Source of the DNA: Yuukianura sp. NJ FZ-2021 | Lineage: Eukaryota | Direction of reading: 5' to 3' | Assembly (NCBI GenBank): GCA_046563655.1 | Contig: CM102287.1 | Span: 558,001-622,000 of the forward strand | DNA: 64,000 nucleotides | In this document: piece by piece, positions 1-64,000 of the stretch | Numbering within the stretch: position 1 is the first letter of the stretch | Layout: each line of letters opens with the position of its first letter | Translations under genes and position numbers: made by a program | The notes under the pieces: generated by a model | The model's input: the letters and a program-made list of their open reading frames with translations, nothing else | Told to the model about the DNA's origin: nothing | The model's database searches: none

Positions 1-1
1 C

Positions 2-802
2 TGCTGAGGCTGGGATTTGAAAATCGTAAAGTAGATTTTTCGCATCTGAAAGCTGACACACAAATTCGACATATTCGTCGGAAACATTCCTTTGGTTTTC
101 GGCACATTCTCTCTTCACAGTCTCCCGCATTTGTCTTTGCCTGGGGCTGAGAGAGTTTAAGTATTTTTCGTATTCACTCTTATAATTCTGCAATAACTGC
201 TGGTATACTGATTCATCCCCTTTCATCTCTCTCACCACTTGTGCCAATTTGCAGAAATTAAACGGGTAATCCTGAAAATGCTGTTTATGAAATCTGACTG
301 ACCTAGGGGTTCGTGATCTAAAGCATGCTCCTGCGGAGACTTCTACCTTCAAAGTGTTTACGATTTCTATAAGGTCGTCAGCAGACAAAGCCTTAAAAAC
401 CTCTGCATCACACCTGAACCCACAGTGTAGGATTCTGAATAAGTCGATATGTCTAACGGGTGTGTGATCAATCGGTATCTGAGACATGTACCATCTCTTC
501 TCGTGAGATCCGTATTTTTGTTCCGTCTCGAACTGATCAGGGGGTACGAGGCTGAGTAATTCAAATTTTTCTATTACTGTATCCCAGTTGGCCATTGCCC
601 TATCGATCTCTGTTTCTACTAGTTCTACTACTCTTGGGTACCCTTGAACAGCTTCCTTGAACTTGGAGGCGTCCATTACGCACAGCTTTCTTATAATGCT
701 GATGAGTGGCAAATCACTCAGTGACGTAAGTTCTCTTTGGATCTGAAGATGGCTTTCCTTTGCCGGTCCGTGTTTGGACACTTCTGTGTTCTTCGAATCC
801 AT
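2..802 (-). CDS. ORF4 downstream of pol, at least 267 aa, truncated by the window edge; F-box-like N-terminal motif; function unknown
   Basis: Manual translation from the ATG at 802 meets no stop down to position 2: MDSKNTEVSKHGPAKESHLQIQRELTSLSDLPLISIIRKLCVMDASKFKEAVQGYPRVVELVETEIDRAMANW...QLSDAKNLLYDFQIPASA. It is absent from the ORF track, presumably because it has no stop in the window. Confidence 0.8.
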   Translation of the reverse strand, partial: MDSKNTEVSKHGPAKESHLQIQRELTSLSDLPLISIIRKLCVMDASKFKEAVQGYPRVVELVETEIDRAMANWDTVIEKFELLSLVPPDQFETEQKYGSHEKRWYMSQIPIDHTPVRHIDLFRILHCGFRCDAEVFKALSADDLIEIVNTLKVEVSAGACFRSRTPRSVRFHKQHFQDYPFNFCKLAQVVREMKGDESVYQQLLQNYKSEYEKYLNSLSPRQRQMRETVKRECAENQRNVSDEYVEFVCQLSDAKNLLYDFQIPASA

Positions 803-929
803 TGTTTTTCTCAATATCCTGACAAATTTTGTATATCTAAAATTTTTAGTCAATAAGCCTATGGTTTACAGGCCTACAGTTTATATTATCCAACAGCGCT
901 TGGACACGAAAGATCCAATGTGCAAGGCT

Positions 930-3900
930 TTAGTCTAGGAATCTAACTGGTTTTCGGACTACTCGGCCGTACCTTGTCGTAACTACATTTTTCTCTTCGA
1001 CTTTTACTTCTTTATCTTTTAACTCTGCTTGTCTAATCTCTTCATCTTCAGAAGATTCTAAGAACTCTTCAGATTCTACATCAGAGGATTCCACGTCCTC
1101 TTCCAATTCATCGGTTTCCAACTCATTGGGAACATCCGACTCCAACGGTATTTCAAAATTCAAAATATTCGTCAACTCATTTGAAACTGCTCTAGCATTA
1201 TCCTTGCTGATCGAAATTCCTTTCAACTCTTCGGCTAAGTCATCAGAATTTTCTTGGGTGGGTCTATTACAACCGTCTTCCCCAACTTGATCTGCCGCTA
1301 CTCCTGGAGCGGAAAGTCCCTCACAAATGTGAAGTAAATCATCTTCAACATAACGCTTCAAATTTTCAATATGTACTCTAACTGGGACATCATCCGAAGC
1401 CGCACCAACAGGTGAGCAATGATACGCTAAGGGTGAGACCTTCTGTACAACAACATATGGACCTTTATACCGCATGGCCAATTTCCGAGTTCGGCCAGCT
1501 TTGACAACTTTAACTTTAATGAGAACCTTATCTCCAATGTCATATTCCAACGGGAGACGTTTGGGATCGAACAAACCAGCTTGCTTTTTCTGTGCTTTTT
1601 GAATACCAACCCGAGCCAATTCTCTGGCCTCGTGCATTTTACGAATCCGTGATGGGATGTCTTCCCATTGTCGCGATGTATCCAACGCAACGTCAAGAGG
1701 ATGGAACGGATGGCGTCCATACATGATATAATAGCTGCTAAACCCCGTACTCTCTTTGTGAACCGCGGTATTTAGTGCAAAAACAGCAGAACCTAAATAC
1801 CGATCCCAGTCCCTTTGACTCTGCAGCACATAATTAGATAAAATTTCTTCGATACTACGGTTACTTCGTTCAACTAGTCCATTGGTACGACTATGATAAG
1901 GTGTGGAATACAAGTTCACAGTTCCAATCAAAGAATTGAACTGTTTAAAGAAAGATGATCGGAACGTACTAGCATTATCCGTCTGAATTGATTTAAACAC
2001 ACCATGTGTTTGGATAATATCCATCAAAAAGTCAAGCATAGCTTTGGTGTTATTCGCTTTGATTGCCTTGGCGAAAATGAATCTAGAGAGGTACTCCACC
2101 AGTACCACAATGAACCTATTTCCTGACTTACTAGTCGGAAGCGGACCTATTACATCGACAGACACACGCTCAAATAAATCTCCAACCGGAATTGGACACA
2201 ATTTTCCAATTGGTTTCGTATTTCTCGATCTCCTAAGCTGACAAGTTTTGCAAGACTTGACATAACGGGTAATCAATTTCTCCATCTTGAAGAAAAATAC
2301 ACTCTGACGAGCCCGTTCTAATGTCCTGGCGACACCCATGTGTCCCATCATGACGTTATCATGAAAATGAGGTAGGATGGTTGATACCCAGTGAGATGGA
2401 ATCACCGGTAATAAATTCTGACTTCTCGGGCATTTATATTTTAACATGTCGCCATCCAAACTAAACCTCTTACTAAACTTCCGATTGGATGACTTGAGCG
2501 ACATGATGATTCTCACCAACCGATCATCTAATTGCTGTCTCTCAGCTAATTTCTCTGTAAAATCAACTGGAACTATCAACTGTAAATTGTACCAACTATC
2601 TGGAAAATCATCAACAAACTCGGAATTATCTTCCACTGGAAACCTGGATAAACAATCGGCTTGGACATGTGTTTTTCCATTGACGTGTTTAATGACATAG
2701 TCAATGTCCTGAAGGCGTAAAGCCCACCTAGCCATTCGAGAATTACGTAGATTCCGACAAGTTTTTAAGTAACAAAGTGCATGATGGTCTACCACAATGG
2801 TAATTCCCTTGAATCCAATATATTCCCTATATTTTTCCAGTCCCCACACGACAGCTAAAAGTTCCTGTTCTGTCGTACTATAACGAGCTTCTGCTCCTCT
2901 GTATGTTCTGCTAGCATATGCAATGACATGAAGAGTTTCTCCCGGACTCCGTTGATTCAAAATTGCAGCAATACCTTTGTGAGATGCGTCTGTGTGTAAC
3001 TCAAGTTCAGCACTCTCGTTAAAGAAGGCCAAAATAGGTGCGGAAGTTAACTTCTGTCTTAAGGTGTTAAAAGCTTCGTTTTCCTCAGAACCCCATTTGA
3101 AGTTTGCATTCTTTTTCGTTAAATTCGTTAGAGGTTGGGCTATCTGACTGTAGTTCAAAATAAAACGTCGGTAGTAACCGGTCATGCCGAGAAATGTTCG
3201 AACTTCGCTAATATTTCTAGGAGGTGGCATTTCCACGATAGCTCTAACTTTATCTGGATTAACAGCAACTCCTTCTCCAGAAATAACATGTCCTAAAATT
3301 TCCAATTTTGTTTTTGCAAAATGGCATTTGGGCGGCTGTAACGTTAAATTGAAAGCTCTAAATTGTCGCAGCACTTCCTCTAGATTCTTAAGATGGCTTG
3401 CGAAATCTTTGGAGAAAACGCACACATCGTCTAAATAGGCAGTGCATATGGAATGAATTCTATTTCCCAAAACTGTTTTTATGTATGCACTAAAAGCTGC
3501 TGGTGCATTGGTGAGACCAAAACCCATGTATAAATATTCATATGTGCCTGAATGAGTCACGAAGCTTGTCTTTTCTACATCATCTGGATGGATGGGAAGT
3601 TGCATGTAACCACTCATTAAATCAATGCAGGAAAAATATCGTGCACCGTTAAATGAAGACAACAATTCACTTATTATGGCCATCGGCCAATTCACAGTCT
3701 TCGTCACGAAATTTAATCGACGCCAATCAACTACCATTCGATATTTATTACTATCTTTCTTTTTAACGAGAGAGACACCAGCCGACCACGGAGATCGGCT
3801 TTCTCGAATGATCCCTGCCTTCAATAAATTGTTTACCTCAGCATCAATGATCTCTTTCTCCGCCGGAGATTTCTTATAAGGAGGACAACTTATCGGAAGT

Positions 3901-5006
3901 GAATCTCCTGTGTCTATTCGAAACATTACATCTTTTGCTTTCCCTAACTGATCTAGATTCCAAGCAAAACAGTCACCATACCGAAGTAACAGTTCGCGTA
4001 ATTGTTTTTGTTCCTCTTCTGGTAAATCCTTGTTTATGTCAATTTGATCTATATTTTCCTTTGTAGACTGCATTCTCAATTCACGAATGTTTTCTTCCGA
4101 TTCAACTTCTCGAATATGAACTCTACAGATATTTCCCACGTTAACTCCTCGATATAATCGGACGGGATGTGGTCTAGGATTATCTACGGGTAGATCAAAT
4201 TCTCCCTCGGGAATATTGGCTAAATACGGAATACAAATTCCCAGTTTGTCCAGGGCCACGTTATTCGGCTCAAATGCTAAAGTCCCTTGAATGCGATGAA
4301 TGGGAAACACTTTAACTTTGGTTGTTGCAAACGGTGGCAAAATTACTTCATCGACAGTTAAAACCTTCGGTTGGGATGGCTCATGTCTAACAACTTGTGA
4401 ATCTTCAACTTTATACAACATATTGATATCGATCTCCAACGCCTTCTTAGTCAACAAACTGAAAGTTTGTGGCTGGGGCATGCTGTCATATTTAAATGAT
4501 CCATGGATTCCACCTGATCTGGTAAACTTCAAAGCTAGACTGTGATCATCATGGAAATCATTTCCCAGGATGACATCATAAAAGGCTTTTTCCACCACAT
4601 GAAACTTGTGAGTGACGAATTCCCCTTTCTTCCGAGAGAACGTGACATTTCTGACTACAGTTCCTAAAACGGGAAATTTCTCTTTGTTGGGCATGAGTAT
4701 CTTATGACCTGAGTCATCTTCCTCCAATTCGTCTCTACGAACGTTATTAATTCGGATAAAACTAATCCCTGCACCCGTGTCAATTAAGCAGGAACATTTC
4801 TTCAGATTTCCTTCTCTTTGCAGATAAATGGTAGTTATTAAATTGCCCTTATTCATCCCTGTACCGCAGTTCATTCTGTTATCATCAAATGAAACATTGG
4901 TAAGCAGTGAATAAACCGGAACAATTTCGACTTTGTTTGATTTTAGTGAAGGCTTTGCACTAGATTCGTCATCAGCCCTTCCTACTGATGCACTCTGGCG
5001 TTTCCC
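930..5006 (-). CDS. pol: Pol polyprotein (aspartic protease, RT, RNase H, integrase); frame stays open from the slippery site at 5006, first ATG at 4874
   Basis: Motifs: LIDTGA (PR); SPWSAGVSLVKKKD, YMGFGLTNAPAAF and YLDD (RT); ELHTDAS, TEQELLA and VVDHHAL (RH); HHCC, SVDVIG/QTDNA/GLVERSN and KGPY (INT). Acidic C-terminal tail. Confidence 0.97.
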   Translation of the reverse strand, partial: GKRQSASVGRADDESSAKPSLKSNKVEIVPVYSLLTNVSFDDNRMNCGTGMNKGNLITTIYLQREGNLKKCSCLIDTGAGISFIRINNVRRDELEEDDSGHKILMPNKEKFPVLGTVVRNVTFSRKKGEFVTHKFHVVEKAFYDVILGNDFHDDHSLALKFTRSGGIHGSFKYDSMPQPQTFSLLTKKALEIDINMLYKVEDSQVVRHEPSQPKVLTVDEVILPPFATTKVKVFPIHRIQGTLAFEPNNVALDKLGICIPYLANIPEGEFDLPVDNPRPHPVRLYRGVNVGNICRVHIREVESEENIRELRMQSTKENIDQIDINKDLPEEEQKQLRELLLRYGDCFAWNLDQLGKAKDVMFRIDTGDSLPISCPPYKKSPAEKEIIDAEVNNLLKAGIIRESRSPWSAGVSLVKKKDSNKYRMVVDWRRLNFVTKTVNWPMAIISELLSSFNGARYFSCIDLMSGYMQLPIHPDDVEKTSFVTHSGTYEYLYMGFGLTNAPAAFSAYIKTVLGNRIHSICTAYLDDVCVFSKDFASHLKNLEEVLRQFRAFNLTLQPPKCHFAKTKLEILGHVISGEGVAVNPDKVRAIVEMPPPRNISEVRTFLGMTGYYRRFILNYSQIAQPLTNLTKKNANFKWGSEENEAFNTLRQKLTSAPILAFFNESAELELHTDASHKGIAAILNQRSPGETLHVIAYASRTYRGAEARYSTTEQELLAVVWGLEKYREYIGFKGITIVVDHHALCYLKTCRNLRNSRMARWALRLQDIDYVIKHVNGKTHVQADCLSRFPVEDNSEFVDDFPDSWYNLQLIVPVDFTEKLAERQQLDDRLVRIIMSLKSSNRKFSKRFSLDGDMLKYKCPRSQNLLPVIPSHWVSTILPHFHDNVMMGHMGVARTLERARQSVFFFKMEKLITRYVKSCKTCQLRRSRNTKPIGKLCPIPVGDLFERVSVDVIGPLPTSKSGNRFIVVLVEYLSRFIFAKAIKANNTKAMLDFLMDIIQTHGVFKSIQTDNASTFRSSFFKQFNSLIGTVNLYSTPYHSRTNGLVERSNRSIEEILSNYVLQSQRDWDRYLGSAVFALNTAVHKESTGFSSYYIMYGRHPFHPLDVALDTSRQWEDIPSRIRKMHEARELARVGIQKAQKKQAGLFDPKRLPLEYDIGDKVLIKVKVVKAGRTRKLAMRYKGPYVVVQKVSPLAYHCSPVGAASDDVPVRVHIENLKRYVEDDLLHICEGLSAPGVAADQVGEDGCNRPTQENSDDLAEELKGISISKDNARAVSNELTNILNFEIPLESDVPNELETDELEEDVESSDVESEEFLESSEDEEIRQAELKDKEVKVEEKNVVTTRYGRVVRKPVRFLD
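4948..5006 (-). promoter_or_regulatory. Programmed -1 ribosomal frameshift signal: G_GGA_AAC plus a candidate pseudoknot
   Basis: Heptamer at 5006-5000 lies in the gag frame; pol is in the -1 frame with no stop between 5006 and 4874. Downstream stem CATCAG (4990-4985)/CTGATG (4975-4970); loop GAAGG (4981-4977) is complementary to CCTTC (4952-4948). Confidence 0.85.
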
Positions 5007-6532
5007 TGCGGTTGTGTGGTTTGCGTGGATGAGGTGGCAACTTGCTGTCGATTAGGGCATTGCATCATACGATGCGGCCCACCACAGTTCCAACAGGCAA
5101 GTGACATCACATACCCGCGACCTCGACCTCGGAAGTTGTTAGCTGGGAATCTAGGGCGTGGCCAAACATTTGCTTGCGCTGCCAAGCCTCCATAAACCTG
5201 ATTCACAGGTATGCGAGGGCCTTGACCTGGAATTGCCCTACCTCTATAACCATGGCCTGCCATTCCTCTGTAGCCTTTGAATTTTCCTCTCTGCTGATCC
5301 TGAACTTTCAGAGCTTTATCGAATTTCTTCATTGAATCTTTGAAAGAATCTTCTGGGTCACTGTCATTGCCTACTACTATGTTGTGTAACTGAGCAGTGA
5401 CCTTCCCAACGTCGCCGCTAGTCTTCTTTCTCTTCATCATGAACTCATAATTTTCCTTCTCAATCAAAAACTTCATAACGTCCTTTGACGTCTTCGGTTG
5501 CCTCAAGAAAATTTCCTGACTAACATCTGGTGTTAGTCCCTTCAAAAGAAAATTGACTCGTTTCTCCTCCTTCATAACCGTACCTTGACTTTTATCCAAT
5601 TGATCACACAAGCGACCAATTTTGCCACAATAATCCTCAACAGATTCTTTGGGTGCTCTTTTCATTTGAGTGAGTTTAAACTCAAGCTCCTCTTCCGTTA
5701 GACGAGAACGGAAATCAGTTTGGAAAGCTTCTTTCAGGTCTTTCCAAGTGACCTCAATGGGTTGCCCTGCCGCATCCTTATGGGCTGGGTCTCTTTCCCA
5801 ATCCGTCATGAAATTCAAAAACCATGTCTTTGCATATTTCCGGAGATACAACGGGAAATTCTTCACCTTAGTTGAAGAGTCCCAATGCTGGTTGGCTGCA
5901 ATGGCCTTGAACGTGCTCAAAAAGTTCGATGCCGGAAACCCACGTTTCCCTTCAAACAAAACATCCCCTGGGGGTGTCCACATCGATACAATCATGCTGG
6001 TCGGAGGTGGAGCTTGAACGACGCTCCCAGCGATAGCCGCGGTGCTACTTGCACCAGCTTGGGGTACAGCAACCTGCGCGGTAGAAGCCTGTGCCATACT
6101 AGTTGGATCGGCCATTGAACTTGACTCGCCCTCAGGAATTTTATTTGCCTCTGATTCGCTTTTAACCCTATCTCTCCGAGAAAGAATACTAGTTATGCTT
6201 TCTAAGGATACGTCAGCCTCCTGATCAGATCCTCCTGACTCTATAGATCGAAAAGTTTCGTCTGTGCCTGACGGTACTTCCTCGATATCAGAAGCGAGTT
6301 GTGAAATACTAACTTCAATAATCCCTGAATCGCTTGGTCTGGAAGTCTGAGGTAATGTACCTACCTCCGGTACCGCAACACCTGTAGACGAGCCTGGGGG
6401 TTGATCACCTTGATTTGGTGACTTCGACTTCCCTCTGGCTTGTTTCAAAACAATGGACAAATCGTGAACTCCAAATTCTGGTTCTTGTTGTTGTTTTCTA
6501 GTTCGCGGTGGACTTGAACCTCCTTCGCTCAT
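4982..6532 (-). CDS. gag: Gag, 516 aa
   Basis: Low-complexity N-terminus; capsid-like region (FLSTFKAIA...YAKTWF...TWKDLKEAF...ESVEDY); C-terminal zinc knuckle CWNCGGPHRMMQC; lies directly upstream of pol. Confidence 0.93.
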   Translation of the reverse strand: MSEGGSSPPRTRKQQQEPEFGVHDLSIVLKQARGKSKSPNQGDQPPGSSTGVAVPEVGTLPQTSRPSDSGIIEVSISQLASDIEEVPSGTDETFRSIESGGSDQEADVSLESITSILSRRDRVKSESEANKIPEGESSSMADPTSMAQASTAQVAVPQAGASSTAAIAGSVVQAPPPTSMIVSMWTPPGDVLFEGKRGFPASNFLSTFKAIAANQHWDSSTKVKNFPLYLRKYAKTWFLNFMTDWERDPAHKDAAGQPIEVTWKDLKEAFQTDFRSRLTEEELEFKLTQMKRAPKESVEDYCGKIGRLCDQLDKSQGTVMKEEKRVNFLLKGLTPDVSQEIFLRQPKTSKDVMKFLIEKENYEFMMKRKKTSGDVGKVTAQLHNIVVGNDSDPEDSFKDSMKKFDKALKVQDQQRGKFKGYRGMAGHGYRGRAIPGQGPRIPVNQVYGGLAAQANVWPRPRFPANNFRGRGRGYVMSLACWNCGGPHRMMQCPNRQQVATSSTQTTQPQGNARVHQ

Positions 6533-6662
6533 TCCACGTTAACTTTAGAATAAAACAAACCATATAAACTCCACCGGACTTGTTGTTTGCGTATCAATTT
6601 ATTTTTCCAGAAGTGTAAATAAATAAATGAATAAATAGGGGTTTCCACACTACTGGACTTTC

Positions 6663-8045
6663 TTAAGTACAAAACCAGCAAACTAGTACCACAACTATGA
6701 CTACAACAGTAGTGCTACCTAACGCTATCCCTGTTAATGGTAGGCCACCGATAGGTTCTGACACTACCAAAGCCTCAGCGGAATTGCATGGCAACTCCAA
6801 ATAGTCCATTAAGGGCTTCACGGAATGTAAGACCAAATTGGTGTCAAAATCTAAGATATGGCTACCATTATATGTGGTGTAGCCTTCCGGATGGATATCA
6901 ATTACGTTAAATGCCTGGGTGAGATTAGTAAGTTGGGGTAGCATGCCTTGTGAGTAGGTCCATTCTTGCAGGAATCTTTGATGTATATAGTACTGTTTCC
7001 AGCCGTTCTCTAACTGTAAATACAGTCGTTTTGGGGATGCCAATACACCGATAACTCTAGTTTCATTGATTCCTAGTTCTGTCATTGGTTTGGGATACCC
7101 GGGTGATAATGTTGCTGCGAACCCAAACTCCCAGAGTTGATCATCACCAATGAGAAATGTTTTCTCATAAAATCGGAAAATTAACTCAATTCCCATGTTC
7201 GGTGGGTAATGTTGAAAATAGTTGGCATTGAAAACTTTGTACGGAAAAGAGACTTTTCCCTTTGAAAGGCGATAATGGTAGTTGTCATTAAAAATGAAGA
7301 ACTCATTTCCCCACTTTAAAACATGTTCAAAATTCTCCTTACACATACTTTGTATCAAGTTATCCAAGGTAGGGGATGCGTCTCTCCTACCATGCGATAG
7401 ATTGCGACTGAATCTATAAAGATCACGTAAGGCATTTCTATCCCTTTTTCCAATAGACATGTTTTTGTCAATGAGATGATACATCGGATGCATCACTGAT
7501 CCTGGTACTTCAGAGTGTGATAAGCCTAGTGCATGCCCTATCTCGTGAACCATAACTGAAAATACATCTACCCCTATTCTACCAGGTGTGGTAGTCCAAT
7601 TTTCGGCTGCATCAAAATGAATGTCTCCGCCTAACCCAACATTCGGGTAGTAGGCGTGTGCTAGGATCCCTCCTACACCGTCAAAAACCATGACGTCGCC
7701 ATGATAGCCTTTTGCAAATTGAATTGAAATGTCAACAGTTTCATTGACTCTACGACTAAACGTAAAATTCGAAATCTCTTCCCATTTTTGAAAAGCAAAC
7801 TCAAAGTTCTCTATCAAATCTCGAAAATCCATCGTATTGGGAATGTCTCCTTTGACGTCCCAAGTTAAATTTGAAGTTTTCCACTTCCGATCCAAAATTT
7901 GTCTCCGTCTCCTCATCGGGTACTCCATCCCTTCGTGACAGCGGATGGTATCCTCGTTCTCGTAACTGAGAACGGTAGCCATTGTGGTTGTTGTACAGAT
8001 CAAGGTCATCACCCAAACCGAAATAAATCCTATCATCCTTGTCAT
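6663..8045 (-). CDS. Matrix metalloproteinase (M10A/matrixin), predicted membrane-anchored, intronless, 460 aa
   Basis: Hydrophobic N-terminal signal, RRRR furin-type site, KWKTSNLTW, HGD..FDGVGGILAHAYYP..GGDIHFD, zinc motif HEIGHALGLSHS, Met-turn SVMHP, Cys-bounded hemopexin-like region with GYPK, and hydrophobic C-terminus VVVIVVVLVCWFCT. Confidence 0.95.
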   Translation of the reverse strand: MTRMIGFISVWVMTLICTTTTMATVLSYENEDTIRCHEGMEYPMRRRRQILDRKWKTSNLTWDVKGDIPNTMDFRDLIENFEFAFQKWEEISNFTFSRRVNETVDISIQFAKGYHGDVMVFDGVGGILAHAYYPNVGLGGDIHFDAAENWTTTPGRIGVDVFSVMVHEIGHALGLSHSEVPGSVMHPMYHLIDKNMSIGKRDRNALRDLYRFSRNLSHGRRDASPTLDNLIQSMCKENFEHVLKWGNEFFIFNDNYHYRLSKGKVSFPYKVFNANYFQHYPPNMGIELIFRFYEKTFLIGDDQLWEFGFAATLSPGYPKPMTELGINETRVIGVLASPKRLYLQLENGWKQYYIHQRFLQEWTYSQGMLPQLTNLTQAFNVIDIHPEGYTTYNGSHILDFDTNLVLHSVKPLMDYLELPCNSAEALVVSEPIGGLPLTGIALGSTTVVVIVVVLVCWFCT

Positions 8046-8287
8046 TCTAAGAAGATAAATAAAAGGAATTTCAACAATTCCAGTTTCCTAACCTTAACGT
8101 CCAAGTTGTATAAGGTAGGTGACCCATAAATCTTCGGGTCAATCACCCCTCTAGTATTAGGGTCGGACCAGTTCCTCTCACAATCCCAAAACTTTAAAAT
8201 CTCTAATGCCCTCTTCCGGAGGCATGGGGTATACTCCAAAATAAAATTGACAACGAGCCTTAGGCTGCTGGCCCGGTCAGATGGCAT
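8042..8287 (-). CDS. Possible 81-aa upstream ORF whose stop overlaps the MMP start (ATGA)
   Basis: Listed in the ORF track; TGA at 8044-8042 overlaps ATG at 8045-8043. No recognisable motif, and its 3' end doubles as a polypyrimidine tract, so it may be non-coding. Confidence 0.25.
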   Translation of the reverse strand: MPSDRASSLRLVVNFILEYTPCLRKRALEILKFWDCERNWSDPNTRGVIDPKIYGSPTLYNLDVKVRKLELLKFLLFIFLE

Positions 8288-9106
8288 GGATTGTGAATTT
8301 CTGTTGAGCTTTCACAGCTCTATAAGCTTTCACAGCTTTCAAAAATATGAACAATGCCTTTACATTCTTCGGTAGTCCCTTGGGCCCTCTACTACCTTAG
8401 CCATCTTACTGAAGGAACATCCCTAACACCTACATCAATACCCTAACTATGATGGACCGCCCAGTTAAGGCGGGTCCACGCCCCTTCGGATCCATCGTGA
8501 TATCTCTAAGTGACCACTCCCCAATCTTGTTCCTACATACTAACCTGTCTCTCGGGAGGTCATGACTCCACCCTCACCAAGTTTTCTGATTATCCATGCC
8601 AAAAGGGCAGCTGCAGGGCAAAGCCACATACTACAGCCCGGTCAAAGTTTTCACCGTTTGCCAAGGTCATCGAATGACCCGACTGGTCCTTTTCACAAGG
8701 ATACAATACCAGTCCTTCCCGGATACGGAACTCAAGTTCTGTAATCACTTAAAGTCCTACTCCATTGGCCTATCCTAGCCCTTGGAGGGTCAATTGTCTA
8801 GTGACTAAAAGTCCTTAAAATTAGTTAACCGACCTAGAAGAAATCTAACCTAACTTATCGTTCCCTAAAAATAAATAACCTAGACAGAAAGGAAATTACT
8901 AGCCAACTATAACATCTCCTATTGTCCCTTTTGTGGACTGTTTCGTTGGGACAATCCTTTGGTCAGAACCGAAGTGGTACCTTTCTCACACCATACCTTC
9001 TACTATCTGAACAGAGGTGCCCATGACCCCTTCTACCTTCTACTGGACGAAATCCCTATTGTTCCAAAAACAAATCCTGAAGACAATAGCGACTTCCATG
9101 ACAACC

Positions 9107-9125
9107 AATCCTGTCACGGTCGCCA
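9107..9125 (-). promoter_or_regulatory. Primer-binding site complementary to the tRNA-Arg(TCG) 3' end
   Basis: Minus strand reads TGGCGACCGTGACAGGATT, 2 nt after the LTR-terminal CA. It matches the insect tRNA-Arg 3' end as I recall it (AATCCTGTCACGGTCG-CCA), the PBS type used by 412/mdg1-like elements. Confidence 0.9.
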
Positions 9126-9127
9126 GT

Positions 9128-10238
9128 TGAAACCTCTCCCATCTCTCACTCTAACTATCATCGTATCATCATCTAATCTACATTCTCCTACGCTATCAAT
9201 GGCGATAGAGAAATAATCAATCAATCTAACGATAATCCATAATCATAAATATCCAATAAAAAAAAGAGAAAGAACGGAATACCTATTCCTCATGAAGTTG
9301 CTCCCTAACTGATCTATGTTAGAACGATGACCTACTAGTCTAGCACTAGTCCTGGGGTTTCCTAAGTTCTTGGATTGGTTGGTGGAAGTCGGTAGGAATG
9401 AAAGTGAAAGTAGCTACACTTCAATGCTCTTTAAACATTTGTGGGCATAACCCAGCAGGAGGACCTGAGTACTTTTACTAGTAAAGTGCTGTGGCTTTAC
9501 ATACCTGAGGTTTTGGCCTGGCCTTGGCGCTACCCCTTACTGATGTTTGTATTGACCTCTCGACCTCTCCTTGGGTTGGCTGGAGACTTTGGTTGGTGGT
9601 GGCACTCCCGGGTTGACCCACGGTGGCTGGAGCGTCTCGTTGGAAGTTAGAAGTTGAAAGAAGTGAAGAAAAGAAATAGAAGTGAAAGTAGTTGCTTTTA
9701 ATTTAGACTTAAGGGCCAGGCTGGCCGAGTGCCTACTAGAAGTTAAGAGTTAAGTAAAAGCTACCGGACAACTGACCAAGAGGTCGGACTACCGATCCTC
9801 TATTTATCCCTAAAGATTAGACGATCTGAACATGCAAGAACATGATCTTCGAACTCATTAACTAATAAACATGTCAAATTAATCTACACTTTGTAACTAC
9901 AAAGTTTCAAAATCATCAAGTTTTCTAGTCTTTTTCTTATCTATGTTCTTACCAAAAAGACATAAACTTTGTCTTAGAATTTGAATTAGTAATGCTAACT
10001 AAGTGAAACTTAAGTCACGTCAGATTACTCATGACTTGACTTTTACTGTTGATTGCGAAAAGTCATAAACTTTTCGCAGTTGATAAGGGTGATCAGTCAG
10101 CACCCTGGGGTCGTCTCCCTCCTGATTAGGGAACACGCGAAAAAGGAATGAACTAATTCATTCCCTTCTCCTGTGCTCCAGTGAGAAATCTGCCAATCAA
10201 TACTTTAAAATTGATTGACAGCTTTCTCCACTGTTACA
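9128..10238 (-). repeat. 5' LTR, 1111 bp
   Basis: Minus-strand termini TGTAACAG...GGTTTCA; bounded by the PBS on one side and satellite sequence on the other. The partner LTR is not in the window. Confidence 0.88.
9697..9807 (-). promoter_or_regulatory. Candidate LTR core promoter and poly(A) signal
   Basis: Minus strand has a TATA-like ATAAATA (9807-9801), a TCAGTT initiator about 30 nt downstream (9775-9770), and ATTAAA (9702-9697). Confidence 0.55.
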
Positions 10239-13200
10239 ACATCAAAATCGAACATTCAGCATCATTTGTTATTTTGATTAAAATTTTTAGGAAATACTTT
10301 TTTATGTCATACTACCACCTTGCACTTCCAATAAAGCACACCTGAATAACTGGTGTTCAACAATAATCTGGAATTATATTTTAGCCCAACTCCACTATGC
10401 AACAAGTGCATAAATCTAACTGTCATTTTGGTATAAACTAATGTGGGAACTATACAACGAAGTTTTAAACATACTGAAAAATGGAATTTATGCCTTGTTA
10501 TCGCTTATAACCATCTTCATGGAACGCATCTAATAAAGGTCCACTTTGTCGTAGTGCATCAACGACTATTACACACGGTGAACCACTTGTTGTCAGCCTT
10601 CATCTTTGAGCACAAAGGAGAAGTGCCGGTGAAATGACAAGCTCGCCCTCACTACAGATACCTGCCAGTACTCATTTTGACACTACGAATCACAATGACT
10701 CCGACGGCAATGGAACTTCAGGGGATCCCATTATTACATTTTCTAAATCAAAATCGAACATTCAGCATTATTTGTTATTTTGATTAAAATTTTTAGGAAA
10801 TACTTTTTTATGTCATACTACCACCTTGCACTTCCAATAAAGCACACCTGAATAACTGGTGTTCAACAATAATCTGGAATTATATTTTAGCCCAACTCCA
10901 CTATGCAACAAGTGCATAAATCTAACTGTCATTTTGGTATAAACTAATGTGGGAACTATACAACGAAGTTTTAAACATACTGAAAAGTGGAATTTATGCC
11001 TTGTTATCGCTTATAACCATCTTCAAATAACGCATCTAATACCGGTCCACTTTGTCGTAGTGCATCAACGACTATTACACACGGTGAACCACTTGTTGTC
11101 AGCCTTCATTTTTGAGCACAAAGGAGAAGTGCCGGTGAAATGACAAGCTCGCCCTCACTACAGATACCAACCAGTACTCATTTTGACACGATGAATCACA
11201 ATGACTCCGACGGCAATGGAACTTCAGGGGATCCCATTATTACATTTTCTAAATCAAAATCGAACATTCTGCATTATTTGTTATTTTGAGTAAAATTGTT
11301 AGAAAAGACTTTTTAATGTCATACTACCACCTTGCACTTCCAATAAAGCACACCTGAATAACTGGTGTTCAACAATAATCTGGAATTATATTTTAGCCCA
11401 ACTCCACTATGCAACAAGTGCATAAATCTAACTGTCATTTTGGTATAAACTAATGTGGGAACTATACAACGAAGTTTTAAACATACTGAAAAATGGAATT
11501 TATGCCTTGTTATCGCTTATAACCATCTGCAAGGAACGCATCTAATACCGGTCCACTTTGTCGTAGTGCATCAACGACTATTACACACGGTGAACCACTT
11601 GTTGTCAGCCTTCATTTTTGAGCACAAAGGAGAAGTGCCGGTGAAATGACAAGCTCGCCCTCACTACAGATACCAACCAGTACTCATTTTGACACGATGA
11701 ATCACAATGACTCCGACGGCAATGGAACTTCAGGGGTTCCCATTATTACATTTTCTACATCAAAATCGAACATTCAGCATTATTTGTTATTTTGATTAAA
11801 ATTTTTAGGAAATACTTTTTTATGTCATACTACCACCTTGCACTTCCAATAAAGCACACCTGAATAACTGGTGTTCAACAATAATCTGGAATTATATTTT
11901 AGCCCAACTCCACTATGCAACAAGTGCATAAATCTAACTGTCATTTTGGTATAAACTAATGTGGGAACTATACAACGAAGTTTTAAACATACTGAAAAAT
12001 GGAATTTATGCCTTGTTATCGCTTATAACCATCTTCATGGAACGCATCTAATAAAGGTCCACTTTGTCGTGGTGCATCAACGACTATTACACACGGTGAA
12101 CCACTTGTTGTCAGCCTTAATTTTTGAGCACAAAGGAGAAGTGCCGGTGAAATGACAAGCTCGCAGTCACTACAGTTACCAACCAGTACTCATTTTGACA
12201 CTACGAATCACAATGACTCCGACGGCAATGGAACTTCAGGGGATCCCATTATTACATTTTCTAAATCAAAATCGAACATTCAGCATTATTTGTTATTTTG
12301 ATTAAAATTGTTTGAAAAGACTTTTTTGTCATACTACCACCTTGCACTTCCAATAAAGCACACCTGAATAACTGGTGTTCAACAATAATCTGGAATTATA
12401 TTTTAGCCCAACTCCACTATGCAACAAGTGCATAAATCTAACTGTCATTTTGGTATAAACTAATGTGGGAACTATACAACGAAGTTTTAAACATACTGAA
12501 AAGTGGAATTTATGCCTTGTTATCGCTTATAACCATCTTCAAATAACGCATCTAATACCGGTCCACTTTGTCGTAGTGCATCAACGACTATTACACACGG
12601 TGAACCACTTGTTGTCAGCCTTCATCTTTGAGCACAAAGGAGAAGTGCCGGTGAAATGACAAGCTCTCCCTCACTACAGATACCAACCAGTACTCATTTT
12701 GACACGATGAATCACAATGACTCCGACGGCAATGGAACTTCAGGGGATCCCATTATTACATTTTCTAAATCAAAATCGAACATTCTGCATTATTTGTTAT
12801 TTTGAGTAAAATTGTTAGAAAAGACTTTTTAATGTCATACTACCACCTTGCACTTCCAATAAAGCACACCTGAATAACTGGTGTTCAACAATAATCTGGA
12901 ATTATATTTTAGCCCAACTCCACTATGCAACAAGTGCATAAATCTAACTGTCATTTTGGTATAAACTAATGTGGGAACTATACAACGAAGTTTTAAACAT
13001 ACTGAAAAATGGAATTTATGCCTTGTTATCGCTTATAACCATCTGCAAGGAACGCATCTAATACCGGTCCACTTTGTCGTAGTGCATCAACGACTATTAC
13101 ACACGGTGAACCACTTGTTGTCAGCCTTCATTTTTGAGCACAAAGGAGAAGTGCCGGTGAAATGACAAGCTCGCCCTCACTACAGATACCAACCAGTACT

Positions 13201-16200
13201 CATTTTGACACGATGAATCACAATGACTCCGACGGCAATGGAACTTCAGGGGTTCCCATTATTACATTTTCTACATCAAAATCGAACATTCAGCATTATT
13301 TGTTATTTTGATTAAAATTTTTAGGAAATACTTTTTTATGTCATACTACCACCTTGCACTTCCAATAAAGCACACCTGAATAACTGGTGTTCAACAATAA
13401 TCTGGAATTATATTTTAGCCCAACTCCACTATGCAACAAGTGCATAAATCTAACTGTCATTTTGGTATAAACTAATGTGGGAACTATACAACGAAGTTTT
13501 AAACATACTGAAAAATGGAATTTATGCCTTGTTATCGCTTATAACCATCTTCATGGAACGCATCTAATAAAGGTCCACTTTGTCGTAGTGCATCAACGAC
13601 TATTACACACGGTGAACCACTTGTTGTCAGCCTTCATCTTTGAGCACAAAGGAGAAGTGCCGGTGAAATGACAAGCTCGCCCTCACTACAGATACCTGCC
13701 AGTACTCATTTTGACACTACGAATCACAATGACTCCGACGGCAATGGAACTTCAGGGGATCCCATTATTACATTTTCTAAATCAAAATCGAACATTCAGC
13801 ATTATTTGTTATTTTTATTAAAATTTTTAGGAAATACTTTTTTATGTCATACTACCACCTTGCACTTCCAATAAAGCACACCTGAATAACTGGTGTTCAA
13901 CAATAATCTGGAATTATATTTTAGCCCAACTCCACTATGCAACAAGTGCATAAATCTAACTGTCATTTTGGTATAAACTAATGTGGGAACTATACAACGA
14001 AGTTTTAAACATACTGAAAAGTGGAATTTATGCCTTGTTATCGCTTATAACCATCTGCAAGGAACGCATCTAATACCGGTCCACTTTGTCGTAGTGCATC
14101 AACGACTATTACACACGGTGAACCACTTGTTGTCAGCCTTCATTTTTGAGCACAAAGGAGAAGTGCCGGTGAAATGACAAGCTCGCCCTCACTACAGATA
14201 CCAACCAGTACTCATTTTGACACGATGAATCACAATGACTCCGACGGCAATGGAACTTCAGGGGATCCCATTATTACATTTTCTAAATCAAAATCGAACA
14301 TTCAGCATTATTTGTTATTTTTATTAAAATTTTTAGGAAATACTTTTTTATGTCATACTACCACCTTGCACTTCCAATAAAGCACACCTGAATAACTGGT
14401 GTTCAACAATAATCTGGAATTATATTTTAGCCCAACTCCACTATGCAACAAGTGCATAAATCTAACTGTCATTTTGGTATAAACTAATGTGGGAACTATA
14501 CAACGAAGTTTTAAACATACTGAAAAATGGAATTTATGCCTTGTTATCGCTTATAACCATCTGCAAGGAACGCATCTAATACCGGTCCACTTTGTCGTAG
14601 TGCATCAACGACTATTACACACGGTGAACCACTTGTTGTCAGCCTTCATTTTTGAGCACAAAGGAGAAGTGCCGGTGAAATGACAAGCTCGCCCTCACTA
14701 CAGATACCAACCAGTACTCATTTTGACACGATGAATCACAATGACTCCGACGGCAATGGAACTTCAGGGGTTCCCATTATTACATTTTCTACATCAAAAT
14801 CGAACATTCAGCATTATTTGTTATTTTGATTAAAATTTTTAGGAAATACTTTTTTATGTCATACTACCACCTTGCACTTCCAATAAAGCACACCTGAATA
14901 ACTGGTGTTCAACAATAATCTGGAATTATATTTTAGCCCAACTCCACTATGCAACAAGTGCATAAATCTAACTGTCATTTTGGTATAAACTAATGTGGGA
15001 ACTATACAACGAAGTTTTAAACATACTGAAAAATGGAATTTATGCCTTGTTATCGCTTATAACCATCTTCATGGAACGCATCTAATAAAGGTCCACTTTG
15101 TCGTAGTGCATCAACGACTATTACACACGGTGAACCACTTGTTGTCAGCCTTAATTTTTGAGCACAAAGGAGAAGTGCCGGTGAAATGACAAGCTCGCCC
15201 TCACTACAGTTACCAACCAGTACTCATTTTGACACTACGAATCACAATGACTCCGACGGCAATGGAACTTCAGGGGATCCCATTATTACATTTTCTAAAT
15301 CAAAATCGAACATTCAGCATTATTTGTTATTTTGATTAAAATTGTTTGAAAAGACTTTTTTGTCATACTACCACCTTGCACTTCCAATAAAGCACACCTG
15401 AATAACTGGTGTTCAACAATAATCTGGAATTATATTTTAGCCCAACTCCACTATGCAACAAGTGCATAAATCTAACTGTCATTTTGGTATAAACTAATGT
15501 GGGAACTATACAACGAAGTTTTAAACATACTGAAAAGTGGAATTTATGCCTTGTTATCGCTTATAACCATCTTCAAATAACGCATCTAATACCGGTCCAC
15601 TTTGTCGTAGTGCATCAACGACTATTACACACGGTGAACCACTTGTTGTCAGCCTTCATCTTTGAGCACAAAGGAGAAGTGCCGGTGAAATGACAAGCTC
15701 TCCCTCACTACAGATACCAACCAGTACTCATTTTGACACGATGAATCACAATGACTCCGACGGCAATGGAACTTCAGGGGTTCCCATTATTTCATTTTCT
15801 ACATCAAAATCGAACATTCAGCATTATTTGTTATTTTGATTAAAATTTTTAGGAAATACTTTTTTATGTCATACTACCACCTTGCACTTCCAATAAAGCA
15901 CACCTGAATAACTGGTGTTCAACAATAATCTGGAATTATATTTTAGCCCAACTCCACTATGCAACAAGTGCATAAATCTAACTGTCATTTTGGTATAAAC
16001 TAATGTGGGAACTATACAACGAAGTTTTAAACATACTGAAAAGTGGACTTTATGCCTTGTTATCGCTTATAACCATCCTCAAGTAACGCATCTAATACCG
16101 GTCCACTTTGTCGTAGTGCATCAACGACTATTACACACGGTGAACCACTTGTTGTCAGCCTTCATCTTTGAGCACAAAGGAGAAGTGCCGGTGAAATGAC

Positions 16201-16534
16201 AAGCTCGCCCTCACTACAGATACCTGCCAGTACTCATTTTGACACTACGAATCACAATGACTCCGACGGCAATGGAACTTCAGGGGATCCCATTATTACA
16301 TTTTCTAAATCAAAATCGAACATTCAGCATTATTTGTTATTTTGATTAAAATTTTTAGGAAATACTTTTTTATGTCATACTACCACCTTGCACTTCCAAT
16401 AAAGCACACCTGAATAACTGGTGTTCAACAATAATCTGGAATTATATTTTAGCCCAACTCCACTATGCAACAAGTGCATAAATCTAACTGTCATTTTGGT
16501 ATAAACTAATGTGGGAACTATACAACGAAGTTTT
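10239..16534. repeat. Satellite A (506-bp monomer, 504-bp variant), left block
   Basis: Near-identical head-to-tail units; the ORF-track starts recur every 506 or 504 bp. Confidence 0.99.
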
Positions 16535-16557
16535 TATCAGGAAATCTGATTCCCTCA

Positions 16558-16596
16558 TGCGTGAGGCCACGGGTTCGATTCCCGTCTGAGCCCCCA
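16558..16596 (+). other. DNA copy of a tRNA 3' half (positions 38-76 including CCA), tRNA-Pro-like; extended PBS
   Basis: T-GCGTG-AGGCC-ACGGG-TTCGATT-CCCGT-CTGAGCC-C-CCA parses as anticodon 3' stem, variable loop, perfect T arm, acceptor strand and CCA. The ending GAGCCCCCA is as in tRNA-Pro. No 5' half is present. Confidence 0.8.
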
Positions 16597-16598
16597 GT

Positions 16599-17954
16599 TG
16601 TAAGGATACGAATTTTCCAGTGGCCAATTAAGGGCTACAAATCCGGCTCTAATCTGAAACCCGCCCTTTCCGTTCGCTATCCCTTACGTTTACTTGACGG
16701 GCCCTTAGTAGTTTCACCTTAAGAAAGGGTTTCTTCTTTCTTAAGGGCCGATAGAAGGCACTTCACACTCCAGAAGGGTCAATAACCTGAGAATTTGCAC
16801 GTAGATTTGGCCTCTCTCCTCGCAGTCCAATGACCTCGACCTCTGACCTTTGACTTTTGACTTTCAACAAAGAAAATGACAACTCGACTCGTGAAACCGT
16901 TAACCAATCAGAAAGCTCTCCAGTTAATCAATCTTAATTGCTAAATGACTGAAAACTCCAATTAGTGACTCGTTAATTTAAATTGAATTTGAAATGATTG
17001 AAAGAAATTGAGAAATTCCAGAAGTCAGCTGATTCGAAGATAAATAAACGTAAACACGAATAACCTTTGACCCAATTGAGTGTGTGAGCAAAACAGAGTT
17101 CAAATACCAGAGACAATCCTAATTAGAAAACCCGCGTACGCGTGCGCGGCGTTAATTGATTGAATTAATTGGGAAAAACCGATAAAAGCTGAATCAAACT
17201 GAGAAAAACCGATTAAAACTGATTTAAATTGATGGAAAACTGATTTAAAACAATTACAAGTTAATGCGCGTTGAATGAAACAAAAAGGAAATGGAATTAC
17301 GCGCAGTTCCCGTCACTGAAGGTGAACAAAAGAACAGAAAACCGAAAACGCGAAAGAAAACGTGAAAACTTTAACGACGAAAACTTTAACGACGAAAGAA
17401 TTTAACGTGAAAACTTTAAGTGGTTCTCCGGATCACCCCGAGCAACCAAACCCTCGGCAGTATGCTGGAAGCCAGCAACACCCTGCCAATACCTGTAGTG
17501 GTCCCCGGTCGTCCTTCAAGCATCAATTCAGCAGCGTTTCCCCCTGGTTTACTGTGTACTGGAAAAGGCATGCATGGCAGTGGAAAGTCAGGCTAAGGTC
17601 TACTTTCTAGGCCAAAATGCATGCTTGTCCATACACAATGAACCATTAATTAAGGTAGTTTAGGTAGTTGATAGGTAACGGAACTTTAGTGATTTGAGTA
17701 GTTTAGGATTTTAGGTAATTTTTAGGATATTTTAGTTTTAGGTAATTAGCGTTAATTAGTTGGATAATTAGTTTTTAAGTTTTGTCTATCTGTTTGCTTG
17801 GAAAAGTACTGGGTGCTGCGGCGGTAAAGTGCGGGAACAGTTTTGGTTTAAATTTGAGTGAAATCTTTCCAGAGGTTTCACTCAAATTCTCACTAGATGG
17901 CGTATGCCGTCCAGGGCTCTTTGTGAAGTGACGCTCTGTTTTTGTGCTCTCACA
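16599..17954 (-). repeat. Single LTR of a second family, 1356 bp
   Basis: Minus-strand termini TGTGAG...CTTACA, with a PPT immediately upstream and a 2-nt spacer plus PBS/tRNA copy immediately downstream. Confidence 0.78.
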
Positions 17955-17955
17955 A

Positions 17956-17967
17956 CTTCCCCCCTCC
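17956..17967 (-). promoter_or_regulatory. Polypurine tract
   Basis: Minus strand GGAGGGGGGAAG, 1 nt before TGTGAG. Confidence 0.8.
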
Positions 17968-18208
17968 AATTGGCCCGAAAGTCATCGTGTTGAGAAATAT
18001 TATTTAGCAGACTCTAATACTATTTACAAAGTAACTGTGACTCTAAATTGTTTGGAAAAATTTAAGTAATTCGTACTTAGAACTGAATTTATAATTGAAT
18101 AAATTGAAAAACTTGAAGAATCCTCTTGAGTACTAACTTAGAAGGCAAGGAAACAAGATAGAATTAACTGGAAAACAATGACAATTAAGTGGAAAGGAAA
18201 CGGCGTCT

Positions 18209-18868
18209 TCAGTCGTCTTGATCCGAATCCTTGAACCCAAATTTCTCTTTCTTCATCATCCGAATTTTGGAATTGATTCTGAAGTTGTCCCTTCCCTCTT
18301 TCTCCAGTACTTCCAAACCCTCAAATTGAGTCGGCTCCTCGATTCCACGGTTGAGTGCAGGATGAAGAAAGACGCTGATTCCATCGTCGAAGTTCCACTT
18401 CTCCAGAAGATCATCATCTCCAACGTCGACTCGGGAAAGTTTTGGACGTCGTCTGGGAGTCTCAGCCTGGGTCATCCCCTTCTCCTTCTTGATTTTCACC
18501 CATGGAATGATTGGGGCCACTTCTGGAACTTCTAGGCGAGTGATCGGGGCTTCTGGGCGAGTGATCGGTTCTTCTGGACGAGTGATGGTGGCTTCTGGGC
18601 GAGTGATAGTGGCCTCTGGCTTCTTCTTTGGAGGAGACTTGGAAGTTCTTGGAACCGTCATTGGAACTGGAAGGTCGGCTGAAGTAATGGTAGATGATGG
18701 AATCTGCTTCACCGGAACTGACAACTTGGACTGAACTGTCTTTGAGTTTTTGGCCGTGGTCAACTTGAGGGGCTGAGCAAAGAGGTCGAACTGTGGAGGA
18801 CTTGGAGAACGACATCGAGCTTTCTTGGCAATCTGCCTCCGTTCCAGTGCTGCCTTCTGCTTCGCCAT
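18209..18868 (-). CDS. 219-aa basic, Pro-rich ORF with 7-aa tandem repeats, upstream of the PPT; function unknown
   Basis: Listed in the ORF track; repeats TRPEATI/TRPEATI/TRPEEPI/TRPEAPI come from 21-bp units; K/R clusters. Confidence 0.55.
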   Translation of the reverse strand: MAKQKAALERRQIAKKARCRSPSPPQFDLFAQPLKLTTAKNSKTVQSKLSVPVKQIPSSTITSADLPVPMTVPRTSKSPPKKKPEATITRPEATITRPEEPITRPEAPITRLEVPEVAPIIPWVKIKKEKGMTQAETPRRRPKLSRVDVGDDDLLEKWNFDDGISVFLHPALNRGIEEPTQFEGLEVLEKEGRDNFRINSKIRMMKKEKFGFKDSDQDD

Positions 18869-18889
18869 TTGAGCTGTGGCTGATTCCCT

Positions 18890-19241
18890 GAATCAGAGAG
18901 ATTCACGCAGAGGTTCACGCAGTCGCCAGAGTACACCACCTCCGTTTTTACCAGTTGTTGACACTCACGTTTCTGAATTAAATGCTGTCGATGCCATGCG
19001 CAACGACGTAGCCAAACTTAAAGAACAACTCTCCGGAGTTAATGAACTTAAAGATGATTTGAAAGTAATGATGGCACAGTTGGCTTCTTTGTCGTTTCCG
19101 GTTTACGAGTCGAGGAATCCACCTCGAGTCCTTACCGAGGGGAATTCGGATGAACTTTCGAGTGACGATGAACCCTCGAGTCGCTACCGTCGGGATTCTT
19201 CGGTCAGGCGACCGCCAAAGTCGGAGAAGCAGAACGAATTT
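18890..19241 (+). pseudogene. Oppositely oriented open fragment, possibly a Gag N-terminus (coiled-coil), truncated by the satellite
   Basis: Open frame containing MRNDVAKLKEQLSGVNELKDDLKVMMAQLASL (heptad pattern) that reads into satellite sequence. Gag identity is inferred only. Confidence 0.3.
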
Positions 19242-22200
19242 AGTGGAATTTATGCCTTGTTATCGCTTATAACCATCTGCAAGGAACGCATCTAATACCG
19301 GTCCACTTTGTCGTAGTGCATCAACGACTATTACACACGGTGAACCACTTGTTGTCAGCCTTCATTTTTGAGCACAAAGGAGAAGTGCCGGTGAAATGAC
19401 AAGCTCGCCCTCACTACAGATACCAACCAGTACTCATTTTGACACGATGAATCACAATGACTCCGACGGCAATGGAACTTCAGGGGTTCCCATTATTACA
19501 TTTTCTACATCAAAATCGAACATTCAGCATTATTTGTTATTTTGATTAAAATTTTTAGGAAATACTTTTTTATGTCATACTACCACCTTGCACTTCCAAT
19601 AAAGCACACCTGAATAACTGGTGTTCAACAATAATCTGGAATTATATTTTAGCCCAACTCCACTATGCAACAAGTGCATAAATCTAACTGTCATTTTGGT
19701 ATAAACTAATGTGGGAACTATACAACGAAGTTTTAAACATACTGAAAAATGGAATTTATGCCTTGTTATCGCTTATAACCATCTTCATGGAACGCATCTA
19801 ATAAAGGTCCACTTTGTCGTAGTGCATCAACGACTATTACACACGGTGAACCACTTGTTGTCAGCCTTCATCTTTGAGCACAAAGGAGAAGTGCCGGTGA
19901 AATGACAAGCTCTCCCTCACTACAGATACCAACCAGTACTCATTTTGACACGATGAATCACAATGACTCCGACGGCAATGGAACTTCAGGGGTTCCCATT
20001 ATTACATTTTCTACATCAAAATCGAACATTCAGCATTATTTGTTATTTTGATTAAAATTTTTAGGAAATACTTTTTTATGTCATACTACCACCTTGCACT
20101 TCCAATAAAGCACACCTGAATAACTGGTGTTCAACAATAATCTGGAATTATATTTTAGCCCAACTCCACTATGCAACAAGTGCATAAATCTAACTGTCAT
20201 TTTGGTATAAACTAATGTGGGAACTATACAACGAAGTTTTAAACATACTGAAAAATGGAATTTATGCCTTGTTATCGCTTATAACCATCTTCATGGAACG
20301 CATCTAATAAAGGTCCACTTTGTCGTAGTGCATCAACGACTATTACACACGGTGAACCACTTGTTGTCAGCCTTAATTTTTGAGCACAAAGGAGAAGTGC
20401 CGGTGAAATGACAAGCTCGCCCTCACTACAGTTACCAACCAGTACTCATTTTGACACTACGAATCACAATGACTCCGACGGCAATGGAACTTCAGGGGAT
20501 CCCATTATTACATTTTCTAAATCAAAATCGAACATTCAGCATTATTTGTTATTTTGATTAAAATTGTTTGAAAAGACTTTTATGTCATACTACCACCTTG
20601 CACTTCCAATAAAGCACACCTGAATAACTGGTGTTCAACAATAATCTGGAATTATATTTTAGCCCAACTCCACTATGCAACAAGTGCATAAATCTAACTG
20701 TCATTTTGGTATAAACTAATGTGGGAACTATACAACGAAGTTTTAAACATACTGAAAAGTGGACTTTATGCCTTGTTATCGCTTATAACCATCCTCAAGT
20801 AACGCATCTAATACCGGTCCACTTTGTCGTAGTGCATCAACGACTATTACACACGGTGAACCACTTGTTGTCAGCCTTCATCTTTGAGCACAAAGGAGAA
20901 GTGCCGGTGAAATGACAAGCTCGCCCTCACTACAGTTACCAACCAGTACTCATTTTGACACTACGAATCACAATGACTCCGACGGCAATGGAACTTCAGG
21001 GGTTCCCATTATTACATTTTCTACATCAAAATCGAACATTCAGCATTATTTGTTATTTTGATTAAAATTTTTAGGAAATACTTTTTTATGTCATACTACC
21101 ACCTTGCACTTCCAATAAAGCACACCTGAATAACTGGTGTTCAACAATAATCTGGAATTATATTTTAGCCCAACTCCACTATGCAACAAGTGCATAAATC
21201 TAACTGTCATTTTGGTATAAACTAATGTGGGAACTATACAACGAAGTTTTAAACATACTGAAAAATGGAATTTATGCCTTGTTATCGCTTATAACCATCT
21301 TCATGGAACGCATCTAATAAAGGTCCACTTTGTCGTAGTGCATCAACGACTATTACACACGGTGAACCACTTGTTGTCAGCCTTCATCTTTGAGCACAAA
21401 GGAGAAGTGCCGGTGAAATGACAAGCTCTCCCTCACTACAGATACCAACCAGTACTCATTTTGACACGATGAATCACAATGACTCCGACGGCAATGGAAC
21501 TTCAGGGGTTCCCATTATTACATTTTCTACATCAAAATCGAACATTCAGCATTATTTGTTATTTTGATTAAAATTTTTAGGAAATACTTTTTTATGTCAT
21601 ACTACCACCTTGCACTTCCAATAAAGCACACCTGAATAACTGGTGTTCAACAATAATCTGGAATTATATTTTAGCCCAACTCCACTATGCAACAAGTGCA
21701 TAAATCTAACTGTCATTTTGGTATAAACTAATGTGGGAACTATACAACGAAGTTTTAAACATACTGAAAAATGGAATTTATGCCTTGTTATCGCTTATAA
21801 CCATCTTCATGGAACGCATCTAATAAAGGTCCACTTTGTCGTAGTGCATCAACGACTATTACACACGGTGAACCACTTGTTGTCAGCCTTAATTTTTGAG
21901 CACAAAGGAGAAGTGCCGGTGAAATGACAAGCTCGCCCTCACTACAGTTACCAACCAGTACTCATTTTGACACTACGAATCACAATGACTCCGACGGCAA
22001 TGGAACTTCAGGGGATCCCATTATTACATTTTCTAAATCAAAATCGAACATTCAGCATTATTTGTTATTTTGATTAAAATTGTTTGAAAAGACTTTTATG
22101 TCATACTACCACCTTGCACTTCCAATAAAGCACACCTGAATAACTGGTGTTCAACAATAATCTGGAATTATATTTTAGCCCAACTCCACTATGCAACAAG

Positions 22201-25200
22201 TGCATAAATCTAACTGTCATTTTGGTATAAACTAATGTGGGAACTATACAACGAAGTTTTAAACATACTGAAAAGTGGACTTTATGCCTTGTTATCGCTT
22301 ATAACCATCCTCAAGTAACGCATCTAATACCGGTCCACTTTGTCGTAGTGCATCAACGACTATTACACACGGTGAACCACTTGTTGTCAGCCTTCATCTT
22401 TGAGCACAAAGGAGAAGTGCCGGTGAAATGACAAGCTCGCCCTCACTACAGATACCTGCCAGTACTCATTTTGACACTACGAATCACAATGACTCCGACG
22501 GCAATGGAACTTCAGGGGATCCCATTATTACATTTTCTAAATCAAAATCGAACATTCAGCATTATTTGTTATTTTGATTAAAATTTTTAGGAAATACTTT
22601 TTTATGTCATACTACCACCTTGCACTTCCAATAAAGCACACCTGAATAACTGGTGTTCAACAATAATCTGGAATTATATTTTAGCCCAACTCCACTATGC
22701 AACAAGTGCATAAATCTAACTGTCATTTTGGTATAAACTAATGTGGGAACTATACAACGAAGTTTTAAACATACTGAAAAGTGGAATTTATGCCTTGTTA
22801 TCGCTTATAACCATCTGCAAGGAACGCATCTAATACCGGTCCACTTTGTCGTAGTGCATCAACGACTATTACACACGGTGAACCACTTGTTGTCAGCCTT
22901 CATTTTTGAGCACAAAGGAGAAGTGCCGGTGAAATGACAAGCTCGCCCTCACTACAGATACCAACCAGTACTCATTTTGACACGATGAATCACAATGACT
23001 CCGACGGCAATGGAACTTCAGGGGTTCCCATTATTACATTTTCTACATCAAAATCGAACATTCAGCATTATTTGTTATTTTGATTAAAATTTTTAGGAAA
23101 TACTTTTTTATGTCATACTACCACCTTGCACTTCCAATAAAGCACACCTGAATAACTGGTGTTCAACAATAATCTGGAATTATATTTTAGCCCAACTCCA
23201 CTATGCAACAAGTGCATAAATCTAACTGTCATTTTGGTATAAACTAATGTGGGAACTATACAACGAAGTTTTAAACATACTGAAAAATGGAATTTATGCC
23301 TTGTTATCGCTTATAACCATCTTCATGGAACGCATCTAATAAAGGTCCACTTTGTCGTAGTGCATCAACGACTATTACACACGGTGAACCACTTGTTGTC
23401 AGCCTTAATTTTTGAGCACAAAGGAGAAGTGCCGGTGAAATGACAAGCTCGCCCTCACTACAGTTACCAACCAGTACTCATTTTGACACTACGAATCACA
23501 ATGACTCCGACGGCAATGGAACTTCAGGGGATCCCATTATTACATTTTCTAAATCAAAATCGAACATTCAGCATTATTTGTTATTTTGATTAAAATTGTT
23601 TGAAAAGACTTTTTTGTCATACTACCACCTTGCACTTCCAATAAAGCACACCTGAATAACTGGTGTTCAACAATAATCTGGAATTATATTTTAGCCCAAC
23701 TCCACTATGCAACAAGTGCATAAATCTAACTGTCATTTTGGTATAAACTAATGTGGGAACTATACAACGAAGTTTTAAACATACTGAAAAGTGGAATTTA
23801 TGCCTTGTTATCGCTTATAACCATCTTCAAATAACGCATCTAATACCGGTCCACTTTGTCGTAGTGCATCAACGACTATTACACACGGTGAACCACTTGT
23901 TGTCAGCCTTCATCTTTGAGCACAAAGGAGAAGTGCCGGTGAAATGACAAGCTCGCCCTCACTACAGATACCAACCAGTACTCATTTTGACACGATGAAT
24001 CACAATGACTCCGACGGCAATGGAACTTCAGGGGTTCCCATTATTACATTTTCTACATCAAAATCGAACATTCAGCATTATTTGTTATTTTGATTAAAAT
24101 TTTTAGGAAATACTTTTTTATGTCATACTACCACCTTGCACTTCCAATAAAGCACACCTGAATAACTGGTGTTCAACAATAATCTGGAATTATATTTTAG
24201 CCCAACTCCACTATGCAACAAGTGCATAAATCTAACTGTCATTTTGGTATAAACTAATGTGGGAACTATACAACGAAGTTTTAAACATACTGAAAAGTGG
24301 AATTTATGCCTTGTTATCGCTTATAACCATCCTCAAGTAACGCATCTAATACCGGTCCACTTTGTCGTAGTGCATCAACGACTATTACACACGGTGAACC
24401 ACTTGTTGTCAGCCTTCATCTTTGAGCACAAAGGAGAAGTGCCGGTGAAATGACAAGCTCGCCCTCACTACAGATACCTGCCAGTACTCATTTTGACACT
24501 ACGAATCACAATGACTCCGACGGCAATGGAACTTCAGGGGATCCCATTATTACATTTTCTAAATCAAAATCGAACATTCAGCATTATTTGTTATTTTGAT
24601 TAAAATTTTTAGGAAATACTTTTTTATGTCATACTACCACCTTGCACTTCCAATAAAGCACACCTGAATAACTGGTGTTCAACAATAATCTGGAATTATA
24701 TTTTAGCCCAACTCCACTATGCAACAAGTGCATAAATCTAACTGTCATTTTGGTATAAACTAATGTGGGAACTATACAACGAAGTTTTAAACATACTGAA
24801 AAGTGGAATTTATGCCTTGTTATCGCTTATAACCATCTTCAAATAACGCATCTAATACCGGTCCACTTTGTCGTAGTGCATCAACGACTATTACACACGG
24901 TGAACCACTTGTTGTCAGCCTTCATTTTTGAGCACAAAGGAGAAGTGCCGGTGAAATGACAAGCTCGCCCTCACTACAGATACCAACCAGTACTCATTTT
25001 GACACGATGAATCACAATGACTCCGACGGCAATGGAACTTCAGGGGATCCCATTATTACATTTTCTAAATCAAAATCGAACATTCAGCATTATTTGTTAT
25101 TTTGATTAAAATTTTTAGGAAATACTTTTTTATGTCATACTACCACCTTGCACTTCCAATAAAGCACACCTGAATAACTGGTGTTCAACAATAATCTGGA

Positions 25201-28200
25201 ATTATATTTTAGCCCAACTCCACTATGCAACAAGTGCATAAATCTAACTGTCATTTTGGTATAAACTAATGTGGGAACTATACAACGAAGTTTTAAACAT
25301 ACTGAAAAATGGAATTTATGCCTTGTTATCGCTTATAACCATCTGCAAGGAACGCATCTAATACCGGTCCACTTTGTCGTAGTGCATCAACGACTATTAC
25401 ACACGGTGAACCACTTGTTGTCAGCCTTCATTTTTGAGCACAAAGGAGAAGTGCCGGTGAAATGACAAGCTCGCCCTCACTACAGATACCAACCAGTACT
25501 CATTTTGACACGATGAATCACAATGACTCCGACGGCAATGGAACTTCAGGGGTTCCCATTATTACATTTTCTACATCAAAATCGAACATTCAGCATTATT
25601 TGTTATTTTGATTAAAATTTTTAGGAAATACTTTTTTATGTCATACTACCACCTTGCACTTCCAATAAAGCACACCTGAATAACTGGTGTTCAACAATAA
25701 TCTGGAATTATATTTTAGCCCAACTTCACTATGCAACAAGTGCATAAATCTAACTGTCATTTTGGTATAAACTAATGTGGGAACTATACAACGAAGTTTT
25801 AAACATACTGAAAAGTGGAATTTATGCCTTGTTATCGCTTATAACCATCTTCAAATAACGCATCTAATACCGGTCCACTTTGTCGTAGTGCATCAACGAC
25901 TATTACACACGGTGAACCACTTGTTGTCAGCCTTCATCTTTGAGCACAAAGGAGAAGTGCCGGTGAAATGACAAGCTCGCCCTCACTACAGATACCAACC
26001 AGTACTCATTTTGACACGATGAATCACAATGACTCCGACGGCAATGGAACTTCAGGGGTTCCCATTATTACATTTTCTACATCAAAATCGAACATTCAGC
26101 ATTATTTGTTATTTTGATTAAAATTTTTAGGAAATACTTTTTTATGTCATACTACCACCTTGCACTTCCAATAAAGCACACCTGAATAACTGGTGTTCAA
26201 CAATAATCTGGAATTATATTTTAGCCCAACTCCACTATGCAACAAGTGCATAAATCTAACTGTCATTTTGGTATAAACTAATGTGGGAACTATACAACGA
26301 AGTTTTAAACATACTGAAAAGTGGAATTTATGCCTTGTTATCGCTTTTAACCATCTGCAAGGAACGCATCTAATACCGGTCCACTTTGTCGTAGTGCATC
26401 AACGACTATTACACACGGTGAACCACTTGTTGTCAGCCTTCATTTTTGAGCACAAAGGAGAAGTGCCGGTGAAATGACAAGCTCGCCCTCACTACAGATA
26501 CCAACCAGTACTCATTTTGACACGATGAATCACAATGACTCCGACGGCAATGGAACTTCAGGGGTTCCCATTATTACATTTTCTACATCAAAATCGAACA
26601 TTCAGCATTATTTGTTATTTTGATTAAAATTTTTAGGAAATACTTTTTTATGTCATACTACCACCTTGCACTTCCAATAAAGCACACCTGAATAACTGGT
26701 GTTCAACAATAATCTGGAATTATATTTTAGCCCAACTCCACTATGCAACAAGTGCATAAATCTAACTGTCATTTTGGTATAAACTAATGTGGGAACTATA
26801 CAACGAAGTTTTAAACATACTGAAAAGTGGAATTTATGCCTTGTTATCGCTTATAACCATCTTCAAATAACGCATCTAATACCGGTCCACTTTGTCGTAG
26901 TGCATCAACGACTATTACACACGGTGAACCACTTGTTGTCAGCCTTCATCTTTGAGCACAAAGGAGAAGTGCCGGTGAAATGACAAGCTCGCCCTCACTA
27001 CAGATACCAACCAGTACTCATTTTGACACGATGAATCACAATGACTCCGACGGCAATGGAACTTCAGGGGTTCCCATTATTACATTTTCTACATCAAAAT
27101 CGAACATTCAGCATTATTTGTTATTTTGATTAAAATTTTTAGGAAATACTTTTTTATGTCATACTACCACCTTGCACTTCCAATAAAGCACACCTGAATA
27201 ACTGGTGTTCAACAATAATCTGGAATTATATTTTAGCCCAACTCCACTATGCAACAAGTGCATAAATCTAACTGTCATTTTGGTATAAACTAATGTGGGA
27301 ACTATACAACGAAGTTTTAAACATACTGAAAAGTGGAATTTATGCCTTGTTATCGCTTATAACCATCTGCAAGGAACGCATCTAATACCGGTCCACTTTG
27401 TCGTAGTGCATCAACGACTATTACACACGGTGAACCACTTGTTGTCAGCCTTCATTTTTGAGCACAAAGGAGAAGTGCCGGTGAAATGACAAGCTCGCCC
27501 TCACTACAGATACCAACCAGTACTCATTTTGACACGATGAATCACAATGACTCCGACGGCAATGGAACTTCAGGGGTTCCCATTATTACATTTTCTACAT
27601 CAAAATCGAACATTCAGCATTATTTGTTATTTTGATTAAAATTTTTAGGAAATACTTTTTTATGTCATACTACCACCTTGCACTTCCAATAAAGCACACC
27701 TGAATAACTGGTGTTCAACAATAATCTGGAATTATATTTTAGCCCAACTCCACTATGCAACAAGTGCATAAATCTAACTGTCATTTTGGTATAAACTAAT
27801 GTGGGAACTATACAACGAAGTTTTAAACATACTGAAAAATGGAATTTATGCCTTGTTATCGCTTATAACCATCTTCATGGAACGCATCTAATAAAGGTCC
27901 ACTTTGTCGTAGTGCATCAACGACTATTACACACGGTGAACCACTTGGTGTCAGCCTTAATTTTTGAGCACAAAGGAGAAGTGCCGGTGAAATGACAAGC
28001 TCGCCCTCACTACAGTTACCAACCAGTACTCATTTTGACACTACGAATCACAATGACTCCGACGGCAATGGAACTTCAGGGGATCCCATTATTACATTTT
28101 CTAAATCAAAATCGAACATTCAGCATTATTTGTTATTTTGATTAAAATTGTTTGAAAAGACTTTTTTGTCATACTACCACCTTGCACTTCCAATAAAGCA

Positions 28201-31200
28201 CACCTGAATAACTGGTGTTCAACAATAATCTGGAATTATATTTTAGCCCAACTCCACTATGCAACAAGTGCATAAATCTAACTGTCATTTTGGTATAAAC
28301 TAATGTGGGAACTATACAACGAAGTTTTAAACATACTGAAAAGTGGAATTTATGCCTTGTTATCGCTTATAACCATCTTCAAATAACGCATCTAATACCG
28401 GTCCACTTTGTCGTAGTGCATCAACGACTATTACACACGGTGAACCACTTGTTGTCAGCCTTCATCTTTGAGCACAAAGGAGAAGTGCCGGTGAAATGAC
28501 AAGCTCGCCCTCACTACAGATACCAACCAGTACTCATTTTGACACGATGAATCACAATGACTCCGACGGCAATGGAACTTCAGGGGATCCCATTATTACA
28601 TTTTCTACATCAAAATCGAACATTCAGCATTATTTGTTATTTTGATTAAAATTTTTAGGAAATACTTTTTTATGTCATACTACCACCTTGCACTTCCAAT
28701 AAAGCACACCTGAATAACTGGTGTTCAACAATAATCTGGAATTATATTTTAGCCCAACTCCACTATGCAACAAGTGCATAAATCTAACTGTCATTTTGGT
28801 ATAAACTAATGTGGGAACTATACAACGAAGTTTTAAACATACTGAAAAATGGAATTTATGCCTTGTTATCGCTTATAACCATCTTCATGGAACGCATCTA
28901 ATAAAGGTCCACTTTGTCGTAGTGCATCAACGACTATTACACACGGTGAACCACTTGTTGTCAGCCTTAATTTTTGAGCACAAAGGAGAAGTGCCGGTGA
29001 AATGACAAGCTCGCCCTCACTACAGATACCAACCAGTACTCATTTTGACACTACGAATCACAATGACTCCGACGGCAATGGAACTTCAGGGGTTCCCATT
29101 ATTACATTTTCTAAATCAAAATCGAACATTCAGCATTATTTGTTATTTTGATTAAAATTGTTTGAAAAGACTTTTTTGTCATACTACCACCTTGCACTTC
29201 CAATAAAGCACACCTGAATAACTGGTGTTCAACAATAATCTGGAATTATATTTTAGCCCAACTCCACTATGCAACAAGTGCATAAATCTAACTGTCATTT
29301 TGGTATAAACTAATGTGGGAACTATACAACGAAGTTTTAAACATACTGAAAAGTGGAATTTATGCCTTGTTATCGCTTATAACCATCTTCAAATAACGCA
29401 TCTAATACCGGTCCACTTTGTCGTAGTGCATCAACGACTATTACACACGGTGAACCACTTGTTGTCAGCCTTCATTTTTGAGCACAAAGGAGAAGTGCCG
29501 GTGAAATGACAAGCTCGCCCTCACTACAGATACCAACCAGTACTCATTTTGACACGATGAATCACAATGACTCCGACGGCAATGGAACTTCAGGGGATCC
29601 CATTATTACATTTTCTAAATCAAAATCGAACATTCAGCATTATTTGTTATTTTGATTAAAATTGTTAGAAAAGACTTTTTAATGTCATACTACCACCTTG
29701 CACTTCCAATAAAGCACACCTGAATAACTGGTGTTCAACAATAATCTGGAATTATATTTTAGCCCAACTCCACTATGCAACAAGTGCATAAATCTAACTG
29801 TCATTTTGGTATAAACTAATGTGGGAACTATACAACGAAGTTTTAAACATACTGAAAAATGGAATTTATGCCTTGTTATCGCTTATAACCATCTGCAAGG
29901 AACGCATCTAATACCGGTCCACTTTGTCGTAGTGCATCAACGACTATTACACACGGTGAACCACTTGTTGTCAGCCTTCATTTTTGAGCACAAAGGAGAA
30001 GTGCCGGTGAAATGACAAGCTCGCCCTCACTACAGATACCAACCAGTACTCATTTTGACACGATGAATCACAATGACTCCGACGGCAATGGAACTTCAGG
30101 GGTTCCCATTATTACATTTTCTACATCAAAATCGAACATTCAGCATTATTTGTTATTTTGATTAAAATTTTTAGGAAATACTTTTTTATGTCATACTACC
30201 ACCTTGCACTTCCAATAAAGCACACCTGAATAACTGGTGTTCAACAATAATCTGGAATTATATTTTAGCCCAACTCCACTATGCAACAAGTGCATAAATC
30301 TAACTGTCATTTTGGTATAAACTAATGTGGGAACTATACAACGAAGTTTTAAACATACTGAAAAGTGGAATTTATGCCTTGTTATCGCTTATAACCATCT
30401 GCAAGGAACGCATCTAATACCGGTCCACTTTGTCGTAGTGCATCAACGACTATTACACACGGTGAACCACTTGTTGTCAGCCTTCATTTTTGAGCACAAA
30501 GGAGAAGTGCCGGTGAAATGACAAGCTCGCCCTCACTACAGATACCAACCAGTACTCATTTTGACACGATGAATCACAATGACTCCGACGGCAATGGAAC
30601 TTCAGGGGATCCCATTATTACATTTTCTAAATCAAAATCGAACATTCTGCATTATTTGTTATTTTGAGTAAAATTGTTAGAAAAGACTTTTTAATGTCAT
30701 ACTACCACCTTGCACTTCCAATAAAGCACACCTGAATAACTGGTGTTCAACAATAATCTGGAATTATATTTTAGCCCAACTCCACTATGCAACAAGTGCA
30801 TAAATCTAACTGTCATTTTGGTATAAACTAATGTGGGAACTATACAACGAAGTTTTAAACATACTGAAAAATGGAATTTATGCCTTGTTATCGCTTATAA
30901 CCATCTGCAAGGAACGCATCTAATACCGGTCCACTTTGTCGTAGTGCATCAACGACTATTACACACGGTGAACCACTTGTTGTCAGCCTTCATTTTTGAG
31001 CACAAAGGAGAAGTGCCGGTGAAATGACAAGCTCGCCCTCACTACAGATACCAACCAGTACTCATTTTGACACGATGAATCACAATGACTCCGACGGCAA
31101 TGGAACTTCAGGGGTTCCCATTATTACATTTTCTACATCAAAATCGAACATTCAGCATTATTTGTTATTTTGATTAAAATTTTTAGGAAATACTTTTTTA

Positions 31201-34200
31201 TGTCATACTACCACCTTGCACTTCCAATAAAGCACACCTGAATAACTGGTGTTCAACAATAATCTGGAATTATATTTTAGCCCAACTCCACTATGCAACA
31301 AGTGCATAAATCTAACTGTCATTTTGGTATAAACTAATGTGGGAACTATACAACGAAGTTTTAAACATACTGAAAAATGGAATTTATGCCTTGTTATCGC
31401 TTATAACCATCTTCATGGAACGCATCTAATACCGGTCCACTTTGTCGTAGTGCATCAACGACTATTACACACGGTGAACCACTTGTTGTCAGCCTTCATC
31501 TTTGAGCACAAAGGAGAAGTGCCGGTGAAATGACAAGCTCGCCCTCACTACAGATACCAACCAGTACTCATTTTGACACTATGAATCACAATGACTCCGA
31601 CGGCAATGGAACTTCAGGGGTTCCCATTATTACATTTTCTAAATCAAAATCGAACATTCAGCATTATTTGTTATTTTGATTAAAATTTTTAGGAAATACT
31701 TTTTTATGTCATACTACCACCTTGCACTTCCAATAAAGCACACCTGAATAACTGGTGTTCAACAATAATCTGGAATTATATTTTAGCCCAACTCCACTAT
31801 GCAACAAGTGCATAAATCTAACTGTCATTTTGGTATAAACTAATGTGGGAACTATACAACGAAGTTTTAAACATACTGAAAAATGGAATTTATGCCTTGT
31901 TATCGCTTATAACCATCTGCAAGGAACGCATCTAATACCGGTCCACTTTGTCGTAGTGCATCAACGACTATTACACACGGTGAACCACTTGTTGTCAGCC
32001 TTCATTTTTGAGCACAAAGGAGAAGTGCCGGTGAAATGACAAGCTCGCCCTCACTACAGTTACCAACCAGTACTCATTTTGACACTACGAATCACAATGA
32101 CTCCGACGGCAATGGAACTTCAGGGGATCCCATTATTACATTTTCTAAATCAAAATCGAACATTCAGCATTATTTGTTATTTTGATTAAAATTTTTAGGA
32201 AATACTTTTTTATGTCATACTACCACCTTGCACTTCCAATAAAGCACACCTGAATAACTGGTGTTCAACAATAATCTGGAATTATATTTTAGCCCAACTC
32301 CACTATGCAACAAGTGCATAAATCTAACTGTCATTTTGGTATAAACTAATGTGGGAACTATACAACGAAGTTTTAAACATACTGAAAAATGGAATTTATG
32401 CCTTGTTATCGCTTATAACCATCTTCATGGAACGCATCTAATAAAGGTCCACTTTGTCGTAGTGCATCAACGACTATTACACACGGTGAACCACTTGTTG
32501 TCAGCCTTAATTTTTGAGCACAAAGGAGAAGTGCCGGTGAAATGACAAGCTCGCCCTCACTACAGTTACCAACCAGTACTCATTTTGACACTACGAATCA
32601 CAATGACTCCGACGGCAATGGAACTTCAGGGGATCCCATTATTACATTTTCTAAATCAAAATCGAACATTCAGCATTATTTGTTATTTTGATTAAAATTG
32701 TTTGAAAAGACTTTTTTGTCATACTACCACCTTGCACTTCCAATAAAGCACACCTGAATAACTGGTGTTCAACAATAATCTGGAATTATATTTTAGCCCA
32801 ACTCCACTATGCAACAAGTGCATAAATCTAACTGTCATTTTGGTATAAACTAATGTGGGAACTATACAACGAAGTTTTAAACATACTGAAAAGTGGAATT
32901 TATGCCTTGTTATCGCTTATAACCATCTTCAAATAACGCATCTAATACCGGTCCACTTTGTCGTAGTGCATCAACGACTATTACACACGGTGAACCACTT
33001 GTTGTCAGCCTTCATTTTTGAGCACAAAGGAGAAGTGCCGGTGAAATGACAAGCTCGCCCTCACTACAGATACCAACCAGTACTCATTTTGACACGATGA
33101 ATCACAATGACTCCGACGGCAATGGAACTTCAGGGGTTCCCATTATTACATTTTCTACATCAAAATCGAACATTCAGCATTATTTGTTATTTTGATTAAA
33201 ATTTTTAGGAAATACTTTTTTATGTCATACTACCACCTTGCACTTCCAATAAAGCACACCTGAATAACTGGTGTTCAACAATAATCTGGAATTATATTTT
33301 AGCCCAACTCCACTATGCAACAAGTGCATAAATCTAACTGTCATTTTGGTATAAACTAATGTGGGAACTATACAACGAAGTTTTAAACATACTGAAAAAT
33401 GGAATTTATGCCTTGTTATCGCTTATAACCATCTTCATGGAACGCATCCAATAAAGGCCCACTTTGTCGTAGTGCATCAACGACTATTACACACGGTGAA
33501 CCACTTGTTGTCAGCCTTAATTTTTGAGCACAAAGGAGAAGTGCCGGTGAAATGACAAGCTCGCCCTCACTACAGTTACCAACCAGTACTCATTTTGACA
33601 CGATGAATCACAATGACTCCGACGGCAATGGAACTTCAGGGGTTCCCATTATTACATTTTCTACATCAAAATCGAACATTCAGCATTATTTGTTATTTTG
33701 ATTAAAATTTTTAGGAAATACTTTTTTATGTCATACTACCACCTTGCACTTCCAATAAAGCACACCTGAATAACTGGTGTTCAACAATAATCTGGAATTA
33801 TATTTTAGCCCAACTCCACTATGCAACAAGTGCATAAATCTAACTGTCATTTTGGTATAAACTAATGTGGGAACTATACAACGAAGTTTTAAACATACTG
33901 AAAAATGGAATTTATGCCTTGTTATCGCTTATAACCATCTTCATGGAACGCATCTAATACCGGTCCACTTTGTCGTAGTGCATCAACGACTATTACACAC
34001 GGTGAACCACTTGTTGTCAGCCTTCATTTTTGAGCACAAAGGAGAAGTGCCGGTGAAATGACAAGCTCGCCCTCACTACAGATACCAACCAGTACTCATT
34101 TTGACACGATGAATCACAATGACTCCGACGGCAATGGAACTTCAGGGGTTCCCATTATTACATTTTCTACATCAAAATCGAACATTCAGCATTATTTGTT

Positions 34201-37200
34201 ATTTTGATTAAAATTTTTAGGAAATACTTTTTTATGTCATACTACCACCTTGCACTTCCAATAAAGCACACCTGAATAACTGGTGTTCAACAATAATCTG
34301 GAATTATATTTTAGCCCAACTCCACTATGCAACAAGTGCATAAATCTAACTGTCATTTTGGTATAAACTAATGTGGGAACTATACAACGAAGTTTTAAAC
34401 ATACTGAAAAATGGAATTTATGCCTTGTTATCGCTTATAACCATCTTCATGGAACGCATCCAATAAAGGCCCACTTTGTCGTAGTGCATCAACGACTATT
34501 ACACACGGTGAACCACTTGTTGTCAGCCTTAATTTTTGAGCACAAAGGAGAAGTGCCGGTGAAATGACAAGCTCGCCCTCACTACAGTTACCAACCAGTA
34601 CTCATTTTGACACGATGAATCACAATGACTCCGACGGCAATGGAACTTCAGGGGTTCCCATTATTACATTTTCTACATCAAAATCGAACATTCAGCATTA
34701 TTTGTTATTTTGATTAAAATTTTTAGGAAATACTTTTTTATGTCATACTACCACCTTGCACTTCCAATAAAGCACACCTGAATAACTGGTGTTCAACAAT
34801 AATCTGGAATTATATTTTAGCCCAACTCCACTATGCAACAAGTGCATAAATCTAACTGTCATTTTGGTATAAACTAATGTGGGAACTATACAACGAAGTT
34901 TTAAACATACTGAAAAATGGAATTTATGCCTTGTTATCGCTTATAACCATCTTCATGGAACGCATCTAATACCGGTCCACTTTGTCGTAGTGCATCAACG
35001 ACTATTACACACAATGAACCACTTGTTGTCAGCCTTCATCTTTGAGCACAAAGGAGAAGTGCCGGTGAAATTACAAGCTCGCCCTCACTACAGATACCAA
35101 CCAGTACTCATTTTGACACTATGAATCACAATGACTCCGACGGCAATGGAACTTCAGGGGTTCCCATTATTACATTTTCTAAATCAAAATCGAACATTCA
35201 GCATTATTTGTTATTTTGATTAAAATTTTTAGGAAATACTTTTTTATGTCATACTACCACCTTGCACTTCCAATAAAGCACACCTGAATAACTGGTGTTC
35301 AACAATAATCTGGAATTATATTTTAGCCCAACTCCACTATGCAACAAGTGCATAAATCTAACTGTCATTTTGGTATAAACTAATGTGGGAACTATACAAC
35401 GAAGTTTTAAACATACTGAAAAATGGAATTTATGCCTTGTTATCGCTTATAACCATCTTCATGGAACGCATCTAATAAAGGTCCACTTTGTCGTAGTGCA
35501 TCAACGACTATTACACACGGTGAACCACTTGTTGTCAGCCTTAATTTTTGAGCACAAAGGAGAAGTGCCGGTGAAATGACAAGCTCGCCCTCACTACAGT
35601 TACCAACCAGTACTCATTTTGACACTACGAATCACAATGACTCCGACGGCAATGGAACTTCAGGGGATCCCATTATTACATTTTCTAAATCAAAATCGAA
35701 CATTCAGCATTATTTGTTATTTTGATTAAAATTTTTAGGAAATACTTTTTTATGTCATACTACCTACCACCTTGCACTTCCAATAAAGCACACCTGAATA
35801 ACTGGTGTTCAACAATAATCTGGAATTATATTTTAGCCCAACTCCACTATGCAACAAGTGCATAAATCTAACTGTCATTTTGGTATAAACTAATGTGGGA
35901 ACTATACAACGAAGTTTTAAACATACTGAAAAATGGAATTTATGCCTTGTTATCGCTTATAACCATCTTCATGGAACGCATCTAATACCGGTCCACTTTG
36001 TCGTAGTGCATCAACGACTATTACACACAATGAACCACTTGTTGTCAGCCTTCATCTTTGAGCACAAAGGAGAAGTGCCGGTGAAATTACAAGCTCGCCC
36101 TCACTACAGATACCAACCAGTACTCATTTTGACACTATGAATCACAATGACTCCGACGGCAATGGAACTTCAGGGGTTCCCATTATTACATTTTCTAAAT
36201 CAAAATCGAACATTCAGCATTATTTGTTATTTTGATTAAAATTTTTAGGAAATACTTTTTTATGTCATACTACCACCTTGCACTTCCAATAAAGCACACC
36301 TGAATAACTGGTGTTCAACAATAATCTGGAATTATATTTTAGCCCAACTCCACTATGCAACAAGTGCATAAATCTAACTGTCATTTTGGTATAAACTAAT
36401 GTGGGAACTATACAACGAAGTTTTAAACATACTGAAAAATGGAATTTATGCCTTGTTATCGCTTATAACCATCTTCATGGAACGCATCTAATAAAGGTCC
36501 ACTTTGTCGTAGTGCATCAACGACTATTACACACGGTGAACCACTTGTTGTCAGCCTTAATTTTTGAGCACAAAGGAGAAGTGCCGGTGAAATGACAAGC
36601 TCGCCCTCACTACAGTTACCAACCAGTACTCATTTTGACACTACGAATCACAATGACTCCGACGGCAATGGAACTTCAGGGGATCCCATTATTACATTTT
36701 CTAAATCAAAATCGAACATTCAGCATTATTTGTTATTTTGATTAAAATTGTTTGAAAAGACTTTTTTGTCATACTACCACCTTGCACTTCCAATAAAGCA
36801 CACCTGAATAACTGGTGTTCAACAATAATCTGGAATTATATTTTAGCCCAACTCCACTATGCAACAAGTGCATAAATCTAACTGTCATTTTGGTATAAAC
36901 TAATGTGGGAACTATACAACGAAGTTTTAAACATACTGAAAAATGGAATTTATGCCTTGTTATCGCTTATAACCATCTTCAAATAACGCATCTAATACCG
37001 GTCCACTTTGTCGTAGTGCATCAACGACTATTACACACGGTGAACCACTTGTTGTCAGCCTTCATTTTTGAGCACAAAGGAGAAGTGCCGGTGAAATGAC
37101 AAGCTCGCCCTCACTACAGATACCAACCAGTACTCATTTTGACACGATGAATCACAATGACTCCGACGGCAATGGAACTTCAGGGGTTCCCATTATTACA

Positions 37201-39853
37201 TTTTCTACATCAAAATCGAACATTCAGCATTATTTGTTATTTTGATTAAAATTTTTAGGAAATACTTTTTTATGTCATACTACCACCTTGCACTTCCAAT
37301 AAAGCACACCTGAATAACTGGTGTTCAACAATAATCTGGAATTATATTTTAGCCCAACTCCACTATGCAACAAGTGCATAAATCTAACTGTCATTTTGGT
37401 ATAAACTAATGTGGGAACTATACAACGAAGTTTTAAACATACTGAAAAATGGAATTTATGCCTTGTTATCGCTTATAACCATCTTCATGGAACGCATCCA
37501 ATAAAGGCCCACTTTGTCGTAGTGCATCAACGACTATTACACACGGTGAACCACTTGTTGTCAGCCTTAATTTTTGAGCACAAAGGAGAAGTGCCGGTGA
37601 AATGACAAGCTCGCCCTCACTACAGTTACCAACCAGTACTCATTTTGACACTACGAATCACAATGACTCCGACGGCAATGGAACTTCAGGGGATCCCATT
37701 ATTACATTTTCTAAATCAAAATCGAACATTCAGCATTATTTGTTATTTTGATTAAAATTTTTAGGAAATACTTTTTTATGTCATACTACCACCTTGCACT
37801 TCCAATAAAGCACACCTGAATAACTGGTGTTCAACAATAATCTGGAATTATATTTTAGCCCAACTCCACTATGCAACAAGTGCATAAATCTAACTGTCAT
37901 TTTGGTATAAACTAATGTGGGAACTATACAACGAAGTTTTAAACATACTGAAAAATGGAATTTATGCCTTGTTATCGCTTATAACCATCTTCATGGAACG
38001 CATCTAATAAAGGTCCACTTTGTCGTAGTGCATCAACGACTATTACACACGGTGAACCACTTGTTGTCAGCCTTCATTTTTGAGCACAAAGGAGAAGTGC
38101 CGGTGAAATGACAAGCTCGCCCTCACTACAGATACCAACCAGTACTCATTTTGACACGATGAATCACAATGACTCCGACGGCAATGGAACTTCAGGGGTT
38201 CCCATTATTACATTTTCTACATCAAAATCGAACATTCAGCATTATTTGTTATTTTGATTAAAATTTTTAGGAAATACTTTTTTATGTCATACTACCACCT
38301 TGCACTTCCAATAAAGCACACCTGAATAACTGGTGTTCAACAATAATCTGGAATTATATTTTAGCCCAACTCCACTATGCAACAAGTGCATAAATCTAAC
38401 TGTCATTTTGGTATAAACTAATGTGGGAACTATACAACGAAGTTTTAAACATACTGAAAAATGGAATTTATGCCTTGTTATCGCTTATAACCATCTTCAT
38501 GGAACGCATCTAATAAAGGTCCACTTTGTCGTAGTGCATCAACGACTATTACACACGGTGAACCACTTGTTGTCAGCCTTAATTTTTGAGCACAAAGGAG
38601 AAGTGCCGGTGAAATGACAAGCTCGCCCTCACTACAGTTACCAACCAGTACTCATTTTCACACTACGAATCACAATGACTCCGACGGCAATGGAACTTCA
38701 GGGGATCCCATTATTACATTTTCTAAATCAAAATCGAACATTCAGCATTATTTGTTATTTTGATTAAAATCGTTTGAAAAGACTTTTTTGTCATACTACC
38801 ACCTTGCACTTCCAATAAAGCACACCTGAATAACTGGTGTTCAACAATAATCTGGAATTATATTTTAGCCCAACTCCACTATGCAACAAGTGCATAAATC
38901 TAACTGTCATTTTGGTATAAACTAATGTGGGAACTATACAACGAAGTTTTAAACATACTGAAAAGTGGAATTTATGCCTTGTTATCGCTTATAACCATCT
39001 TCAAATAACGCATCTAATACCGGTCCACTTTGTCGTAGTGCATCAACGACTATTACACACGGTGAACCACTTGTTGTCAGCCTTCATTTTTGAGCACAAA
39101 GGAGAAGTGCCGGTGAAATGACAAGCTCGCCCTCACTACAGATACCAACCAGTACTCATTTTGACACGATGAATCACAATGACTCCGACGGCAATGGAAC
39201 TTCAGGGGATCCCATTATTACATTTTCTAAATCAAAATCGAACATTCTGCATTATTTGTTATTTTGAGTAAAATTGTTAGAAAAGACTTTTTAATGTCAT
39301 ACTACCACCTTGCACTTCCAATAAAGCACACCTGAATAACTGGTGTTCAACAATAATCTGGAATTATATTTTAGCCCAACTCCACTATGCAACAAGTGCA
39401 TAAATCTAACTGTCATTTTGGTATAAACTAATGTGGGAACTATACAACGAAGTTTTAAACATACTGAAAAATGGAATTTATGCCTTGTTATCGCTTATAA
39501 CCATCTGCAAGGAACGCATCTAATACCGGTCCACTTTGTCGTAGTGCATCAACGACTATTACACACGGTGAACCACTTGTTGTCAGCCTTCATTTTTGAG
39601 CACAAAGGAGAAGTGCCGGTGAAATGACAAGCTCGCCCTCACTACAGATACCAACCAGTACTCATTTTGACACGATGAATCACAATGACTCCGACGGCAA
39701 TGGAACTTCAGGGGTTCCCATTATTACATTTTCTACATCAAAATCGAACATTCAGCATTATTTGTTATTTTGATTAAAATTTTTAGGAAATACTTTTTTA
39801 TGTCATACTACCACCTTGCACTTCCAATAAAGCACACCTGAATAACTGGTGTT
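19242..39853. repeat. Satellite A, right block (about 53 monomers across both blocks)
   Basis: Same 506/504-bp unit; one 510-bp unit carries a 4-bp duplication near 35761. Confidence 0.99.
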
Positions 39854-40286
39854 TGTGAGTAACCCCGCCGGGCGGGATTCCTCACTTCGTCTCCAAGCAG
39901 AGGTGTGTTACGGCACTCGGGATGAGGCTAGGATCTCAGTCATATCCCGATGGTCAGTCAGTGAGTGATGAGCGCTTGGTCGAGGAGGAACTATCTTCCA
40001 GATGGTTCCTCTTCCGACCGAGAGTCACGGCGGAGTCCAGTCACTGGAGTAGGGAGATTCTAGAGACAATAAAGGAACGTAGCCACCCTTTGCCTTCGTC
40101 TACGACTTTCCTTGAGACAGCATTCAGCCATATTCCTCAGCCACGATTCTTAGAGCTGGCACCCAGGACCTGCGCCACCTCGGTGGTGTTCGGACCTGGG
40201 CACAGAGGTCGATGAACCAGTGGACCGCCGACCAAGCGGCGACGTGTGTGACCCATGTCCAGGTTCACCCTGGCTGGGAGGTCACA
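39854..40286 (+). repeat. 5' LTR, 433 bp
   Basis: Identical by eye to 49435-49867 except A40255 versus T49836; contains AATAAA. Confidence 0.97.
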
Positions 40287-40290
40287 TAAA

Positions 40291-40307
40291 TGGCCCTTCG
40301 ACCGGAT
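40291..40307 (+). promoter_or_regulatory. tRNA-Tyr-like PBS
   Basis: TGGCCCTTCGACCGGAT, 4 nt after the LTR; close to the tRNA-Tyr PBS TGGTCCTTCGAGCCGGAT common in BEL/Pao elements (1 substitution, 1 deletion). Confidence 0.75.
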
Positions 40308-40523
40308 CGACTTTCTTGCCCAGTTAAGGTAATAGAACAACAGGTAATGTAGGGTACGTTTTTTTTTCTTTTTCGTTATAATAGTAATTATCATTGCGAA
40401 ACCTACAAAACCAAAACCACAAGCAGCCAAACCCTTAAGGCGACATACATCGGCAATACATTCAGCGTTTATATATTATTTCACTTTAGGGTACTAGCAA
40501 ATACAATCCCAACACACTTAAAG

Positions 40524-40840
40524 TTGGTTAAGAAATTTGGTTCCATGCCGTCAACGTTATAACAACTTATGCGCACCTTGATAACATCCGCGCAAGGCTT
40601 TTCAACCTACATGCTAAGGCGAGATCGCAACTTCATGCAGATTTCACATAACAGAACCTGTTCAGCCATAGTGTGTTCAGAAATTGGTCAAGAACTTTGG
40701 TTCCGTGCCGTCAACGTTATAACACCTTATGCGCACTTTGATAACATCCGCGCAAAGTTTTACAACCGACATGCTAAGGCCAGAACGCAAATCCATTTAG
40801 ATTTCACACATATAACCTGTCAGCCATAATTTATTCAGAT
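40524..40840. repeat. Diverged tandem duplication, about 160 bp x 2
   Basis: tttggttcc(a/g)tgccgtcaacgttataaca...ttgataacatccgcgcaa...catgctaaggc...agatttcaca occurs twice, 160 bp apart. Confidence 0.9.
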
Positions 40841-43800
40841 ATAGATTTCTTTTATTTAAGGTTATTTTACTAAACTCAAATAATATAGCGAGACAACAAA
40901 TTTGGTTACAATTAAATGACTACAGGGTGATACTCTTGTCCATAATCGTTATTTTTCCTTCCATCTCCGAATTTTAATTCTATTTTTTATACCGGAAACG
41001 GTTAGCTAACTAGTGTAGCTAACCGACTAGACTAGCAGATGCAGCTATTGACCTAACATAAATTGCTTTCAACGGCGGGGATGGTTGCAATGGGACCTAC
41101 ACTTGTTTCACTTAACCATACCAGCATGACTAACATAACCAAGTTCTTCCGTTAGCTGTATGAGGGTTAATTAGCATCGAAATCCACTGTGTGACTACGG
41201 GATTCATAATAACTCCCCTATTAGGTTTAGTTACACCACAATTAATTACAATGCAACAGTGATTCGCCTGTCTACCAATGTTTTCCTGCATTCTATGCGC
41301 GTACGATTTGCTGTTGCGTTTTGCAGCAAACTATGAAAATCACGCAGGAGCTAGGGTGAAAGCGTAAAAATTTCAGGAGATCACTTTTGTGGCCTTGGTG
41401 GCTCTAGGTTTACGGAAAACTGCGACGAGGAAACATTCAGATTCTCATTTTCATTTCTTTTTTTTTGTAGTAGTTTTTGTTTCTTTTTATTAAAGACCCA
41501 TTCAGTTGTCCACTCCAGGAAGCATAATTTTACTTGCTTTTGAATCTGTTACATTACAATGTCCATACTCCGGCAGAAGCATGACGATGGGATTAGTAGA
41601 CACACCTTAACACGAAAACCAGTTTCAGGCACAACAAAAGCATATTCACTTGGGCGTAAATCTCATCCCCAACCTACTCAAGGAAGCACATGATCACATT
41701 CTCGTCGCAACAAGGGGAAAAATACGTAATCTTTATTCTTCACACAGTCCAATCTTTTTTGCTTGCTTTTTTGCTGCGTAATTATTAGCATGGGTTTTTA
41801 CAACTTCGCAAATTCTACGCAATTAATTTACACCATACGAAGGATTTCGGACAAGACAGATGCTGTAGCAAGGACAAAAAATAAGCAGAAAACAAAAATA
41901 ACACACATGTAGCACACAGCATTTTGCAAAAAACTGGTTTTCCTGGTCATTAATTTCTTCCAATGTTGAAACGTATTCTTTCAGACAAGAACTTTTTTTT
42001 ACTAATACTCAACGCGCATTGACTTTGGGCGTCAAAGGATCTTTGAAAATTTGATACAGTTCATATTACAAATTCATTCAGCCTTCAAATAACTTTCAAC
42101 CGCACCCTGTTATTTGCTTTCAATTATCGCAGAGGTTCATAACAATGGTGTTGGAAATTTTCCTTTAATCAGCTTTCAAACTCTGAAATCACTAAACGCT
42201 TTGGAGTGGGCGCAAAATACTGCACATCAAGTACAAGGTTTATACATTTATTTTTCCTTACAAGGTTGCGCACTACCTCATGTTTTCTTTCAATTTTGAA
42301 AGAAAGTTCACTTTCAGTTCACACCTTCACAAATCCGTTGTCATATATGAAATATATAAATGAATGATAAATGAAGAAATTCCGACTTTTTCAATTTTTT
42401 TGCTTATAAATGCTTCCAGTCAGAAACAATATGAGTTGCAGCTTTAAACTTTAAATTTCAAGTGTCCGATCCTGAGGAACGTCCATACTCGAATGAATTT
42501 CTGAATTATTTCCGGTTCGACGTCTGTGATGAACCAGTTTCAATCTGTAACGTTTCTGCAATGCCAAATTCAGATGCTGGACTTACAATTACACTGAGAA
42601 ACGTTACTGTTAGCAACAGGTTACAATTTTGGGAGCTACGGTTTTTAACGTGTGAATCGAAACGGGAAACAGTTTCGAGAATCAAAACTCTTTTTATGGG
42701 TCCCAAGTTATTTTGGCATTGGCATAATGGTACTAAATTTTTTGTTATTTTCATTATTTTTTTTTTGGTGAACAACGGAGGTATTACTCATCCTGTTAGA
42801 GAAGACATAAGGTTGTCAAGGAAGCTTGAATCCGGAATTTACTATTTGTGAAATTAAACTGTCCGTCAGTCTCGGCGGTTGTCGGTGGATAATCGCGGAA
42901 GATCAATGCTCAAGGGTTGTGTATTGGTCTTACGCGTGGTGATGCTGTTAATGCGATTATTGGAAACGGACTTGTTGCAAAAGAAGTTTTGCAAAATGCT
43001 AACTACATTGAGCTCTGAACTGGAAAACTATTTCCACCCACGTGGTGCCAAGTTGGCCCCACTCTCTTTACTACCAACATAAAACGTTGCGGACTCGTGC
43101 CAACTCGTGCCACTGTCCCAAATTACATACATCAACGGTTCTACAGTATCGCACCGCGCAAATTTCTAGTATAGAATTTTCCTCGGCTCTGCCTATGGAT
43201 TATGACTTTGAGACGGAATTTTGATCTTACGTTAAAGCCTAAATCGTCGCTAACCGCATCATACAACGCAGAATCCATAATGCTGAAGAACATAACCTGA
43301 CTTCTGCTTTTCTGGTTTTAGCCTTAACGACTTAATTCTTTTTTTTTCTAGCACCAATCCCCTCACATTTTTTCATTTGTGCAGCGTCTTGCTTTTGCAG
43401 TAATGTTTAGCGCGTACTCGCATTGGAAAGTGGTCAGGCTAACTATACAAACCATCCGTCTACTTCACCCTAAGTGAAGCGGTCGCGTGCTAAATACACA
43501 CTATCTTGATTACAAGTGTAATCACGCAAGTGGCAGCCAGCAAAGAATTTTATTTTTAGAAGGGAACTAAGCCTGATTATTTTGAAACCAAAAAATATCC
43601 CGTCACCAAGAGAAAAAATGGCGCTTAAGCCAGTTTCACACCGAACGCAAAAACATGTAAATGATTGCTTCAATTCAAATTAGCGGTTGGTGTGTGAAAT
43701 CGACTTCACACAGCGGAACAGAACCGTTTTCGTCCCTTTGAAAATGTTTGCAAAAATTTTGTTGAAATCAAGCCTTATTTCCCGTCTAGTCTAGAGAAAA

Positions 43801-44288
43801 ACTTAGAAAATCGCCTTGACAACTCTCTGGCAGCCAGCTTCTTTCCTAGTTGTGACGGAACGAAAGATTGGGCAAGTAGTTGCGAGACAGTAAGATATGC
43901 GATGGGTCTTTGTGGCTCAGTGGTCAGAGCAAGTTCCCGGAGTGGAGATTGGCGTGGGACCGATTCCACCCCATTCAACCCCAGACTCAAACTTTTGGCA
44001 TAGCGTTGGGATATGATGTCTCAATGTTGGCCCGAGGTATACTTGCGTCATACAATTGAGCTTTCGGAACTCCTAGGAGGACAAGTAACCGCACAATTGA
44101 CCAGAGTATAAATTCAAGTAAATCTAATGCACGTCCACGCAGTCTTTTCTTTCTCTCTCCACGAACATGAACAGATAACACCTCAGCTCGTCAGTTTTGG
44201 TCCTCACAACCCGACGGCCCAGTAACTACCCTCAGACTCAACGCCTGCAGTACCGTAGAACAGTAAGTTTACTTATGTTTGAGCAATA

Positions 44289-45548
44289 ATGCCAAAGATA
44301 ACAACACGGTCCTCCGCCCAATCGCCTCCTCCTAATCCTGAAACCGAGCAATTACAAACTCCCGGATTTTCACAACACCAGGGGAAACTGAACTTACAGC
44401 CTCGAGTAGTCCTGCCGTCTTCCATTCCTCCTGCCCCACCTCTCCCGAAACCCAAGTCACAGGCGTCGCTTAATCCCACAAATCCACCACCATATATCCC
44501 TTCACCGCTACCTCTCCCTCAAGTGATCCCTCCGTCTGCCATCAGCGGTAGTAAATTACCCTCGCACATCCCCACTTCCTCACAATTACCTACGACACCG
44601 TTGAAATTTTCAGCCAGTCTTCCCATCAATATGTCCCAAGCAACACCGACGGGCGGTTCTAAGTCCGAATCGAAAACAACATACTATAAAATTAAAGTAC
44701 CAACGTTCAGCGGCAAACCCGGAGAAGATGTTGTGCGTTATCTGACGAAGTTTCAATTGGCGATGACCGGGAACTCCATCCCGAAGTCGGAGTGGCCGAT
44801 TTTGCTGAGTAATCATTTGACCGGTACGGCTGAAGCTTGGCTTTTCTCTTTTTTGGAATCAACCCGATGTTCCACATCGCCTCCGGCCTCGGCCCTTTTG
44901 GTTGACTACAATATGGTGGAACAAGCTCTGATAAAAGCGTTTGGAAGCACCAGTACGATGTCAGCTGAACAAAAAGTTATCAATCGACGACAACACTTGA
45001 ATGAATCCGCTACGGAATACACTTACGATCTGACCAACCTTCTCCGTCTGATGGATCCGGATATGCCCGAATCGCGTCAAGTACGTTGGTTAATACGTAA
45101 CCTACGACCATCCAACTTAACTGCATTGGGCATCCACAAACCTAAAACCATTGACGAATTCTTAAAAGCGTTAAAATCCATAGAAGAAACGAACGAATTA
45201 CTTCTACACCAAAAAGATGTGCATGTTATGACCCAAGCTCCAGCGGTGCTGGCGGCACAGACAGAGCAATTAGACAAATTCGGACGAATCATCGAGCAAA
45301 TGCAAACATTCATATTACAACAGCAAAATTGTGGAGAGAGTACAGCTTCTGGGCGCCACCTAACTGAAACCGGTGTATGGTGCTCAATGCATCAATCCGC
45401 GACAAACGGCGACGCAGAATGCCGTGCTCAGCCAAAAAACGGTCAGTGGATGGAGACAGCGGCCAACGCCCATCCGTTCTTGACATCAGTGACGAGCCGC
45501 CAATCCGATCCAGTCATAGAATCCTTGAACACCAGTTACTCCCCTTAA
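44289..45548 (+). pseudogene. gag: Gypsy-type gag ORF (419 aa), C-terminus probably decayed
   Basis: Pro-rich N-terminus; KVPTFSGKPGEDVVRYLTKF; LTGTAEAWL; RRQHLNESATEY; degenerate knuckle WCSMHQSATNGDAEC. Confidence 0.8.
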
Positions 45549-45549
45549 C

Positions 45550-46800
45550 CACCACAATGACAACCAACTCGCCTCGTATTATGTCACCATTCCCACATTT
45601 ACACATCTCTTATCCGGCATCGCTTTTTGTTTTAAAAAAGGGTACAAATGGTCTTTTGAAGGTATGTGGTTATGTCGTAGAATGCCCACCCGAAATTAGG
45701 TTACATAAGGGAGCGGGAATAAGCTTAGTCAATTCAGCTTTAGTTAAGTCTAACTATATTCAGTCGCCAGATCATACAATAATGTTGCAAGATTTTGCTC
45801 TACAAGTACTTTTGGGAACCGATTTTCTTCGGAATCAACGTGGCATAATCGATTTCGACCGTTTAGCTATTAGTTGGGAAGGCACAACACACGATGGTAG
45901 AATTTTAATCTGTTGTGCTGTATATACATTTACGAAGATTACACAGCCCAGGCTGTCCCTCTTACTCCCATGCTCCGGTTCTCCCTCGGCGCCAAATCGA
46001 AATAGTGTTGGTTGGTGTTCCCAAAGTTTTGTTTGGACGGAAATAGGACTTGGTCGACCTGTAATGCCCAACCTACACGTTTTCGAAACGAACACGAGCA
46101 TGATGACATACACTGACGATAACATGGAGCATTTCAATGAGTTAATCGAGTGTCCCGCTGAAACTCCGAATTTGATTCATACAAGGGTCCCTGAGTCAGA
46201 TTTGTCAGAGTATAGCGAAGAGTTAAACCCCGGGAAGATTGCAATGAGATATGCAATGAAACCTTCTTCGATATCAGTGGCCATGGTACGAAGGAGCACT
46301 GGCGCGAAGGTCCTCACCTCCCCAGTGAAATACAGTGTCCACACGGTCTATACACGTTGATAAATCATCCTCAAAAAAGCGGAGTTAATCGACCCAAGTA
46401 CGGCAGAGCAAGAAGCAGATAAAAATTTACCAACTTTAGTATTTTTAACCTAACAGGAGAACGTAATGAACTATCACACCAATCGGACATTACTGAGAAT
46501 AAATCCCGAGTCGGAACCAGACCAAAGGCACAGTTACAGGAACTTTTGGTTGAGTTCAACGATATTTTTGCTTACAAGAGAGACATTGGCGAAATTATAC
46601 TATATCCTTCTAACCAGCGTAACCTGTGTACTAATTACAATATGCCCACTTAATTATTCAGTATAATGCCCATACCTTCAAAGCCAACTGGCCCGTCGAA
46701 CAACGGAAATGCTGTCATTCGATAATAACAAAGTCAAAAATTACTAAAACATAGTTGAATGGTACCATGTAATGCTACTACTTTTCAGACAAAGATTTCG
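45550..46800 (+). pseudogene. Decayed, internally deleted pol relic (protease, pre-RT linker, integrase traces)
   Basis: HKGAGISLV (catalytic DTG lost) and VLLGTDFL..GIIDF; frameshifted INPE..QLQELLVEFNDIFA near 46500-46570; AHTFKANWPVEQ near 46670-46700 resembles the integrase YHPQANGLVER motif. No RT visible. Confidence 0.6.
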
Positions 46801-47692
46801 TCCCAAATCAATTTTGTGTAGGTTATTTTGTACTGGATTCGCTTATTACACTTATTTTGCGGTGATTAACAATCGGGACTTCCGAAACTAAATACGAAGC
46901 GTTCCAAGCATTATGGTTGCAAATTCAGACTGCGATTGCAGAACAACAACGCAAAACCAATTCTATACCGTAAGAGACCAAGTACTGATGAACAAATTTT
47001 AATCAATTTGTTTGGCGCACAAATTTACTGATATTATTCCGCTTAGTTCTGTCAAGCCTATAACGTACAACATTTACAAATCTAATAACACTAAAGCGCA
47101 AGTAACCAGTTGGCGGGTTTTTTTCATTCATCGGTTATCAAATCCGGTTAATCTCTGGAAATATATCGAAACTCGAAGCTATTTACTGTCTACCTATGCT
47201 CCTATTGTTGTGGAAGGTTGGGAGGAGTGTTTTCTTTCTCCCTATTTCTGTCTTCGATGCACCATCCAATCTACATTTCCATTCGTAGGGGTCTGATACA
47301 CATTTTGACGCAATCAAAGCATAATGACCGAATTCTCACTTTCTTGCAAACCGAGAAATGTGGGTTTCAGAAAGAGGCACGCTGCTCACGATTGGCGCCA
47401 TTACACGCTCCGCTACCCAGTACTGAGCGCAACCTGTTCAGTTTGACCTTCACACAGAAATATGGCCAGAAAAATGGTCGCACGCCATTCCATTGTTTCC
47501 AGAGTTACCCACGCTTCCTCCTAAACTTACCTCGTGTCTACCCGGACTCCACTTCTCATAACTCTGAGCAACAGACTCTAGTAGTTGTTAGGAAGCACGC
47601 GAACAAGTAGGATCACTAAAACACCAGATCGCCTTACCTATTCCAAGTTTTGAGTTGGCCACAAGCATTTTGGTTTTAGTTTTAACTTGTAT

Positions 47693-47964
47693 TTCACTCT
47701 CTAGCAAGATGGGTAAACAAAAAAACAAATCTACACCAGGTTATCCAGTAAGTCGATGTTTTTAATTTTCTCAAATAATTTGCAAAACTTGCGTCGCCGT
47801 GCCTTTCTATGGCAATGATTTGTATGTAATTTAATAGGAATTTGCGGAAAATTGGCGGAAAAAATTGTTTGGAGGAAGATTTTTGCAAACCCCGAACTAC
47901 TGGATAACCTCTTGTAGCCTATTTGTAGATTGGTTGCTATAGTAACCTTGCTCTCTAGTGTGAA
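47693..47964. mobile_element. Degenerate inverted-repeat (MITE-like) relic
   Basis: aggttatccagta (47738-47750) pairs with tactggataacct (47898-47910); outer arms aatctaca/tgtagatt and ttcac/gtgaa; (TTTTAG)n-like sequence on both sides. Confidence 0.5.
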
Positions 47965-49426
47965 TGTTCATAATTTAAGTCAAAATAATGAACTTAGTTT
48001 TAGTATTAGTCTTAGTTTTAGTTTTAGTCTAACTCTTTTCCATTTACAATTGTATCATCGCAAGGCAGCGTCAACAACATGCGACTTCTACTCGTCGAGA
48101 TAATCCTTCTTCTCCACATCTCCACGATCAATTGTGCGCTTCCTTCCACAGATGATGAAGCCTTAGATCGTGTTTACTTTTCATCTTTAGCTCAGAAGCA
48201 ACCTATATTCTAACTCTGTGACCCCTACGTTGGATCGTTTACTTTTCGACTTCCAGCAACGACGACATGCTTATTGCCTGAACTTGTTACTCTCACTCGA
48301 ATTTTTTCGACGATTTGGATCTATTACCAATAGTCCTTCTGTGAGCGCTTGGCTTTGTTTCACGTTGTAGTCAGTTTACCATCCCACTGTCATTCTCATT
48401 GTCACCTGCGCTGTTCGTCCATCGGAATAATTATTTGGCGTGTCTACAATGGAAGAGACCGAGCAGCTTGATTAGTCAACGGTCCATACAATTGACACTA
48501 CTGTGAAATGCAGCACGCCGCTCTGTTCACATCTTCGCAGACCCGACACATAACGATGGCATACCACCAACTTTCTGAACCTAAACTTTCAAATTCGTCT
48601 CACATACAAAGGCCCTGGACCAGTTTCCCAAACCACAATCCTTCCACATACCCCTCGTCATATCAAGAGGAAGGAACCTTCCTCCAGAATTTAACTGCGC
48701 AAAGTAGCAACGGGTATATCAAGAACTAGAACTCACTACGGTTGCTCAGTCGTGATTTTCGGATCCATCCAACGACCAATTTCTTCATTCAATTTCTTTT
48801 AAGAACACAACGGCCTGCTCTATCCTTGTTCTAACCATCTACAATCAACCGCTCAACAAATATACAAAAAACAAAATCCACAAAACATACTTAAAATGGG
48901 TTTGGACACTTGTGTGATAACCGAGAAATCCATCAAACGTAAAGAAACAGTTTTCGAAAAGTAAACACACACATATAGCTCTAACTTAGTGTAGATTTAT
49001 TTCCAATTGAATTATTTCTTTTATGTTTCACAATACTTTGCTTTTCTTCGTTATGTCTTATACAATGTTTTTTCTCTGTTGGGTTTAAGTAATTCATTGT
49101 CAGTACCAACACTTACCTTTCTCTCTTTAATTCGTACATTCTTTCTACAAAATAATATAACATCATTTGACAGTGGTATGCCTGTGCTAACAACTTCTAA
49201 AACTTTTTCTTTCTATGTTCGTAATCTATTAGTAGCAATGTAGTAACATACATATCCTGTAATCCAGCATTGTATTGACATATATATTATTTGAATGTTG
49301 TACGAATCTTAGCCTAGTAGCAATTAGTCAAAAAACACATAAAAATATCAAAATGTTAGCATATTGAGCTATGACTTTTGTAAACAGACTCTGTTCAAAT
49401 TCCTTGACAGGAATTTCGCCGTGACC

Positions 49427-49434
49427 AGGGAATA
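49427..49434 (+). promoter_or_regulatory. Short PPT-like tract
   Basis: AGGGAATA directly before the 3' LTR. Confidence 0.5.
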
Positions 49435-49867
49435 TGTGAGTAACCCCGCCGGGCGGGATTCCTCACTTCGTCTCCAAGCAGAGGTGTGTTACGGCACTCG
49501 GGATGAGGCTAGGATCTCAGTCATATCCCGATGGTCAGTCAGTGAGTGATGAGCGCTTGGTCGAGGAGGAACTATCTTCCAGATGGTTCCTCTTCCGACC
49601 GAGAGTCACGGCGGAGTCCAGTCACTGGAGTAGGGAGATTCTAGAGACAATAAAGGAACGTAGCCACCCTTTGCCTTCGTCTACGACTTTCCTTGAGACA
49701 GCATTCAGCCATATTCCTCAGCCACGATTCTTAGAGCTGGCACCCAGGACCTGCGCCACCTCGGTGGTGTTCGGACCTGGGCACAGAGGTCGATGAACCA
49801 GTGGACCGCCGACCAAGCGGCGACGTGTGTGACCCTTGTCCAGGTTCACCCTGGCTGGGAGGTCACA
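49435..49867 (+). repeat. 3' LTR, 433 bp
   Basis: Direct repeat of 39854-40286. Confidence 0.97.
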
Positions 49868-52800
49868 GTTATCTGATGAAGGTTTCTCATCTTGGAGCCC
49901 TAACATTAGAGGCTTGGCAGGGTTGTGGTTGTTGCTATAACTTCAATGTAACCTTTGCATGTATTGTTGGCCATAATTTTATTAAAGCATTTATTCCAAA
50001 GCAAATTGTGCTGATACTTGCCATCGTTACCAACTGGGAACAAATCCATCAAATATCCCTTTGTCATTTTTGAAAACTGCCTACATTTGATATTAAGTTG
50101 CGTTGAGTTACTTAGCATACCTATTCGTAAGAAGTATTTATAATGTCAAGCAACTAGTTAGTCTCATAGGCAAGATAGAGCTACATGTTTGCAAAGCATC
50201 CAGTAATGGGCCTCTCGATACTGGTGTTTACATTTAGAGCCCCATGGTTTCACTACAGTAAAAAGCTATCCCCCTAAGTTATCTGATGAAGGTTTCTCAT
50301 CTTGGAGCCCTAACATTAGAGGCTTGGCAGGGTTGTGGTTGTTGCTATAACTTCAATGTAACCTTTGCATGTGTTGTTGGCCATAATTTTAGTAAAGCAT
50401 TTATTCCAAAGCAAATTGTGCTGATATTTGCCATCGTTACCAACTGGGAGCAAATCCATCAAATATCCCTTTGTCATTTTTGAAAACTGCCCACTTTTGA
50501 TATTAAGTTGCGTTGAGTTACTTAGCATACTTATTCGTAAGAAGTATTTATAATGTCAAGCAACTAGTTAGTCTCATAGGCAAGATAGAGCTACATATTT
50601 GCAAAGCATCCAGTAATGGGCCTCTCGATACTGGTGTTTACATTTAGAGCCCCATGGTTTCACTACAGTAAAAAGCTATCCCCCTAAGTTATCTGATGAA
50701 GGTTTCTCATTTTGGAGCCCTAACATTAGAGGCTTGGCAGGGTTGTCGGTATTGCTATAACTTCAATGTAACCTTTGCATGTATTGTTGGCCATGATTTT
50801 AGTAAAGCATTTATTCCAAAGCAAATTGTGCTGATATTTGCCATCGTTACCAACTGGGAACAAATCCATCAAATATCCCTTTGTCATTTTTGAAAAGTGC
50901 CTACTTTTGATATTAAGTTGCGTTGAGTTACTTAGCATACCTATTCGTAAGAAGTATTTATAATGTCAAGCAACTAATTAGTCTCATAGGCAAGATAGAG
51001 CTACATATTTGCAAAGCATCCAGTAATATGGCTCTCGATACTGGTGTTTAAATTTAGAGCCCCATGATTTCACTACAGTAAATAGCTATCCCCCTAAGTT
51101 ATCTGATGAAGGTTTCTCATCTTGGAGCCCTAACATTAGAGGCTTGGCAGGGTTGTGGTTGTTGCTATAACTTCAATGTAACCTTTGCATGTATTGTTGG
51201 CCATAATTTTAGTAAAGCATTTATTCCAAAGCAAATTGTGCTGATATTTGCCATCGTTACCAACTGGGAACAAATCCATCAAATATCCCTTTGTCATTTT
51301 TGAAAAGTGCCTACTTTTGATATTAAGTTGCGTTGAGTTACTTAGCATACCTATTCGTAAGAAGTATTTATAATGTCAAGCAACTAATTAGTCTCATAGG
51401 CAAGATAGAGCTACATATTTGCAAAGCATCCAGTAATGGGCCTCTCGATACTGGTGTTTACATTTAGAGCCCCATGGTTTCACTACAGTAAATAGCTATC
51501 CCCCTAAGTTATCTGATGAAGGTTTCTCATTTTGGAGCCCTAACATTAGAGGCTTGGCAGGGTTGTGGTTGTTGATATAACTTCAATGTAACCTTTGCAT
51601 GTATTGTTGGCCATAATTTTAGTAAAGCATTTATTCCAAAGCAAATTGTGCTGATATTTGCCATCGTTACCAACTGGGAACAAATCCATCAAATATCCCT
51701 TTGTCATTTTTGAAAACTGCCCACTTTTGATATTAAGTTGCGTTGAGTTACTTAGCATACTTATTCGTAAGAAGTATTTATAATGTCAAGCAACTAATTA
51801 GTCTCATAGGCAAGATAGAGCTACATATTTGCAAAGCATCCAGTAATGGGCCTCTCGATACTGGTGTTTACATTTAGAGCCCCATGGTTTCACTACAGTA
51901 AATAGCTATCCCCCCTAAGGTATCTGATGAAGGTTTCTCATTTTGGAGCCCTAACATTAGAGGCTTGGCAGGGTTGTGGTTGTTGATATAACTTCAATGT
52001 AACCTTTGCATGTATTGTTGGCCATAATTTTAGTAAAGCATTTATTCCAAAGCAAATTGTGCTGATATTTGCCATCGTTACCAACTGGGAACAAATCCAT
52101 CAAATATCCCTTTGTCATTTTTGAAAAGTGCCTACTTTTGATATTAAGTTGCGTTGAGTTACTTAGCATACCTATTCGTAAGAAGTATTTATAATGTCAA
52201 GCAACTAATTAGTCTCATAGGCAAGATAGAGCTACATATTTGCAAAGCATCCAGTAATGGGCCTCTCGATACTGGTGTTTACATTTAGAGCCCCATGGTT
52301 TCACTACAGTAAATAGCTATCCCCCTAAGTTATCTGATGAAGGTTTCTCATTTTGGAGCCCTAACATTAGAGGCTTGGCAGGGTTGTGGTTGTTGATATA
52401 ACTTCAATGTAACCTTTGCATGTATTGTTGGCCATAATTTTAGTAAAGCATTTATTCCAAAGCAAATTGTGCTGATATTTGCCATCGTTACCAACTGGGA
52501 ACAAATCCATCAAATATCCCTTTGTCATTTTTGAAAACTGCCCACTTTTGATTTTAAGTTGCGTTGAGTTACTTAGCATACTTATTCGTAAGAAGTATTT
52601 ATAGTGTCAAGCAACTAATTAGTCTCATAGGCAAGATAGAGCTACATATTTGCAAAGCATCCAGTAATGGGCCTCTCGATACTGGTGTTTACATTTAGAG
52701 CCCCATGGTTTCACTACAGTAAATAGCTATCCCCCTAAGTTATCTGATGAAGGTTTCTCATTTTGGAGCCCTAACATTAGAGGCTTGGCAGGGTTGTGGT

Positions 52801-55800
52801 TGTTGATATAACTTCAATGTAACCTTTGCATGTATTGTTGGCCATAATTTTAGTAAAGCATTTATTCCAAAGCAAATTGTGCTGATATTTGCCATCGTTA
52901 CCAACTGGGAACAAATCCATCAAATATCCCTTTGTCATTTTTGAAAACTGCCCACTTTTGATTTTAAGTTGCGTTGAGTTACTTAGCATACTTATTCGTA
53001 AGAAGTATTTATAGTGTCAAGCAACTAATTAGTCTCATAGGCAAGATAGAGCTACATATTTGCAAAGCATCCAGTAATGGGCCTCTCGATACTGGTGTTT
53101 ACATTTAGAGCCCCATGGTTTCACTACAGTAAATAGCTATCCCCCCTAAGTTATCTGATGAAGGTTTCTCATTTTGGAGCCCTAACATTAGAGGCTTGGC
53201 AGGGTTGTGGTTGTTGATATAACTTCAATGTAACCTTTGCATGTATTGTTGGCCATAATTTTAGTAAAGCATTTATTCCAAAGCAAATTGTGCTGATATT
53301 TGCCATCGTTACCAACTGGGAACAAATCCATCAAATATCCCTTTGTCATTTTTGAAAAGTGCCTACTTTTGATATTAAGTTGCGTTGAGTTACTTAGCAT
53401 ACCTATTCGTAAGAAGTATTTATAATGTCAAGCAACTAATTAGTCTCATAGGCAAGATAGAGCTACATATTTGCAAAGCATCCAGTAATGGGCCTCTCGA
53501 TACTGGTGTTTACATTTAGAGCCCCATGGTTTCACTACAGTAAATAGCTATCCCCCTAAGTTATCTGATGAAGGTTTCTCATTTTGGAGCCCTAACATTA
53601 GAGGCTTGGCAGGGTTGTGGTTGTTGATATAACTTCAATGTAACCTTTGCATGTATTGTTGGCCATAATTTTAGTAAAGCATTTATTCCAAAGCAAATTG
53701 TGCTGATATTTGCCATCGTTACCAACTGGGAACAAATCCATCAAATATCCCTTTGTCATTTTTGAAAACTGCCCACTTTTGATTTTAAGTTGCGTTGAGT
53801 TACTTAGCATACTTATTCGTAAGAAGTATTTATAGTGTCAAGCAACTAATTAGTCTCATAGGCAAGATAGAGCTACATATTTGCAAAGCATCCAGTAATG
53901 GGCCTCTCGATACTGGTGTTTACATTTAGAGCCCCATGGTTTCACTACAGTAAAAAGCTATCCCCCCTAAGGTATCTGATGAAGGTTTCTCATTTTGGAG
54001 CCCTAACATTAGAGGCTTGGCAGGGTTGTGGTTGTTGATATAACTTCAATGTAACCTTTGCATGTATTGTTGGCCATAATTTTAGTAAAGCATTTATTCC
54101 AAAGCAAATTGTGCTGATATTTGCCATCGTTACCAACTGGGAACAAATCCATCAAATATCCCTTTGTCATTTTTGAAAACTGCCCACTTTTGATTTTAAG
54201 TTGCGTTGAGTTACTTAGCATACTTATTCGTAAGAAGTATTTATAGTGTCAAGCAACTAATTAGTCTCATAGGCAAGATAGAGCTACATATTTGCAAAGC
54301 ATCCAGTAATGGGCCTCTCGATACTGGTGTTTACATTTAGAGCCCCATGGTTTCACTACAGTAAATAGCTATCCCCCCTAAGGTATCTGATGAAGGTTTC
54401 TCATTTTGGAGCCCTAACATTAGAGGCTTGGCAGGGTTGTGGTTGTTGATATAACTTCAATGTAACCTTTGCATGTATTGTTGGCCATAATTTTAGTAAA
54501 GCATTTATTCCAAAGCAAATTGTGCTGATATTTGCCATCGTTACCAACTGGGAACAAATCCATCAAATATCCCTTTGTCATTTTTGAAAAGTGCCTACTT
54601 TTGATATTAAGTTGCGTTGAGTTACTTAGCATACTTATTCGTAAGAAGTATTTATAATGTCAAGCAACTAATTAGTCTCATAGGCAAGATAGAGCTACAT
54701 ATTTGCAAAGCATCCAGTAATGGGCCTCTCGATACTGGTGTTTACATTTAGAGCCCCATGGTTTCACTACAGTAAATAGCTATCCCCCTAAGTTATCTGA
54801 TGAAGGTTTCTCATTTTGGAGCCCTAACATTAGAGGCTTGGCAGGGTTGTGGTTGTTGATATAACTTCAATGTAACCTTTGCATGTATTGTTGGCCATAA
54901 TTTTAGTAAAGCATTTATTCCAAAGCAAATTGTGCTGATATTTGCCATCGTTACCAACTGGGAACAAATCCATCAAATATCCCTTTGTCATTTTTGAAAA
55001 CTGCCCACTTTTGATTTTAAGTTGCGTTGAGTTACTTAGCATACTTATTCGTAAGAAGTATTTATAGTGTCAAGCAACTAATTAGTCTCATAGGCAAGAT
55101 AGAGCTACATATTTGCAAAGCATCCAGTAATGGGCCTCTCGATACTGGTGTTTACATTTAGAGCCCCATGGTTTCACTACAGTAAATAGCTATCCCCCCT
55201 AAGGTATCTGATGAAGGTTTCTCATTTTGGAGCCCTAACATTAGAGGCTTGGCAGGGTTGTGGTTGTTGATATAACTTCAATGTAACCTTTGCATGTATT
55301 GTTGGCCATAATTTTAGTAAAGCATTTATTCCAAAGCAAATTGTGCTGATATTTGCCATCGTTACCAACTGGGAACAAATCCATCAAATATCCCTTTGTC
55401 ATTTTTGAAAAGTGCCTACTTTTGATATTAAGTTGCGTTGAGTTACTTAGCATACCTATTCGTAAGAAGTATTTATAATGTCAAGCAACTAATTAGTCTC
55501 ATAGGCAAGATAGAGCTACATATTTGCAAAGCATCCAGTAATGGGCCTCTCGATACTGGTGTTTACATTTAGAGCCCCATGGTTTCACTACAGTAAATAG
55601 CTATCCCCCGTAAGTTATCTGATGAAGGTTTCTCATTTTGGAGCCCTAACATTAGAGGCTTGGCAGGGTTGTGGTTGTTGATATAACTTCAATGTAACCT
55701 TTGCATGTATTGTTGGCCATAATTTTAGTAAAGCATTTATTCCAAAGCAAATTGTGCTGATATTTGCCATCGTTACCAACTGGGAACAAATCCATCAAAT

Positions 55801-58800
55801 ATCCCTTTGTCATTTTTGAAAACTGCCCACTTTTGATTTTAAGTTGCGTTGAGTTACTTAGCATACTTATTCGTAAGAAGTATTTATAGTGTCAAGCAAC
55901 TAATTAGTCTCATAGGCAAGATAGAGCTACATATTTGCAAAGCATCCAGTAATGGGCCTCTCGATACTGGTGTTTACATTTAGAGCCCCATGGTTTCACT
56001 ACAGTAAATAGCTATCCCCCCTAAGGTATCTGATGAAGGTTTCTCATTTTGGAGCCCTAACATTAGAGGCTTGGCAGGGTTGTGGTTGTTGATATAACTT
56101 CAATGTAACCTTTGCATGTATTGTTGGCCATAATTTTAGTAAAGCATTTATTCCAAAGCAAATTGTGCTGATATTTGCCATCGTTACCAACTGGGAACAA
56201 ATCCATCAAATATCCCTTTGTCATTTTTGAAAACTGCCCACTTTTGATTTTAAGTTGCGTTGAGTTACTTAGCATACTTATTCGTAAGAAGTATTTATAG
56301 TGTCAAGCAACTAATTAGTCTCATAGGCAAGATAGAGCTACATATTTGCAAAGCATCCAGTAATGGGCCTCTCGATACTGGTGTTTACATTTAGAGCCCC
56401 ATGGTTTCACTACAGTAAATAGCTATCCCCATTAAGTTATCTGATGAAGGTTTCTCATTTTGGAGCCCTAACATTAGAGGCTTGGCAGGGTTGTGGTTGT
56501 TGATATAACTTCAATGTAACCTTTGCATGTATTGTTGGCCATAATTTTAGTAAAGCATTTATTCCAAAGCAAATTGTGCTGATATTTGCCATCGTTACCA
56601 ACTGGGAACAAATCCATCAAATATCCCTTTGTCATTTTTGAAAACTGCCCACTTTTGATTTTAAGTTGCGTTGAGTTACTTAGCATACTTATTCGTAAGA
56701 AGTATTTATAGTGTCAAGCAACTAATTAGTCTCATAGGCAAGATAGAGCTACATATTTGCAAAGCATCCAGTAATGGGCCTCTCGATACTGGTGTTTACA
56801 TTTAGAGCCCCATGGTTTCACTACAGTAAAAAGCTATCCCCCCTAAGGTATCTGATGAAGGTTTCTCATTTTGGAGCCCTAACATTAGAGGCTTGGCAGG
56901 GTTGTGGTTGTTGATATAACTTCAATGTAACCTTTGCATGTATTGTTGGCCATAATTTTAGTAAAGCATTTATTCCAAAGCAAATTGTGCTGATATTTGC
57001 CATCGTTACCAACTGGGAACAAATCCATCAAATATCCCTTTGTCATTTTTGAAAAGTGCCTACTTTTGATATTAAGTTGCGTTGAGTTACTTAGCATACC
57101 TATTCGTAAGAAGTATTTATAATGTCAAGCAACTAATTAGTCTCATAGGCAAGATAGAGCTACATATTTGCAAAGCATCCAGTAATGGGCCTCTCGATAC
57201 TGGTGTTTACATTTAGAGCCCCATGGTTTCACTACAGTAAATAGCTATCCCCCCTAAGTTATCTGATGAAGGTTTCTCATTTTGGAGCCCTAACATTAGA
57301 GGCTTGGCAGGGTTGTGGTTGTTGATATAACTTCAATGTAACCTTTGCATGTATTGTTGGCCATAATTTTAGTAAAGCATTTATTCCAAAGCAAATTGTG
57401 CTGATATTTGCCATCGTTACCAACTGGGAACAAATCCATCAAATATCCCTTTGTCATTTTTGAAAACTGCCCACTTTTGATTTTAAGTTGCGTTGAGTTA
57501 CTTAGCATACTTATTCGTAAGAAGTATTTATAGTGTCAAGCAACTAATTAGTCTCATAGGCAAGATAGAGCTACATATTTGCAAAGCATCCAGTAATGGG
57601 CCTCTCGATACTGGTGTTTACATTTAGAGCCCCATGGTTTCACTACAGTAAATAGCTATCCCCCCTAAGGTATCTGATGAAGGTTTCTCATTTTGGAGCC
57701 CTAACATTAGAGGCTTGGCAGGGTTGTGGTTGTTGATATAACTTCAATGTAACCTTTGCATGTATTGTTGGCCATAATTTTAGTAAAGCATTTATTCCAA
57801 AGCAAATTGTGCTGATATTTGCCATCGTTACCAACTGGGAACAAATCCATCAAATATCCCTTTGTCATTTTTGAAAAGTGCCTACTTTTGATATTAAGTT
57901 GCGTTGAGTACCTTAGCATACCTATTCGTAAGAAGTATTTATAATGTCAAGCAACTAATTAGTCTCATAGGCAAGATAGAGCTACATATTTGCAAAGCAT
58001 CCAGTAATGGGCCTCTCGATACTGGTGTTTACATTTAGAGCCTCATGGTTTCACTACAGTAAATAGCTATCCCCCCTAAGTTATCTGATGAAGGTTTCTC
58101 ATTTTGGAGCCCTAACATTAGAGGCTTGGCAGGGTTGTGGTTGTTGATATAACTTCAATGTAACCTTTGCATGTATTGTTGGCCATAATTTTAGTAAAGC
58201 ATTTATTCCAAAGCAAATTGTGCTGATATTTGCCATCGTTACCAACTGGGAACAAATCCATCAAATATCCCTTTGTCATTTTTGAAAACTGCCCACTTTT
58301 GATTTTAAGTTGCGTTGAGTTACTTAGCATACTTATTCGTAAGAAGTATTTATAGTGTCAAGCAACTAATTAGTCTCATAGGCAAGATAGAGCTACATAT
58401 TTGCAAAGCATCCAGTAATGGGGCTCTCGATACTGGTGTTTACATTTAGAGCCCCATGATTTCACTACAGTAAATAGCTATCCCCCCTAAGGTATCTGAC
58501 GAAGGTTTCTCATCTTGGAGCCCTAACATTAGAGGCTTGGCAGGGTTGTGGGTGTTGCTATAACTTCAATGTAACCTTTGCATGTATTGTTGGCCATGAT
58601 TTTAGTAAAGCATTGATTCCAAAGCAAATTGTGCTGATATTTGCCATCGTTACCAACTGGGAACAAATCCATCAAATATCCCTTTGTCATTTTTGAAAAG
58701 TGCCTACTTTTGATATTAAGTTGCGTTGAGTTACTTAGCATACGTATTCGTAAGAAGTATTTATAATGTCAAGCAACTAATTAGTCTCATAGGCAAGATA

Positions 58801-61800
58801 GAGCTACATATTTGCAAAGCATCCAGTAATGGGCCTCTCGATACTGGTGTTTACATTTAGAGCCCCATGGTTTCACTACAGTAAATAGCTATCCCCCTAA
58901 GTTATCTGATGAAGGTTTCTCATTTTGGAGCCCTAACATTAGAGGCTTGGCAGGGTTGTGGTTGTTGATATAACTTCAATGTAACCTTTGCATGTATTGT
59001 TGGCCATAATTTTAGTAAAGCATTTATTCCAAAGCAAATTGTGCTGATATTTGCCATCGTTACCAACTGGGAACAAATCCATCAAATATCCCTTTGTCAT
59101 TTTTGAAAACTGCCCACTTTTGATTTTAAGTTGCGTTGAGTTACTTAGCATACTTATTCGTAAGAAGTATTTATAGTGTCAAGCAACTAATTAGTCTCAT
59201 AGGCAAGATAGAGCTACATATTTGCAAAGCATCCAGTAATGGGCCTCTCGATACTGGTGTTTACATTTAGAGCCCCATGGTTTCACTACAGTAAAAAGCT
59301 ATCCCCCCTAAGGTATCTGATGAAGGTTTCTCATTTTGGAGCCCTAACATTAGAGGCTTGGCAGGGTTGTGGTTGTTGATATAACTTCAATGTAACCTTT
59401 GCATGTATTGTTGGCCATAATTTTAGTAAAGCATTTATTTCAAAGCAAATTGTGCTGATATTTGCCATTGTTACCAACTGGGAACAAATCCATCAAATAT
59501 CCCTTTGTCATTTTTGAAAAGTGCCTACTTTTGATATTAAGTTGCGTTGAGTTACTTAGCATACCTATTCGTAAGAAGTATTTATAATGTCAAGCAACTA
59601 ATTAGTCTCATAGGCAAGATAGAGCTACATATTTGCAAAGCATCCAGTAATGGGCCTCTCGATACTGGTGTTTACATTTAGAGCCCCATGGTTTCACTAC
59701 AGTAAATAGCTATCCCCCCTAAGGTATCTGACGAAGGTTTCTCATCTTAGAGCCCTAACATTAGAGGCTTGGCAGGGTTGTGGGTGTTGCTATAACTTCA
59801 ATGTAACCTTTGCATGTATTGTTGGCCATGATTTTAGTAAAGCATTGATTCCAAAGCAAATTGTGCTGATATTTGCCATCGTTACCAACTGGGAACAAAT
59901 CCATCAAATATCCCTTTGTCATTTTTGAAAAGTGCCTACTTTTGATATTAAGTTGCGTTGAGTTACTTAGCATACGTATTCGTAAGAAGTATTTATAATG
60001 TCAAGCAACTAATTAGTCTCATAGGCAAGATAGAGCTACATATTTGCAAAGCATCCAGTAATGGGCCTCTCGATACTGGTGTTTACATTTAGAGCCCCAT
60101 GGTTTCACTACAGTAAATAGCTATCCCCCTAAGTTATCTGATGAAGGTTTCTCATTTTGGAGCCCTAACATTAGAGGCTTGGCAGGGTTGTGGTTGTTGA
60201 TATAACTTCAATGTAACCTTTGCATGTATTGTTGGCCATAATTTTAGTAAAGCATTTATTCCAAAGCAAATTGTGCTGATATTTGCCATCGTTACCAACT
60301 GGGAACAAATCCATCAAATATCCCTTTGTCATTTTTGAAAACTGCCCACTTTTGATTTTAAGTTGCGTTGAGTTACTTAGCATACTTATTCGTAAGAAGT
60401 ATTTATAGTGTCAAGCAACTAATTAGTCTCATAGGCAAGATAGAGCTACATATTTGCAAAGCATCCAGTAATGGGCCTCTCGATACTGGTGTTTACATTT
60501 AGAGCCCCATGGTTTCACTACAGTAAAAAGCTATCCCCCCTAAGGTATCTGATGAAGGTTTCTCATTTTGGAGCCCTAACATTAGAGGCTTGGCAGGGTT
60601 GTGGTTGTTGATATAACTTCAATGTAACCTTTGCATGTATTGTTGGCCATAATTTTAGTAAAGCATTTATTTCCAAAGCAAATTGTGCTGATATTTGCCA
60701 TTGTTACCAACTGGGAACAAATCCATCAAATATCCCTTTGTCATTTTTGAAAAGTGCCTACTTTTGATATTAAGTTGCGTTGAGTTACTTAGCATACCTA
60801 TTCGTAAGAAGTATTTATAATGTCAAGCAACTAATTAGTCTCATAGGCAAGATAGAGCTACATATTTGCAAAGCATCCAGTAATGGGCCTCTCGATACTG
60901 GTGTTTACATTTAGAGCCCCATGGTTTCACTACAGTAAAAAGCTATCCCCCCTAAGGTATCTGATGAAGGTTTCTCATTTTGGAGCCCTAACATTAGAGG
61001 CTTGGCAGGGTTGTGGTTGTTGATATAACTTCAATGTAACCTTTGCATGTATTGTTGGCCATAATTTTAGTAAAGCATTTATTTCAAAGCAAATTGTGCT
61101 GATATTTGCCATTGTTACCAACTGGGAACAAATCCATCAAATATCCCTTTGTCATTTTTGAAAAGTGCCTACTTTTGATATTAAGTTGCGTTGAGTTACT
61201 TAGCATACCTATTCGTAAGAAGTATTTATAATGTCAAGCAACTAATTAGTCTCATAGGCAAGATAGAGCTACATATTTGCAAAGCATCCAGTAATGGGGC
61301 TCTCGATACTGGTGTTTACATTTAGAGCCCCATGATTTCACTACAGTAAATAGCTATACCCCCTAAGTTCTATGATGAAGGTTTCTCATCTTGGAGCCAT
61401 AACATTAGATGCTAGGTGGGGTTGTGGGTATTGCTATAACTTCAATGTAACCTTTGCATGTATTGTTGGCCATGATTTTAGTAAAGCATTTATTCCAAAG
61501 CAAATTGTGCTGATATTTTCCATCGTTACCAACTGGGAACAAATCCATCAAATATCCCTTTGTCATTTTTGAAAACTGCCTACTTTTGATATTAAGTTGC
61601 GTTGAGTTACTTAGCATACCTATTTGTAAGATGTATTTATAATGTCAAGCAACTAGTTAGTCTCATAGGCAAGATAGAGCTACATATTTGCAAAGCATCC
61701 AGTAATGGGGCTCTCGATACTGGTGTTTACATTTAGAGCCCCATGATTTCACTACAGTAAATAGCTATCCCCCTAAGGTATCTGATGAAGGTTTCTCATC

Positions 61801-64000
61801 TTGGAGCCCTAACATTAGAGGCTTGGCAGGGTTGTGGGTGTTGCTATAACTTCAATGTAACCTTTGCATGTATTGTTGGCCATGATTTTAGTAAAGCATT
61901 TATTCCAAAGCAAATTGTGCTGATATTTGCCATCGTTACCAACTGGGAACAAATCCATCAAATATACCTTTGTCATTTTTGAAAAGTGCCTACTTTTGAT
62001 ATTAAGTTGCGTTGAGTTACTTAGCATACCTATTCGTAAGAAGTATTTATAATGTCAAGCAACTAATTAGTCTCATAGGCAAGATAGAGCTACATATTTG
62101 CAAAGCATCCAGTAATGGGGCTCTCGATACTGGTGTTTACATTTAAAGCCCCATGATTTCACTACAGTAAATAGCTATACCCCCTAAGTTCTATGATGAA
62201 GGTTTCTCATCTTGGAGCCATAACATTAGATGCTAGGTGGGGTTGTGGGTATTGCTATAACTTCAATGTAACCTTTGCATGTATTGTTGGCCATGATTTT
62301 AGTAAAGCATTTATTCCAAAGCAAATTGTGCTGATATTTGCCATCGTTACCAACTGGGAACAAATCCATCAAATATCCCTTTGTCATTTTTGAAAACTGC
62401 CTACTTTTGGTATTAAGTTGCGTTGAGTTACTTAGCATACCTATTTGTAAGAAGTATTTATAATGTCAAGCAACTAGTTAGTCTCATAGGCAAGATAGAG
62501 CTACATATTTGCAAAGCATCCAGTAATGGGGCTCTCGATACTGGTGTTTACATTTAAAGCCCCATGATTTCACTACAGTAAATAGCTATCCCCCTAAGTT
62601 ATCTGATGAAGGTTTCTCATCTTGGAGCCCTAACATTAGAGGCTTGGCAGGGTTGTGGGTATTGCTATAACTTCAATGTAACCTTTGCATGTATTGTTGG
62701 CCATGATTTTAGTAAAGCATTTATTCCAAAGCAAATTGTGCTGATATTTGCCATCGTTACCAACTGGGAACAAATCCATCAAATATCCCTTTGTCATTTT
62801 TGAAAACTGCCTACTTTTGATATTAAGTTGCGTTGAGTTACTTAGCATACCTATTTGTAAGAAGTATTTATAATGTCAAGCAACTAGTTAGTCTCATAGG
62901 CAAGATAGAGCTACATATTTGCAAAGCATCCAGTAATGGGGCTCTCGATACTGGTGTTTACATTTAGAGCCCCATGATTTCACTACAGTAAATAGCTATC
63001 CCCCTAAGGTATCTGATGAAGGTTTCTCATCTTGGAGCCCTAACATTAGAGGCTTGGCAGGGTTGTGGGTGTTGCTATAACTTCAATGTAACCTTTGCAT
63101 GTATTGTTGGCCATGATTTTAGTAAAGCATTTATTCCAAAGCAAATTGTGCTGATATTTGCCATCGTTACCAACTGGGAACAAATCCATCAAATATACCT
63201 TTGTCATTTTTGAAAAGTGCCTACTTTTGATATTAAGTTGCGTTGAGTTACTTAGCATACCTATTCGTAAGAAGTATTTATAATGTCAAGCAACTAATTA
63301 GTCTCATAGGCAAGATAGAGCTACATATTTGCAAAGCATCCAGTAATGGGGCTCTCGATACTGGTGTTTACATTTAGAGCCCCATGATTTCACTACAGTA
63401 AATAGCTATCCCACCTAAGTTCTATGATGAAGGTTTCTCATCTTGGAGCCATAACATTAGATGCAAGGTGGGGTTGTGGGTATTGCTATAACTTCAATGT
63501 AACCTTTGCATGTATTGTTGGCCATGATTTTAGTAAAGCATTTATTCCAAAGCAAATTGTGCTGATATTTGCCATCGTTACCAACTGGGAACAAATCCAT
63601 CAAATATCCCTTTGTCATTTTTGAAAACTGCCTACTTTTGATATTAAGTTGCGTTGAGTTACTTAGCATACCTATTTGTAAGAAGTATTTATAATGTCAA
63701 GCAACTAGTTAGTCTCATAGGCAAGATAGAGCTACATATTTGCAAAGCATCCAGTAATGGGGCTCTCGATACTGGTGTTTACATTTAGAGCCCCATGATT
63801 TCACTACAGTAAATAGCTATCCCCCTAAGTTATCTGATGAAGGTTTCTCATCTTGGAGCCCTAACATTAGAGGCTTGGCAGGGTTGTGGGTATTGCTATA
63901 ACTTCAATGTAACCTTTGCATGTATTGTTGGCCATGATTTTAGTAAAGCATTTATTCCAAAGCAAATTGTGCTGATATTTGCCATCGTTACCAACTGGGA
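49868..64000. repeat. Satellite B (410/411-bp monomer), about 34 copies, continues past the window edge
   Basis: Head-to-tail units starting gttatctgatgaagg; most length variation is in a C5/C6 run; no similarity to satellite A seen. Confidence 0.99.

Follow-up and report, generated by a model that had tools for sequence, protein, structure and literature searches.

The persistence of LTR retrotransposons depends on access to the germline, and to our knowledge no accessory function other than the envelope fusogen is known as yet to assist their passage from cell to cell. Cellular coding sequences have also been captured into retroelement transcription units, as in the acute transforming retroviruses. 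LTR elements with accessory genes are already known. For example, a Burro-like element of Dugesia tigrina has an accessory ORF upstream, which encodes MATH_TRAF_C (PMC6431247), and ORF3 of bdelloid Gypsy-like families is a GDSL esterase or a DEDDy exonuclease with intact catalytic residues (PMC5408684), according to the accessible parts of both sources. Errantiviruses are Gypsy-type elements with an extra surface protein that is glycosylated, furin-cleavable and membrane-anchored, probably made via a spliced subgenomic RNA (accessible part of PMC13524379). Host-gene transduction is known from maize Bs1, where a processed cellular coding sequence lies in sense orientation in the retroelement transcription unit, and from many captured genes in sorghum (accessible part of PMC7264820). 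Matrix metalloproteinases (MMPs) have been met on other mobile or infectious elements, i.e., the insect DNA viruses (betabaculovirus mp-nase and the MMPs of nudivirus, ascovirus, entomopoxvirus and iridovirus), and the granulovirus enzyme was proposed to degrade the basement membrane and to aid systemic infection (accessible part of PMC4500397).

The window analysed here, i.e., the whole stretch of 64 kb, apparently holds one copy, intact in appearance, of a multi-copy Ty3/Gypsy LTR retrotransposon. Its gene order is MMP - gag - pol - orfX, all on the minus strand, as read from the ORF list and the Pfam matches. The intact, intronless MMP gene of 460 aa, which a preliminary description had placed between the primer binding site (PBS, 9107-9125) and gag (6532) on the same strand, was recovered in exactly this position. 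The features of the element are as follows:

9128..10240, minus strand: 5' LTR of about 1.11 kb, starting with TG and ending with CA; boundary within 2 nt either way, by sequence reading
9107..9125, minus strand: PBS-like sequence, starting with TGG, 2 bases past the terminal CA of the LTR
8046..9106, minus strand: leader of 1061 nt with 18 upstream ATGs, by motif scan
8042..8287, minus strand: upstream ORF of 81 codons, its TGA stop overlapping the MMP start (ATGA); without family match
6663..8045, minus strand: MMP gene, 460 aa, ATG start
6533..6662, minus strand: MMP/gag spacer, 130 nt, AT-rich
4982..6532, minus strand: gag, 516 aa; contains a capsid domain and, close to the C-terminus, a Cys-His knuckle
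5000..5006, minus strand: GGGAAAC heptamer in the gag frame (G GGA AAC), within the 66-nt gag/pol overlap
930..5051, minus strand: pol, first ATG at 4874, 1314 aa counted from that ATG, with an acidic C-terminal tail
2..802, minus strand: orfX, the post-pol ORF, at least 267 aa and cut off by the window start

As in planarian Burro/GYPSM1 and bdelloid Vesta/Juno, this is an invertebrate Gypsy-like element with an extra non-canonical ORF. However, no metalloproteinase is among the cargoes named for those families in the accessible parts of the sources, and the string 'metalloprote' occurs 0 times in the accessible part of PMC6431247. The extra ORFs of bdelloids are described there as sitting after pol, whereas the MMP lies before gag; moreover, the Burro and bdelloid cargoes, as far as those texts go, are intracellular regulators or nucleic-acid enzymes, whereas the present cargo is by its predicted features a secreted, membrane-anchored extracellular enzyme. 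With errantiviruses the element shares the type of extra protein (glycosylated, furin-cleavable and anchored at the surface, probably via spliced subgenomic RNA) and the idea that an accessory gene lets an element leave the producing cell (accessible part of PMC13524379). The errantivirus envelope, on the other hand, is a fusogen encoded after pol, while the MMP is a protease encoded before gag and is without fusion machinery. An errantivirus-type fusogen ORF was not found after pol, where orfX has neither a family nor a homologue in its visible 267 residues, and 'metalloprote' occurs 0 times in the accessible part of the survey of metazoan GAG-POL-ENV elements (PMC13524379). The MMPs of insect DNA viruses resemble the cargo as MMP-fold proteases on mobile or infectious elements of animals, but they are found on DNA viruses of at least 100 kb rather than in a retroelement upstream of gag, and the furin site and C-terminal anchor of the element MMP set it apart from them. 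As in Bs1, a processed cellular coding sequence appears to lie in sense orientation in a retroelement transcription unit. Captures of the Bs1 or transforming-retrovirus kind usually make the element defective, with a captured gene that is fragmentary or recent; here, by contrast, gag and pol have remained intact, and the cargo is an old and diverged gene that appears to be under selection. No description of an MMP-bearing retroelement was found in the searchable literature, with Repbase and Dfam outside the search, which agrees with the preliminary description, and MMP cargo seems to be without a found precedent for any retrotransposon.

The core of the element is of ordinary Ty3/Gypsy type. 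In gag, Pfam matched Retrotrans_gag (2.9e-12) and Ty3_capsid (2.2e-8). The pol frame is -1 relative to gag and open from 5051, overlapping gag by 66 nt, and GGGAAAC is a candidate site for -1 ribosomal frameshifting between the two. Protease, RT, RNase H and integrase are all present in pol in the typical order (Pfam RVT_1 1.8e-22, RT_RNaseH 1.3e-30, Integrase_H2C2 3e-16 and rve 6.1e-5), with D-T-G at about residue 33, RVT_1 at 370-531, RNase H at 594-723, the integrase zinc domain at 825-883 and the integrase core at 903-994. The closest database relatives of pol are Gypsy-type pol proteins, those of a pseudoscorpion and of ticks among them, which are only about 40% identical, and the search of pol against metagenome contigs gave 0 confirmed loci; the element family is absent from the databases searched. 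Judged by depth and by the direction of its variation, orfX is part of the element. It had no Pfam match above the cut-off and no homologue in the search, and its best Atlas score was 0.77. The 81-codon ORF ahead of the MMP may be a chance occurrence.

One TG..CA LTR lies within the window; the 3' LTR is beyond base 1, and the PPT, the target-site duplication and the last part of orfX are likewise outside the window. Within the 64 kb the MMP, gag, pol and LTR were each found only once, no tRNA gene was detected, and an Rfam scan over the element gave two sub-threshold chance matches only. The outer LTR edge adjoins a 506-bp satellite, which begins at 10241. The copy sits in satellite DNA with other retroelements around it.

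By its predicted features, the ORF at 8045..6663 is a complete matrixin. Pfam Peptidase_M10 (PF00413) matched residues 54-210 (E 6.5e-47), and Hemopexin at 294-327 was marginally sub-threshold (21.0 bits vs. a cut-off of 21.3). The catalytic zinc motif HEIGHALGLSHS is present and is of the HExxHxxGxxH type with the general-base Glu. In a 56-sequence MMP alignment, H167, E168, G170, H171, G174 and H177 as well as the Met-turn M185 fall on invariant columns, as do the structural zinc/calcium-site residues H115, D117, H130, H143 and D145, and all of the 18 invariant columns of that alignment are retained in the ORF. Alignments with MMP-2 and MMP-12 cover the structural-site block, in which every residue has its counterpart, as well as the zinc motif and the first blades of the hemopexin domain. 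The hydrophobic N-terminus holds a signal peptide at about residues 1-23, and an RRRR furin motif (44-47) stands immediately ahead of the catalytic domain (about 50-210). A linker follows, and then a hemopexin-like domain (about 235-420) bracketed by C235, on a near-invariant column, and by C420 at the domain end, the pair that would form the closing disulfide. The hydrophobic C-terminus (432-460, about 29 residues) reaches the very last residue, leaving no cytoplasmic tail, and nine N-x-S/T sequons are distributed in the protein. The parts listed in the preliminary description (signal peptide, RRRR, zinc motif, Met-turn, hemopexin-like region and hydrophobic tail) were each confirmed at the positions given.

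The usual MMP prodomain is about 80 aa long. In the element MMP the propeptide is short, Pfam gave no PG_binding_1 match in the ORF, and residues 24-46 have a pLDDT below 50. The cysteine switch is vestigial: R35-C36 fall on its near-invariant R-C columns, and the remainder of PRCGxPD is changed. With a degenerate cysteine switch and the ~80-aa prodomain missing, latency control may therefore differ in this enzyme.

The order of signal peptide, furin motif, catalytic domain, hemopexin domain and C-terminal anchor is that of the MT-MMPs (MMP14/15/16/24) and of the GPI-anchored MMP17/25. Unlike the MT-MMPs, the element MMP is without a PG_binding-type prodomain, without PF11857 and without a cytoplasmic tail, and it is intronless and lies inside a transposon. 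The MT-MMP C-terminal domain PF11857 had no match in the ORF, though it was found on MT-MMP database matches. The catalytic domain aligns to that of MMP-14 with about 9 residues less (158 vs. 167), and therefore the MT-loop insertion seems to be absent. The label 'membrane-type' that had been given to the protein agrees with the RRRR motif and the hydrophobic C-terminus but is not supported as regards PF11857 and the cytoplasmic tail; the anchor may just as well be of the GPI type or a tail-less transmembrane helix.

Animal membrane-anchored MMPs act as sheddases. The anchored protease could be a factor of surface remodelling or entry and not a matrix degrader. Its targets for shedding or processing would then be surface proteins of the host, such as immune receptors, molecules of cell adhesion or a host fusogen; alternatively, it could be the sole surface glycoprotein of the element, replacing an envelope. 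The signal peptide, furin site, 9 sequons and C-terminal anchor form a partly viral-glycoprotein-like architecture, and no envelope-like gene was found in the part of the element within the window, which starts inside orfX; the 267 visible residues of orfX have no signal peptide and no hydrophobic segment. However, neither a fusion peptide nor a coiled-coil is apparent in the MMP, its model is an ordinary MMP fold, and an envelope gene could still sit beyond the window start. Such a role is considered unlikely.

The AlphaFold2 model of the MMP had a mean pLDDT of 78.6, with the catalytic domain (50-210) mostly above 90, and it contained four beta-blades at 241-411 and a terminal helix. In Foldseek, full-length MMP-13, MMP-1 and MMP-12 were matched over 374-386 columns (E about 1e-28 to 1e-27), and superposition of the catalytic domain on MMP-12, -8 and -13 gave an rmsd of 1.0-1.6 A and a target TM of 0.86-0.94. 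Viral MMPs were the top matches in the viral structure library (E 8e-24 to 1e-20). At the sequence level, animal MMPs (30-40% identity) are the nearest relatives and stand closer than the viral MMPs, whose identity was 15-22% over full-length matches. Fish and mammal MT-MMPs were among the best full-length sequence matches (29-32% identity, about 62% of the query), and human MMPs were 18-27% identical over full-length matches and 36-40% over catalytic domains. An exhaustive HMMER search of 1.84 billion representative proteins returned no relative above 48% identity, the top scores belonging to tandem-MMP proteins, and the best match in a word-indexed search of 5.8 billion proteins was 40% identical over 30% of the query. 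A Pfam scan of 13 top or long MMP matches detected no gag or RT domain, and searches of the MMP against metagenome contigs and viral contigs gave 0 confirmed loci each.

The tree with other MMPs that had been suggested at the outset was built with 42 MMPs and gave no donor placement. The query was unplaced: it did not group with the MT-MMP clade, but its end branch of 2.42 (vs. a median of 0.42) is too long for placement anywhere, and this long branch was attracted to a bacterial sequence. As regards the earlier suggestion of a captured host MMP, the architecture and the nearest sequences are of animal type and agree with it, whereas the tree with its very long branch leaves the origin unplaced. 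An MMP mRNA already freed of its introns by processing would have entered an ancestral element between its PBS and gag, and the captured gene would later have diverged far from every known MMP.

The copy evidence consists of contigs from three runs of one sample in one study, probably the same sample from which the window was assembled; no RNA run was among the three runs listed with this stretch. In X1, the summed contig depth, which is not a copy number and is comparable only between element regions, was 396-1357 for the MMP, 474-868 for gag, 432-723 for pol, 443 for orfX and 838-2092 for the LTR. The k-mer depth of the MMP was at least that of gag and pol in 3 of 3 runs, the leader and 5' MMP being more abundant than pol, and LTR depth was 2-4 times internal depth. 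Among 810 pieces of X1 that were placed, 336 were at least 99% identical, 258 were at 95-99%, 157 at 90-95% and 59 below 90%. Among the 23 pieces listed of about 1900, the MMP contigs include one at depth 427 with 11 differences over 347 nt, a second at depth 337 with 76 differences over 398 nt (about 81% identity), and a third of 985 nt with 49 differences. Contigs exit the window at 10238-10241 into unlike flanks (agreement 0.59). Together, the variant contigs at 80-99%, the short fragmented contigs and the heterogeneous flanks at the LTR edge indicate, for this one sample, a dispersed multi-copy family.

An MMP gene could also come to lie in this position through a chimeric assembly, or through a nested insertion that only the window copy has. 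No contig among the 23 listed of about 1900 pieces spans the MMP/gag spacer or bridges PBS, MMP and gag, reads are cut at a low-complexity stretch (6612-6641) in this spacer, and the 3' LTR is outside the window, as would be compatible with such an artefact. Depth at the family level, however, is unbroken across both MMP junctions in 30 of 30 bins and 3 of 3 runs, the leader and 5' MMP are even more abundant than pol, and no poly(A) tail was seen at the MMP borders. None of the listed joints (15 of 19) skips the MMP. The composition and codon use of the MMP also match the rest of the element, with a GC3 of 0.415 equal to that of gag and a codon-use correlation of 0.57-0.62 with gag and pol. 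An artefact is therefore regarded as extremely unlikely.

Ten of the 16 listed MMP variants are synonymous and six non-synonymous, where 24% synonymous would be expected (binomial p 0.0013). The dN/dS, which the preliminary description had put forward as a test, was about 0.19 in these 16 variants from one sample. Similar ratios of synonymous to non-synonymous changes were obtained from the listed variants of pol (7:5) and orfX (7:2); these counts come from the 41 listed of about 1100 rows and represent a small, tool-selected sample. Given the equal depth, the diverged variants and the synonymous bias, the MMP therefore looks like a regular component of this multi-copy family that is kept under purifying selection. 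The earlier claim that it is family cargo and not the accident of one copy has thus held, with depth no lower than that of gag and pol and with diverged variants at high depth. Retrotransposon copies decay neutrally once inserted; purifying selection on the MMP would therefore mean that the protease helps the element to replicate.

Alternatively, the MMP could have been transduced once into a master copy and carried through a recent burst as a neutral passenger, without benefit to the element. The host-gene transduction known from Bs1 and sorghum makes such an event conceivable, and the most abundant contigs are only 1-3% from the window, so that part of the family may be young. This is nevertheless quite unlikely, as it does not agree with the synonymous bias of the listed variants; the MMP variant of about 81% identity at depth 337 indicates that the gene outlived subfamily divergence, with its frame open in the window copy. 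Moreover, the very long MMP branch argues for long residence, in the course of which a frame of 460 codons, if without use, should have been disrupted. Another question is that of the beneficiary, on which purifying selection alone is silent. The host might use LTR-driven MMP copies as a gene family of its own, with the element as the vehicle only, which is judged very unlikely: host-level selection would act at one or few loci and not on a dispersed family, and gag, pol and orfX share the synonymous bias and depth of the MMP, which is what a unit that replicates as a whole should show. The satellite location of the copy is neutral in this respect.

The readings of promoter, splice sites and poly(A) signals rest on motifs found post hoc. 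The LTR contains TATA-like ATAAATA at 9807 and ATTAAA at 9702. Splice-donor-like sites are CAG|GTATGT at 9504 in the LTR and the consensus-like CAG|GTTAGT at 8544 in the leader. A strong acceptor-like site with 13 of 15 pyrimidines followed by TAG would end a putative intron at 8047, one base ahead of the MMP ATG. The motif scan gave only two acceptor-like and two donor-like sites above the thresholds in 3.8 kb. The MMP could be translated from a spliced subgenomic mRNA that uses the donor at 9504 or 8544 and this acceptor, and the splice would drop up to 29 upstream AUGs, and the PBS too if the donor is at 9504. The spacer holds an AATAAA at 6603 with a G/T-rich stretch after it, through which the MMP mRNA may terminate; about 0.15 such signals are expected by chance per 130 nt, and the AATAAA is compatible with chance. 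A weaker site, with a pyrimidine tract plus AG, is found in the spacer 13 nt upstream of the gag ATG. Gag-pol would come from unspliced or alternatively spliced RNA, with a -1 frameshift at GGGAAAC.

As a whole, a multi-copy Gypsy element with a selected, surface-anchored MMP as its cargo is the best and a probable explanation of these data. The signal peptide would route the MMP, with its nine N-glycosylation sequons, into the secretory pathway, furin-type cleavage at RRRR would activate it by removing the minimal propeptide, and the C-terminal hydrophobic anchor would hold it at the outer membrane face. By analogy with the viral MMPs, it can tentatively be proposed that the MMP on expressing cells or budding particles degrades the basement membrane or the pericellular matrix, or acts as a sheddase of surface proteins, and so helps particles or expressing cells to reach new cells, e.g., those of the germline. 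A more specific version, possible though rather doubtful, is that this retrotransposon family, in which no envelope gene is visible, recruited a membrane-anchored extracellular MMP as a factor of infectivity or tissue invasion. The MMP would be expressed env-like from a spliced subgenomic RNA, and the basement membrane or pericellular matrix that it opens around producing cells would let capsids, vesicles or the cells pass to the germline.

If this is true, a selected matrix-cutting protease in an otherwise complete Gypsy element would be a second and mechanistically different spread factor, parallel to the use of MMPs by large insect DNA viruses. One more kind of host gene would be added to those that retroelements can turn to their own ends, and the element MMP would show that MMPs with a minimal propeptide occur in nature. 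The family would then have a fusogen-independent route to retroelement 'infectiousness', convergent with the MMPs of insect DNA viruses.

The matrix metalloproteinase (MMP) reading frame belongs to a Ty3/Gypsy LTR retrotransposon, for which four collinear ORFs were found on the minus strand in the first 10.2 kb of the window:

1.1 kb, minus strand: 5' LTR, starting with TG next to a 506-bp satellite, ending with CA
9125-9107, minus strand: PBS-like sequence starting with TGG
1061 nt, minus strand: leader, from the PBS to the MMP
8045..6663, minus strand: MMP, 460 aa
6532..4982, minus strand: gag, 516 aa
4874..930, minus strand: pol, 1314 aa
802..2, minus strand: orfX, at least 267 aa, frame open from 865 and running past the window start

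Two bases separate the LTR from the PBS. In Pfam the gag ORF matched Retrotrans_gag and Ty3_capsid, and the pol ORF matched RVT_1, two RNase H models, Integrase_H2C2 and rve; the order of pol (D-T-G, RT, RNase H, integrase) is the Gypsy-type arrangement, and its nearest database relatives were Gypsy-type pol proteins with only ~40% identity. Open from 5051, the pol frame lies -1 relative to gag and shares 66 nt with its end. Canonical slippery heptamers have the form X XXY YYZ, and the heptamer G GGA AAC, at 5006-5000 in the gag frame within this overlap, is of that form and a candidate frameshift site. No 3' LTR was present when the window was searched for a second LTR; as far as the window shows, the element looks intact. 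The features listed in the preliminary description, which had proposed a Gypsy element carrying a captured host MMP as cargo, possibly for crossing basement membrane, were all recovered at the element from ORFs, Pfam and reading of the sequence.

The MMP ORF matched Pfam Peptidase_M10 (E 6.5e-47, residues 54-210), and a hemopexin repeat scored slightly under the cut-off. The best matches among PDB sequences were full-length MMP-2 (1e-38) and MMP-12 (4.7e-38), with alignments spanning the structural zinc/calcium block, the HExxHxxGxxH motif and the Met-turn and reaching the hemopexin blades. Aligned with 55 MMPs, the query kept every one of the 18 invariant columns (including H115, D117, H130, H143, H167, E168, H171, H177 and M185), R35-C36 fell on the near-invariant R-C of the PRCGxPD cysteine switch, and C235 aligned to the conserved first hemopexin cysteine. 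The AlphaFold2 model (mean pLDDT 78.6) showed an N-terminal helix corresponding to the signal peptide, a disordered segment at 24-46, a catalytic domain with pLDDT mostly over 90, four beta-blades (241-411) and a terminal helix at 444-459; it matched full-length MMP-13, MMP-1 and MMP-12 with E of about 1e-28 to 1e-27, and catalytic domains alone superposed at rmsd 1.0-1.6 A. Nine N-x-S/T sequons are present. Unlike textbook MMPs, however, the protein is without the prodomain of ~80 aa of the PG_binding type, and its cysteine switch is reduced to R-C. It has a furin-type RRRR at residues 44-47 and a hydrophobic C-terminus (432-460, extending to the final residue), but in contrast to MT-MMPs it has neither the C-terminal domain PF11857 nor a cytoplasmic tail. 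Because of this, the earlier designation 'membrane-type' would be no more likely for the anchor than a GPI signal or a helix lacking a tail. Judged from its sequence, the MMP is a complete, secreted, surface-anchored and probably active protease that is part of the element.

The origin of this protein is likely to be capture from a host. A profile search of 1.84 billion representative proteins returned 7783 matrixins, none with more than 48% identity to the MMP, and the top-scoring matches were tandem-MMP proteins; a word-indexed search returned animal MT-MMPs and collagenases with ~30% identity over ~60% of the query. Human MMPs shared 18-27% identity over full length and 36-40% over the catalytic domains, whereas viral MMPs matched the fold with 15-22% identity over full-length matches. 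Capture of a processed mRNA from the host fits both the animal-type architecture and the intronless state. A tree of 42 sequences gave the MMP no clear place; its end branch was 2.42 long (median 0.42), a length that fits long residence in an error-prone replicon.

Whether the MMP is a component of the family was considered in the only three public sequencing runs containing the element region (X1, X2 and X3). All are from one sample of one study, which probably also yielded the assembly, and none is an RNA run. Contigs were aligned to bases 1-10400 at 80% likeness or above, and their summed k-mer depth, which does not equal copy number, was compared between the regions of the element and the satellite. 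Depth in X1 was level across the element (orfX 443, pol 432-723, gag 474-868, MMP 396-1357, LTR 838-2092; satellite bin about 380,000), and X2 and X3 repeated the pattern. The element contigs were short (a few hundred bases) with many variants; the 810 pieces in X1 comprised 336 with at least 99% identity, 258 with 95-99%, 157 with 90-95% and 59 below 90%. The commonest contigs differed from the window by 1-3%, and several sites had zero depth for the window's own letter, as would be expected if the window held one copy among many. High-depth contigs listed for the MMP stretch included one of 347 nt with 11 differences (depth 427), one of 398 nt with 76 differences (depth 337) and one of 985 nt, with 6 gaps and 49 differences. 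Contigs crossing the outer end of the LTR continued into mutually unlike flanks (agreement 0.59), which points to several insertion sites. Among the 15 joints listed, of 19 in all, none removed the MMP, and reads were reported cut at the low-complexity stretch 6612-6641 in the MMP-gag spacer. That the joining of MMP and element is an artefact is hardly credible. Separately, the stretch 7635-8675, covering the 5' third of the MMP and adjoining leader, was covered 2-3 times as deeply as gag and pol in each of the runs (977-1357 against about 480 in X1; 97-159 against 20-40 in X3); this may be due to additional derivatives, partial or non-autonomous, or to a sister subfamily, sharing only that stretch.

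Among the best-supported ORF variants listed, a small sample compared with the expectation for random changes, synonymous ones were in excess:

MMP: 10 synonymous, 6 non-synonymous; expected synonymous 24%; p 0.0013; rough dN/dS 0.19
pol: 7 synonymous, 5 non-synonymous; expected synonymous 25%; p 0.014; rough dN/dS 0.24
orfX: 7 synonymous, 2 non-synonymous; expected synonymous 24%; p 0.0009; rough dN/dS 0.09

The bias in the MMP thus has the same direction as in the element's own genes. Inserted retrotransposon copies decay neutrally, and a synonymous bias among copies therefore indicates selection on still-transposing lineages, the classical argument for a gene that the element needs. With the depth and the variant contigs, this bias supports, within one sample, the proposal that the MMP is kept as cargo of the family; the MMP being a neutral passenger is quite unlikely, and a role serving the host is less probable still. 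GC3 and codon use of the MMP are similar to those of gag and pol. In pol, seven contigs diverged at 1277 and seven at 1310 in X1 and X2 each, and most of the listed non-synonymous pol variants lay in the acidic C-terminal tail (1277-1310), which for these reasons seems to differ from copy to copy and may be rich in indels.

A TATA-like box lies at 9807, and 29 upstream ATGs between it and the MMP ATG make cap scanning to the latter unlikely. A splice-motif scan with fixed thresholds over the 3.8 kb from LTR to gag gave two donor-like and two acceptor-like sites, among them:

9504, minus strand: donor-like site CAG|GTATGT
8544, minus strand: donor-like site CAG|GTTAGT
8047 (intron end), minus strand: acceptor-like site, 13 of 15 pyrimidines followed by TAG, one base before the MMP ATG

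At the observed density of 2 per 3.8 kb, a site would lie no more than 15 nt from a chosen position in ~1% of cases, the test being post hoc. Splicing from 9504 or 8544 to 8047 would make the MMP AUG the first AUG, and use of the 9504 donor would also remove the PBS, comparable to retroviral env mRNAs. The MMP-gag spacer contains an AATAAA at 6603 and, 13 nt ahead of the gag ATG, a weaker acceptor-like site, both compatible with chance. An upstream ORF of 81 codons (8042-8287, minus strand), without a family match, has a TGA stop overlapping the MMP start codon (ATGA); this may be chance or a termination-reinitiation arrangement.

For orfX nothing exceeded the Pfam cut-off, the only sub-threshold match being TSNAXIP1_N at 22.6 bits (cut-off 27), and the protein search found no homologue (best Atlas score 0.77). 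Its visible part has neither a signal peptide nor a hydrophobic segment. Its depth at element level, together with synonymous changes in 7 of the 9 variants listed, makes orfX a probable second accessory gene. The part of the element inside the window shows no envelope gene. Surface remodelling or substitution for an envelope is an unlikely role for the MMP.

Elsewhere in the window, the 506-bp satellite array occupies 10241-16534 and 19244-39853, with monomers 96-100% alike and a depth in X1 (about 380,000) ~800 times that of the element. The array is split by a 2.7-kb non-satellite insert (16535-19243) with a 227-codon open frame (18209-18892, minus strand) that has no Pfam match. A second, unrelated LTR element (39854-49867, plus strand; 433-bp LTRs, 99.8% identical) has a gag (44283-45548, matching Ty3_capsid), the remnant of a protease-like frame, no intact RT, ~4 kb without a long ORF between 5' LTR and gag, and no similarity to the MMP. 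Another tandem repeat (period near 410 bp) extends from about 49.9 kb to at least 50.8 kb and, judging by its uniform composition, may fill the last 14 kb.

Gypsy-like elements with extra host-derived genes are known. Examples are planarian Burro/GYPSM1, with BIR, BCL2-like, MATH_TRAF_C, ankyrin and other motifs, and a MATH_TRAF_C domain on an upstream accessory ORF in Dugesia tigrina (PMC6431247), and the bdelloid Vesta and Juno families, whose ORF3s are a GDSL esterase or a DEDDy exonuclease (PMC5408684). Other sources report transduction of host genes by plant elements (PMC7264820), an ORF0 in rice Retrosat2 (PMC3485330) and widespread envelope-bearing Gypsy elements in animals (PMC13524379). 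No metalloproteinase is among the cargoes named in these sources, the string 'metalloprote' does not occur in the available text of PMC13524379 and PMC6431247, and no MMP-bearing retrotransposon was found in the full-text literature, though a family consensus might already be in Repbase or Dfam. An accessory gene in an LTR retrotransposon is rated as known, an extracellular matrix protease as cargo as unprecedented in that literature, and its position before gag as unusual. Of the roles considered for the MMP, the likeliest, though at less than even odds, is that of a spread factor: by analogy with viral MMPs, it could degrade basement membrane or the pericellular matrix around producing cells, or shed proteins from surfaces there, and would in this way aid the element in reaching new cells.

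Follow-up and report, generated by a model that had tools for sequence, protein, structure and literature searches.

What process leaves a single long terminal repeat (LTR) with a polypurine tract (PPT) on one side and a long piece of tRNA complement on the other? The question is raised by an insert in satellite DNA within the 64,000-nt stretch analysed here (the window). Read in the sense of the element (minus strand), the insert presents the PPT, one spacer base, the LTR, the dinucleotide AC and 39 nt complementary to a tRNA. A sequence-only reading of the locus had described this arrangement, with the PPT 5' of one LTR and a 2-nt spacer plus 39 nt of tRNA complement, from CCA to position 38, on its 3' side, and the sequence bears the description out. 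Its added statement that a normal provirus never has both around one LTR was too strong, because tandem elements do; what survives of it is that here tRNA, not leader, follows the primer-binding site (PBS). The feature is as described between 16558 and 17967, but it is only part of an object that extends to 19241 and includes an inverted leader and fillers (Table 1). We consider it probable that the insert is the fossil of an aberrant reverse-transcription product of a tRNA-Pro-primed LTR retroelement, end-joined into a break in the satellite without the help of integrase.

The insert and its satellite target

The window consists of eukaryotic repeat DNA. Using self-BLAST together with monomer comparison, we delimited 2707 bp of non-satellite sequence at 16535-19241, lying within an array of a 506-bp satellite. 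Self-BLAST revealed this satellite; Tandem Repeats Finder, which covers periods up to 500, does not list it. Contigs of four public sequencing runs contain the uninterrupted monomer, in which 16534 is joined to 19244 with 15 letters between them, and comparison with the neighbouring monomers indicates that at the insert the monomer lacks 13-15 bp (AAACATACTGAAA plus or minus 2). Comparison of the satellite monomers at both junctions revealed no target-site duplication on either side. Neither end of the insert is an LTR terminus, and fillers are found at two junctions. The hallmarks of integrase, a target-site duplication and LTR termini at both ends, are thus absent, the insert ending in a filler on one side and a truncated leader on the other. 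What is present instead corresponds to end-joining capture: cDNA-only nucleotides (tRNA positions 38-58 and the PBS, located after a PPT-flanked LTR), fillers of 23 and 11 nt, and the target loss of 13-15 bp. Without a target-site duplication, with a few bases of target lost, and with fillers and ends other than LTR termini, the insertion is shown not to be the work of integrase, and the claim of placement without integrase is strengthened by the larger extent of the insert, its inverted leader, its fillers and the target deletion. No RNA run containing the insert is listed among the matching sequencing runs.

Table 1 Features of the insert and its flanks, in window coordinates.
Feature	Positions	Strand	Remarks
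Left flank, 506-bp satellite	10241..16534	.	Ends ...GTTTT; self-BLAST, junction monomer comparison
23-nt filler, satellite / tRNA copy	16535..16557	.	Holds CTGATTCCCT (16546-16555), identical to 18880-18889
tRNA-Pro positions 38-58, extra 21 nt, tRNA sense	16558..16578	+	Missing from standard family copies
tRNA positions 59-76 including CCA, complement of the 18-nt PBS	16579..16596	+	Joint 16579|18895, alignment
Spacer AC (GT on the plus strand) between LTR and PBS	16597..16598	-	Sequence read
LTR, 1356 bp, TGTGAG...CCTTACA (element sense)	16599..17954	-	Multi-copy; sequence read and contig boundaries
One spacer base (17955) and 12-nt PPT GGAGGGGGGAAG (17956-17967, element sense)	17955..17967	-	
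3' internal region, 916 bp	17968..18883	-	Multi-copy contigs reach 18883
11-nt junction TTCCCTGAATC, internal region / inverted leader	18884..18894	.	Breakpoints from contig end 18883 and joint 18895
Leader and 5' ORF, 347 nt, inverted relative to LTR	18895..19241	+	Cut off by satellite; X3 record 24
Right flank, 506-bp satellite again	19242..39853	.	Resumes at AGTGGAATTT; self-BLAST, monomer comparison

The retroelement part of the insert has the expected architecture around its LTR, which carries TG...CA termini, has the PPT directly upstream and is followed downstream, after the 2-nt spacer, by a tRNA-complementary PBS. The LTR boundaries are shared among copies, since contigs of runs X3 and X4 have loose ends at 16597/16598 and X3 record 20 departs from the window at 17954, and in the run contigs the depth of the LTR is several-fold that of the internal parts. 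The LTR, PPT and internal region are joined in contigs of X1 (17820-18167, 2 differences) and X2 (17938-18167, 0 differences); because the depth of these bridging contigs is about that of other internal parts, the PPT side represents the normal 3' end of the family. The internal region contains an ORF of ~220 aa on the minus strand, from the ATG at 18868 to a stop at 18209, and inside it a 21-nt tandem repeat of four units (18529-18633) encodes a heptapeptide close to TRPEAPI. A contig of X1 skips 42 nt within this array, which suggests that the array varies in copy number. Homologue searches with the two ORFs of the insert, one in the 3' internal region and one in the leader, returned no homologues, and neither ORF contains a Pfam family, the sole match being sub-threshold and coiled-coil-like. 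By these comparisons the element is an unclassified LTR retroelement, its ORFs having neither homologues nor a Pfam family. A further X1 contig, 333 nt long and ~10% diverged, connects 19228 in the leader with 16685 in the LTR, the two lying on opposite strands, and thus represents one more family copy that has undergone rearrangement or deletion.

The tRNA copy and the primer-binding site of the family

In tRNA numbering, positions 38-73 correspond to 16558-16593 and the CCA to 16594-16596, with A58 at 16578 and position 59 at 16579. The T arm forms a perfect tRNA-type stem-loop, with an 18-nt match (E = 0.0011) to this arm in the tRNA/tmRNA clan. ARAGORN called 0 whole tRNA genes in the window, as only the 3' part of a tRNA is present. 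An exact 35-nt word of the tRNA part had 0 matches in metagenome contigs, whereas a 25-nt word taken from the T arm and acceptor led there to four loci; all four are tRNA-Pro genes according to ARAGORN (three TGG, one CGG), and they come from the metagenome contigs, not from the host genome. When 16558-16593 is compared with these four genes, 35/36 bases are equal and position 42 is the sole mismatch, although outside the 25-nt search word only 11 positions (38-48) contribute to the comparison, 10/11 of which agree. The existence of a matching tRNA, on which the earlier proposal depended, is thereby supported through the agreement of the four metagenome tRNA-Pro genes at positions 38-73. None of the four loci encodes the CCA, and a T-run follows downstream, consistent with the earlier argument that CCA is added post-transcriptionally and that a mature primer was copied. 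The likeness ends exactly at position 38, gene positions 32-37 mismatching 16552-16557, and the copy stops before the anticodon, so that the anticodon is absent from the 39 nt. A discriminator C is generally a mark of eukaryotic tRNA-Pro. Judged by the T arm and the 35/36 agreement with tRNA-Pro genes, the 39-nt match is in excess of chance. Position 58 is copied as a plain A, with no miscopy. One contig of X3 agrees with the window as far as position 73, after which it reads TTGAGTC and a T-run; this contig looks like the tRNA gene itself.

The length of the PBS in other copies of the family can be read from contigs that cross from the PBS into the leader. The joint 16579|18895, on opposite strands, is present in one contig each of X2 (side 18) and X3 (side 49), X2 coming from the same sample as X1 and X3 from another study, where it is labelled as another organism. 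X3 record 24 (632 nt) runs along the window from 19236 to 18895, then through the 18 nt of 16579-16596, the spacer and the end of the LTR; its alignment covers 18895-19236, and beyond 19236 it has 100 further letters unlike the window. In element sense, the X2 and X3 contigs read LTR-AC-PBS-leader, with a PBS of 18 nt corresponding to tRNA positions 59-76. The tRNA complementarity after the LTR thus measures 39 nt here vs 18 nt in 2/2 contigs that cross the PBS-leader joint, a figure taken from two short contigs, neither of which is a full-length copy. Since these contigs pass from an 18-nt PBS straight into the leader, the extra 21 nt appear, as far as the data reach, to be private to this copy, and the family to have a PBS of classical length that ends before A58. 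This agrees with the earlier view that the long match is not element-encoded in the family. The same contigs place 18895 onward right after the PBS, which identifies 18895-19241 of the window as the leader of the family; in the insert, the base that comes next to the PBS in standard copies is also the first of this inverted leader.

The two junctions with fillers share sequence with each other, and one of them is complementary to part of the tRNA copy. The 10-mer of the 23-nt filler that recurs at the inversion junction (Table 1) was reached by 13/5000 shuffled fillers within 40 nt of that junction and by 14/300 anywhere in the insert, in a post hoc comparison, and the sharing is therefore only moderately improbable. 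A palindrome with 7-bp arms, CTGATTC-CCT-GAATCAG (18880-18896), encloses the 11-nt junction, whose putative breakpoint, 18883/18884, is where one contig ends. At the other junction, the last five filler bases, CCTCA (16553-16557), can pair with TGAGG (16562-16566), to which they are reverse-complementary and which corresponds to tRNA positions 42-46. The palindrome, the repeated 10-mer and the pairing 5-mer fit template switching or templated filler synthesis, whether by reverse transcriptase (RT) or by a repair polymerase. The filler was also considered as a miscopied 5' half of the tRNA and rejected as such, as nothing 5' of position 38 aligns except for a TGATTC hexamer that is displaced by 5 nt. 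The 18 nt before the leader (18877-18894) were rejected as a second PBS: their complement would put T at tRNA position 61, normally an invariant C, and so hardly resembles the 3' end of a tRNA.

The leader itself starts with a 12-nt tandem repeat (18897-18920), consisting of AGAGATTCACGC followed by AGAGGTTCACGC, and each unit contains TCACGCA. This heptamer is the exact complement of primer positions 38-44 as they stand in the fossil, including the isodecoder-specific position 42. Its match to the 21-nt extension is statistically weak, as 277/5000 shuffles reach it. The leader TCACGCA may be a second tRNA contact or the trace of an older read-through.

Origin of the insert and competing explanations

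The stop before m1A58 is described as defining the 18-nt primer copy (PMC8599865; PMC11251516); without m1A58, according to the same descriptions, the plus strand passes A58, its tail is non-complementary, and transfer and integration fail (PMC8599865; PMC11251516, Fig. 1A legend). The HIV-1 in vitro product 'P5' ends, by its figure legend, at the modified position 37 of tRNA-Lys3 (PMC13191261, Fig. 3B legend). A preprint gives m1G37 as typical of proline tRNAs and describes two group II intron RTs that miscopy at m1A58 (bioRxiv 10.1101/2023.12.09.569604). As to the fate of such products, Ty1 replication intermediates are described as being captured at yeast breaks by NHEJ with the 3' LTR as the hotspot, and 40/56 of the 3'-LTR inserts at these breaks contain cDNA-only nucleotides (PMC11372161).

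As a plausible route to the insert, the strand that reads internal region-PPT-LTR-AC-PBS-tRNA complement would be a plus-strand product made before the second strand transfer, in which 39 rather than 18 primer bases were copied. The plus strand would have copied a primer still attached to the minus strand, passing A58 on the way. The primer molecule was probably without m1A58: given the miscopying described at m1A58, and with position 58 read here as a plain A, a primer lacking this modification is the simpler reading. Copying would then have halted at position 38, just short of position 37, because of m1G37 or because the template was a 3' tRNA half that went no further. The resulting 21-nt tail would be unable to pair with the minus-strand PBS, so that the second strand transfer would fail. 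From the stuck product, template switches or the joining of fragments could give the inverted leader and the fillers that share the 10-mer with the inversion junction, and the product would finally be patched into a chromosomal break in the satellite.

A fuller version of this account takes the whole 2.7-kb insert as the outcome of one failed replication cycle, running from a tRNA-Pro lacking m1A58 through the stop at position 38, the failed transfer and the template switches to the satellite break; we put it forward tentatively and think it unlikely to hold in all its steps. If it were true, template switches would explain both the start of the leader right after the PBS and the repeated 10 nt of the filler. 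The insert would in that case be a natural chromosomal record of the position-37 stop, together with the sequence of the primer isodecoder that was used, and would hint at TCACGCA, present twice in the leader, as a candidate second tRNA-binding site of the family.

One alternative keeps the fossil but changes the reason for its end, in that a 3' tRNA half (~positions 38-76, produced by a cut in the anticodon loop), present as template, primer or cleavage remnant, would have allowed plus-strand run-off with no block at m1G37. Such halves begin at a point of the anticodon loop, between positions 37 and 38, that is exactly where the copy ends; moreover, the adjoining CCTCA of the filler (16553-16557), complementary to positions 42-46, resembles a turn-back at a free template end. 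However, A58 read-through would be needed all the same, an HIV-1 RT stop one base before modified position 37 is documented on tRNA-Lys3 (PMC13191261), and m1G37 is listed as typical of tRNA-Pro (bioRxiv 10.1101/2023.12.09.569604), and we regard run-off on a half molecule as a possible but rather improbable course of events. A block at m1G37 and a run-off on a 3' half would be predicted to leave an identical sequence, and both fit the copy equally well. Of the mechanism proposed in the sequence-only reading, the read-through past A58 accords with the 21 nt beyond the family PBS, whereas the stall at m1G37 is a step for which 3'-half run-off can be substituted equally well.

The remaining explanations do without an over-copied primer. 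An element-encoded long PBS is one of them, and another is a tandem-element or 1-LTR-circle junction (PPT-LTR-PBS-leader), which would account for the order of parts, as the succession of PPT, single LTR and PBS is typical of tandem elements and of 1-LTR circles that have integrated. But the contigs of two runs have an 18-nt PBS and then the leader (18895 onward), while here 21 nt of tRNA-Pro, filler and satellite come after the 18 nt, in the place of the leader. We consider both extremely unlikely, and the 1-LTR circle, tandem junction and long PBS that had been offered earlier as alternatives are contradicted by the LTR-AC-PBS-leader contigs of X2 and X3. An accident at the DNA level, in which an ordinary integrated copy later underwent inversion and deletion and an unrelated retro-copied tRNA fragment came to lie beside its LTR, or in which the element integrated next to a tRNA pseudogene, gains some appeal from the satellite locus, where rearrangements are common, and from the existence of another rearranged family copy (joint 16685|19228 in X1). 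It is nevertheless very improbable: nothing but the 2-nt spacer typical of the family separates the tRNA piece from the LTR, and the piece is oriented and placed in register like a PBS and carries a CCA that is absent from the genes, so that chance would have to place it exactly, and there is no target-site duplication on either side. An assembly artefact, i.e., a chimeric read join in a repeat-rich region, has to be weighed because none of the listed contigs of the four runs bridges the satellite-filler-tRNA-LTR succession (16534-16600) and the region sits among thousands of near-identical satellite monomers. Yet a chimera would not set a tRNA copy, CCA included, exactly in the register of the PBS and next to the family spacer, and X1 contains 0.63 of the sampled words of the insert, and we give an artefact hardly any credence. 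A LINE-type chimeric retrocopy was considered and rejected as well, the tRNA being antisense to the LTR transcript and U5 being present.

Relation to known systems and neighbouring elements

Capture of Ty1 cDNA at yeast breaks was reportedly observed in 1996 by Moore and Haber and by Teng et al., and in 1999 by Yu and Gabriel, and an older paper is said to deal with defective retrovirus DNA that includes tRNA read-through. The probable fossil shares an LTR followed by more than 18 nt of tRNA copy with the over-extended plus-strand strong-stop DNA of HIV-1, for which the P5 stop at ms2t6A37 and read-through in m1A58-deficient TRMT6 cells are described (PMC13191261; PMC8599865; PMC11251516). As in P5, as reported, the tRNA copy ends one base before position 37, a position that is modified in the HIV-1 case and is assumed to be modified here (PMC13191261). 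A further likeness to the over-extended HIV-1 DNA lies in the tail, which mismatches the genome, so that by the published description plus-strand transfer and integration fail (PMC8599865; PMC11251516). The HIV-1 cases, in contrast, are biochemical or cell-culture products made with tRNA-Lys3, whereas the present case is a chromosomal relic of an unclassified retroelement with tRNA-Pro. With Ty1 cDNA captured by NHEJ at yeast double-strand breaks, as outlined in PMC11372161, the insert has in common that it is centred on the 3' LTR, contains cDNA-only nucleotides, involves no integrase and has non-LTR ends. It differs in that the yeast breaks were induced in the laboratory, according to the same outline, while the present event is natural, lies in satellite and combines a primer copy of 39 nt with another fragment of the same element in inverted orientation.

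An LTR flanked by both a PPT and a PBS is likewise seen in tandem LTR elements and in 1-LTR circles after integration, but there the leader follows the PBS, whereas here 21 tRNA bases, filler and satellite follow it. Insertions of LINE-1 that are 5'-inverted arise by twin-priming. They resemble the insert, as they are described, in the inversion of the 5' piece relative to the 3' piece and in a short junction (PMC2912911). They differ in element class and enzyme, and here there is neither poly-A nor a target-site duplication, so that the comparison is an analogy only.

Each of the processes invoked is therefore already known, over-copying of the primer from HIV-1 in vitro and cDNA capture from Ty1 at yeast breaks, and what is new is a natural example that combines both. 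In the literature searched by title and start of the abstract, which leaves older subscription papers outside its coverage, we found no natural chromosomal fossil of an LTR with an over-copied tRNA, and no paper contained a 22-nt word from the tRNA part when the literature was searched for it. A natural relic of this kind would show that dead-end reverse-transcription products arise in vivo and can enter the germ line. It would also preserve 39 nt of the mature primer, from which the isodecoder can be read, and throw some indirect light on tRNA modification as a checkpoint in the replication of retroelements. Its value lies mainly in serving as a template for a systematic search, in which a genome-wide screen for an LTR plus more than 18 nt of tRNA could turn a single case into a countable class.

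Other retroelement pieces are present in the window. A Ty3/gypsy-type element at 930-6538 on the minus strand has an open gag of 518 aa (Retrotrans_gag, Ty3_capsid) and a pol of 1373 aa (RT, RNase H, integrase), and no LTR pair for it was found within 1-10300. A second piece, at 44283-46360 on the plus strand, comprises a gag-like frame of 421 aa (Ty3_capsid) and, after it and overlapping it, one of 330 aa for which Pfam gave no match. The gypsy gag is immediately preceded, on the same, minus strand, by an uninterrupted matrixin-type metalloprotease frame of 474 aa (6663-8087; Peptidase_M10, E = 6.9e-47), which also has a weak hemopexin match and may belong to the host, be a retrocopy or have been captured. 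From 49867 to the end of the window (64000) stretches another satellite, whose 411-bp unit is present in 34.4 copies with 97% matches (Tandem Repeats Finder).
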